Origin: Oceanococcaceae bacterium
Lineage (GTDB): Bacteria; Pseudomonadota; Gammaproteobacteria; Nevskiales; Oceanococcaceae
Reading direction: 5' to 3'
DNA: 37,469 nucleotides
Assembly (NCBI GenBank): GCA_041593295.1
Contig: JBFHON010000001.1
Span: forward strand, 1 to 37,469
Both the position numbers and the translations under genes were made by a program. The notes under the pieces were generated by a model, which worked only from the letters and a program-made list of their open reading frames with translations, did no database searches and was not told the origin of the DNA. Shown here one piece after another: positions 1 to 37,469 of this stretch (positions within the stretch are counted from its first letter, which is position 1; each line of letters begins with the position of its first letter).

Positions 1-2
1 CC

Positions 3-683
3 ATGACCACCGAATCCTCCCTGACGGAATATCGTGACTACAGCGTGGCGGAAGAGGTCGCTCACGCCGTAACCCACGGGTTGGCTGCGGTGGCCAGCAT
101 CGTTGCACTGGTCGTGATGGTGGCGATGGCGACACTGCACGGCAGCATGCTGCAGGTGGTCGCCGTCAGTATTTACGGGGGCAGCCTGATCCTGTTGTAC
201 ACCTCATCCACGCTCTATCACGCCATTCCCATCGAGAGCGCCCGGCGGGTGCTGCATACGATGGATCATGCGGCGATCTACGTGCTGATTGCCGGAAGCT
301 ACACGCCGTTCGCGCTGATTTCGCTCGAAGGCGCCACCGGCTGGTGGCTGTTCGGCATCATCTGGGCGCTGGCTGCTGCGGGCGTGGTGTTCAAGCTGTT
401 CTTCACCGGGCGTTTCGACAAGGCGTCTGTCGCCCTCTACCTGGCGATGGGCTGGCTGGTCGTCCTGTTTGGTGAGGAGGTGCTGGAGGCGCTGCCGCGA
501 GGCGGGCTGATCCTGCTGGCCGCGGGCGGGCTTTCCTACTCCATTGGTGCCATTTTCTACCTGTGGCGCAGCCTGCGATTCAACCACACCATCTGGCACG
601 TGTTTGTTGTTGGGGGCAGTGTTCTGCAGTTTTTGGCGGTCCTGCTCTACGTCATACCCGGGCCGGACGGCGCCCCACGCTAG
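3..683 (+). CDS. Hemolysin III / PAQR family membrane protein
   Basis: 226-aa ORF with about 7 hydrophobic segments. PAQR-type motifs are visible: EEVAHAVTHG near the N-terminus, S-x3-H (STLYHA), and HxxxH in the last TM (HTIWHVF). Confidence 0.85.
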   Translation: MTTESSLTEYRDYSVAEEVAHAVTHGLAAVASIVALVVMVAMATLHGSMLQVVAVSIYGGSLILLYTSSTLYHAIPIESARRVLHTMDHAAIYVLIAGSYTPFALISLEGATGWWLFGIIWALAAAGVVFKLFFTGRFDKASVALYLAMGWLVVLFGEEVLEALPRGGLILLAAGGLSYSIGAIFYLWRSLRFNHTIWHVFVVGGSVLQFLAVLLYVIPGPDGAPR

Positions 684-699
684 TTCGCGAGAACCGGGG

Positions 700-2142
700 T
701 CAGAACATGTGCCCGTTCATCAGGAAGTGCACCCCGATACTGGCGGCGTAGCCCAGCGCGACGGCCCAGGTCCAGCGCAGGTGGCCCATGAAGGTATAGA
801 AGCCGCGGGCCTGGCCCATTACGGCAACACCCGCCGCGGAGCCGATGGAAAGCATGGAACCGCCTACGCCGGCGGTGAGTGTGACCAGCAGCCACTGGCC
901 CAGGCTCATGTCCGGGTTCATTGTCAGCACCGCGTACATCACCGGAATGTTATCGACGATGGCGGAGAAGACACCGACCAGAATATTGGCGGTGGTGCTG
1001 CCCAGCCCGGCGTACATGACCTCGGAGGTCAGTGACAGGTAACCCAGCACACCGAGGCCACCGACGCAGAGGATGATGCCGTAAAAGAACAGCAGCGTGT
1101 CCCACTCGGCACGAGCGACCTGGTGGAAGGTGTTGATGGCCGACTGGTTGCTGAACTCCGGGTTGGTGTCCGGCTCCAGCCCGCCCTCGTCAAGCAGGTG
1201 CGTCGCCTGCAGACGCTTGCGTCGGTTCAGGTCGAAGCTGTACAGCTTCAGCAGACCCAGTCCGCCCATCATCCCGAGTACCGGCGGATAGTGCAGCAAG
1301 ACGTGCAGCGAAACGGTGACGCTGATGGTGGCGATGAACATGAAGATCACCATGATCCCGCCGGGCAGGATGTCGGCGGCTTCGGCGATGGCGTCGGGTT
1401 TGTCGTTGCCGATCGCGTAGGACAGGATGGCCGCGGGTACCAGCCAGTTGACCAGCGAGGGAACCAGCAGGTGGAAGAAGTCCGGTGCATGCACCATGCC
1501 TTTCTGCCAGACCATCAGCGTGGTGATGTCACCAAAGGGCGAGAAGGCGCCACCGGCATTGGCAGCCACCACGATATTGATGCAGGCCAGCAGGATGAAC
1601 TGTGGGCGGCCCTTGCCGACCGTCATCGCAACCGAAGCCATGACCAGCGCGGTTGTCATGTTGTCCGCGATCGGCGAAATCAGGAACGAGAGCAGCCCGG
1701 TGAGCCAGAACACGGAGCGCAGGGAAAAACCGCTGGAGATGAGGCGCGCCTGCAGGGCGTTGAATACGTTGCGTTCTTCCAGGGTATTGATATACGTCAT
1801 CGCCACCAGCAGGAAAAAGAACAGCTCCGAAAACTCCAGGAAACTGTGCCGCAGGGCTTCTTCGACAAGTTCGGCGCCTCCCAGTTGGTCCTGGGCAAAG
1901 CCGATCAGGGTCCAGATCAGCCCTGCAGCCATCAGTACGGGGATGGACTTCCTCAGGTGCAGCTGGTCTTCCAGAATCACCAGCACGTAGGCGCCTGCGA
2001 ACAGCAGCAGACAGGCGGGGCCGACCCAGCCCAGTGCACCCATCCCGGCGTCCATCGGCGCGGACTCCGGCGCCGCTGCTGCAACCACTCCCGAGAACAA
2101 CACACCAAAAAGGGACATCAGGAGCAGTACGGATTGGGGCAC
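700..2142 (-). CDS. nhaD: Na+/H+ antiporter, NhaD / ArsB-NhaD permease superfamily
   Basis: Polytopic membrane ORF (700..2205) that resembles NhaD throughout (e.g. YVLVILEDQLHLRKSIPVLMAAGLIWTLIGF). The ORF-track start at 2205 is a TTG. GTG at 2142 or ATG at 2118, just before the first hydrophobic segment, are more plausible, so the start is uncertain. Confidence 0.75.
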   Translation of the reverse strand: MPQSVLLLMSLFGVLFSGVVAAAAPESAPMDAGMGALGWVGPACLLLFAGAYVLVILEDQLHLRKSIPVLMAAGLIWTLIGFAQDQLGGAELVEEALRHSFLEFSELFFFLLVAMTYINTLEERNVFNALQARLISSGFSLRSVFWLTGLLSFLISPIADNMTTALVMASVAMTVGKGRPQFILLACINIVVAANAGGAFSPFGDITTLMVWQKGMVHAPDFFHLLVPSLVNWLVPAAILSYAIGNDKPDAIAEAADILPGGIMVIFMFIATISVTVSLHVLLHYPPVLGMMGGLGLLKLYSFDLNRRKRLQATHLLDEGGLEPDTNPEFSNQSAINTFHQVARAEWDTLLFFYGIILCVGGLGVLGYLSLTSEVMYAGLGSTTANILVGVFSAIVDNIPVMYAVLTMNPDMSLGQWLLVTLTAGVGGSMLSIGSAAGVAVMGQARGFYTFMGHLRWTWAVALGYAASIGVHFLMNGHMF

Positions 2143-2240
2143 GTTGTCTTCGCCGGTTGGGGACCCCCGCGGGGTCGGTGCGCGAATTATAGTGCGCTGC
2201 AGCAAAAACAGGGCGGCTTCAGACTCCGTATTTACCGCAA

Positions 2241-3350
2241 TCAGCTACGACTTTTGGCGTAGAGCAGGAGCCCCACAAGGGCGAGCAGGCCCAGAAACCA
2301 GGGCAGCAGGTTGGGCAGCCCGGATTCATCGTCGTTCGGTGAGGTCAGGGCATCCAGTGCCAGCTCCACCGTGCCAGGGGGTTGATTCCACAGCCGTTCA
2401 TCACAGGCCAGCTTGTGCCGGTGGGTATCGCTGGCTTGCGCGGTGAGCGGCAGCTCCGGGGTTCCGGCGATGCGAATCTCCATGCGATCATGTGCCAGCC
2501 ACCACTGCAGCTGCGGGTTTTTCGGCTGGGCCTGCAGTTGCCACTGGTGGTCGCCGACACCGTTGAACAGAATCTGGCTGGGTCCGTCCCCGGGGCGCCA
2601 GCCGCCGCGTGCTTTCCAGGCGTCACGCGGCTGGATTCGCGAGGCCAGGTTGATGGCCTGCAGGCCGGCTGTCGGGCCGGTGACCCGCACACCCCGAACC
2701 ACTTCCTGAAGCGGTGCGCTGACGACACCATCGGCGCCGGGCTCGACGGCAAACCACTGGCGATCGCGTGCCGGTGTGCCGGCGGCCAATGTGACTTCCA
2801 GCATGTCCGGCGCGAAGTCCGGTTCCCGGGTGAAGACCAGGGCCAGCCAATGGGCACCGACAGGGTCGGCCAGTACCAGCTGGCCGGAGCCATTGGCCGT
2901 CAGCGTCAGGGGCCGGCTCCATTGCTTCAGGTCGGGGCTGCTGCGCAGCGTGAAATCGCGTGGAGACAGGCCGGCCGGCAGGGCCAGACCCAGCACCCGC
3001 TGCGAGGACTGACGCAGATCCAGGACCCAGCGCTCCCACGGCGGTTCCAGGCTGACGCCGGGCGCGGTGATGACCGCGATGCTGGTGTCGGCCTGCAGGA
3101 CGAGTTCGGAGCCACGAATCAGCGGGGTCACCGGCACCGACAGGGTCTTCTTCGGCGGGACAACCAGCGTCGGGCAGATGCCATAGGGGACGTCGATGCC
3201 CTGTGCATCCAGAATCTGCAGGCTGGCGTCCACGGACTGCAGCGCAATCCGGTCGTCGGTGCTCAGGGGCACCCGCTGCCAGGTGTCCGTCGCCAGTGCG
3301 GGCAGTGAGGCCAGCCACAGCAGTCCAGTCAGAATCGGTGCAATGCGCAT
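2241..3350 (-). CDS. Hypothetical secreted protein with C-terminal membrane anchor
   Basis: 369 aa. N-terminal signal peptide (LLWLASLPALA-TD) and a C-terminal TM plus basic tail (LLPWFLGLLALVGLLLYAKSRS). Its ATG lies 1 nt after the priA stop. I recognise no catalytic motif. A DUF3999-like assignment is only a guess. Confidence 0.6.
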   Translation of the reverse strand: MRIAPILTGLLWLASLPALATDTWQRVPLSTDDRIALQSVDASLQILDAQGIDVPYGICPTLVVPPKKTLSVPVTPLIRGSELVLQADTSIAVITAPGVSLEPPWERWVLDLRQSSQRVLGLALPAGLSPRDFTLRSSPDLKQWSRPLTLTANGSGQLVLADPVGAHWLALVFTREPDFAPDMLEVTLAAGTPARDRQWFAVEPGADGVVSAPLQEVVRGVRVTGPTAGLQAINLASRIQPRDAWKARGGWRPGDGPSQILFNGVGDHQWQLQAQPKNPQLQWWLAHDRMEIRIAGTPELPLTAQASDTHRHKLACDERLWNQPPGTVELALDALTSPNDDESGLPNLLPWFLGLLALVGLLLYAKSRS

Positions 3351-3351
3351 G

Positions 3352-5505
3352 TCAGTCGAGGGACCAGGGGTCGATATCCAGTGACCAGCGTACCTTGCGG
3401 GCCCAGTTTGCAGTACCCAGTGTGTGATTCAGCACGTGCAGGGTCCGGTTCAGGTCGGCCCGCGTCGCCGCACGAAGCAGCATCTGGCTGCGGTAGCGCC
3501 CTGAGCGGCGGGGCCGGGAGACCGGGCCCAGGTGCTCGGTGGCCTCGTCGGGCCACTGCACATGGTCGGCCAGCAGGTTCCAGAATTGCGTCAGTGCGGA
3601 CTCCTCCGGGCTTTCCGCACGCAGCAATGCCAGCTGCGAGTAGGGTGGCCAGCTGGTTTCCTGGCGTTCCTCCAGCAGCGTGCTGGCGAGGCCGCCATAC
3701 CCCCGGCTGAGCCAGGCCTGCAAATGCGGATGCTCCGGGCTGCGTGTCTGAATGACGCAACAGGCGTCCTGGGCCCGCCGGCCTGCGCGTCCACGCACCT
3801 GTGTCAGCAGTTGCCCCAGGCGTTCCGTTGCGCGGAAATCCGAGCTGAATAGCCCACCATCAGCATCAAGCACCGCGACCAGTGAGAGATGGGGAAAATC
3901 GTGCCCCTTGGCCAGCATCTGGGTGCCAACGACGATGCGGGTCTGGTTGTTGTCGATCGCGTCCAGGGCCTTTTCGAGGCTCCCCTTGCCGCGCAGGCTG
4001 TCGCGGTCAAAGCGCAGTGCCGGGACATCGGGAAACAGCTTTTCCAGCGCGTCCATGACCCGCTGGGTGCCCCAGCCCACCGGGACCAGGTCGGTGCTTT
4101 CGCACTCGCCACAATGGCCCGGTACGGGCTGGTGCGTGTCGCAGTGGTGGCACCGCAGTTCGTTGTCGCTGCGGTGCCAGACCAGGGCACTGTCACACTG
4201 CGGGCACTGAGGGATCCACTGGCACTCGGCGCAGTACAGCACCGGGGCAAACCCCCGTCGGTTCAGGAACAGGAACACCTGGCCTTCGGCGGCGAGGTGT
4301 TGTCGCATCAGTTGCTGCAGCGGGGGGGAGATGGGGTCTGCGGCAGGGAAGGGCCGCAGGTCCACCAGTTGCAGGTCTTGCCGGCCCTTCACCGGCGTGG
4401 ACAGCCGATGCAGCGTGTAGCGCCCCAGCTCGGCATTGCGCAGGCTTTCCAGGGCGGGGGTGGCGCTGCCAAGGATCACCCGGCATTGCTGCAACTGGCC
4501 GCGATAGACCGCCAGATCGCGCGCCGAATAGCGCAATCCGTCTTGCTGCTTGTAGGAGGCCTCGTGCTCCTCGTCGACAATCAGCAGGCCGAGCCGGGGC
4601 AAGGGCAGGAAGATGCCCGAGCGGGTCGCCAGGACGAAATCCACCTCCCCGCGGCGTGCCGCGCGCCAGACTGCCCGGCGTTCGCCGTCGGTGCGCTGTG
4701 AGTGCAGGACGGCGATCCGTCCACTGACGCGGGCGCGCACACGCTCGGTCATGTGCGGGGTCAGGGCGATTTCCGGAACCAGCATCAGGACCTGACGCCC
4801 GGAAGCGATGACCCTGGAGGCGCGCTCGAGGTAGATTTCCGTTTTGCCGCTGCCGGTGGAACCGCGCAGCAGCGTGGTGCCGTAGCCGTCGTCCAGGGTC
4901 ATGGTGGCGGCGCATTGTTCCTGATCCGGCCGCAGCATCACCGGTGAGCCGGCCTGGGTGTGGGGGATGCTGCTTTCGGCCTTGTCGATGCGTTGCAGCC
5001 AGGACTTGGTGCACAGCGTGCGAAGTACCGCATCGCTGGCCGTGAGTTCATCGCGCGGGCGTGCAGTGCGCGTTTCCGCGAGCATGCTCAGCACCTCGCG
5101 CTGGCTTTTGCCCCGCACACGGCCTTCCGTTAGTGCCTGCCGGCCCGCATCGGTGATGCCGTAGTGCCGCCGGGTGACGCCGGCGTGACCAATCAGGTCG
5201 CCGGGTAGTGCGGTGGCCAGTGCCAGACCCAGCGGGTGCCGATAATGCCGTGCCGCAAACTGCAGCAGGCTCAGGCTCGGCGAGTCGAGCACGCTGTCGT
5301 GTATGGCTTCCACCCGTCGCAGCCGATTCCGCGGCACCTCACTGTCTGCGCTGACCTCGACCACCACGCCCTTCAGTCGGCGGCGGCCAAACGGGACCGT
5401 GACGCCGCAGCCCATGACCTCGGAGTGGCCCGGTGAGATATCCGGTGCGAGGTAGTCATAGACATCCGGCCCTGCAACAGGGAGGGCAACCTTCCAGATC
5501 GACAT
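3352..5505 (-). CDS. priA: Primosomal protein N' (replication restart helicase PriA)
   Basis: 717 aa. Walker A GSTGSGKTE, DEEH box (IVDEEHE), and a Cys-rich zinc-binding insert (CAECQWIPQCPQCDSALVWH...CHHCD...CGEC). Confidence 0.95.
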   Translation of the reverse strand: MSIWKVALPVAGPDVYDYLAPDISPGHSEVMGCGVTVPFGRRRLKGVVVEVSADSEVPRNRLRRVEAIHDSVLDSPSLSLLQFAARHYRHPLGLALATALPGDLIGHAGVTRRHYGITDAGRQALTEGRVRGKSQREVLSMLAETRTARPRDELTASDAVLRTLCTKSWLQRIDKAESSIPHTQAGSPVMLRPDQEQCAATMTLDDGYGTTLLRGSTGSGKTEIYLERASRVIASGRQVLMLVPEIALTPHMTERVRARVSGRIAVLHSQRTDGERRAVWRAARRGEVDFVLATRSGIFLPLPRLGLLIVDEEHEASYKQQDGLRYSARDLAVYRGQLQQCRVILGSATPALESLRNAELGRYTLHRLSTPVKGRQDLQLVDLRPFPAADPISPPLQQLMRQHLAAEGQVFLFLNRRGFAPVLYCAECQWIPQCPQCDSALVWHRSDNELRCHHCDTHQPVPGHCGECESTDLVPVGWGTQRVMDALEKLFPDVPALRFDRDSLRGKGSLEKALDAIDNNQTRIVVGTQMLAKGHDFPHLSLVAVLDADGGLFSSDFRATERLGQLLTQVRGRAGRRAQDACCVIQTRSPEHPHLQAWLSRGYGGLASTLLEERQETSWPPYSQLALLRAESPEESALTQFWNLLADHVQWPDEATEHLGPVSRPRRSGRYRSQMLLRAATRADLNRTLHVLNHTLGTANWARKVRWSLDIDPWSLD

Positions 5506-5508
5506 CGG

Positions 5509-6678
5509 TCAGGGGGTGACGCCGATACGGCGATCAGTCAGCATGCGCGCGAGGGCAATGATGGCGGGGGATAGCAGCAGGGACAGGGCAATAAGCAGGA
5601 TCGTCAGCTTGTAGGTGAACGGGCCGATGGCATCGGAACTCATGCCGGCCGCGACCAGCACAAAGGAAAACTCACCAATCTGCGCCAGCATCGCGCCGCT
5701 GACAATGCTGTGTTGCCAGGACTCGCCGAGTGCGCGGAAGGTGATGGCATTGATCGCGCCGTTGGTCACAATCACCCCGACCAGCAGGCTGATCACCAGG
5801 ATCCGGTGCTCGGCGACGAAAGCCAGGTCCACCAGGCTGCCGACGGACACGAAGAACAGGGCCACAAACAGGGTGCGGAATGAGTCCAGGCGTTCGCCGA
5901 CCCAGCGGGTCTCGCGGGCGACGCCGACCAGCATGCCGGCCATGAAGGTGCCCAGCGCCGCCGACAGGTGAAAGAACACCGCGATATTGGCAAAACCCAG
6001 AAAGATCATCATTGCGGCGAAGACCTGAACTTCGTGGTCCTGGTACAGACGGGCCCCCAGCGGGAGCCGAATCCGGTGGGCGCCGGTCAGCCAGGCCATG
6101 AACATGATGATGGCCAGCAGCCCGGCCATCTGCCGCAGGAATTCGCTGCCATCGAGGGATTCGCCGCTGATCAGGCTGATCGTGATCAGCATCGGCACGA
6201 TGGCCAGATCCTGCGCGAGCAGGATGCCGACCACATCGCGACCGATCTTGGTGTCAGTCTCGCCCCGGTCTTCCAGATGCGAGAGCACGACTGCCGTGCT
6301 CGACAGGCTGATCACGAAGCCGATCAGGAGAATTCGCGCTAGCGGCCAGTCCAGAAACGCGCCGATGATGCCCACCAGTGCGACCGACAACGCGATCTGC
6401 GCAAGGGTCAGGAAAATGGTGCGGTTCCACTGCGCCAGCAGTTTGCGGGGGTGCACTTTCATGCCCACGAAGAACAGCAGCAGCATGACGCCGATATCGC
6501 CCAGCCGGGTGAACAGCTCGGCGTCGCCGATGGCGTCCAGCCCATGCGGGCCCAGCGCGATGCCGCAAAGCAGGTATGCCACCACGTGCGGCTGCCCGAA
6601 ATAACGCATGATGCTTCCGACGATCAGCAGCAGGCTGCTGGCCAACAACAATTGCAGGAGGATCGGGTCGGAATGCAT
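5509..6678 (-). CDS. Cation:proton antiporter, CPA2 (Kef-like membrane domain, no RCK domain)
   Basis: The real protein starts at MHSDPILLQLLLASSLLLIVGSIMRYFGQPHVVAYLLCGIALGPHGL, a typical CPA2 N-terminus. The 238 codons upstream of it in ORF 5509..7392 are antisense to the GDPD gene and are treated as spurious. Confidence 0.8.
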   Translation of the reverse strand: MHSDPILLQLLLASSLLLIVGSIMRYFGQPHVVAYLLCGIALGPHGLDAIGDAELFTRLGDIGVMLLLFFVGMKVHPRKLLAQWNRTIFLTLAQIALSVALVGIIGAFLDWPLARILLIGFVISLSSTAVVLSHLEDRGETDTKIGRDVVGILLAQDLAIVPMLITISLISGESLDGSEFLRQMAGLLAIIMFMAWLTGAHRIRLPLGARLYQDHEVQVFAAMMIFLGFANIAVFFHLSAALGTFMAGMLVGVARETRWVGERLDSFRTLFVALFFVSVGSLVDLAFVAEHRILVISLLVGVIVTNGAINAITFRALGESWQHSIVSGAMLAQIGEFSFVLVAAGMSSDAIGPFTYKLTILLIALSLLLSPAIIALARMLTDRRIGVTP

Positions 6679-7488
6679 AAACGGGATGATCGCACATGGG
6701 CGCCAGTCATCATCGGGCATCGTGGTGCCAGTGCCCATGCGCCGGAGAACACGGCTCCTGCCTTTGACCTGGCGCTCAAGGCGGGCGCCGAAGGCCTGGA
6801 AATGGATTTGCAGATCAGCCGCGACGGGCACATCGTGATCTACCACGACCACAAGCTGGCCAAGCTGGGCCTGCGCAGTCAGCACATCCGGGACTACGAC
6901 TGGGCGCGCTTGCGAACCCGGGATGCCGGGGTCTGGTTTGCGCCGGAGTTTGCGGAAACGCCCTTGCTGCGGCTGGAGGACGTGCTGGCGATCTGGGGGC
7001 CAAAAACCCGCCTGCTGCTGGAGATCAAGGCGCATGGGCGTAATCGCAAGGGCAGTCGTGACCGGGAATGTGCCCGGGCGAGTGCCGAGCGGGTGCTGGA
7101 GGCGCCGGCGGCCGTGCGTGAGCGAGTCAGCTTCCTCAGTTTTTCCGATGCGGTCCTGCAGGAGGTTGCTGCCGTGTTCGCGGCCCGCGGTGACGCCGCA
7201 CCCCACCTGGTGCGGAACATTGATCATCCCGGTGAGCTGCGCCGCACGACGCAGGACGACCTGAGCCGGTATGCAGCGGTCTGTGTGAATGTGGACGGCT
7301 TTGCACCCACCCAGGTTGCCCGGCTGCATCGGGCCGGGGTTCCGGTCTATGCCTATACCGTTGATACCAGCGCCCAGGTCCGGCACGCCCATGCCCTGGG
7401 GTGCTCGCTGCTGATCTGCAACGGCCCCGGCGAGGTCCGGGAACGGATTCAGAAATGGCAGCTGGCGGGCAAGCGCCCGGAAGCCTAG
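6673..7488 (+). CDS. Glycerophosphodiester phosphodiesterase (GDPD family)
   Basis: GDPD motifs IIGHRGASAHAPENT and LEMDLQISRDGHIVIYHD. The first ATG before the HRG motif is at 6673 and is in frame with ORF 6451..7488. Confidence 0.85.
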   Translation: MHKRDDRTWAPVIIGHRGASAHAPENTAPAFDLALKAGAEGLEMDLQISRDGHIVIYHDHKLAKLGLRSQHIRDYDWARLRTRDAGVWFAPEFAETPLLRLEDVLAIWGPKTRLLLEIKAHGRNRKGSRDRECARASAERVLEAPAAVRERVSFLSFSDAVLQEVAAVFAARGDAAPHLVRNIDHPGELRRTTQDDLSRYAAVCVNVDGFAPTQVARLHRAGVPVYAYTVDTSAQVRHAHALGCSLLICNGPGEVRERIQKWQLAGKRPEA

Positions 7489-8897
7489 GGAGTCAGCTCG
7501 TGGTAGCGGTAGAAATTGCGGTCCGCAGTGGCGATTCCTTCGTCCGGGATGCCTGGCGGGCTGAGGGTTGCTGCCCAGGCTGTCAGTTCGGCCTCCAGTG
7601 ATTCAACCACTTCGGGGTAGGCCGCGGCCAGGTTGTCGCCTTCGGGCTGGTCATCAGCGGTGCGATACAGCAGTCGCTGGCCATCGCCCAGCGTGATCAG
7701 CTTCCAGTCGTTGGTGCGGATGGCTGCCTGAGTCTTGAAGCGCCAGTACAGCGCAGAGCGCAGTGGCGGCAGCTCCGGGTCCTGCAATGCCGGCAACAGG
7801 TTCTCGCCGTCCAGGTCTTCCGGAATGTCCACGCCGGCGACAGCCAGGGCGGTGGTGGCAATATCCAGCGTGCTGGCCAGCTGGGTATAGATCTGCCCCG
7901 CGGGCAACTGTTCCGGCCAGGTCACAATGTAGGGTACCCGCACGCCGCCGTCGGTCAGCATGCCCTTCTCGCCGGCGAGCGGGGTATTCAGTGAGCCGTT
8001 CCAGGCCCGGGGTGAGACCGGAGCGCCATTGTCACCGGCGTAGATGATCAGGGTGTTTTCGCTCAGGCCCCGCGCAGCCAGCTCTTCCCGGATGCGGCCT
8101 ACGCCGCGATCCATGGCGTGGAGCATGGCCAGGGCGGTTCGCCGGGTTTCGTTCGTGGTCGTGCTGAATATTTCCCGGTCCGCATCCGGGGCTTCCAGCG
8201 GGACATGCGGAGCGAAGTACGGCAGGTACAGGAAGAAGGGGCGCGAAGCGTTGCGGCGAATAAAGGCTTGGCCCCACTCGCTGGCGGCATCGACACGGAA
8301 GCGCTCGTCGCGGACCGCGGTTCCCGGTGCCACCCGGGTGCCGTTGGCCTGATGCGAGGCGCGAAACACGTTGCGCTCGCCTTCGAAAAACTCGTCAAAG
8401 CCCTGTCCCTGCGCGCTGTAGGGGGTGGTATCCACGTCCTCGGGAAATTTGTCCCGGTTGTTCTGGTCGATCCCGAGGTGCCATTTCCCCGCCATGCCGG
8501 TGCGATAGCCGGCATCGCGCAGGCGCTCGGCCAGCGTGATCATGTCCGGGGATAACGGGCCGTCCAGATTGGTTTCGTGGCCAAAGCGACCCTGGTAAAT
8601 CCCGGTCAGCAGGCCGGCCCGTGAGGGGCTGCATTGCGGGGCCGTGACAAAGCCCTTGGTGAACAGGGTGCCGTCGCGCGCCAGCGTGTCGGTGTGCGGT
8701 GTCAGCACATCCGGCTCCAGCCCGGCGATTCCCAGGTCGGCAAAGCCATGGTCATCGGTGAAGAACACGATGATATTGGGTGGGCCCTCCCGCTCGCCGA
8801 CCGTCGATTCGCCATCACAGCCGTGGAGGCCGCCCAGCAGCGCTCCCAGGCAGGTCAGGCCGATTAACAGTCGCAGGTGAATTCGGGGCGTAAGCAT
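7485..8897 (-). CDS. Sulfatase (formylglycine-dependent arylsulfatase family), probable lipoprotein
   Basis: FFTDDHGFADLG metal-binding N-terminus and the C-x-P-x-R formylglycine motif CSPSRAGLLTG. The likely start is MLTPRIHLRLL... at 8897, with a lipobox-like LHGC. Confidence 0.88.
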   Translation of the reverse strand: MLTPRIHLRLLIGLTCLGALLGGLHGCDGESTVGEREGPPNIIVFFTDDHGFADLGIAGLEPDVLTPHTDTLARDGTLFTKGFVTAPQCSPSRAGLLTGIYQGRFGHETNLDGPLSPDMITLAERLRDAGYRTGMAGKWHLGIDQNNRDKFPEDVDTTPYSAQGQGFDEFFEGERNVFRASHQANGTRVAPGTAVRDERFRVDAASEWGQAFIRRNASRPFFLYLPYFAPHVPLEAPDADREIFSTTTNETRRTALAMLHAMDRGVGRIREELAARGLSENTLIIYAGDNGAPVSPRAWNGSLNTPLAGEKGMLTDGGVRVPYIVTWPEQLPAGQIYTQLASTLDIATTALAVAGVDIPEDLDGENLLPALQDPELPPLRSALYWRFKTQAAIRTNDWKLITLGDGQRLLYRTADDQPEGDNLAAAYPEVVESLEAELTAWAATLSPPGIPDEGIATADRNFYRYHELTP

Positions 8898-8947
8898 GGG
8901 GGAGCCGGTTGCAGGGCAGGGTGCAGAGTGTGCCCCGTTTGCACGCA

Positions 8948-8986
8948 AATACAAAAAAGGCGCGAGAACCGAAGTTGCTCGCGCCT
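8948..8986 (-). terminator. Rho-independent terminator downstream of pntB
   Basis: The minus strand reads AGGCGCGAG-caacttcggtt-CTCGCGCCT followed by TTTTTGTATTT. It begins about 20 nt after the pntB stop. Confidence 0.8.
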
Positions 8987-9007
8987 GTTGCCGGTGGGTG
9001 CCGTGGC

Positions 9008-10426
9008 CTAGTGGCCGCCGCCTTCCAGCTGTTTCACGGCGTTGATCATGTCGACCATGACTTTCTGTGCATCGCCGTAAACCATGTTGCAGTTGTCGGC
9101 GTAGAACAGGTGGTTTTCCACGCCGGAGTAACCCTTGCCCTGGCCACGCTTGACCACATAGACCTGACGCGCCTTGTCCACGTTCAGAATCGGCATGCCG
9201 TAAATCGGGCTGGACTTGTTGGTCCGGGCTGCCGGGTTGACCGTGTCGTTGGCACCAACCACGATGGCGACATCGGCCTGAGCGAACTCCTCATTGATGT
9301 CTTCCATGTCGTAGATGATGTCGTAGGGCACGCCCGCTTCGGCCAGCAGAACATTCATGTGGCCCGGCATCCGCCCGGCAACCGGGTGAATGGCGAACTT
9401 CACATCAACATCGTTGGCTTGCAGCAGCTTCACGAACTCGTACAGCTTGTGCTGGGCCTGGGCCACGGCCAGACCGTAACCCGGAGCGATGATGACACTG
9501 GATGCGTAGCGCATCTGGATGCCGGCATCGCTGGCTTCGGCCGGGGTCATCGAGCCTTCGATTTCCGAGTCATCTTCGGCGGTGGCACCGAAGTTCGAGA
9601 ACAGCACGTTGCTGACGCTGCGGTTCATGGCCTTGGCCATCAGCAGGGTGAGCAGTGTCCCGGCAGAGCCCACGACCATGCCCGCGATCATCAACGCCGG
9701 GTTTTGCAGCACGTAGCCCTCAAAACCAACGGCCAGACCGGTAAAGGCGTTGTACAGCGAGATCACGACCGGCATGTCGGCGCCGCCGATCGGCATGGTC
9801 ATCATCACGCCGTAGAACAGCGCCAGCATGAAGAACACGGCGATGAAGAGCAGGCTGACTTCGCCACCCTGGGCCACGGTATAGCCGCCCATGGCCAGGA
9901 GCGCCAGCAGCAGCGAACCGTTCACGGCCTGCAGGCCGCCAAAGCGCCAGGTGCCATTGATGCGGCCATCCAGTTTGGCCCAGGCAATCAGGGAGCCGGA
10001 CAGCGCCATGGCGCCGATCAGGCCGCCCAGTACCGCCATTGTCAGCACGATGCTGCCGTGAGCCTTGTATCCGAACAGCTCGATCGCGGCGATGGCTGCA
10101 GCTGCGCCGCCACCCATGCCGTTGTACAGCGCCACCATTTGCGGCATGGCGGTCATTTCGACCTTCTTGCCGCTGCGCCAGGCCCAGCCCAGGCCGAGCG
10201 CCAGAGCGATGACAACGAGGATGATGTTGGTGGTCAGATGCGGTTTCGCCGCTTCGGCCACGTCGAGCACGTACAGGAAGCTGGCCAGCACGGCCACCAC
10301 CATGCCCCAGCCCGCAACCACGATCCCGGAACGGGCCGTGACCGGGCTCGACATGCGCTTGAGACCGTAGATGAACAGGAAGGCTGCCGCGAAATAGGCC
10401 GCCTGAATGATGAAATCTGCACTCAT
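9008..10426 (-). CDS. pntB: NAD(P) transhydrogenase subunit beta
   Basis: 472 aa. Polytopic N-terminal domain plus a C-terminal NADP(H)-binding dIII domain (GYGLAVAQAQH, HPVAGRMPGHMNVLLAEA, VGANDTVNP). Confidence 0.95.
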   Translation of the reverse strand: MSADFIIQAAYFAAAFLFIYGLKRMSSPVTARSGIVVAGWGMVVAVLASFLYVLDVAEAAKPHLTTNIILVVIALALGLGWAWRSGKKVEMTAMPQMVALYNGMGGGAAAAIAAIELFGYKAHGSIVLTMAVLGGLIGAMALSGSLIAWAKLDGRINGTWRFGGLQAVNGSLLLALLAMGGYTVAQGGEVSLLFIAVFFMLALFYGVMMTMPIGGADMPVVISLYNAFTGLAVGFEGYVLQNPALMIAGMVVGSAGTLLTLLMAKAMNRSVSNVLFSNFGATAEDDSEIEGSMTPAEASDAGIQMRYASSVIIAPGYGLAVAQAQHKLYEFVKLLQANDVDVKFAIHPVAGRMPGHMNVLLAEAGVPYDIIYDMEDINEEFAQADVAIVVGANDTVNPAARTNKSSPIYGMPILNVDKARQVYVVKRGQGKGYSGVENHLFYADNCNMVYGDAQKVMVDMINAVKQLEGGGH

Positions 10427-10438
10427 GTCGTAACCGCC

Positions 10439-10726
10439 TTATTTCTTTTCGCTGGGCTTGAACATTTCCAGCATCCGTTCGGTGACCACGTAACCACCTG
10501 CGGCATTGCCGGCTCCCAGCAGCACGCCAAAGAACCCGATCGCCTGTTCCAGCGGCGTGGCCGCGTTGATCAGGGCCCAGGTCGCGCCGACGACCACGAT
10601 GCCGTGGACGAAGTTGGAGCCCGACATCAGCGGGGTGTGCAGGATGGACGGAACACGGCCAATGATCTCGTAGCCGGTAAAGGCGGCGAGCATGAAAATG
10701 TAGAGCGCTACAAATCCGGTCAGCAT
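10439..10726 (-). CDS. pntA: NAD(P) transhydrogenase subunit alpha, part 2 (membrane)
   Basis: 95-aa three-TM protein between alpha part 1 and beta. AAGGAG Shine-Dalgarno sequence upstream. Confidence 0.9.
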   Translation of the reverse strand: MLTGFVALYIFMLAAFTGYEIIGRVPSILHTPLMSGSNFVHGIVVVGATWALINAATPLEQAIGFFGVLLGAGNAAGGYVVTERMLEMFKPSEKK

Positions 10727-10737
10727 GGGTCTACTCC

Positions 10738-11862
10738 TTACTTCTGCAGAGCCTGTTTGGTCGGCTCGTGGCGAATTTCACCAGCATGCGTCATGCAGGC
10801 ACCGGCGACGATGTCGTCGTCGAAATCCAGGTTCAGTTCCCCCTCGCTGACGATCAGGCCGAGGAAGTTGAGAAGGTTCTTGGCATACAGCTCGCTGGCA
10901 TGCTCGGCCAGGCGGCTGGGCACATTCAGCGGCGTTTCGATCAGCACGTTGCCGGTGTCCACGGTTTCGCCCGGCTTCGAAAGCGGCGTATTGCCGCCAC
11001 CGTCACCGGCCAAGTCGATGATGACCGCACCGGCCTTCATGCCCATGATCTGCTCTTCAGTCACGATCTTGGGCGAGGGGCGGCCGGGGATGGCTGCCGT
11101 CGTGATGACGATGTCTGCTGACTGGATGTGTTTGGTCAGCACGGTCTGCGCCTGGGCTTTTTCTTCGTCGGTGAGCTCGCGAGCGTAGCCGCCTTCACCT
11201 TCGGCCTTGACGCCGGTGTCCACGAACTTGGCACCCAGCGACTCGACCTGCTCCTTCACGGCTGAACGCACGTCGTAGCCTTCGACAATGGCGCCGATGC
11301 GGCGTGCGGTCGCAATGGCCTGCAGGCCGGCGACGCCGGCACCCATGACCAGGACCTTGGCCGGGCGAATCGAGCCTACGGCAAAGGTGGTCATCGGCAG
11401 CAGGCGGGAAATCTTGGTGGCCCCGAGCAGTGCGCCGTAGTAGCCGGCCAGTGCGGCCTGGCTGGAGAGCGCGTCCATCGCCTGCGCGCGGGTCGTGCGT
11501 GGCACCAGTTCCATGGCAAAACAGGTGATCTTGCGATCAACCAGGGCCTGGACGATATCCGGGTTACGGTTGGCGTAAACAAAGGAGAACAGCACGCAGC
11601 CTTCGGGCAGGGCCTGTACTTCTTCGACGCTGCTAATGGCGACGCGAAGGACAATCTGTGCACCGTCCAGCGTCTTGGCCGCATCACCGGCAAAACTGAC
11701 GTCCTTGAACAGGTCATCAGGTATGCGGCTGGGCAGTCCGGCGCCTTCCTGTAATGTGAGGGCAACGCCAAGGTTGACCAGTTTGGGCACAACGGTAGGC
11801 ACCATGGCCACACGTTTCTCGTGCGCACCGGTTTCCGCCGGTACAACAATTTTCACTGTCAT
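10738..11862 (-). CDS. pntA: NAD(P) transhydrogenase subunit alpha, part 1 (dI, NAD(H)-binding)
   Basis: Alanine-dehydrogenase/PNT fold with Rossmann motif VMGAGVAGLQAIATARRIGA. The start is taken at MTVKIVVPAETGAHEKRV (11862), not the longer ORF start at 11955. Confidence 0.92.
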   Translation of the reverse strand: MTVKIVVPAETGAHEKRVAMVPTVVPKLVNLGVALTLQEGAGLPSRIPDDLFKDVSFAGDAAKTLDGAQIVLRVAISSVEEVQALPEGCVLFSFVYANRNPDIVQALVDRKITCFAMELVPRTTRAQAMDALSSQAALAGYYGALLGATKISRLLPMTTFAVGSIRPAKVLVMGAGVAGLQAIATARRIGAIVEGYDVRSAVKEQVESLGAKFVDTGVKAEGEGGYARELTDEEKAQAQTVLTKHIQSADIVITTAAIPGRPSPKIVTEEQIMGMKAGAVIIDLAGDGGGNTPLSKPGETVDTGNVLIETPLNVPSRLAEHASELYAKNLLNFLGLIVSEGELNLDFDDDIVAGACMTHAGEIRHEPTKQALQK

Positions 11863-11935
11863 GGATCTACTCCCTGTCCAGAGCGGGCGGCTGGGGCATG
11901 CTAGCCTCGCCTGTTTACCCGCCTGACCATCCCTT

Positions 11936-12856
11936 ATGAATGCCCCGAGCGCCACAGTAGCACCCGTGAAGGCGAGCAGAGTCTACCTGATTGATGCTTC
12001 GGTTTATGTCTTCAGAGCCTTCTTTTCATTGCCTGAAACTATGGTCAATGCGCAGGGTGAGCCAATAAATGCAATCCATGGCTTTGCCGGCTTTCTGGCC
12101 GACCTGAAAAAGCGTGTCGGGCCGGAGGCGGTCATTGCCGTGGCCTTTGATGAAAGCCTGAGCACCAGTTTCCGCAATCGGCTGTACCCGGACTACAAGG
12201 CCAACCGGCCACCGGCACCCGAGGGTCTGAAATGGCAGTTTTCAGCCTGCCGCGAGCTGTGCGAGGCGCTGGGGCTGCTCGCTCACAGTGATGCCGAATA
12301 CGAAGCCGACGACATCATCGGGCATTGGGCCGGTGCGGCACGTGCCCGTGGCGAGCGCGTGGCCGTGGTCAGTCGGGACAAGGACCTGACGCAGCTGATT
12401 CGTGCCGGCGATTTCTGGTGGGATTTTGCCGGCGACCGTCAGCTCGACCCGGTCGGGGTGCGCGACAAGATGGGCGTATGGCCGGAGCAGGTTGCGGACT
12501 GGCTGGCCTTTACGGGGGACGCTGTGGACAACATTCCCGGCGTGAAGGGCGTAGGCCCCAAGGCTGCAACGGCGCTTCTGGAGGCGTTTTCCTCGCTGGA
12601 TGGCGTCTATCAGCGCATTGACGAGGTCGCCGCATTGCCGGTTCGCGGGGCGGCATCACTGCAGGCCAAACTGGCGCGCGAGGAAGAGGTCGCACGCCTT
12701 TCGCTGGAACTGACCCGCATTCCGGAGTGCTGCCCCGGAGTGCCGGAGCTGGATGCCAGTTCCCGAATTGCCGATGCCGATCGGGTCGATGGTGTGCTGA
12801 CCCGGCACGGCCTGGGGGCCGGGCTGGCGCGACGGCTGCAGGTGTTCAGCGCGTAG
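11936..12856 (+). CDS. Stand-alone 5'-3' exonuclease / flap endonuclease (PIN-like plus H3TH)
   Basis: VYLIDASVYVFRAFF N-terminus, acidic clusters (DEAL.., EADD, SRDKDLTQL), and the H3TH motif GDAVDNIPGVKGVGPKAATALL. Confidence 0.88.
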   Translation: MNAPSATVAPVKASRVYLIDASVYVFRAFFSLPETMVNAQGEPINAIHGFAGFLADLKKRVGPEAVIAVAFDESLSTSFRNRLYPDYKANRPPAPEGLKWQFSACRELCEALGLLAHSDAEYEADDIIGHWAGAARARGERVAVVSRDKDLTQLIRAGDFWWDFAGDRQLDPVGVRDKMGVWPEQVADWLAFTGDAVDNIPGVKGVGPKAATALLEAFSSLDGVYQRIDEVAALPVRGAASLQAKLAREEEVARLSLELTRIPECCPGVPELDASSRIADADRVDGVLTRHGLGAGLARRLQVFSA

Positions 12857-12881
12857 ACCGCGGACGGGGCTGCGCTAGGCT

Positions 12882-12924
12882 GCACCGTCTTGGCGCGCCC
12901 TGGCGGGGCGCACCAATACGGTGC
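12882..12924. other. Imperfect hairpin between convergent genes (possible bidirectional terminator)
   Basis: GCACCGT...GCGCCC-tggcg-GGGCGC...ACGGTGC. There is no U-tract on either strand. Confidence 0.3.
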
Positions 12925-12931
12925 GATGCGG

Positions 12932-13852
12932 TTAGCGCGCGGTGGTGCAGGCGCTTTCGTACTGGCTGCGGGTGAAAACTTCCGCGGAGCCATTGAGGGA
13001 CACCGTGACCGCACCGGACTCACCAAAACTGACGGTCGCAATCTGATTGTCCTGGTTGCTCAGGCGCAGCTGGCCGTCGGTGATGACCCCTTCGGGGCTG
13101 ACCTGCAGCGCTTCGATGGTGCTGAAGGTGACGGTGCCACTGGTGCAATTGAGCACATCGCCTTCGAAGGCCAGGCCAATCGAGCCGCTGAGGTCGGCCT
13201 GGATGCCGTCACCGTTTGACTGCAGTCCGCGTTGCAGGCCGCTGCTGACGCCGATGACCTGAAAATCCTCGAAGGCCGGGGCGACGCGAATGGTCAGACT
13301 CTGCGTGGTCAGCGTGGTGTCGCCGGATTTCTGGATTTGATAGGTGCCGAGCAGGTCGACCTGCTGGCCGTTGCTGTCCGAGAACTTCAGGGACTTGGAG
13401 CCGCTGCCAAAGCTGGCCTGGGTGGAGTTGCAGCTGTCGTCGCCGGAAAAATCACCCGACTGGCACTGCAGCACCAACAGGCCGTCCAGGGTGCTGCCGT
13501 CGTCGTCACGGCAGTTGTCAAAGCTCAGGCGGATGTAGTCATCACGTCCCTGGTCGTCATAGTCGAGCGAACCCCCTTCGGCACAGCCCAGGTCCTCCAC
13601 CGTGACCTTGCGGATCACTTCGCCCCGGGCCTTGGCCAGTGGAGAGCGCAGGTCACCGAAAGCGGCCGCGGCATTGTCCAGGCGATTGATGTATTCCAGG
13701 TAGCTGCTGGCGGCCAGGACCTCAGTGGTGGTGCCAAGCTTTGCGGCGGCAATGGCATCGGCCTTTGAGGGGCCGTTGTCATCAGAGGAGCTGCAGGCCG
13801 AGAAAAACAGGACGGGCAGGGCGGCGATGAGCAGGTGATGAGGCTGGCGCAT
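12932..13852 (-). CDS. Hypothetical acidic lipoprotein
   Basis: 306 aa. Signal peptide with lipobox-like FSAC followed by an SSSDDNG linker. Several paired Cys residues. No recognisable catalytic motif. Confidence 0.6.
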   Translation of the reverse strand: MRQPHHLLIAALPVLFFSACSSSDDNGPSKADAIAAAKLGTTTEVLAASSYLEYINRLDNAAAAFGDLRSPLAKARGEVIRKVTVEDLGCAEGGSLDYDDQGRDDYIRLSFDNCRDDDGSTLDGLLVLQCQSGDFSGDDSCNSTQASFGSGSKSLKFSDSNGQQVDLLGTYQIQKSGDTTLTTQSLTIRVAPAFEDFQVIGVSSGLQRGLQSNGDGIQADLSGSIGLAFEGDVLNCTSGTVTFSTIEALQVSPEGVITDGQLRLSNQDNQIATVSFGESGAVTVSLNGSAEVFTRSQYESACTTAR

Positions 13853-13950
13853 GATTCCAAAAGCGGTGGGTTTAGCGTCAGGCTACGCCCTGCGCATGAC
13901 GCTGACAAGAATGCCGCGCGGCGGTGGATTCAGGGCGCCCTGACAAAAGT

Positions 13951-13966
13951 TGGCAAGGCTATTGCT
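13951..13966 (+). promoter_or_regulatory. Candidate sigma-54 (-24/-12) promoter
   Basis: TGGCAaGgctaTTGCt matches TGGCACG-N4-TTGCW at all but one fixed position, with correct GG-to-GC spacing of 12. It is intergenic, points at the porin gene, and lies about 104 nt upstream of that gene's ATG. Confidence 0.45.
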
Positions 13967-14069
13967 TGGGACCTACCGAGGCGGTGTTCTGGGCGGGAGT
14001 CCCCAGGGAGAGAAGCAAGGAATGTCGCCAGCTTCAATTCAATACCTTGATTTCATAAGGACAGAAGAC

Positions 14070-14732
14070 ATGAGCAAGAAGCAAGTACTGGCAGCGGGAT
14101 TTCTGGCGGTTGCCGGAATGGGGATCGCAGCTCCGGCCATGGCCGAGCTTTCCGGTAACATCGGTGTTGCCTCGCAATACGTATTCCGCGGCGTCGTTTT
14201 CGGCGACCCCCAGGTCAGTGGCGGTGTGGACTACGCCGGCCCTGCAGGCTTTTATGCCGGTACCTGGATTTCCAGCGCGGGCGGCGAGCAGGAAGTCGAT
14301 CTCTACGGTGGCTGGGCCAATGACGTTGTTGATGTCGGCTACCTGTACTACTACTTCCCGGACGATATCGGCACCGCCGACGCTGGTGAAATCTATGGTG
14401 GTCTGAACTTCAATGCATTCTCGCTGTATGCCTACTATGCTCCGGCTGGTTTCAACGGCATCGCAGATGACGACTACATTTATGTGTCCGGAGACGTCGC
14501 TCTGCCGCTGACCGACAAGATCGAGCTGTCCCTGCACGTTGGTGCGACGGAAGGTCTGGGCGATGCGGTGAAGGATGACGACACCCTGATCGATTACGGC
14601 ATCACGGTCTCCTTCGGTGATCTGTTCATCTCCGCGACCGCCATCGATTACGACACCTTTGTGACCACCGGTCAGGTTGCCAACGAGCCGACCTTCACCG
14701 TGGGCTACGGCTGGAGCTTCGACGACCTTTAA
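14070..14732 (+). CDS. TorF-family (TIGR02001-like) small outer-membrane beta-barrel, paralog 1
   Basis: Start at MSKKQVLAAGFLAVAGMGIAAPAMA (signal peptide; AAGGA Shine-Dalgarno upstream). Family-typical SQYVFRGV motif just after the cleavage site. Gly/Tyr-rich alternating strands. Confidence 0.75.
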   Translation: MSKKQVLAAGFLAVAGMGIAAPAMAELSGNIGVASQYVFRGVVFGDPQVSGGVDYAGPAGFYAGTWISSAGGEQEVDLYGGWANDVVDVGYLYYYFPDDIGTADAGEIYGGLNFNAFSLYAYYAPAGFNGIADDDYIYVSGDVALPLTDKIELSLHVGATEGLGDAVKDDDTLIDYGITVSFGDLFISATAIDYDTFVTTGQVANEPTFTVGYGWSFDDL

Positions 14733-14882
14733 GGTCGGCGGGTATTCCACTTATATAAGACAGATATAAAGAGGCCCTGCGGGGCTGGAGAACACCCTTT
14801 GGGTTAAGTGCATGATGTTGCGCTGCACATGGACAGTGCACCGCAGCATGATTAACATGCGCGCCACGTAGAACCTTATTGG

Positions 14883-14917
14883 CCCGCATTCTTTTTTGGA
14901 ATGCGGGTCTTTTTATT
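14883..14917 (+). terminator. Rho-independent terminator
   Basis: CCCGCATTC-ttttttg-GAATGCGGG followed by TCTTTTTATT. It ends 3 nt before the first ATG of the next gene. Confidence 0.85.
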
Positions 14918-14919
14918 CG

Positions 14920-15705
14920 ATGAACAACACGAAAAAGCACGCCACCATGCCTAACAAGCTGATTGCCGGCCTGCTCGTGGCAGCGAGTGCAGTGACTTCA
15001 CTGACAGCTGCGGCGGACACGCTGGATACCTCGATCAACGTTCAGAAACGCATTGACGCTGACGCCCGTAACTCACAGGTCGCGATCAACAAGCTGGACG
15101 ATGAAGCCGACAAGCTGCTGACCGAGTACCGGGTCACCACCCGCGAGTCAGACAGCCTCAAACGCTACAACCGTCAGCTGGAGAAGCAGATCGCCTCCCA
15201 GGTGGAGGAAATGCAGTCGATCGAGCGGCAGCTGACCCAGATCAACGATGTGTCTCGGGAAGTCATCCCGATGATGCTGCGCATGATTGACACGCTTGAG
15301 AAGTTCGTGTCGCTGGACATGCCCTTCCTGATGGATGAGCGTAGCAAGCGCATTGATGCCCTCCGCGAGACGATGGACCGTGCGGACGTCACAACTTCCG
15401 AAAAGTACCGTCGTATCGTCGAGGCCTACCAGACCGAGATGGAATACGGCCGTACCATCGAAGCGTATGAAGGCGAGCTCGAACTGGGAGGCGCCAACAA
15501 GGTGGTGAACTTCCTGCGTGTTGGCCGTGTCGCGCTGATGTTCCAGACGCTGGACGCCAAGACCACCGGGTATTTCGATCCTGCGAGCAAGAGCTATGTC
15601 GCCGACAACGACTACAAGAACGCTGTTCGTAGCGGTCTGCGCGTTGCGCGCAAGCAAACTGCCCCTGACCTGCTGATCGTGCCCGTTGCGGCACCAGCCA
15701 AATAG
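14920..15705 (+). CDS. DUF3450-type periplasmic coiled-coil protein (TtpB-like, TonB2-system component)
   Basis: Signal peptide (LIAGLLVAASAVTSLTAAA) and a coiled-coil-rich sequence. It occupies the first position of a TonB2-type cluster. The start could be 14920 (MNNTKK) or 14947 (MPNKLIAG). The ORF-track start at 14896 lies inside the terminator hairpin. Confidence 0.75.
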   Translation: MNNTKKHATMPNKLIAGLLVAASAVTSLTAAADTLDTSINVQKRIDADARNSQVAINKLDDEADKLLTEYRVTTRESDSLKRYNRQLEKQIASQVEEMQSIERQLTQINDVSREVIPMMLRMIDTLEKFVSLDMPFLMDERSKRIDALRETMDRADVTTSEKYRRIVEAYQTEMEYGRTIEAYEGELELGGANKVVNFLRVGRVALMFQTLDAKTTGYFDPASKSYVADNDYKNAVRSGLRVARKQTAPDLLIVPVAAPAK

Positions 15706-15722
15706 ACGGATCGGAGTCCACC

Positions 15723-17063
15723 ATGTTGAAGAACGCCCTGATTGCCATGGCGCTGGTGCTGCCCGCAACCGCCATCGCACAACAAGCAGACCCCTTGCTG
15801 GAGCTGCTGCAACAAACCAAGAACGCCCGCGCTGCCGAAAAGGCAGCCAACCAGGCCCGTGAAAACCAGTTCCGCTCCCGGCGTGACCAGCAGGCCAGCC
15901 TGCTGAAAGCGGCCAAAGCCGAGCTGGCGACGCAGGAACGTCGTAGCGAGCAGCTGCTGTCCGACTTTGAAGTCAATGACAAGAAGCTGGCCGAGATGGA
16001 AGAATCGCTGAACCTGAAGATTGGTCAGCTCGGTGAAATGTTCGGTGTCGTCCGTCAGGTCGCCGGCGACCTGCGTGGCATCGCGCAGGGTTCCTATGTG
16101 TCCTCCCAGCCGGATGTTGACCGGGATGCCTTCCTTGACGAGTTGGGGCGTTCCAAGGAACTGCCGTCGATCGAAAAGCTGGAAGGCCTGTGGTTCGAAC
16201 TGCAGCGTGAAATGACCGAAAGTGGTCGTGTCGTGGCATACCAGACCAATGTGATCGGCCCGGACGGTACGGAAGAGCCGCGTGACGTTGTTCGCGTTGG
16301 TGCCTTCACCGCCGTCTCCGATGGCAAGTTCCTGGTCTGGCAGCCGGATACCCAGCGCCTGATCGAGCTGGAGCGTCAACCTCCAGGCCGTTTCGGCAGC
16401 ATGGCTTCCGACCTGGAAAGCGCCAGCTCCGGTGTGACCGGTATCGCACTCGACCCCACGCGTGGTGCACTGCTTTCGGTTCTGGTACGTGCGCCCAGCA
16501 TTGGCGAACGTGTCCAGCAGGGCGGCCTGGTTGGTTACGTGATTCTCGCCATCGGTGCGCTGGGTCTGCTCATGGCACTGGAGCGCCTGCTCACCCTGAC
16601 CTCGGTCGGTGGCAAGATGCAGAAGCAACGCTCCGAGCCGGCGCGTGACGACAACCCGCTTGGACGGGTATTGCTGGCCTATGAAAAAGACCCGAATGCC
16701 GACCTGGAGACCATCGAGTCCCGCCTGGATGAGGCAATCATCAAGGAAGTGCCGGATCTGGAAAAACGCCTGCCTGCTCTGAAGATCTTTGCTGCCGTCG
16801 CACCGCTGCTTGGTCTGCTGGGTACCGTGACCGGCATGATCCAGACCTTCCAGGCAATCACCCTGTTCGGTACCGGTGATCCCAAGTTGATGGCGGGTGG
16901 TATCTCGCAGGCACTGATCACGACGGTTCTCGGTCTGGTGGTTTCCATTCCCATGGTGATGCTGCATCAGTGGCTGAACGGGCGTTCCAAGGCAATGGTG
17001 CAGATTCTCGAAGAGGAGTCTGCGGGGCTGGTTGCTGAACGCACGGGCTCTGCAAAGGCCTGA
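15723..17063 (+). CDS. Long MotA/TolQ/ExbB proton-channel family protein (TtpC-like)
   Basis: 446 aa. Signal or TM segment plus a periplasmic coiled-coil N-domain. The C-terminal ExbB-type domain carries LLGLLGTVTGMIQTFQAI. Confidence 0.85.
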   Translation: MLKNALIAMALVLPATAIAQQADPLLELLQQTKNARAAEKAANQARENQFRSRRDQQASLLKAAKAELATQERRSEQLLSDFEVNDKKLAEMEESLNLKIGQLGEMFGVVRQVAGDLRGIAQGSYVSSQPDVDRDAFLDELGRSKELPSIEKLEGLWFELQREMTESGRVVAYQTNVIGPDGTEEPRDVVRVGAFTAVSDGKFLVWQPDTQRLIELERQPPGRFGSMASDLESASSGVTGIALDPTRGALLSVLVRAPSIGERVQQGGLVGYVILAIGALGLLMALERLLTLTSVGGKMQKQRSEPARDDNPLGRVLLAYEKDPNADLETIESRLDEAIIKEVPDLEKRLPALKIFAAVAPLLGLLGTVTGMIQTFQAITLFGTGDPKLMAGGISQALITTVLGLVVSIPMVMLHQWLNGRSKAMVQILEEESAGLVAERTGSAKA

Positions 17064-17068
17064 TCGAC

Positions 17069-17593
17069 GTGGAAGTTTTCACCGCAATCCGGGACTTCCT
17101 CGAAACCGGGGGCGCGGTCCTCTGGCTGATCCTGGCTGTGGCGGTACTGCTTTGGGCGCTCATCATTGAGCGGCTGATGTTCTACCGCCGCCAATTTCCG
17201 GCGCTGGCCAAAGGCGTGGTTACACGCTGGCGGCAGCGCACGGAGTTTTCCAGCTGGCAGGCCAAGCGCCAGCGGGAAGCCCTGGTCAGCGAGATCAACC
17301 GTACGCTGAAAGAGTCCATCAGTCTGATCAAGACGATCATCGCGCTGTGCCCGTTGCTCGGGCTGCTCGGCACCGTGACCGGCATGGTCCAGGTGTTTGA
17401 CGTGATGGCCGTGATGGGGACGGGTAATGCCCGCGCCATGGCGGCCGGTGTCTCCAAGGCGACCCTGCCAACGATGGCCGGGATGGTTGTTGCCCTCTCC
17501 GGGCTGTATTTCAGCTCCCATTTTGAACAAGTTGTACGCCGAGAAACCGAATTCCTGAACGACGAACTCGGCCTACACGAACAAGAGAAATAA
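17069..17593 (+). CDS. exbB: ExbB (MotA/TolQ/ExbB proton channel)
   Basis: 174 aa, three TM segments, motif LLGLLGTVTGMVQVFDVM. GTG start 5 nt after the upstream stop. Confidence 0.88.
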   Translation: MEVFTAIRDFLETGGAVLWLILAVAVLLWALIIERLMFYRRQFPALAKGVVTRWRQRTEFSSWQAKRQREALVSEINRTLKESISLIKTIIALCPLLGLLGTVTGMVQVFDVMAVMGTGNARAMAAGVSKATLPTMAGMVVALSGLYFSSHFEQVVRRETEFLNDELGLHEQEK

Positions 17594-17596
17594 GCC

Positions 17597-18004
17597 ATGC
17601 GACGCAAACATCACGGCGCAGCGGAAGAAGCCGAAATCGACATGACCCCGATGCTGGACATCGTGTTCATCATGCTGATCTTCTTCATCGTGACAACCAG
17701 TTTCGTCAAGGAAACCGGGATCGATGTCTCACGTCCAAGCGCCAACACCGCAGAAAAGAAAGAGCGTGGAAACATCCTGATCGCCATCAAGCCCAATGGT
17801 GATGTCTGGATGGACAAGCGCAAGGTCGAGCTGCGCGCAGTTCGTGCCAACACCGAACGGATGCACGCAGAAAATCCGGAAGGTTCCGTGGTGATCATCG
17901 CGGACAAGGAATCGCAAACGGGTGTGCTGGTCGAGGTGATGGACCAGGTCCGTTCAGCCGGCGTGTACAACGTTTCGATTGCTGCAAACAACAACGCGGA
18001 ATAG
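17597..18004 (+). CDS. exbD: ExbD/TolR biopolymer transport protein
   Basis: 135 aa. DMTPMLDIVFIMLIFFIV N-terminal TM segment and an ExbD-type periplasmic domain. Confidence 0.9.
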   Translation: MRRKHHGAAEEAEIDMTPMLDIVFIMLIFFIVTTSFVKETGIDVSRPSANTAEKKERGNILIAIKPNGDVWMDKRKVELRAVRANTERMHAENPEGSVVIIADKESQTGVLVEVMDQVRSAGVYNVSIAANNNAE

Positions 18005-18016
18005 GCGGGCCGATCC

Positions 18017-18649
18017 GTGATGAGATTCCTTGCAGCACTGGGCGGGGCAACCGTTGTAGCCCTGTTCCTGTTCTGGGTAATGCAATACCTGGTGCTGGGG
18101 CAGGCCAAGCAGGTTGATAAGGCACCGGGGCTGGGTGGCGTGGATTTCGTGCGTCTGAAGCGCGATGAAAGCACGGAAACCCGGCAGCGCCAGGTACCCA
18201 AGAAGCCACCACCGCCGAAGAAGCCACCACCGCCACCGAAGATGAAGGTGGCACAGGCCAGCAAACCCAACCCGCAACCTCAGCAGTTCAACGTGCCAAA
18301 CGTGAAATTGCCGGTGGGCGCTGGTGGCGGTCCGTTCCTGGGCAGCTACCAGAAAGGCTCGGACTTCCAGGGGGATGGGGAACTGATCCCGCTGGTCCGG
18401 ATTGCCCCGCAATACCCGCGGAACGCCGCGCGTGACCGGATCGAAGGCTGGGTGAAACTGGAATTCACGATCAACCCGGACGGAACCGTATCCAACCCCA
18501 AGGTGTCTGAAGCACAGCCGCGACGGGTTTTCGACTCGGCCGCTCGCCGGGCGATCCTGAAGTGGAAATTCAAACCTCGCATCGTTGACGGGAAACCGGT
18601 GGCTCACCAGGCCACACAAACGATCGAATTCAAGCTGGCGGCTGAATGA
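18017..18649 (+). CDS. tonB: TonB energy transducer
   Basis: N-terminal TM segment, Pro/Lys spacer (KKPPPPKKPPPPPKMK), and a C-terminal TonB domain (PQYPRNAARDRIEGWVKLEFTINPDGTVSNPKV). Confidence 0.9.
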   Translation: MMRFLAALGGATVVALFLFWVMQYLVLGQAKQVDKAPGLGGVDFVRLKRDESTETRQRQVPKKPPPPKKPPPPPKMKVAQASKPNPQPQQFNVPNVKLPVGAGGGPFLGSYQKGSDFQGDGELIPLVRIAPQYPRNAARDRIEGWVKLEFTINPDGTVSNPKVSEAQPRRVFDSAARRAILKWKFKPRIVDGKPVAHQATQTIEFKLAAE

Positions 18650-19866
18650 TGCGTATGACATTCATTGCACGACTGGTTGCCGTACTGCTGGTGACCTGGG
18701 GCGGCTTCGTTTCGGCACAGACCCTGTCCGAGGCCACCTATCGCAGGTTGACAACCATTCACGAGCTCATCGGTGAAGAGGAGTATGCAGAAGCGCTGCA
18801 GAAACTCGACAAGCTGATGCCGTCGACCAAGTACAGCCCGTATGAAACGGCGATGGTCCTGCAGACCTACGGGTTTGTCTGGGCGCAACGTGGCGACTAC
18901 CGCAAGGCTGCCGACTACTTCCGCAAGGCCATCGACCTGGGCGCTCTGCCTGAGCAGCAGGTCGAGAGCATGAAGTACAACCTGGGTCAGTTCCAGGTGG
19001 CGGTCGAGGAGTATCGCGAAGGTGTCAAAACCCTCGAGGATTACTTCGCCACGGCGAAAAACCCGATCCCGCCGGACGCCCGGGTTCTCCTGGCCACGGC
19101 CTACGCGCAGTTGAAGCAGTACCGCAAGGCACTGCCGCACCTCACGCGGGCGATCAGGGAACATTCGGATCCGAAGGAGATGTGGTTCCAGCTGAAGCTG
19201 GCGATGCACTACGAAACCAACGACTACAAGTCGTGTGCAAACACCTTGCTCGAGATGATCTCGCGTTTCCCGCTGAAGGATCAGTACTGGAAACAGCTGT
19301 CCGGCATGTTCATGGAGCTGAAAAAGGACGAGGAAGCGCTGGCGATCCTTGCCCTGGCCGACCGCAAGGGTTTTCTTGATGACGAAAAGGAAGTCAAGAA
19401 CCTCGGCAACATGTACCTGTACCTGGACATTCCGTACAAGGCAGCCAAGATCGTCTCTGACGGGATGCGCAACGGTGTGATTTCCGGGAACGAGGACAAC
19501 TACGAGTTGCTTTCCAACGCCTGGATCGGCGCACGGGAAACCGACAAGGCGATCGATGCACTGTCCAAGGCGGCCGAGCTGACCGATGATGGTGAACTGG
19601 TGCTGCGGCTGGCCTACCTGTACGTGGAACGTGAGGATTGGGGCAAGGTGATCCCGACCCTGGAGCAGGCGCGCAAACTGGGTGTGGACAAGCCGGGTGA
19701 AGCGGCCATGCTGCAAGGCATTGCCGCAGCCGAACTGGGGCGCTTCGACGAAGCGCAAGCCGCCTTCCGCGTTGCCGCCAAGCATGAAGGCACCAAGGAA
19801 GAGGCGCTCGCCTGGCTGAACCATGCTCGTAGCCTGCAGGCGGAACTGGAACAGGACGACAGCTGA
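18646..19866 (+). CDS. TPR-repeat protein (TtpD-like, TonB2-system associated)
   Basis: 406 aa with a signal peptide and repeated TPR-like helices. ATGA start/stop overlap with tonB. Confidence 0.75.
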   Translation: MMRMTFIARLVAVLLVTWGGFVSAQTLSEATYRRLTTIHELIGEEEYAEALQKLDKLMPSTKYSPYETAMVLQTYGFVWAQRGDYRKAADYFRKAIDLGALPEQQVESMKYNLGQFQVAVEEYREGVKTLEDYFATAKNPIPPDARVLLATAYAQLKQYRKALPHLTRAIREHSDPKEMWFQLKLAMHYETNDYKSCANTLLEMISRFPLKDQYWKQLSGMFMELKKDEEALAILALADRKGFLDDEKEVKNLGNMYLYLDIPYKAAKIVSDGMRNGVISGNEDNYELLSNAWIGARETDKAIDALSKAAELTDDGELVLRLAYLYVEREDWGKVIPTLEQARKLGVDKPGEAAMLQGIAAAELGRFDEAQAAFRVAAKHEGTKEEALAWLNHARSLQAELEQDDS

Positions 19867-19872
19867 ATGAGC

Positions 19873-19901
19873 GGAAGTGCTGATCGGGGATCAGCACTTC
19901 C
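19873..19901 (+). other. Perfect 13-bp stem hairpin without U-tract
   Basis: GGAAGTGCTGATC-ggg-GATCAGCACTTCC. It lies 7 nt after the TPR gene stop and 13 nt before the marC ATG. Confidence 0.6.
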
Positions 19902-19913
19902 GTCAGCGGTTAC

Positions 19914-20552
19914 ATGATGCTTGCGTACGCGATCGACACCTTCGTCACCTTCCTGGTCATTGTCGATCCCATAGGGCTGGCGCCGATCTTTATCGGGCTC
20001 GCTGGCATGATGCCGCGACGGGAACAGCGCCGGATCGCCATCCGCGGTGTGGTCATCGCGACGGGCATCCTGTTGGGGTTTGCCTTTCTGGGTGGCCCTA
20101 TACTGAACGGTCTTGGTGTATCGCTGGCCGCCCTGCGGATTGCCGGCGGTCTGTTGCTGTTCCTGCTTGCCGTCGACATGCTGTTCGCCCGGCGCACCGG
20201 GCTGAGTTCGACCACGAAGAGTGAATCGGAAGAAGCGGCGCATCGCGAAGACATCAGTGTCTTTCCACTGGCGATCCCGCACATTGCGGGGCCTGGAGCC
20301 ATTACCGCCATTCTGCTCATGGTCAGCGAGGCCGAGGGTGACCTGATCGAACTGAGTATTGGTCTGGCGGTCTTCCTTCTGGTCATGGCCATGACCGCCG
20401 CGGCATTGCTGCTTGCCGGGCAACTCACCAAGATTCTGGGTGAAATCGGTGCGAATGTGATTAGTCGGGTGCTGGGAGTGTTGCTCGCGGCGCTCGCTGT
20501 ACAGTTTGTGATTACTGGAAGTCTGGCTGTTTTTGCAGCGCAAGGGACCTAG
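19914..20552 (+). CDS. MarC family (UPF0056) integral membrane protein
   Basis: 212 aa, six hydrophobic segments. The N-terminus (FVTFLVIVDPIGLAPIFIGL) is typical of MarC/UPF0056. Confidence 0.8.
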   Translation: MMLAYAIDTFVTFLVIVDPIGLAPIFIGLAGMMPRREQRRIAIRGVVIATGILLGFAFLGGPILNGLGVSLAALRIAGGLLLFLLAVDMLFARRTGLSSTTKSESEEAAHREDISVFPLAIPHIAGPGAITAILLMVSEAEGDLIELSIGLAVFLLVMAMTAAALLLAGQLTKILGEIGANVISRVLGVLLAALAVQFVITGSLAVFAAQGT

Positions 20553-22439
20553 ATGAAAAAGCTGATTGTGGCTGCGATTGCAGCGTTTCCCCTGTGGGTA
20601 CATGCGGACGCCACGAGTGAGGCCGCGCATGTGCAGTTCGAGCAGATCCTGGGCCAGGTTGGCGGAACACAGCAGGCCTTTTCGCCGCGGATCAATCGGC
20701 TGATCGGCTGGTCCGGTTCTGGCATGCGGCAATTGTCAGCTGCGGAAAAGCTGGACCAACTGATTGCGGCGCACTGGGACTGGAGTCAGTTGATTTCACC
20801 GGAAAATGCGACCTTTATCGGCTATGCCGGGCAGAACGGGCGCTGGTCCGATCTGTCGCTGGAGAACCTGCGCCGGACCGAGGCGCTGGAAAGCCAGTTC
20901 CTGCAGGTTCTGCAGTCGATTGATGAATCTCAGCTCAGCCGTGACCAGCGGCTCAATCTGCTTCTTCTGCGTCAGCAAACCGCACATGACGTTGCCGGTC
21001 ACGCCTTCCCCGATGAGCTGATGCCGGTCAATCAGATGTTTGGCCTCCAGACCTGGGTCGCCTCTGTGCTGGGCGCTCAGCCGCTGTTCACTGCACAGGA
21101 CCGCGCGGATTTCATGGCCCGGTTGCAGGGTATTCCCGCGCTGTTGACGCAAATGAAAGAATTGCTGCAACGGGGCCTGGAAGCCGGCGTGACACCTCCG
21201 CGCATCACGCTGGCCAAGGTGCCGCAACAGTTCCTGGAACTGGCGCCGGAGGACGGGCGAAAATCGCCGCTGTTGCAATCATTCGCCCGCTTGCCGGCCG
21301 GTATCAGCGACGCTGATCGCGCGGCTTTTGAATCGCGCGCCCTGAAGTTGTACGCCGAGGAAGTGCGGCCAGCCGTACTCGCCGCCTATCTCTACGTGCG
21401 CGACGAGTATCTGCCCAAATCCGTGCGTGCCACCGGGCTGTCGAACCTGCCTGATGGCAAGGCCTGGTACGCCCACGAAGCGCGCGGCTACACAACCACC
21501 GATATGACCCCGAAGGAAATCCATGAAGTGGGTCTGGCCGAGGTCAAGCGCATTCGGGGGGAAATCGAGGCGTTGATGGCCGAGGTTGGCTTCAAGGGGA
21601 CCATTCCGGCCTTTGTCGCCAAGACCAAAAAAGACCCCAAGTGGTACTACACCGACAAGGACGAGTTCGTGCGCGACTACCGCGCGCTGGGCAAACTGGT
21701 TGATGCACGGCTCCCGCGGGTATTCCGCACTTTTGCGGCGTTGCCGTATGGCATCGAGGAAGTGCCGGAGTTTCGTGCCAAGGGTTCGCCGGCGGCCTAC
21801 TACCTGCCGGGAAGCGCCGAATTTGGTCGCCCGGGGGTGTTTTACGTGAATACGGCCCGCATGGCGGACTCGCCCAGCTACGAAATGGAAGCGCTGCTGC
21901 TGCATGAAGCCGTTCCCGGTCACCATTTCCAGATCGCACTGGCACAGGAAATCCGCGACGTTCCGGAGTTCCGCAAGAACAGCTTCTTCACCGCCTACAT
22001 TGAGGGGTGGGGGCTGTACGCCGAGAGTCTCGGTCCGGAACTGGGTCTGTACAACGACCCCTATTCACGTTTCGGCGCACTGACATTCGAAATCTGGCGC
22101 GCCATTCGCCTGGTGGTCGACACCGGCATGCACACCATGGGCTGGTCGCGTGAGCAGGCGATTACCTATTTTGCCGAGAATACGGGGCGCTCGCGGGATC
22201 GCATTGAAGCCGAGGTGGACCGCTATCTGGTCATGCCCGGGCAGGCGCTGGCGTACAAGATCGGGCAGCTGAAAATCCGCGAACTGCGGACACGGGCCGA
22301 GGAAGCGCTGGGCGAAGGTTTCGATGTTCGCAGCTTCCACGATGTGGTGCTTGGCTCGGGCTCGGTGCCCCTGTCGGTGCTGGAGTCGCTGGTGGATGAA
22401 TGGAACGCACAAATGCAAACAACTGAGGTGGACGCATGA
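20553..22439 (+). CDS. DUF885 family protein (putative secreted metallopeptidase)
   Basis: 628 aa, signal peptide MKKLIVAAIAAFPLWVHA, and the family-typical HEAVPGHHFQ (HExxGH-like) motif near the C-terminal third. Its ATG directly abuts the marC stop. Confidence 0.8.
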   Translation: MKKLIVAAIAAFPLWVHADATSEAAHVQFEQILGQVGGTQQAFSPRINRLIGWSGSGMRQLSAAEKLDQLIAAHWDWSQLISPENATFIGYAGQNGRWSDLSLENLRRTEALESQFLQVLQSIDESQLSRDQRLNLLLLRQQTAHDVAGHAFPDELMPVNQMFGLQTWVASVLGAQPLFTAQDRADFMARLQGIPALLTQMKELLQRGLEAGVTPPRITLAKVPQQFLELAPEDGRKSPLLQSFARLPAGISDADRAAFESRALKLYAEEVRPAVLAAYLYVRDEYLPKSVRATGLSNLPDGKAWYAHEARGYTTTDMTPKEIHEVGLAEVKRIRGEIEALMAEVGFKGTIPAFVAKTKKDPKWYYTDKDEFVRDYRALGKLVDARLPRVFRTFAALPYGIEEVPEFRAKGSPAAYYLPGSAEFGRPGVFYVNTARMADSPSYEMEALLLHEAVPGHHFQIALAQEIRDVPEFRKNSFFTAYIEGWGLYAESLGPELGLYNDPYSRFGALTFEIWRAIRLVVDTGMHTMGWSREQAITYFAENTGRSRDRIEAEVDRYLVMPGQALAYKIGQLKIRELRTRAEEALGEGFDVRSFHDVVLGSGSVPLSVLESLVDEWNAQMQTTEVDA

Positions 22440-24040
22440 CGCGCGCAACATGGGGGCGCCTGATCGGGGCGGCAACCCTGGTCATGGCAGTGACGGCTGC
22501 CCCGGCGGTGGAACTGGCCGCTGAGCAAATCCTGCACAAGGGCAACGGTGCCGAGCCGCAGACGCTTGACCCGCACAAGGCCGAAGGGGTGCCTTCTTCG
22601 AACATTCTGCGCGACCTCTACGAGGGGCTGACCTCCGAATCGCCGAATGGCGACATCATCCCCGGTGGTGCCAGCCGCTGGGAGATCAGCGAAGACGGCC
22701 GGGTCTACACCTTCTACCTGCGGGAGAACGCCCGCTGGTCGAATGGCGACCCCGTGGTGGCCGCGGACTATGTCTTTGGTCTGCGTCGCAGCGCCGACCC
22801 GGCCACCCTGTCCAAATACTCGCAGATCCTGTCCTCGATCCAGAATGCCGAGGCCGTCGTGGCCGGCAAGCTGCCGCCCGAAGAGCTGGGCGTGAAGGCG
22901 CTGGACGACTACACGGTCGAGATCACGCTGAAGGCGCCTACGCCCTACTTCCTGGGGCTGCTCAATCACTCCAGCACCTTTCCGATCCACCGCAAATCGG
23001 TCGAAGAATTTGGTGATCGCTTTTCCCGGCCGGGCAACCTCGTGGGCAACGGGGCCTTCATGCTGAAAGACTGGGTCGTCCAGTCGCACATCCACCTCGT
23101 CAAGAACCCGGCCTACTGGGATGCGGACAATGTGACCTTGACCGAGGTGTACTACCACGCGACGGAAGACCAATCCTCCGAGCTGAAGCGTTACCGTGCC
23201 GGTGAGTTGCACTGGACCAACGAAGTCCCGCTGGCGCAGGTGAAGTGGATTCGCGAGAACATGCCGGACGAGTTCAAGGTATCGACCTACCTGGGTGTGT
23301 ACTACTACGGCTTCAACCTGACCCAGCCCCCGTTCAAGGACAACCTGAATCTGCGCCGTGCGCTGACGATGGCCATCCAGCGGGAAATCATTGTCGAGAA
23401 GGTCACCCGCCTGGGCGAGCAGCCCGCTTATTCCTGGGTGCCATCCGGCGTGTACAACTATGGCACCCAGGTGCCCGAGTGGGCCAGCTGGCCCTGGGAA
23501 AAGCGGTTGGCCGAGGCGCGCAGGCTGTACAAACTGGCCGGGTATGACGACGAGAACCCGCTGCGGATCGAGCTGCGCTACAACACCAGCGAAAACCACA
23601 AGAAGGTCGCGGTCGCGATTGCGGCGATGCTCAAGCAGAACCTGGGCGTGCGGGTCAACCTGATCAACGAAGAATGGAAAGTGTTCCTCGAGACCCGCAA
23701 GCAGAAACGCGTCACGCAGCTTTTCCGCGCGGGCTGGATTGGTGACTACAACGATGCGAATACCTTCGCGGAATTGATGTACTCCACGCACGGCATCAAT
23801 GACCCCGGCTACAACAACCCGGAATACGATGCCCTGCTGGATGCCGCCGCTGTGGAGGGGGATTTCCAGAAGCGCCGGGAGATCCTCGAGCAGGCGGAGC
23901 GTATGCTGCTGGAAGACCAGCCGATCATGCCGATCTACTTCTATGTGTCGAAAAAGATGGTGAGCCCACGGATTGACGGCTTCGAGCCGAATATCATGGA
24001 CCATCACTACTCCAAGAATTTCCGATTGCTGGCGAAATAG
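22436..24040 (+). CDS. oppA: Oligopeptide ABC transporter substrate-binding protein
   Basis: 534 aa with a signal peptide. Family-5 SBP features (GNGAEPQTLDPHKAEG, WSNGDPVVAADYVF). ATGA overlap with the DUF885 stop and a GAGGTGG Shine-Dalgarno sequence. Confidence 0.9.
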   Translation: MTRATWGRLIGAATLVMAVTAAPAVELAAEQILHKGNGAEPQTLDPHKAEGVPSSNILRDLYEGLTSESPNGDIIPGGASRWEISEDGRVYTFYLRENARWSNGDPVVAADYVFGLRRSADPATLSKYSQILSSIQNAEAVVAGKLPPEELGVKALDDYTVEITLKAPTPYFLGLLNHSSTFPIHRKSVEEFGDRFSRPGNLVGNGAFMLKDWVVQSHIHLVKNPAYWDADNVTLTEVYYHATEDQSSELKRYRAGELHWTNEVPLAQVKWIRENMPDEFKVSTYLGVYYYGFNLTQPPFKDNLNLRRALTMAIQREIIVEKVTRLGEQPAYSWVPSGVYNYGTQVPEWASWPWEKRLAEARRLYKLAGYDDENPLRIELRYNTSENHKKVAVAIAAMLKQNLGVRVNLINEEWKVFLETRKQKRVTQLFRAGWIGDYNDANTFAELMYSTHGINDPGYNNPEYDALLDAAAVEGDFQKRREILEQAERMLLEDQPIMPIYFYVSKKMVSPRIDGFEPNIMDHHYSKNFRLLAK

Positions 24041-24068
24041 CCAGCCTACGGGGGGAACCGAAAAACTC

Positions 24069-24992
24069 ATGTTGCGTTATGCCTTCAAGCGCCTGGTGGG
24101 AGCCATACCCACACTGCTGGTGCTGATCACCCTGGCGTTTTTTATGATCCGAGTGGCCCCCGGTGGTCCCTTTGATAGTGAAAAATCGCTGCCACCCGAA
24201 ATCGAGGCCAATCTCAATGCGGCCTACCACCTGGATGAGCCGCTGATCCAGCAGTACGGTCGCTACATGCTGAGCATCCTGCAGGGGGATTTCGGCCCGA
24301 GCTTCCAGTACAAGGATTTCTCGGTCAATGAACTGATCGGGTCCGGGTTCAAGGTTTCGCTGACCATTGGCGGCTCGGCGCTGCTGCTGGCCTTGCTCGT
24401 GGGGTCGACGCTCGGGATCATTGCCGCATTGCGGCAGAACCAGGCTACCGACTACACGGTCATGACCATTGCCATGACGGGGATTTCGATACCGAACTTC
24501 GTCATCGCACCGCTGCTGATCCTGCTGTTTGCGGTCACCCTGGGCTGGCTACCGGCCGGGGGCTGGGATGGCGACGGGGTATCCAAGCTGATCCTTCCGG
24601 TGGTCTCGCTGTCATTGCCGTACATCGCCTACATCTCCCGGCTGATGCGTTCGTCGATGATCGAGACCCTGCGCTCGAACTACATCCGCACCGCCCGGGC
24701 CAAGGGGGTTGCCGAACACGTCATCATCCTCCGGCATGCGTTGAAACCCGCGTTCATGCCGGTGCTGTCATTCCTGGGCCCGGCGGCGGCGGCGATCATC
24801 ACCGGTTCCGTTGTGATCGAGAAGATTTTCGGCATTCCCGGTCTGGGTCGCTACTTCGTTCAGGGCGCCCTCAACCGCGACTACACGCTGGTCATGGGCG
24901 TGGTCGTTTTCTACGGCATCCTGATCATCGTGTTCAATTTCCTTGTCGACCTGCTCTACGGCGCGCTGGATCCGAAGGTACGCTATGACTAA
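24069..24992 (+). CDS. oppB: Oligopeptide ABC transporter permease
   Basis: Starts at MLRYAFKRLVGAIPTLLVLITLAFFMIRVAPGGPF, closely resembling the E. coli OppB N-terminus. Confidence 0.92.
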   Translation: MLRYAFKRLVGAIPTLLVLITLAFFMIRVAPGGPFDSEKSLPPEIEANLNAAYHLDEPLIQQYGRYMLSILQGDFGPSFQYKDFSVNELIGSGFKVSLTIGGSALLLALLVGSTLGIIAALRQNQATDYTVMTIAMTGISIPNFVIAPLLILLFAVTLGWLPAGGWDGDGVSKLILPVVSLSLPYIAYISRLMRSSMIETLRSNYIRTARAKGVAEHVIILRHALKPAFMPVLSFLGPAAAAIITGSVVIEKIFGIPGLGRYFVQGALNRDYTLVMGVVVFYGILIIVFNFLVDLLYGALDPKVRYD

Positions 24993-25899
24993 TCAACAGA
25001 TGGCCGATGCGCTGCAGGGCGTCGCCGAAGCCACAACCAACGAAGACGTCGCCGGCCGCAGCCTGTGGTTCGACGCCTGGCGTCGCCTCAAGGCCAACCG
25101 CGCCGCACTGACGGCCGTCGCGGTTCTCGCATTCACCACCCTGCTGGTGCTGGTGGGGCCGTGGCTGTCAGCCTACGACTTCGACTACACCGATTGGGAT
25201 CACGTTTCGGAAGGGCCAAGTTTCGCCACCGGGCATTACTTCGGCACGGATGCCGTGGGCCGGGATCTGTTCGTGCGTACCCTGGAAGGGGGACGGATCA
25301 GTTTGCTGATTGGTGTCATCGCCACCGTGGTGTCACTGGTGATCGGGATTTCCTGGGGCGCGACAGCCGGCTATCTGGGTGGCCGGGTAGACAACATCAT
25401 GATGCGGATTGTCGACATTCTGTACGCCATGCCGTTCATGTTTTTCGTGATCCTGCTGATGGTCTTTTTCGGCCGCAATATCCTGCTGATATTCGTGGCG
25501 ATCGGGGCGATCAACTGGCTGGACATGGCGCGGATCGTGCGCGGGCAGACCATTTCGCTGAAACAGCGGGAGTTCGTGGAAGCCGCCGTGGCCTGCGGGG
25601 TGTCCACCCGTCGGATCATCTTCCGGCACATCGTCCCCAACCTGCTCGGGGTGGTGATCGTGTACGTCACGCTGACCATTCCCCAGGTGATTCTGGTGGA
25701 GTCCTTTCTGTCCTTCCTGGGCCTGGGGGTTCAGGAGCCGTTCACCAGCTGGGGCGCGCTGGTCAACGAAGGCGCTCAGGAGATGGAATCGGCACTCTGG
25801 ATGCTGGTCTTCCCGGCCGCTTTCCTCGCCATCACGCTTTTCTGCTTCAACTTCATCGGTGACGGGCTGCGTGATGCACTCGACCCCAAGGACCGGTGA
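24985..25899 (+). CDS. oppC: Oligopeptide ABC transporter permease
   Basis: Starts at MTNQQMADAL.... GRSLWFDAWRRLKANRAAL and GHYFGTDAVGRDLFVR resemble OppC. 8-nt overlap with oppB. Confidence 0.92.
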   Translation: MTNQQMADALQGVAEATTNEDVAGRSLWFDAWRRLKANRAALTAVAVLAFTTLLVLVGPWLSAYDFDYTDWDHVSEGPSFATGHYFGTDAVGRDLFVRTLEGGRISLLIGVIATVVSLVIGISWGATAGYLGGRVDNIMMRIVDILYAMPFMFFVILLMVFFGRNILLIFVAIGAINWLDMARIVRGQTISLKQREFVEAAVACGVSTRRIIFRHIVPNLLGVVIVYVTLTIPQVILVESFLSFLGLGVQEPFTSWGALVNEGAQEMESALWMLVFPAAFLAITLFCFNFIGDGLRDALDPKDR

Positions 25900-25911
25900 G
25901 GACAGACATTC

Positions 25912-26892
25912 ATGAGTAATAACAATTTGCTTGAGGTGCACAACCTCAAGGTGCGCTTCGCCACGCAGGATGGTGAGGTCGAGGCGGTCAACGGGGTGAA
26001 CTTCTCGCTGGCGGCGGGGGACACACTGGGGATCGTCGGTGAGTCGGGGTCCGGCAAGAGCCAGACCGTGCTGTCGATCATGGGTCTGCTCGCCGGCAAC
26101 GGCAAGGCCACCGGCAAGGTGGTGCTGAACGGACGCGACCTGCTGACGATGAACACGCGCGAACTGAATGTGGTGCGCGGTTCGAACATCGGGATGATTT
26201 TTCAGGACCCGATGACGTCACTGAACCCCTATCTGCGGATATCCACGCAGCTGACCGAAAGCCTGATGATCCACCGGGGCATGAGCAAGAAGGAGGCGCT
26301 GGCCCGGGCGATCGAGGTGCTCGATGCCGTCCACATTCCCGATGCGCGCAACCGTGTGCACTATTACCCGCACGAGTTTTCCGGCGGCATGCGCCAGCGT
26401 GTGATGATCGCCATGGCGCTGATGTGCAAACCGGAACTGATCATTGCCGACGAGCCGACCACGGCGCTGGATGTGACCGTGCAGGCACAGATCCTGCGCT
26501 TGCTGGATGAGCTGAAGCGCGATTTCGGCGTCGCCATCATCCTGATTACGCATGACCTTGGCGTGGTTGCCGGCCTGTGCGACAACGTGATGGTGATGTA
26601 CGGCGGTCAGGTGATGGAAACTGCCAGCCTCAACGACATATTCAACAACCCGCGGCACCCCTACACCCGTGGCCTGCTGAAAAGCGTGCCCCGGCTGGAC
26701 GAGAACGAGCATGGCCGTCTGCTGACGATCCCCGGGAACCCGCCGGATTTGATGCACCTCCCGGCCGGTTGTCCCTTCAGCCCGCGCTGTGTGGATGCTA
26801 CGGAGCAGTGCCGGACCGAACGACCGCTGCTGCGCTACCAGGATGACGACAGCGCACGTGCCTGCCTGCGGCCCATCGAGGAACTGTCATGA
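25912..26892 (+). CDS. oppD: Oligopeptide ABC transporter ATP-binding protein
   Basis: Walker [13 protein letters not shown] signature FSGGMRQR, Walker [12 protein letters not shown], and the oligopeptide C-terminal extension. Confidence 0.93.
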
Positions 26893-27860
26893 GCGCCCCC
26901 TTGCTGAAACTGGAAGACGTTCGGGTTCACTTCAAGATTCCCAATGGCGTTTTCGATACCAAGACCCTGAAGGCCGTCGATGGCGTCAGCTTCGAGCTGG
27001 AAGCCGGATCGACCATGGGTGTGGTCGGTGAGTCCGGCTGCGGGAAGTCGACCCTGGCCCGGGCGATTCTGGGCATTCATCCGCCCACCTCCGGGAAGAT
27101 CTGGCTGAACGGCGAAGAGCTGACCGGCAAGACCCCCCGGCAGATGCGCCCGTACCGGGAAACCATGCAGGTGGTGTTCCAGGACCCGCTGGCCAGCCTG
27201 AACCCGCGCATGACGGTGGGCGAGGCCATCGCCGAACCGCTGCGCGTATTCAAGCCGAAAATGTCGGCCGCGGACCGGCGGCGCAAGGTCCGGGATTCCA
27301 TGGAACTGGTCGGCCTGCTGCCCAACCAGATCAACCGTTACCCGCACGAGTTCTCGGGCGGCCAGTGTCAGCGCATCGGGATTGCCCGTGCCCTGGCGGT
27401 CGAGCCGAAATTGCTGCTTTGCGACGAGCCGGTTTCCGCACTCGACGTGTCGATTCAGGCGCAGATCGTCAATCTGCTGATGGATCTGCAGAAGGAAATG
27501 GGTCTGTCGCTGCTGTTCATCGCCCACGATCTTGCGGTGGTGCGGCATATTTCCGACCGGGTGCTGGTGATGTATCTCGGCCGGGCAATGGAACTGTCCG
27601 ACCGTGACGAGCTCTATGCGGCTCCACAGCACCCGTATACCAAGGCGCTGATCGACGCCGTGCCGATTCCGGATCCGGAAAAGGAACGCAACAAGGAGAT
27701 CACCCTGTTGCACGGGGAGTTGCCATCCCCGCTGGCACCGCCCTCGGGCTGTGTATTCCGGACCCGCTGTCCGGTTGCGCAGTCCAGCTGCGCGACGGGC
27801 GTGCCGGAACTGGCACCGGCCAAGCAGGGCGGCGGTCTCGTTGCCTGCAAATTTGCCTGA
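26889..27860 (+). CDS. oppF: Oligopeptide ABC transporter ATP-binding protein
   Basis: Walker A GESGCGKST, signature FSGGQCQR, Walker B LLCDEPVSALD. 4-nt overlap with oppD. Confidence 0.93.
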   Translation: MSAPLLKLEDVRVHFKIPNGVFDTKTLKAVDGVSFELEAGSTMGVVGESGCGKSTLARAILGIHPPTSGKIWLNGEELTGKTPRQMRPYRETMQVVFQDPLASLNPRMTVGEAIAEPLRVFKPKMSAADRRRKVRDSMELVGLLPNQINRYPHEFSGGQCQRIGIARALAVEPKLLLCDEPVSALDVSIQAQIVNLLMDLQKEMGLSLLFIAHDLAVVRHISDRVLVMYLGRAMELSDRDELYAAPQHPYTKALIDAVPIPDPEKERNKEITLLHGELPSPLAPPSGCVFRTRCPVAQSSCATGVPELAPAKQGGGLVACKFA

Positions 27861-27903
27861 GGACTGCGAAAATTCGCGTTATCAACCACTGGGAAGCAAA
27901 ACA

Positions 27904-28620
27904 ATGAAAAAGACACTCTTGGGTCTGGCCCTGGTCTCCGTCACCGGAACCGCGCTGGCCAGCAGCGAAATCAACCTGGGTATCTCCTCGGAGTACGTGT
28001 TCCGCGGCGTTCCACAAAGCAACGGTGCTCAGGTCTGGGGCTCGTTCGACTACTCCATGGACTCCTGGGGTACCTACCTCGGCATGTGGGTTTCCAACTC
28101 CGGACTCTCCGGCAACGAGGAAGTGGACGTCTACGGTGGTTACGCGCTGAGCCTCGGTGAAACCCTGTCGCTGGACTTTGGTGGCATTGGCTACTTTGAT
28201 CCCAGCGCTCCGGAAAGCTCGGTGCCCAACAACATCGGCGAAGCCTATGTCGGTGTGAACTGGGGTCGTCTGAACTCCTACCTGTACTACGGCTTTGGTT
28301 CGACCGCAGCCAAGGAAGACGAGTACGGCTATTTCGAGGCCAACTACGAAATCGAACTGCTGGCGGATGCGCATCTGCGCGTGCACGGCGGCTACTTCCT
28401 GGGTCTGGGTGACTACTACGACCTGTTCGCTGATGACGATTACTTCGACTACGGCGTCAGCTTCATCAAGGACTATGGCCTGGCCGGACAGATCGCCCTG
28501 GCGATCACGGCGACCAGCATCGATGCCACACACGGTTTCAATGCGATCAGCCCGTCCTTCGAGAGTTCACGTCCGCAGTTCACCGTGGGCTGGAGCCGGA
28601 GTTTCGGATCCGCGTTCTGA
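27904..28620 (+). CDS. TorF-family (TIGR02001-like) small outer-membrane beta-barrel, paralog 2
   Basis: Starts at MKKTLLGLALVSVTGTALA. SEYVFRGV motif, Gly/Tyr-rich strands, and a C-terminal aromatic residue (..FGSAF). It begins 43 nt after oppF. Confidence 0.75.
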   Translation: MKKTLLGLALVSVTGTALASSEINLGISSEYVFRGVPQSNGAQVWGSFDYSMDSWGTYLGMWVSNSGLSGNEEVDVYGGYALSLGETLSLDFGGIGYFDPSAPESSVPNNIGEAYVGVNWGRLNSYLYYGFGSTAAKEDEYGYFEANYEIELLADAHLRVHGGYFLGLGDYYDLFADDDYFDYGVSFIKDYGLAGQIALAITATSIDATHGFNAISPSFESSRPQFTVGWSRSFGSAF

Positions 28621-28640
28621 GCGTAATCAGGCGTACGACA

Positions 28641-28668
28641 AAGGGAGCCTCAGGGCTCCCTTTTTTTA
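28641..28668 (+). terminator. Rho-independent terminator
   Basis: AAGGGAGCC-tcag-GGCTCCCTT followed by TTTTTAT, 20 nt after the porin stop. Confidence 0.9.
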
Positions 28669-28779
28669 TGCGCCCTGTCTGATTGACCTGCATCATGGCG
28701 TGCCGCGCGGGAATGAGGTTCAGTAGCATAAGGAGCGGCCTTTGGTCTGCCGCTGATGACAACTGATGAGGAGACCGTC

Positions 28780-29238
28780 ATGAATTTTCAACAGATCAGT
28801 GACGTCGTGAAATGGTCCGCCGATTTTCACGCCGAACTCGGCAGCGCATACACCCGGATGGTTGAAGTCACCGAAGTGCCGCGTGTGCGCGAGGTGCTGC
28901 GTTACCTCGCCACGCACGAGCAGGAAATTGAACGCGGCCTGCGTGGTCATCTGCAGCAGACCGAGCCGGGGTTGCTGGGCGGCTGGGTGCGCGGTGCACC
29001 GTCGTACGACAAGCTGCAGTCGTTGCAGAAATTGCGCAGCAGGATGGATGCGGAGACCGTCGATGGGGTGACGAGCCAGGCCGTCGATATTCACAAGGCG
29101 TTGCAGGACATGTACCAGGAACTGGCGGGCTATGCCGAACTGCCGGAAAGCCGTGAGTTGCTGAAAAACCTGCGTGACCATGAAGAGGCGGAAACCCGCC
29201 GCATGGTGCGGGATATCGGCTGGTACGAAAGTACCTGA
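28780..29238 (+). CDS. Hypothetical helical protein
   Basis: 152 aa, counted from MNFQQISD. This start is preceded by GAGGAG with a 6-nt spacer; the ORF-track start at 28756 lacks a Shine-Dalgarno sequence. Charged, predicted all-helical, with HEQE and DHEEAE patches. No family recognised. Confidence 0.55.
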   Translation: MNFQQISDVVKWSADFHAELGSAYTRMVEVTEVPRVREVLRYLATHEQEIERGLRGHLQQTEPGLLGGWVRGAPSYDKLQSLQKLRSRMDAETVDGVTSQAVDIHKALQDMYQELAGYAELPESRELLKNLRDHEEAETRRMVRDIGWYEST

Positions 29239-29350
29239 CGCTCGCAGGGTTCCGCACCGTGGGGCCCTGGCCGCCATCCAGGGCGGTGCCGGTCGGCGCC
29301 TTCTCTCTCCTTTTCAGACAGGTGGGCGCCCCAGGCTGTCGCTCAACCGC

Positions 29351-30391
29351 TCAGGTCAGGCTGCTGCGCAAACTGACGTCCAGCACGCCCGGAGGTGGTG
29401 GGGTGGCAGGGCGATCCTTGCTGCCCGGGTGCCAGTCCAGCGTGTCCAGCCATTGCCCCAGCGGCAAGGCACGCAGCTCGACCCGATCGCGGGCCTGCAG
29501 CCGCTTCGGCAGGAACAACCTGAAACCGCAGCGTGCAGGGAGGTTCAGGCCGGGTAACGGCGGCGGCGTCTCGCCGGTACAGCAGAACCCGGCATGTTCG
29601 CCATTGATCAGAACCTGCAGTGGCAGGTGTGGCGTCAAACCCGGGTTGAAGGCCACGCCTTCTACCTGCTGCGGGCCCAGACGGGTAATGGCGCCGTAGA
29701 TCCACTCCCCGGGTGGCCGCTGGGCAAGGAAGTCCAGACGGGCCTTGAGCGTACGGTTGGCCTGAATGAACAGGTCGTAATCCACCTTCTCGCGTTGCTT
29801 GCCAGCGGCTGGCAGCTGATATTTCTTCCGGTCGTAGCCGCGTTCCTTGTGTTCCTCGCGTTCCGGGTTGACGTTGAGCTGTTGTGGCTGCGCATCAATC
29901 GGGTACAGGGAGCGAAACAGTTCCAGGCTGTCTTCGTAGCGGTTGGTCACCCCGACGAACCCCAGCAGTTGGACAGGGATGCCGTTGAGCATGCGGGATT
30001 GCTGGCCCGTGCCTGAGGCGGACAGCGCGAACTCCTCCAGCGAGCCGGTATACCCCTGAACGCGTTTGCGATGCTCCCAGTGGGAAATCACCTGCTCATG
30101 GGGGTGGCGGACGAATACCGTCAGTTCCCAGGGGGCGAATTGCGCCGCGTAGCGACTGAGCTGGAAGTGTCCACACAGCACCTGCCAGTCACGCTGTGCA
30201 GCCGGTTGGGCCACACGACCCGCCAGATTCTCAGTGGTTGTCGGGCTGTCCGCACCATAATCGCAGAGCAGCGTGTTTTCCGGGAGTACCCGCTCCAGTT
30301 CCATGCGAAACGAGGTTCCGGCGGTTTTCGGGATGTGACAGAAAAGTAGCGCCATGGCGATCAGGGAAAGGTGGGGTGCGGCGGGCGTCAC
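29351..30391 (-). CDS. Sulfotransferase family protein with unknown C-terminal extension
   Basis: The N-terminal CHIPKTAGTSF matches the HIPKTGGTS PAPS 5'-phosphosulfate-binding loop of bacterial sulfotransferase family 2. About 120 C-terminal residues are unassigned. The start is either GTG 30391 or ATG 30355 (MALLFCHIPK). Confidence 0.65.
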   Translation of the reverse strand: MTPAAPHLSLIAMALLFCHIPKTAGTSFRMELERVLPENTLLCDYGADSPTTTENLAGRVAQPAAQRDWQVLCGHFQLSRYAAQFAPWELTVFVRHPHEQVISHWEHRKRVQGYTGSLEEFALSASGTGQQSRMLNGIPVQLLGFVGVTNRYEDSLELFRSLYPIDAQPQQLNVNPEREEHKERGYDRKKYQLPAAGKQREKVDYDLFIQANRTLKARLDFLAQRPPGEWIYGAITRLGPQQVEGVAFNPGLTPHLPLQVLINGEHAGFCCTGETPPPLPGLNLPARCGFRLFLPKRLQARDRVELRALPLGQWLDTLDWHPGSKDRPATPPPPGVLDVSLRSSLT

Positions 30392-30475
30392 AACTGGCAG
30401 ACATGGACAAGCAACCCGGCGGCAAGCCGCAGAATTCTAGGAGGTTTGTCATGCCTTCGCCGGCCCGCGGAAGGT

Positions 30476-31486
30476 TCAGAAGAAAAACTCGTCGGCAAGC
30501 ATCGGGGCTGGCGGCGGTTTGGGGACGCTGTCCTGGGGAACAAAATCGGGGACTGTCAGCCGGATGCGCTCGATCGGGTCGGTGGGAATCTGCGGCAGTT
30601 TGGCCAGGCGTTCCAGTTCCGGGCCGATGCCGCGACCGTTTGCGAGCTGAATGGACAGGCCGGGACGGGCATTGAGCTCGAGCACAAGCGGGCCCAGGTT
30701 GCGGTCCAGCACGACGTCGACACCCAGGTAACCCAGTGGGGCCAGTTCGTAGCAGCGGGTTGCCAGTTCGAGCAGGCGTGGCCAGTGCGGAATCTGGAAC
30801 TGGGCCAGCGCCGTACCGGTGTCCGGGTGGTGCGTGGTCGGCGCGTTATGGTGAACGCCGGAGATGGTCCGGCCGCTGCGCAGGTCGATCCCGGCCCCGA
30901 CCGCGCCCTGGTGCAGGTTGGCCTTGCCATCGGATTCGCGCGTGGGGAGCCGTACCATGGCGCAGACGGGCACGCCCCGAAACACCAGCGTGCGGATGTC
31001 CGGCACGCCGTGGTGAGTGATCGGCGCAAATACCGGGTCGAAATCGACGCAGTATTCGATCATGGCCTCGTCCGGCAGCCCGCCCAGGCTGAACATGCCG
31101 GAGAGGATGTTGGACACATGGTGCTGCAGCACCTCGTGGCTCAGCGGTTCGCCGCTGGCGCGCAGGTAGTCCTTGCCCTGCCGGCCGCGGACCACGATGA
31201 TGCCGTCGCCGCCGGCGCCATGAGCCGGTTTGATGACGAAGTTCTGGTGCGCAGCAAGGGTTTGCTCCAGCGCATTCAGGTCGTGCTGGATGCGCGCCAC
31301 GCCGTACAGTTCGGGTACGGCGATGCCTGCGGAATGGGCCAGCTCCTTGGTGCACAGCTTGTTGTCCACCAGCGGGTACAGGCGGCGGGCATTGAACTTG
31401 GCGATGTAGTCGCCGTTGCGACCGTTCATGCCGATGATGCCGGCCTTGCGCAGGCGCCGCGAGGGCAGTGCGTCGAGCCAGCTCAT
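30476..31486 (-). CDS. RimK-related ATP-grasp ligase (alpha-L-glutamate ligase-like protein)
   Basis: 336 aa. ATP-grasp features FVIKPAHGAGGDGI, ESDGKANLHQGAVG, and GVDVVLDRNLGPLVLELNARPG (Mg-binding E-x-N). The N-terminus GIIGMNGRNGDYI is typical of the TIGR02291-like subfamily. Confidence 0.85.
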   Translation of the reverse strand: MSWLDALPSRRLRKAGIIGMNGRNGDYIAKFNARRLYPLVDNKLCTKELAHSAGIAVPELYGVARIQHDLNALEQTLAAHQNFVIKPAHGAGGDGIIVVRGRQGKDYLRASGEPLSHEVLQHHVSNILSGMFSLGGLPDEAMIEYCVDFDPVFAPITHHGVPDIRTLVFRGVPVCAMVRLPTRESDGKANLHQGAVGAGIDLRSGRTISGVHHNAPTTHHPDTGTALAQFQIPHWPRLLELATRCYELAPLGYLGVDVVLDRNLGPLVLELNARPGLSIQLANGRGIGPELERLAKLPQIPTDPIERIRLTVPDFVPQDSVPKPPPAPMLADEFFF

Positions 31487-33003
31487 GCTTTCTTGTCGGG
31501 CAGCCAGACGCTGCGAAAGCGCCAGTATTCGCTGAGCCGGTAGCCGGTGTAGCGGCCCAGCAGCAGCGTGACTGCGAGCAGGACCAGCAGGCTTTCGGGG
31601 AACAGGCTCACCAGGTGCTGCAGCCAGGCATTGCTCATGACGATAAAGGCCAGGGCCGCGACCGCGAGGCTGCCCAGCCCCTGCGTGATGGCATCCCGCG
31701 AGCCGTGCTCCTCCCAGACGATCGACATGCGTTCAATCGTCATGGCGAGAATCACCATCGGGAACAGGGCAATTGACAGCCCGCGCTCGAAGCCCAGCCG
31801 GTGGCTGGCGATGCTCAGCAGCAACATCAGGATGATGACCATGATCAGCACTGCGGCCAGACGCGGCACCAGCAACAGCTTCAGGTACTCGAGCCCGAAG
31901 CGCAGGGCGAGACCAATGGCCACCACCGAGGAGAACAGCACGCAGCCCCACAGCAACTCGGTTTCGCGGAAGGCCAGGGAAATCAGCACGGGCATGAAGG
32001 TGCCGAAGGTGCGAATGCCCACGACATTCCGCAGCAACACCACCAGCAGGGCACCGAACGGCACCATCAGCAGGATGGTGTAGGTGTTCTGGACATGCAG
32101 GGGCAGCCCCAGCAACGAGACCTGGGCCAGCGGCTGGTGCAGGTCGCGGGCCAGTTCAACCGTGCGCGATTCGGTGCGACGGACCGAGAAGCGCAAATCC
32201 ACATCGCTGCCGCCGTCCACGCTCAGAGTGCGGCCCGGGTGGGTCTGCCAGGTCAGGAAATTCTCCGGCCGGCCCTGTTCGCCGGTGACCGGGTTGAACG
32301 GAATCCACTGCTGCTCATTGTGGACCTCCAGCCAGGGCTCCAGCCGTGCATTGAGCAGGCCGTGCCGCAGCACCAGGCCATAGACCACGCGGGCCGGTAT
32401 GCGGGCGCCGGCGAGGATGTAGGCCACCTGCTGTGCGCGCGCAGCCGGGGTGCGGGCCTCTTCCCGCAGCAATTTGACCGCCGGGTCGCTGCTGTTCTGC
32501 CGCAGCTCCAGGATCAGCTGTCGGGCAAAGGACGCGATATCTGCGGAATGCGTACGTACATCCTGCAACAGGGATTGAATGGCTGGCGCATACAGTTCGG
32601 GGTAGTCCGGTACGGCCGGGTAGCCGGGGAAAGCGTCCGGTCGCTCGCGGGGTGTCTCGCGGGGGTTGACGGTCAGCCGGTAGTACAGCGCCTGCGGGCC
32701 AAAGGCCGAGCGGGTGGACAGCAGCAATGTGCGCTGACCGTCGATCCGGTCCTCGGCCATGCCGAAGTTGCGAACCACGAAGTCCTCGTCGAGGACATCA
32801 AACCCGGGCGGTTTTTCCGGCAGCGCCATCTGCAGCTTGACCCGTCCTTCGCCGCGAAAGCTGGCGCGGGCTTCGATGGTCCACACCGAAGAGCGTGCGT
32901 CCGGCTCCAGCGGCAGGCCCAGGCGGGTCACCTTGTAGTACATCACGCCCAGCGCGACAGCACAGAGCAGGAAGGCGAGGGCGCCGACGGGGGATATTTT
33001 CAC
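31483..33003 (-). CDS. 7TM membrane protein with N-terminal inactive transglutaminase-like domain
   Basis: One N-terminal TM segment and an extracytoplasmic domain of about 280 aa with a TGase-like core. The catalytic positions are substituted (no Cys before RIPARVVYG; EPWLEV instead of H-x-W-x-E; WIPFNP instead of FDP). About seven C-terminal TM segments follow. GTG 33003 overlaps the upstream stop as GTGA; an alternative TTG start lies at 33042. Confidence 0.8.
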   Translation of the reverse strand: MKISPVGALAFLLCAVALGVMYYKVTRLGLPLEPDARSSVWTIEARASFRGEGRVKLQMALPEKPPGFDVLDEDFVVRNFGMAEDRIDGQRTLLLSTRSAFGPQALYYRLTVNPRETPRERPDAFPGYPAVPDYPELYAPAIQSLLQDVRTHSADIASFARQLILELRQNSSDPAVKLLREEARTPAARAQQVAYILAGARIPARVVYGLVLRHGLLNARLEPWLEVHNEQQWIPFNPVTGEQGRPENFLTWQTHPGRTLSVDGGSDVDLRFSVRRTESRTVELARDLHQPLAQVSLLGLPLHVQNTYTILLMVPFGALLVVLLRNVVGIRTFGTFMPVLISLAFRETELLWGCVLFSSVVAIGLALRFGLEYLKLLLVPRLAAVLIMVIILMLLLSIASHRLGFERGLSIALFPMVILAMTIERMSIVWEEHGSRDAITQGLGSLAVAALAFIVMSNAWLQHLVSLFPESLLVLLAVTLLLGRYTGYRLSEYWRFRSVWLPDKKA

Positions 33004-33545
33004 GGGGCGCCTGCAGATGCGTCGGAGAGTGAAGCCGGGCAACGGGCTTCGCGGGTAAAGGTCCTGCCCGCATCAACCGGTGCAAACTTTTCCAGGAAGC
33101 GGCGTCCCAGCAGGACGGGGTAGATGAAGCGACTGCGGTCCACCAGCGTGAACTCGGTGACATGGCGCTCCCCGCCGAGGCAGAAGGCCAATTCCACGAC
33201 CGGTCGGCGGTCGTACTCGCCTTCGTGTTCCTTGATTCGCACGCCACGAATGCGTGGCCGTTCCAGTATCAGGCGATGCTTCTTGCCGTTGGCATCTTCC
33301 AGCTCAACCCGGAAACGCACCCATTTCTGGCCATCGCGGGTGAAGGTTTCGATTCTGTCGGCCTGCAGCGAGGAGGTGCGGGCGCCGGTGTCCAGCTTGG
33401 CCTTGACCGGGATGGTGTCCGGCCCGAGCAGGATCTTTTCGACCCACCCCACGGCCGCGGTCGGCTTGGCGGTCAGTGCGGTCGGAAGAAGCAGGAGGAA
33501 TATGAGCAGTGCCGGCAGGTGCCGGCGTGCAGGAGTCGCAGCCAT
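33000..33545 (-). CDS. Secreted retropepsin-like protease (DUF785 / annotated ATP-dependent zinc protease family)
   Basis: 181 aa. Signal peptide LLIFLLLLPTALTA, aspartyl-protease-like AKLDTGARTSSL motif, and an AAGGA Shine-Dalgarno sequence. Confidence 0.8.
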   Translation of the reverse strand: MAATPARRHLPALLIFLLLLPTALTAKPTAAVGWVEKILLGPDTIPVKAKLDTGARTSSLQADRIETFTRDGQKWVRFRVELEDANGKKHRLILERPRIRGVRIKEHEGEYDRRPVVELAFCLGGERHVTEFTLVDRSRFIYPVLLGRRFLEKFAPVDAGRTFTREARCPASLSDASAGAP

Positions 33546-33671
33546 TGTGTCCTTGGTCCATCACCAGGTCAGTGAGTCTTGCTGAACGTTCTGACGTCCG
33601 GGAATGGTAAAGCATTCACCGGCGCAGGCTGCGGTTTGGCCGGGTGGGCGGCGTTTTCCGCGGACGCAAGT

Positions 33672-33707
33672 GCCGGCAGGGCTGCCGCAAAGCATGCCCC
33701 TGCCGGC
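33672..33707 (-). other. 10-bp GC-rich stem-loop between the Big_2 lipoprotein gene and the DUF785 gene
   Basis: GCCGGCAGGG-16 nt-CCCTGCCGGC, with no U-tract. Confidence 0.5.
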
Positions 33708-33723
33708 CGCGTGCGGTGCGGTC

Positions 33724-35025
33724 TCAGGGTTGGTAGGGGTACAGGGCGGCCTCGAATTCCAGGGCGCCGAGATCATCGTTGTCGCTGCTGCTCGCCCGAA
33801 CCGTGATGTTCGCGCGCTCATTGCTGGAACTGACCAGGCCGGCATTCGAATAGCTGCTCCCGACCGAGCCACCGCTACCGTCACTGACGATCCAGTTCAG
33901 GTGCCGGGTGATGGCACGTTCGCTGCCATCTTCAAAGGTGCCACTGACCTCGAGCGCATAGGTGTCGGGGTAGGTGATGCTGAGCGCATCGGTTGCCGAA
34001 TCCATGGCGACGAGTTCGAGCGCGGCCAGTTCCCAGGATTTGCTGCGAAACACCTCGTCCCGTCGTTCCAGGCTGATATCCAGGTACACCGGGTCCGCGT
34101 CGTCCAGTTCCTCGTCATCCGTTGCCAGCGGCTCCACCACCAGTGCATATTCGCGCGTGTCGGTCTCGATGATGGTCAGTGCCTGCAGTTGCGCCGCATC
34201 GGAAACTTCCACCGCGATCTGGTTGGTGAGATTCTGTTCGCTGCTGCCATCGGCGAACTGCGCCCACAACTGCACGGTTTCGCTGTAGCCCAGCGGAAGC
34301 ACGCCGTTGTCCGTGGCCTCATAGCGCAGGGCAAAGCCCGTGGGTTCCTCGATGGTGAGCTCCTGCGTGGCATAGCGACCGCATTCCGGCAGCTGGGCCA
34401 CCACCCGTACCGGTGTCTGCGCATCGGCGGAGCCGGCGACCAAGCGTCCGCTGTAGTCCACATCCATGTAGGCATTGTTGGCTGCGGGCTCGACCTCCCA
34501 GCTGACCAGGTCCGTGAGGTAGTAGGTGTCCGGGTTACCTTCCACTTCACCGACGAGGGCGAAATTCTGACGTGTCCGGGCTGCCACATGGGCCAGTTCG
34601 GGCTCGATGCGGATGTCACTCAGCGGCAGAACTTCCACCACGATGCTGGCCGTGAAGTCCAGATACTCTGCGCGAACGGTGGCAGTGCCGGGGCGTCGAG
34701 CGATGACGACCCCCGCGCCATAGACCGTGCGCCCATCGGTGCCTTCCGGGATCAGGTCGCCATTGCTGACGCTCACCACACCGGGGTCGCTGGAATCCCA
34801 GCTGACACGCTCGGAGAAATCCCCGCTGCTGGAATCATCGCCGTCGAAGGTCACGATGGCATTCAGGTTGAAGATCGAACACTCGCTCACTTCGGCCACG
34901 CTGCTGTCGTCGCTGTAGGTGACCGACAGCTTGCTCGGGTAGGTGCCTTCGCCGATGCTGGAACACGCGCTCAGCAGCACGGCCCCCAAAGCCAGCATGG
35001 CCGCAGGTTGTGGCAGCGGAAACAT
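33724..35025 (-). CDS. Acidic lipoprotein with Big_2-like bacterial Ig domains
   Basis: Starts at MFPLPQPAAMLALGAVLLSAC-SS (lipobox LSAC). At least three Big_2-like signatures are visible (VSWDSSDPGVVSVSNGDLIP, LVSWEVEPAANNAYMDVDYSGRLVA, LNWIVSDGSGGSVGSSYSNAGLVSS). Confidence 0.7.
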   Translation of the reverse strand: MFPLPQPAAMLALGAVLLSACSSIGEGTYPSKLSVTYSDDSSVAEVSECSIFNLNAIVTFDGDDSSSGDFSERVSWDSSDPGVVSVSNGDLIPEGTDGRTVYGAGVVIARRPGTATVRAEYLDFTASIVVEVLPLSDIRIEPELAHVAARTRQNFALVGEVEGNPDTYYLTDLVSWEVEPAANNAYMDVDYSGRLVAGSADAQTPVRVVAQLPECGRYATQELTIEEPTGFALRYEATDNGVLPLGYSETVQLWAQFADGSSEQNLTNQIAVEVSDAAQLQALTIIETDTREYALVVEPLATDDEELDDADPVYLDISLERRDEVFRSKSWELAALELVAMDSATDALSITYPDTYALEVSGTFEDGSERAITRHLNWIVSDGSGGSVGSSYSNAGLVSSSNERANITVRASSSDNDDLGALEFEAALYPYQP

Positions 35026-35044
35026 GGTTCGACGCTCCGCCTGC

Positions 35045-36244
35045 TTAACCGGGGAAGAACAGGACACGGTGGTTATTGCGGTCGGTGACATACAGCACGC
35101 CGTCGCGCAGCGACAGCCCGGTGGGCGAGTTCAGGGTCTGTTCCGAGGCCTCATCGTCGGAGTCCCCGTCCAGATCGATGTCGTTTTTCAGCAGGCTGCT
35201 GAAATCGTCCTGGCCGTAAACGTCGATGGCCAGGGGCTGGTTGGCGATCGGGAACGAGTCGAATTCCAGGACCCGGTTGTTACCGGCATCGGCGACATAG
35301 AAGCGGGTGCCATCCGAGGTGATGCCAAACGGGGTGCGCAGTTGCGACTGGCTGACTCCGGCGCTGCTGCGCGAGAAATCCGACTGGCCAATGACATAGG
35401 TCGCTTCTTCCCCGGCGGAGCGGGGCAGCTGCTGCCAGTAGAGCACGCGGTTGTTGCCGCTGTCGGCGACCAGCAGGCGAAAGCCGTCGCTCCACAGCCC
35501 GGCAGGATTGGTCAGGCCTGCCTCTTCGTCATCGGCTTCGACGGTGTCGAAGTCCGGCTGCCCGACAACGACGTCGGCGGGCGCACCATTGCTGTCAGGC
35601 AGGGTGTTCCAGACCAGCACACGGTGGTTGCGCTGGTCGGACACCAGCAGGCGCCCGGCGGCGATCTCGGCCCAGACCGGGTAGGACATCCGGCTGGCAC
35701 CGCTGCCCGGTTCGGCACTGGTGAAATCATCCTGGCCTACGACCACGTCGGGCGGCGTGTTGCTGGAGGGCAGGCTGTTCCAGATCAGCACGCGGTTGTT
35801 GCCCGCATCGGTGACGGCCAGCTTGCCATCGCCAATGGTTACGTGTGTGGGCAGTGCCAGCGCCGCGCCGGAGGTGCCCGCAGCAGAGCTGCTGAAATCA
35901 GCCTGGCCGAGCACGAAGTCCGGAGCCTGGCTCAGCGTATCCGGAATCCGGTTCCAGCCGAGCACCCGGTTGTTGCTGAAGTCGGCGACATAAAACAGGT
36001 TGCCGTCGGTGGCGATGCCACCCTGGGGCTGACCCAGGCCCAGGGCGTCCGTGCTGCCGCCGCGGTTGGAGTACAGCTCGGCGAAATCTGCCTGGCCGAC
36101 GACCATGAAGGCCTCCGGGCGTTCGTCATCGTCGTCCGTCGAGGACGAACTTGTCGTGTCGCAGGCGCTGAGCAGCGCGAGCGGCAGGAACAGAGAGGCG
36201 AAGACCGGTACGCGTGCACGGCCAAATACAGACTGCAGATCCAT
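35045..36244 (-). CDS. NHL-repeat six-bladed beta-propeller lipoprotein
   Basis: Starts at MDLQSVF...LALLSAC-D (lipobox, Asp at +2), followed by an SSSSTDDDDE linker. Six repeats of about 55-60 aa each carry GQ(A/D/S/P)DF ... (V/Y)(A/T/S)D..N(N/H)RVL.(W/F). GGGAG Shine-Dalgarno sequence upstream. Confidence 0.75.
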   Translation of the reverse strand: MDLQSVFGRARVPVFASLFLPLALLSACDTTSSSSTDDDDERPEAFMVVGQADFAELYSNRGGSTDALGLGQPQGGIATDGNLFYVADFSNNRVLGWNRIPDTLSQAPDFVLGQADFSSSAAGTSGAALALPTHVTIGDGKLAVTDAGNNRVLIWNSLPSSNTPPDVVVGQDDFTSAEPGSGASRMSYPVWAEIAAGRLLVSDQRNHRVLVWNTLPDSNGAPADVVVGQPDFDTVEADDEEAGLTNPAGLWSDGFRLLVADSGNNRVLYWQQLPRSAGEEATYVIGQSDFSRSSAGVSQSQLRTPFGITSDGTRFYVADAGNNRVLEFDSFPIANQPLAIDVYGQDDFSSLLKNDIDLDGDSDDEASEQTLNSPTGLSLRDGVLYVTDRNNHRVLFFPG

Positions 36245-36381
36245 GTGGTTACTCCCAGATTGACGTCGAACCGCCCGGACCCGGACGGCAATGTGGGGTT
36301 CAACGCGGGATTCGCCCGATTCCGTCGCACGAATTTTCCGGGGCAGGCTGAGCAGGGAACAGGCCGGTTGCAGTCTGCTTC

Positions 36382-36387
36382 TATAAT
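36382..36387 (+). promoter_or_regulatory. Consensus -10 hexamer TATAAT, 6 nt upstream of the ATG at 36394
   Basis: Exact TATAAT, but no convincing -35 at 16-18 nt spacing. The position implies a leaderless or near-leaderless transcript if it is functional. Confidence 0.35.
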
Positions 36388-36393
36388 CGCCGG

Positions 36394-37469
36394 ATGCTGA
36401 ACCGCCCCAATGTGATGCACGGCTGGCGCCTGGCGCTTGCTGTCCCGATGCTCGTGCTCGCTGGAGCCGCCGTGGCCCTGGATGAGAGCGACCTGGAAAT
36501 CGACACCGCAAAGGCGGTTCCTCCGTCGTCGGCCCCGGCCCCTGAACCCTCGCTCCCGATCATGGTTTCCCCCGTGCCGGTGCCTACGCCCCTGCCGGGC
36601 CCGGAGCCGTTGCAGATTCTGGAAGGGGTTGTCGCGCCCGGCGAGGTCCGCCGGCTGGCCTGGCGCACCGGCTTTGGCTACGGGCTGGTCGACGAGCCGG
36701 TACCGGTGATCGTCGCGCATGGTGCCAAGCCGGGGCCCACCCTGTGTCTGACGGCTGCGGTCCACGGGGATGAACTGAACGGGATCGAGATCGTGCGACG
36801 GGTCCTGGCAGGGCTCGAGGCCTCCCGGTTGCGGGGTACGGTGATTGGCGTGCCGATCGTGAACGTGCACGGTTTTCAGCGCCGCAGCCGTTACATGCCG
36901 GATCGCCGTGACCTGAACCGCTACTTCCCTGGTGACCCCAAAGGTTCACTGGCTTCGCGGGTGGCGCACAGTTTCTTCACCCGTATCATCCAGCGCTGCG
37001 ATTACCTGGTGGACCTGCACACCGGCTCCTTCCAGCGCACCAACCTGCCGCAACTGCGGGCCGACCTGCGCAATCACGAAGTGGTCGATATCACGCGACT
37101 GTTCGGTGGAGTGACCGTACTGCACAGTCCCCCCGCGGCCGGGACCTTGCGCAAGGTGGCCACCGCGGCGGGGATCCCTACCGTCACCTTCGAGGTCGGG
37201 GAGCCGAACCGCCTGCAGGCGCAGGATGTGGGCCGCGCGGTCAGCGGGGTGCAGTCCCTGCTGGCCGGGCTGGAGATGTTTGGCAGTGAGGCGCGCACGG
37301 ACCGTCGGCAGCCGGTCTTTTACGAGTCCCGCTGGGTGCGGGCGGACCGTGGCGGCATCCTGTTCAGTACCGTCAAGGTCGGGCAGCAGGTCAAGGTGGG
37401 CGAGGTGCTGGGCACCGTCACCGACCCGCTGACCAATGTCTATATCGAAGTGCGGGCGCCGATCGCCGG
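36394..37469 (+). CDS. Secreted succinylglutamate desuccinylase/aspartoacylase (AstE/AspA, M14-like) family deacylase, 3'-truncated by the window end
   Basis: Not in the supplied ORF track because it is open-ended. My frame-1 translation from 36394 has no stop through 37469 (358 full codons). Signal peptide (WRLALAVPMLVLAGAAVA), Pro-rich linker (PPSSAPAPEPSLPIMVSPVPVPTPLPGPEP), then family motifs AAVHGDELNG, DLNRYFPG and VDLHTG. Confidence 0.8.
   Translation, partial: MLNRPNVMHGWRLALAVPMLVLAGAAVALDESDLEIDTAKAVPPSSAPAPEPSLPIMVSPVPVPTPLPGPEPLQILEGVVAPGEVRRLAWRTGFGYGLVDEPVPVIVAHGAKPGPTLCLTAAVHGDELNGIEIVRRVLAGLEASRLRGTVIGVPIVNVHGFQRRSRYMPDRRDLNRYFPGDPKGSLASRVAHSFFTRIIQRCDYLVDLHTGSFQRTNLPQLRADLRNHEVVDITRLFGGVTVLHSPPAAGTLRKVATAAGIPTVTFEVGEPNRLQAQDVGRAVSGVQSLLAGLEMFGSEARTDRRQPVFYESRWVRADRGGILFSTVKVGQQVKVGEVLGTVTDPLTNVYIEVRAPIA

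Follow-up and report, generated by a model that had tools for sequence, protein, structure and literature searches.

The region that begins at position 29351 of the window (the whole stretch of DNA analysed, 37,469 nt of contig JBFHON010000001.1, assembly GCA_041593295.1, from an Oceanococcaceae bacterium) is probably a mosaic, built from three modules that occur independently of one another: a core formed by a secreted AstE/AspA-like hydrolase gene and rloABC, a two-gene lipoprotein cassette, and a sulfotransferase gene. The first-pass annotation had read these seven genes as a single envelope peptide-modification system. The useful result of the comparison with other genomes is a negative one for such a system, in that the extra genes appear to be ordinary lineage-specific neighbours of the rlo core.

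The seven genes lie where the first-pass annotation had placed them and on the strands that it gave, with corrected coordinates, and the reading of the N-termini agreed with its count of five products out of seven carrying export signals or transmembrane segments. The six minus-strand genes are co-directional, with gaps of 19, 178 and 120 nt. The stretches separating them yielded no convincing terminator, and the hairpin located 3′ of the Ig-like lipoprotein gene has no folding advantage over shuffled sequence. Given the short gaps, the shared direction and the lack of a convincing terminator, read-through co-transcription is possible in the window lineage. Searches with profile HMMs confirmed, with scores above the curated cutoffs, the family assignments proposed for the ligase, the 7TM pseudo-transglutaminase, the DTG protease, the NHL protein and the AstE/AspA-like protein. 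For the sulfotransferase and the Big_2 protein, recognition depended on motifs, on homologues and on the predicted fold.

At the centre of the region, rloA, rloB and rloC follow each other on the minus strand, rloB overlapping each of its neighbours by 4 bp. The rloC product (30476-31486) is an ATP-grasp, alpha-L-glutamate-ligase-like protein (TIGR02291, 436 bits against a cutoff of 314 bits; PF14397, 3.8e-91), cytoplasmic and without a signal peptide. RloB (31483-33003, 506 aa) matches PF14400 (6e-39) and PF14402 (2e-97), both far above cutoff, and is an inner-membrane protein that combines a 7TM domain with an inactive transglutaminase domain on the periplasmic side; it has 5606 homologues at E≤1e-10, and an invariant Cys was not found in the transglutaminase region among 14 of its homologues. 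RloA (33000-33545) is a secreted retropepsin-like aspartic protease (PF05618, 3.6e-37) with the signal peptide MAATPARRHLPALLIFLLLLPTALTA, the catalytic D52 within KLDTGA, and 9g59 and 9g58 as the nearest solved structures. With the NCBIfam models, the window RloB scored 403 bits against a cutoff of 900, and the window RloA scored 164, 109 and 102 bits with RloA3, RloA2 and RloA, respectively, none of which reaches its cutoff (210 bits for RloA3). In NCBIfam, the RloB, RloA and RloA2 models are typed as "exception", which we read as narrow, and RloA3 as equivalog. We read scores below these narrow cutoffs as a sign of distance from Pseudomonas and not of non-membership, so that the window proteins would be distant orthologues.

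By sequence, the trio corresponds to the known envelope stress operon rloABC, published in 2025 and already modelled in NCBIfam. The grouping of ligase, pseudo-transglutaminase and protease into one unit in the first-pass annotation thus stands, but not its description as uncharacterised, the operon having been characterised in Pseudomonas aeruginosa (RloA PA14_41690, RloB PA14_41710, RloC PA14_41730; Lormand et al., mBio 2025, PMC12239564). In that species the RloA proteases are secreted retropepsins that cut runs of at least 8 Glu in vitro, the triple mutant devoid of all RloA proteases dies in low-osmolarity medium, and the deletion of rloB or rloC suppresses this protease-null defect (PMC12239564). 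The pairing of a builder with an eraser, which had been proposed for the locus, fits these published genetics. In P. aeruginosa, the Rlo system has effects on osmotic tolerance, on the formation of biofilms and on sensitivity to beta-lactams.

The window trio shares with the P. aeruginosa operon the tight packing of the genes, with 4-bp overlaps in the window, and the catalytic Asp with the Lys two residues earlier (KLDTG). When the window RloA is aligned with its solved relatives, the arginines of RRPV and DRS would, as we read it, match the published Glu-binding ones. Unlike the arrangement described for P. aeruginosa, a secreted AstE-like hydrolase gene adjoins the trio in the window; such a gene is not discussed in that work (PMC12239564). 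The locus also resembles RimK/RimB, the system for glutamylation of ribosomal protein S6, in combining an ATP-grasp glutamate ligase with a poly-Glu-trimming, retropepsin-like protease, and RloA does cut RimB substrates in vitro (PMC12239564). However, RimB is a cytoplasmic protein and the target of RimK is RpsF, whereas the protease and the AstE-like enzyme of the window are exported; moreover, the window locus includes a 7TM pseudo-transglutaminase, and the RimK family model gives RloC only 42 bits where its cutoff is 143.

We compared 80 RloB-anchored genomes; the sequence extends for at least 3 kb upstream in 66 of the loci and for at least 1.5 kb downstream in 68. RloC was next to RloB in all 80 genomes and RloA in 62, the same number (62/80) showing the order rloA-rloB-rloC. 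An unbiased clustering of the neighbouring ORFs gave AstE as the top non-trio neighbour, the remainder being housekeeping synteny. The AstE gene immediately adjoins the trio in 17 of the 80 genomes, as well as in four further close relatives, and among the 17 loci it is divergent upstream in seven, co-directional upstream in three and downstream of rloC in seven. Wherever linked, it is always the direct neighbour, and it was found only in loci containing RloA; its identity to the window copy correlates with RloB identity (r=0.83). The suggestion that an AstE-like deacylase is a partner of the trio therefore gained support from this recurrence in three gene orders. In this comparison the secreted AstE-like hydrolase was the one additional partner of rloABC that recurred. 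With adjacency in no more than about one-fifth of the sampled RloB loci, it is not an obligate component.

In the window, the AstE/AspA-like gene lies on the plus strand, starts at 36394 or 36415 and runs past the window end at 37469; its product is 412 aa long in the near-identical contig L002. The protein matches PF24827 with 146.6 bits, and its motifs HGDE, DLNRYFPGD, DLHTG and EVGE align to 3cdx; we take the residues of HGDE, DLHTG and EVGE to be the His/Glu/His zinc site and the catalytic Glu. It has the domain and the zinc/catalytic motifs in common with AstE/AspA hydrolases such as succinylglutamate desuccinylase, aspartoacylase and the N-acetyl-DABA deacetylase DoeB (PDB 3cdx, 6twl). 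It differs from the characterised members, which to our knowledge are cytoplasmic catabolic enzymes, in having a signal peptide and, after it, a Pro-rich linker. A signal peptide is likewise present in most of the rlo-linked AstE proteins with a readable N-terminus, and a Pro/Thr-rich linker often comes after it. With four equivalog models of characterised AstE, AspA and DoeB proteins, the window protein remained far under all cutoffs (for DoeB, 74 against 403 bits).

It is quite conceivable, if still somewhat short of probable, that this hydrolase is an overlooked fourth Rlo component in marine Gammaproteobacteria, acting as the terminal glutamate-removing enzyme. The alternative is that the gene is a mere syntenic neighbour, its product a secreted N-acyl-amino-acid hydrolase with no relation to the trio, and that rloABC alone makes up the functional unit. 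The adjacency in just 17 of 80 genomes, the silence of the P. aeruginosa paper (PMC12239564) about such a gene and the low scores with every characterised family model are consistent with a bystander, but its adjacency survives three gene orders across several families of marine Gammaproteobacteria, it is the immediate neighbour solely where RloA is present, its divergence follows that of RloB, it ranks first among the non-trio neighbours, and its product and RloA are exported to a common compartment. We consider a bystander unlikely on this evidence. Should the hydrolase trim terminal glutamates in the periplasm, this would support the export of poly-glutamate by RloB and RloC and would provide a second enzyme for substrate trapping.

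In the mosaic that we favour, the core would consist of the divergent secreted AstE/AspA-family zinc hydrolase gene and a translationally coupled rloA-rloB-rloC. Cytoplasmic RloC would make a glutamate-rich product, which RloB, through its 7TM part and its periplasmic pseudo-transglutaminase domain, may export or present at the inner membrane; periplasmic RloA would then cut the product internally and, where present, the secreted AstE-like enzyme might take off terminal glutamates or short remnants. The last role is suggested because relatives of this enzyme hydrolyse N-acyl-amino acids. Trimming of this kind would prevent the glutamate-rich product from reaching toxic levels.

The three remaining genes show a different distribution. 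In the 80 genomes, sulfotransferase, NHL and Ig-like lipoprotein genes were adjacent to RloB in none, each of them scoring 0/80. The relatives L087, L088 and L089, with 80, 76 and 71% RloB identity, have none of the three genes at the locus, and L174, with 88%, lacks the NHL and Ig-like pair. In all four of these relatives AstE is directly divergent from rloA without lipoprotein genes in between. The linkage of the NHL, Big_2 and sulfotransferase genes to the trio, which the first-pass annotation had offered as new, is thus not conserved, an outcome that the annotation itself had named as one that would refute its reading, and these genes have separate contexts elsewhere.

The NHL lipoprotein gene (35045-36244, minus strand, 399 aa) and the Ig-like lipoprotein gene (33724-35025, minus strand, 433 aa) both encode the lipobox LLSAC. 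The NHL protein is a six-bladed beta-propeller (PF01436, 91 bits) whose DNA shows six repeats spaced by about 174 nt, with orthologues in L090 (62% identity) and L091 (52%). Among 80 metagenomic NHL homologues, none was near rlo, AstE or sulfotransferase genes. The Ig-like lipoprotein has no Pfam match at E≤0.01, nor any to PF02368 (Big_2) even at E≤1. Only five homologues of it were found, three of which match Big_2, and its predicted model (pLDDT 75) is all-beta, a tandem array of some four Ig-like sandwiches with structure matches to LigA, gp210 and SbsC (E 1e-9 to 1e-14). Hence the earlier Big_2 call holds for the tandem Ig-like fold, as predicted, and for the majority of the homologues, but not for a Pfam match of the window protein itself. 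In L090, L091, L094 and L095 the Ig-like gene follows an orthologous NHL gene where rlo genes are absent; these are just four independent contexts, two of them on contigs shorter than 3 kb. Elsewhere, the pair lies near a sensor kinase and a DUF4382 lipoprotein, with an OmpR-type regulator in one of two loci. The NHL and Ig-like genes, in this order, thus appear as a separate two-gene cassette outside the rlo system, which would have been inserted between AstE and the conserved upstream region of rloA only in the immediate lineage of the window.

The sulfotransferase-like gene (29351-30355, minus strand, 334 aa) starts, according to the alignment of homologues, at the ATG giving MALLFCHIPKT. 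Its product is cytoplasmic, with a C-terminal Ig/FN3-like domain, and reaches Sulfotransfer_2 with 18 bits (E=0.003), under the Pfam gathering cutoff of 22 bits, while 9 of 11 family members match at E≤1 (best 1.2e-9). The PAPS 5′ site (PKxGT loop, HIPKTAGT) is kept in at least 90% of 11 homologues and the 3′ site (R83...S91) in 11 of 11. The AlphaFold model (pLDDT 84) has Teg12, SULT1A2 and 3rnl as top Foldseek matches, with probabilities of 0.96-0.99 but TM-scores of only 0.28-0.40. The assignment as a sulfotransferase stands on motifs, homologues and, more tentatively, the predicted fold, and not on a Pfam score of the window protein. It shares these PAPS motifs, homologues placed among glycosyltransferases and, tentatively, the predicted fold with the carbohydrate sulfotransferases (Sulfotransfer_2) of polysaccharide clusters, but the window copy is under the Pfam cutoff, has the extra C-terminal domain and lacks glycosyltransferase neighbours. 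Next to rloC, the gene is kept in several related genomes with 75-100% sulfotransferase identity, and in L174 a PhyH gene separates it from rloC (order rloC, PhyH, sulfotransferase). Outside the window lineage, homologues were seen in just four independent contexts: in L006, L092 and L093 they belong to glycosyltransferase clusters, and in L005 the neighbours are a sulfatase gene and a PhyH gene. These data point to a lineage-specific neighbour of rloC outside the rlo system, which may have entered on the downstream side of rloC, at first accompanied by the PhyH dioxygenase gene, in a clade with at least 88% RloB identity. Both the sulfotransferase and the lipoprotein cassette would be neighbours of the core through recent rearrangement and not rlo components.

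The conserved region upstream of rloA contains a 15-nt motif, GAATGCTTTACCATT (33603-33617, minus strand), which has the arms GAATG/CATTC and precedes the start codon of rloA by 58 nt. Exact copies occupy the same place in L174 and L087, both without the lipoprotein insertion, and in L001-L004, which makes the motif a candidate operator or promoter element. Its retention with or without the insertion suggests that rloA is independently controlled.

This retention also bears on the reading in which the seven genes make up a single, self-contained system for peptide modification or signalling at the envelope, with the NHL and Ig-like proteins as scaffolds or targets and sulfation as a second modification. 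The tight co-directional packing without clear terminators, the export or membrane location of five of seven products and the persistence of the sulfotransferase next to rloC in several related contigs are in line with such a system. Against it stand, besides the motif, the 0/80 adjacency, the relatives with 71-80% RloB identity that lack all three genes beside the trio and the 88% relative that lacks the lipoprotein pair, the different native context of each extra module elsewhere, and the cytoplasmic location of a sulfotransferase whose family belongs to glycan clusters. We regard this system as very improbable. Just as doubtful is an extension of rlo by co-option in one lineage, that of the window, whose genome is Oceanococcaceae-like and metagenomic, with lipoproteins and sulfotransferase co-expressed and acting on, or anchoring, a glutamate-rich envelope product; if true, the window would hold a lineage-specific seven-gene rlo variant with the lipoprotein genes inserted in the divergent promoter region of AstE and rloA.

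Least credible of all is a sulfated-glycan surface module, made of the sulfotransferase, a distant sulfatase and the two lipoproteins and flanking rlo by chance: a sulfotransferase homologue of 59% identity does have, at a distance of two genes, a sulfatase itself 59% identical, and orthologous, to the one at 7485-8954 of the window, and more distant homologues are in polysaccharide clusters, but the window sulfatase is 21 kb away, the cassette never accompanies sulfotransferase homologues in the loci compared, and the two entered the locus at different lineage depths. Some of the sulfotransferase homologues are located near CysD/CysN-like genes.

The seven genes at 29351-37469, which the first-pass annotation had read as one candidate envelope peptide-modification system, were all found, with the strands and the order it had given. 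Five of the family assignments lie above curated cutoffs: the NHL lipoprotein (35045-36244, minus strand; PF01436), the signal-peptide-bearing DTG protease RloA (33000-33545, minus; PF05618), the 7TM pseudo-transglutaminase RloB (31483-33003, minus; PF14400 and PF14402), the ATP-grasp ligase RloC (30476-31486, minus; PF14397, with TIGR02291 at 436 bits versus 314) and an AstE/AspA-like protein with a signal peptide (plus strand; PF24827), whose gene starts at 36394 or 36415 and continues past the window end, the product being of 412 aa in a contig near-identical to the window. The sulfotransferase and Big_2 calls, however, are weaker. An Rfam scan of 28600-37469 identified no Rfam family, and none of the eight proteins tested from the region gave a PADLOC defence-system match.

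The gene families of the trio and their order are those of P. aeruginosa rloABC, adjacent genes overlap by 4 bp at each of the two junctions in the window, and RloA retains the catalytic KLDTG; the trio is therefore distantly orthologous to a known operon that has been partly characterised. Its description as an uncharacterised system does not hold, since it is already modelled in NCBIfam and partly characterised in P. aeruginosa (Lormand et al., mBio 2025, PMC12239564). The window proteins match the NCBIfam models RloA, RloA2, RloA3, RloB and RimB with scores below the curated cutoffs, and arginines of the window RloA are read as the counterparts of the published Glu-binding arginines. P. aeruginosa secretes three RloA paralogues, all retropepsin-like proteases, and RloA cuts poly-Glu runs of at least eight residues in vitro; a strain devoid of all three proteases does not grow in low-osmolarity medium and has further defects in biofilm, beta-lactam response and cell shape, all suppressed by deletion of rloB (7TM inactive transglutaminase) or rloC (ATP-grasp) (PMC12239564). 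In a Shewanella transposon screen, disruption of the 7TM inactive transglutaminase led to more membrane vesicles. An ATP-grasp enzyme described from Klebsiella belongs to a different family. Acidic stretches after the lipoprotein cysteines were rejected as RloA substrates because they are Asp-rich and RloA needs at least eight Glu, leaving a DDDDEEEDDD stretch uncut (PMC12239564).

The extension to seven genes, put forward as new, brings together three independent modules that stand side by side only in this lineage. The neighbourhood was surveyed at 80 RloB loci of different species, obtained by a genome scan with an RloB alignment and carrying flanks of up to 10 kb per side (66 with 3 kb or more upstream of the trio, 68 with 1.5 kb or more downstream). 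By tblastn with the window proteins (E<1e-5), RloC was found at all 80 loci, RloA at 62 and the AstE-like protein at 17; the two genes of the lipoprotein cassette, NHL and Ig-like, and the sulfotransferase gene were each found at 0 of 80, which does not bear out the proposed linkage of cassette and sulfotransferase to the trio. Unbiased all-against-all clustering of ORFs up to 6 kb from the trio gave the AstE-like gene as the most frequent neighbour after the trio itself and antisense shadow ORFs. Judged by eye from sequence, the other neighbour clusters are housekeeping-like (e.g., a PepP-like aminopeptidase and a ZapA-like protein); common descent probably explains their presence.

The AstE-like gene is the one recurrent partner of rloABC. 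It directly adjoins the trio in 17/17 loci where it was matched, being divergent upstream in 7, co-directional upstream in 3 and downstream of rloC in 7, it is confined to RloA-bearing loci (17 matches among 80 RloB loci), and its identity to the window copy correlates with that of RloB (r=0.83). By record name, the hosts include Oceanococcus, Litorivivens, Oleiphilus, Hahellaceae, Porticoccaceae, Oceanicoccus and others. Most of the AstE-like proteins with a readable N-terminus carry a signal peptide, often with a Pro/Thr-rich linker behind it, and an alignment to 3cdx shows zinc and catalytic motifs preserved; the protein falls far below the cutoff of every characterised equivalog model and is not mentioned in the P. 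aeruginosa experimental paper (PMC12239564). A perfect TATAAT hexamer lies at 36382-36387 (plus strand), 6 nt ahead of the earlier of two possible AstE start codons (36394), so that the second ATG (36415), directly ahead of the signal peptide, may be the true start.

The idea that the trio and the AstE-like enzyme form a builder/eraser pair fits both the published genetics (PMC12239564) and the neighbourhood data. Cytoplasmic RloC would make a glutamate-rich product that RloB would move or present at the inner membrane; RloA would cut this product in the periplasm, poly-Glu cutting itself having been shown in vitro (PMC12239564), and the AstE-like enzyme would take off terminal residues or short remnants, a role proposed because its relatives hydrolyse N-acyl-amino acids.

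Some 17 of the 80 loci carry rloB-rloC without rloA in the upstream reach (L012, L015, L042, L051, L060, L063, L064, L066, L072, L074, L075, L077-L080, L084 and L086), although 15 of them have flanks longer than 5 kb. Judging by their record names, they include Steroidobacter, Woeseiaceae, Ectothiorhodospiraceae, Chromatiaceae/Chromatiales, Aquisalimonas and unclassified Gammaproteobacteria. None of them has the AstE-like gene, and their protease may be encoded elsewhere in those genomes.

Regarding the cassette, the window Ig-like lipoprotein (33724-35025, minus strand) has no Pfam match; its predicted model (pLDDT 75) contains about four Ig-like sandwiches in tandem, similar to LigA, gp210 and SbsC. 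Only five homologues are detectable, three of which match Big_2; the Big_2 call thus holds only through predicted fold and homologues. Independent contexts for this family, as for the sulfotransferase family, are few. Two distant Ig-like homologues with usable contigs, 34% and 33% identical to the window copy, are each immediately preceded by an NHL lipoprotein (62% or 52% identical to that of the window) on contigs L090 and L091, beside genes for a HAMP sensor kinase and a DUF4382 lipoprotein (L090, 4424-5266; L091, 105-974), and in L091 also for an OmpR-type regulator. No rlo genes occur at either cassette locus. A metagenome scan with an NHL alignment gave 80 loci; in the two closest matches with downstream sequence, NHL is followed by the Ig-like gene, and rlo, AstE and sulfotransferase genes are present at none of the 80 NHL loci. 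These arrangements hint that the cassette, DUF4382 and sensor kinase genes constitute a separate, uncharacterised envelope module.

Close relatives of the window indicate the order of events. In L087, L088 and L089 (80%, 76% and 71% RloB identity), the AstE-like gene is directly divergent from rloA, and unrelated genes (alpha/beta-hydrolase, hybrid histidine kinase, Sel1/SH3 protein) come after rloC; beyond this slot, synteny with the window resumes in L088 (TorF-family porin, Dpp-like ABC ATPases), and therefore the slot after rloC is variable. In L174 (88% RloB identity) the AstE-like gene is still directly divergent from rloA with no lipoprotein gene, its N-terminal AstE fragment ending in EPLRILEG where the window has EPLQILEG; rloC is followed there by a PhyH dioxygenase gene and the sulfotransferase, and in L175 (94% RloC identity) by the sulfotransferase and a porin. 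Among the fetched loci covering the position, the cassette lies between AstE and rloA only in L001-L004, whose rloA is identical to that of the window. The 15-nt motif GAATGCTTTACCATT, with arms GAATG/CATTC, is located at 33603-33617 (minus strand), about 58 nt ahead of the start codon of rloA; exact copies in L174 (350-364) and L087 (9335-9349) show that relatives with as little as 80% RloB identity keep it, whether or not they carry the cassette. The cassette was thus inserted on the AstE side, and the region upstream of rloA stayed intact. As an operator or promoter candidate, this motif could serve either rloABC or the divergently transcribed AstE gene. A search for repeats flanking the insertion, which might mark a mobile element, yielded only the repeats within NHL and weak pairs attributable to chance.

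The sulfotransferase-like protein (29351-30355, minus strand) scores 18 bits with Sulfotransfer_2, below the 22-bit cutoff, and its assignment is only partly confirmed: 9 of 11 detectable homologues match that model, the PAPS-binding motifs are conserved (HIPKTAGT in at least 90% of sequences, R83...S91 in all), and a confident predicted structure (pLDDT 84) has sulfotransferases as its best structural matches, but at low TM-scores, a predicted Ig/FN3-like C-terminal domain following. At L005, the locus of a 59% homologue, sulfatase, PhyH and sulfotransferase genes lie in a row, and the sulfatase (1500-2969) is 59% identical to a window sulfatase at 7485-8954 (minus strand; PF00884 and SGSH_C). 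This suggests an ancestral sulfatase-PhyH-sulfotransferase cluster, split up in the window genome. The PhyH genes directly ahead of the sulfotransferase in L174 (3573-4394) and L005 (3032-3853) are 61% identical to each other; the window has no PhyH gene there, with only 120 nt between rloC and the sulfotransferase gene. The 43%, 37% and 28% homologues belong to polysaccharide clusters rich in glycosyltransferase genes, the one in Shewanella youngdeokensis being near genes resembling the CysD/CysN sulfate-activation pair. Such surroundings are to be expected for a glycan sulfotransferase, not for a peptide modifier.

Scans and RNA folding in three intergenic gaps gave no terminator, promoter or folded RNA above shuffled controls. 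No terminator stands out between co-directional genes, where hairpins fold no better than shuffled sequence, and transcription may read through these genes in the window lineage.

A 160-aa ORF at 28756-29238 (plus strand), which converges on the sulfotransferase gene, matched nothing in Pfam, NCBIfam or PADLOC; it was not detected in L088 (the 76% relative), and in L174 and L175 the sulfotransferase gene is followed by C-terminal fragments of this ORF. The window also contains two genes for putative porins of the TorF/Gcw_chp family, at 13950-14732 and 27901-28620 (both plus strand), one of which is followed by a DUF3450, ExbB-like, ExbB-like, TonB, TPR cluster at 14896-19866 (plus strand).

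Follow-up and report, generated by a model that had tools for sequence, protein, structure and literature searches.

The window analysed here is a stretch of 37,469 nt of DNA from an Oceanococcaceae bacterium (GCA_041593295.1, contig JBFHON010000001.1, positions 1 to 37,469, forward strand). Three genes on its minus strand encode proteins that match the Pfam families PF05618, PF14400 with PF14402, and PF14397, all with scores well beyond the cut-offs. The trio is very probably a copy of the rloABC operon, carried by a marine gammaproteobacterial MAG whose nearest named kin are Oceanococcus/Oceanococcaceae. Coordinates of the genes and of the features discussed below are collected in Table 1.

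Table 1. Genes and features of the rlo locus, by position in the window
Feature	Coordinates	Strand	Description or evidence
rloA	33545..33000	minus	predicted secreted retropepsin-like aspartic peptidase, 181 aa, signal peptide, DTGA active site
rloB	33003..31483	minus	506-aa predicted inner-membrane protein: TM1, periplasmic pseudo-transglutaminase, 7 TM helices
rloC	31486..30476	minus	predicted cytoplasmic RimK-related ATP-grasp ligase, 336 aa
GTGA overlap, rloB start GTG (33003-33001) on rloA stop TGA (33002-33000)	33000..33003	minus	direct reading
ATGA overlap, rloC start ATG (31486-31484) on rloB stop TGA (31485-31483)	31483..31486	minus	direct reading
RloB beta-sandwich plus transglutaminase-like domain, residues 29-300, predicted periplasmic, Cys-free	32104..32919	minus	Foldseek, hhalign
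RloB Pro186 codon, column of nucleophile Cys	32446..32448	minus	hhalign
RloB Glu222 codon, column of catalytic His	32338..32340	minus	hhalign
RloB Asn237 codon, column of catalytic Asp	32293..32295	minus	hhalign
RloB predicted 7TM bundle, residues 301-483, near-invariant R346/E347, E424/R425, E470	31555..32103	minus	column conservation, AF2
RloB predicted cytoplasmic tail RYTGYRLSEYWRFR, residues 484-497, most conserved segment	31513..31554	minus	conservation 0.92
Putative exported AstE/AspA-family deacylase, possible accessory gene, open at window end	36394..37467	plus	PF24827 E 9e-43

The system was reportedly first predicted by Iyer et al. in 2009. Since rloABC was described in Pseudomonas in 2025, the locus is an ordinary one; as one further species for a system held in Pfam and NCBIfam and genetically studied in 2025, it carries little weight by itself. 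In P. aeruginosa PA14, rloB is PA14_41710 and rloC is PA14_41730 (Lormand et al., mBio 2025, PMC12239564), and the system has a role in hypo-osmotic tolerance. The same paper gives the predicted topology and the ‘inactive transglutaminase’ reading of RloB. The pseudo-enzyme, the topology and the locations of the enzymes are no new finding: Pfam (PF14400/PF14402) states them, as does Lormand et al. 2025; the gene overlaps are not discussed in that paper.

The locus has the same three families as PA14, in the same order and on one strand, and fits the same topology model: a retropepsin with a signal peptide and DTG, an inactive transglutaminase joined to 7TM, and a cytoplasmic ATP-grasp enzyme. 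The sequences are nevertheless distant. RloC passes the cut-off of NCBIfam TIGR02291 (436 bits against 314), but RloA and RloB match their models over full length below the cut-offs (164 bits against 210 for RloA3, an equivalog model and the best for RloA; 403 against 900 for RloB, an exception-type model). RloA and RloB are therefore family-level relatives, their functional equivalence to the Pseudomonas proteins being unproven. The locus differs from PA14 also in that starts overlap the preceding stops, and upstream it has two lipoprotein genes and a gene for an exported AstE/AspA-like protein.

A first-pass annotation of this DNA described the trio as translationally coupled through two four-base overlaps. 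Both overlaps are real, read on the minus strand. The longest rloB open reading frame begins at TTG 33042 and would give 519 aa; a gene-called database protein of 100% identity (P0002) has the 506 aa that follow from the GTG start. Among the 25 sequences listed from a 60-sequence alignment, ‘MKxxxV’ starts share the column of RloB V1-K2, with one exception that carries a longer N-terminal extension, and across 80 related loci the rloB start closest to the aligned N-terminus is mostly at offset 0. On the strength of the homologue N-termini, TTG 33042 was rejected as the rloB start.

The 80 loci, one per species, also bear on the junctions. rloC lies immediately 3′ of rloB in every one, at a spacing of −4 in 32, −1 in 13, and at most 18 nt in 73. 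rloA is in the operon in 61; its junction with rloB is an overlap in 29 of these and a gap of 11–99 nt in the remaining 32, so this overlap is not conserved. Were the overlaps incidental, with rloB starting upstream at TTG 33042 or else at a codon inside the gene, and with each gene translated independently, the longer reading frame, the weak Shine-Dalgarno-like sequences seen by eye 5′ of both internal starts and the gaps at the rloA-rloB junction would be accounted for; the match of the GTG position to homologue N-termini, an NCBIfam RloB profile that begins about two residues ahead of it, and overlapping rloB and rloC in 45 of 80 species make this account very improbable. What stands of the earlier claim is that starts overlap preceding stops; the coupling itself is suggested by gene geometry only, and for rloA-rloB by an overlap in just 29 of 61 loci. 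The four-base overlaps would let RloB and RloC be synthesised together, which is ordinary operon economy and no special device. Four-base overlaps are the commonest overlap type, and the window has two other ATGA overlaps between co-directional long reading frames (22436-22439 and 26889-26892). A promoter and terminator scan of 29200-37000 gave counts at the level of shuffled sequence.

RloA matches PF05618 with an E of 3.6e-37. Its KLDTGA, RPV and DRS segments align with the solved homologues 9g59 (E 1e-22) and 9g58 (E 2e-21); DTGA is retained, together with the aligned basic residues at the K-x-D, RPV and DRS positions. The N-terminus is signal-like: over 12 aa its hydropathy peaks at 2.78, ahead of ALTA|KP. 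RloA is thus predicted to be exported, and it may cut polyglutamate as does its Pseudomonas homologue, which cuts runs of at least eight alpha-glutamates and cleaves 8E and 10E substrates (Lormand 2025, PMC12239564). The operon lacks rloA in 19 of 80 species, and no PF05618 gene was found in three of five rloA-less genomes checked, which may be incomplete; trimming by RloA is thus perhaps not a fixed part of the system.

RloC matches PF14397 (E 3.8e-91). The motifs DIR, NLHxG and GVDxxLxxxGPLxLExNxxPGL line up with RimK (5zct/4iwx), and the ATP-grasp Mg/ATP motifs are retained; its scores on the RimK models lie below the cut-offs (the equivalog model PRK10446, 21 bits against 331; TIGR00768, 42 against 143). 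There is no hydrophobic segment (whole-protein 19-aa maximum 1.11), and the N-terminal hydropathy maximum of −0.07, set against that of RloA, agrees with the first-pass reading of a protease with a signal peptide and a ligase without one. RloC is probably a soluble, cytoplasmic, RimK-related ATP-grasp ligase with putative glutamate-ligase-like activity. The RloC family shows no conserved C-terminal docking motif; its tails vary in length and sequence.

RloB matches PF14400 at residues 23-182 (E 6e-39) and PF14402 at residues 259-499 (E 2e-97). The predicted topology has the N-terminus in the cytoplasm, TM1, a periplasmic domain, seven TM helices and a cytoplasmic tail. TM1, ectodomain and helical bundle are visible in an AF2 model (pLDDT 80), and the ectodomain falls between TM1 and the bundle, in line with the earlier description of a periplasmic pseudo-enzyme domain joined to seven TM helices. 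The transglutaminase-like core had also been called recognisable, and so it is. Residues 169-238 give a weak, sub-threshold hit to Pfam Transglut_core, at 14 bits where 23 are needed (E 0.055), although a 54%-identical RloB homologue exceeds that cut-off with 26 bits; hhalign relates the RloB core to active cores of the same genome (probability 78%, E 1.9e-5), and Foldseek matches the model to PDB 3ISR (E 2e-8, probability 1.0, TM 0.55 normalised to the target).

The catalytic triad was located by hhalign profile alignment, in the 506-aa numbering. Pro186 occupies the nucleophile column, which in the family holds Pro (27), Asp (12), Glu (6), Ala (5) and Ser (5) and zero Cys. Among 138 diverse members the catalytic His column, Glu222, holds His in five and the next column in 23; the Asp column, Asn237, holds Asp in 72, Asn in 32 and Ser in 15. 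Residues 29-300 contain no Cys, as in 59 of 60 close homologues; the periplasmic part is Cys-free in 117 of the 138, and no conserved Cys column exists among them. The alignment to active transglutaminases upholds the triad loss that the first-pass annotation had proposed. In its particulars that proposal was right on Asn for Asp (WIPFNP) and on the missing Cys, although the Cys column sits four residues upstream of the string quoted for the nucleophile; it was one residue out of register on His, which it read as Pro (LEPWLEV) and which aligns with Glu222, not Pro223. The RloB ectodomain thus reads as a pseudo-enzyme, with a papain-like transglutaminase/cysteine-protease fold from which Cys, His and Asp are gone.

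With active PF01841 enzymes, namely 3ISR and a 685-aa membrane protein of the same genome that we take to resemble TgpA, RloB shares the beta-sandwich plus papain-like core and the GIPAR / W.EV / W..DP framework motifs. It differs from them in that all three catalytic residues are replaced, the domain is Cys-free and it is joined to a 7TM bundle.

The strongest constraint on RloB falls on the membrane bundle and cytoplasmic tail, not on the ectodomain, and this bears on its role. Mean column conservation is 0.92 in the tail, 0.78 in the 7TM bundle, 0.52–0.64 in the ectodomain and 0.24 in the last nine residues; G483, R484, Y485, G487, Y488, R489, E492, R495 and F496, in or near the tail, are invariant. 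The tail is basic and is a candidate docking site for RloC. Near-invariant charged residues within the membrane argue that the bundle is a working membrane domain and not a passive anchor. An AF2 model of the 7TM part alone (pLDDT 79) found no fold match in the PDB (best Foldseek E 3, probability 0.23), and the profile of the RloB family, searched against PDB sequences, returned chance matches only (E about 2). The bundle thus resembles no solved fold, and no transporter or receptor class can be assigned to it.

The deacylase gene is divergent from the string of lipoprotein and rlo genes. In 17 of the 80 loci an AstE/AspA-like homologue is found no further than 3 kb from rloB, in three different arrangements; where their start can be read, most carry a hydrophobic stretch at the N-terminus. 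The nearby sulfotransferase, Ig-like lipoprotein, NHL protein and 160-aa reading frame have zero homologues across the 80 loci and were rejected as parts of the system. An exported AstE/AspA deacylase is a recurrent fourth neighbour, rloB and rloC are inseparable, and rloA is dispensable in position. The conservation pattern, the rloB-rloC linkage and the recurrence of the deacylase bear on what RloC makes and how RloB handles the product.

The reading we favour, at a little under even chances, is that RloC makes a product, RloB exports or presents it with the dead cleft as a binding module, and RloA trims it. RloC, probably docked on the tail and loops of RloB, would work at the cytoplasmic face, building an oligomer or conjugate rich in glutamate. 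The 7TM bundle would hand or present this to the periplasm, where the dead transglutaminase cleft would bind without catalysis; RloA, and in some species also an exported AstE/AspA-type deacylase, would trim the product. In P. aeruginosa, deletion of rloB or rloC suppresses a triple rloA protease mutant (Lormand 2025, PMC12239564). The simplest fit to this epistasis is a pathway in which RloC and RloB make or expose something that RloA removes. The first-pass annotation had preferred transmembrane coupling to a simple pathway; nothing in the sequence tells signalling apart from a membrane-crossing pathway, and the published epistasis fits the pathway better.

A stronger version, which we consider doubtful, makes RloB the founding member of an unrecognised exporter/presentation class for ligase-made poly-alpha-glutamate or a glutamylated carrier, the fossil transglutaminase cleft holding the product while the retropepsin, with or without the deacylase, sizes it. 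If true, a tunable polyanion in the periplasm would set the osmotic balance of the envelope in Gram-negative bacteria. The poly-gamma-glutamate synthase complexes PgsBCA/CapBCA, with the depolymerase PgdS/CapD, combine an amide ligase that uses ATP on the inner face, membrane subunits that extrude the polymer and an extracellular cutter. Rlo, with its hypothesised polymer export, would follow the same logic by analogy. The families are unrelated: PgsB is of the Mur-ligase type and not ATP-grasp, their linkage is gamma and not alpha, and those systems occur mainly in Gram-positives.

Transmembrane signalling is the strongest competitor, though an unlikely one. Here the dead domain would sense a periplasmic peptide or wall fragment, the 7TM bundle would switch RloC on or off, and RloA would destroy the ligand. 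Within the ectodomain, conservation peaks where the active site used to be (AGARIPAR, PWLEVH, W..F[ND]P), the conserved cytoplasmic tail could touch RloC, and phenotypes in cell shape and with beta-lactams direct attention to the wall; the epistasis (Lormand 2025, PMC12239564) also fits a runaway RloC when the ligand stays. However, the published specificity of RloA is for long polyglutamate, and no polyE protein of the periplasm was found to be genome-encoded, so that even here the ligand would be ligase-made and membrane-crossing. RloB moreover has no signalling fold or output domain recognised by Pfam or Foldseek.

We think it improbable that the substrate of RloC is a lipid-linked or peptidoglycan precursor, to which it attaches glutamate or another amino acid and which RloB then flips or hands over for periplasmic editing by RloA and the deacylase. 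Pfam labels PF14397 ‘sugar-transfer associated’, the mutant phenotypes concern ampicillin sensitivity, osmotic lysis and the shape of the cell, and an rloB-type gene has an effect on Shewanella vesicle production; but the trio has no conserved glycosyltransferase, flippase or Mur-type neighbour, and the local sulfotransferase and two lipoproteins lack homologues in the 80 loci.

Least credible of all is that RloC glutamylates the cytoplasmic C-terminus of RloB, by analogy with RimK on ribosomal protein S6, where RimK extends a C-terminal Glu-Glu according to Lormand 2025 (PMC12239564): RloB ends in WLPDKKA, homologue tails end variously (KP, QP, KR, KG, QT, KS, DA etc.), the last nine residues are the least conserved in the family, and a cytoplasmic tail would be out of reach of exported RloA, so an acidic RloB C-terminus as ligase acceptor is rejected for this clade. 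The Rlo system probably derives from RimK-RimB (Lormand 2025, PMC12239564), with which it shares an ATP-grasp ligase and a PF05618 aspartic peptidase cutting polyglutamate; RimK and RimB, however, are cytoplasmic proteins that lack a membrane partner. The same genome separately encodes a true RimK in a cytoplasmic RimB-RimK fusion (contig C69, 380 bits), so that Rlo is not the ribosomal S6 system.

The trio is an rloABC operon on the minus strand. Pfam places RloA, a secreted retropepsin-like protease, in PF05618 (E 3.6e-37) and RloC, a cytoplasmic ATP-grasp ligase-like protein, in PF14397 (E 3.8e-91), while RloB matches PF14400 ('inactive transglutaminase fused to 7 TM helices') and PF14402. 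The corresponding NCBIfam names are RloA-type retropepsin, RloB and, for TIGR02291, 'alpha-L-glutamate ligase-like protein'; only TIGR02291 scores above its strict cut-off (436 versus 314), the RloB (403 versus 900) and RloA3 (164 versus 210) models falling below theirs. The operon was named in P. aeruginosa by Lormand et al. (mBio 2025, PMC12239564), who solved RloA structures, found that RloA cuts substrates containing runs of 8 or 10 glutamates, and reported that a triple protease mutant, which dies under hypo-osmotic conditions, is rescued by deletion of rloB or rloC. The same study (PMC12239564) predicted an inner-membrane RloB whose dead transglutaminase domain faces the periplasm, and a cytosolic RloC. 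The architecture proposed in the first-pass annotation was therefore already in print, and the trio adds one member to an already described system. Neither the gene overlaps, the individual triad residues nor the deacylase neighbour is discussed by Lormand et al. (2025, PMC12239564). Coordinates are collected in the table.

Genes, triad codons, neighbours and related loci (residue numbers refer to the 506-aa RloB)
Feature	Position	Strand	Basis or remark
rloA	33545..33000	minus	181 aa; ORF listing and direct minus-strand reading
rloB	33003..31483	minus	506 aa from GTG; ORF listing and direct reading
rloC	31486..30476	minus	336 aa; ORF listing and direct reading
Cys column, Pro186 (ccg)	32448-32446	minus	profile-profile alignment; codon checked in DNA
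His column, Glu222 (gag)	32340-32338	minus	profile-profile alignment; codon checked in DNA
Asp column, Asn237 (aac)	32295-32293	minus	profile-profile alignment; codon checked in DNA
AstE/AspA-family deacylase	36394-37467, runs off window end	plus	PF24827, E 9e-43; divergent from trio
Sulfotransferase-like gene	29351-30391	minus	weak PF03567 match, E 0.003; flanks trio, same strand
Two upstream lipoprotein genes, one NHL-repeat	33724-35091, 35045-36511	minus	flank trio, same strand
rloBC without adjacent rloA (locus handles)	L013, L015, L041, L044, L049, L062, L064, L065, L067, L073, L075, L076, L079, L080, L082-L086		

The Pfam model of the active enzymes, Transglut_core, gives only a weak match to RloB, at residues 169-238 (E 0.055, 14 bits; cut-off 23), and a homologue at 54% identity passes the cut-off with 26 bits. 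Residue register was set by profile-profile alignment of the RloB family with transglutaminase cores from the same genome, two of which carry the full triad (GFCEHYA...HAWAEV...VDP and GSCRDSA...HAWCEV...LDP); the alignment covers 66 columns with probability 78% and E 1.9e-5. The loss of the triad noted at first pass is borne out, with Pro, Glu and Asn in the Cys, His and Asp columns. Its details needed some correction. The nucleophile region does lack Cys, but the Cys column falls outside the string that had been quoted for it, four residues further upstream; the Pro assigned to the His position is one residue off, the equivalent being the Glu directly before it; the Asn at the Asp position had been read correctly. 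No intact triad can lie anywhere else in the domain, since residues 29-300 contain no Cys. The matching region is likewise free of Cys in 59 of 60 close homologues and in 117 of 138 diverse cluster representatives (31–49% identity), with no conserved Cys column. Of the 138, 72 keep Asp in the Asp column, 32 have Asn there and 15 have Ser; His occurs at the aligned column (residue 222) in 5 and one column later (residue 223) in 23. Triad decay in these alignments is uneven and graded across the family: Asp is often kept and His rarely, and no member retains the catalytic Cys, probably the first of the three to be lost. Elsewhere, contig C109 of the same genome (L004; 273-aa frame on the minus strand) encodes a Transglut_core protein (78 bits) that keeps Cys (GVCRDYA) and Asp (FDP) and has Ala at the canonical His position, in the motif DFAAWFEAY. 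It could be a second case of a transglutaminase-like protein that is partly degenerate.

An AlphaFold2 model of RloB built on a 60-sequence alignment of homologues at 50–90% identity (pLDDT 80, pTM 0.65) has an N-terminal helix (3-28), a beta-sandwich (39-114), a helical segment with the core strands (139-278) and a helical bundle. Foldseek matches it to a putative transglutaminase-like cysteine protease, PDB 3ISR (E 2e-8, ∼280 columns). Hydropathy and loop charges are consistent with an N-in, C-in topology: the C-terminal segment has six Lys and Arg residues, and basic loops follow TM2 and TM4. On this topology the ectodomain would be periplasmic, in agreement with the published prediction. 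As first noted, the protease has a signal peptide and the ligase has none: the RloA N-terminus is signal-like, as in 58 of the 61 RloA homologues encoded beside rloB, and RloC has no hydrophobic segment. Conservation in RloB is highest in the cytoplasmic tail RYTGYRLxExWRFR (0.92), followed by the 7TM bundle (0.78) and the ectodomain (0.52–0.64), and near-invariant charged residues (R346/E347, E424/R425 and E470) lie in or beside the membrane helices. From this pattern we infer an active role for the membrane domain and an interaction surface in the tail. A 7TM-only model (pLDDT 79, pTM 0.73) found no solved structural relative of the bundle by Foldseek (best E 3). The extreme C-termini of RloC show no conservation, and RloB tails, here and in homologues, do not end in Glu. 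A self-tail model, with the RloB C-terminus as substrate of the ligase, does not fit here.

Both four-base overlaps quoted in the first-pass annotation are exact when the minus strand is read directly: the rloB GTG (33003-33001) overlaps the rloA stop TGA (33002-33000), and the rloC ATG (31486-31484) overlaps the rloB stop TGA (31485-31483). A longer rloB frame in the ORF listing opens at TTG 33042. The GTG start is well supported by four lines of comparison. The database protein P0002, identical to the GTG-started product, has 506 aa; homologue N-termini of the form MKxxxV fall in the V1-K2 column in the 25 printed rows of the 60-sequence alignment, with one exception that has a longer extension; residue 22 of the longer frame pairs with position 11 in the NCBIfam RloB profile, so that the expected start is at most two residues from the GTG; and the start codon closest to the aligned rloB N-terminus is usually at offset 0 in a set of 80 species-level loci. 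The upstream TTG lacks such support.

Gene junctions were surveyed in 80 related loci, one per species. In all 80 rloC follows rloB, at −4 in 32, at −1 in 13 and within 18 nt in 73. Directly upstream of rloB, rloA is present in 61; there the two genes overlap in 29 (28 at −4) and are separated by 11–99 nt in the other 32. The linkage of rloB and rloC is a conserved trait of the Rlo system, and the rloA-rloB overlap is a local detail. In bacterial operons, genes that overlap most often do so by four bases, and in this genome such overlaps are routine. The plus strand of the window has two more ATGA stop/start overlaps (22436-22439 and 26889-26892) between long co-directional ORFs, both preceded by a GAGG Shine-Dalgarno-like sequence.

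The simplest account of the system, which we hold tentatively and at a little under even chances, draws on the published RloA specificity and epistasis together with the results here. RloC would make a glutamate-rich product where RloB faces the cytoplasm; export or presentation of this product would fall to the 7TM bundle; the fossil transglutaminase cleft would bind it; and RloA, sometimes also an AstE/AspA-like enzyme, would trim it, untrimmed product being harmful in dilute medium. The demonstrated part is polyglutamate cleavage by RloA in vitro. The first-pass annotation had instead read the two enzymes on opposite sides of the membrane as a sign of 'transmembrane coupling'. Its triad-free domain and its architecture, which is of the published type, stand; the overlaps are not special, and coupling of a sensor type we consider less likely than the account above. 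A role with a cell-wall precursor is more doubtful still.

The make-export-trim account gives a place to the divergent deacylase gene, whose product has an N-terminal hydrophobic, signal-like segment and a Pro-rich linker. AstE/AspA-like homologues occur no more than 3 kb from rloB in 17 of the 80 loci. They are found in three placements: upstream and divergent, upstream and co-directional, or downstream of rloC. Where the start can be read, most carry a hydrophobic stretch at the N-terminus. This varied placement suggests a functional linkage with Rlo, of which an exported deacylase may be a fourth, optional component. The sulfotransferase and the two lipoprotein genes look like lineage-specific neighbours rather than system parts; neither they nor a 160-aa ORF have a counterpart near rloB in any of the 80 loci.

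Contig C69 of the same genome (L002:517-1962, minus strand) encodes a 481-aa protein in which a RimB-type retropepsin domain, lacking a signal peptide, is fused to a full RimK (380 bits against the RimK equivalog cut-off of 331). Rlo is therefore a separate system, and the genome holds both a cytoplasmic Rim and an envelope Rlo system, in agreement with the report that Rlo-bearing organisms usually also have Rim (Lormand et al. 2025, PMC12239564).

In 19 loci rloB and rloC have no rloA beside them. Upstream ORFs in these loci have varied N-termini, several starting with a GxGxxG-type dinucleotide-binding motif. Five genomes of this kind were searched for PF05618, which was not found in three, possibly incomplete, and was present elsewhere in two. 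RloBC may work without a dedicated RloA in some lineages.
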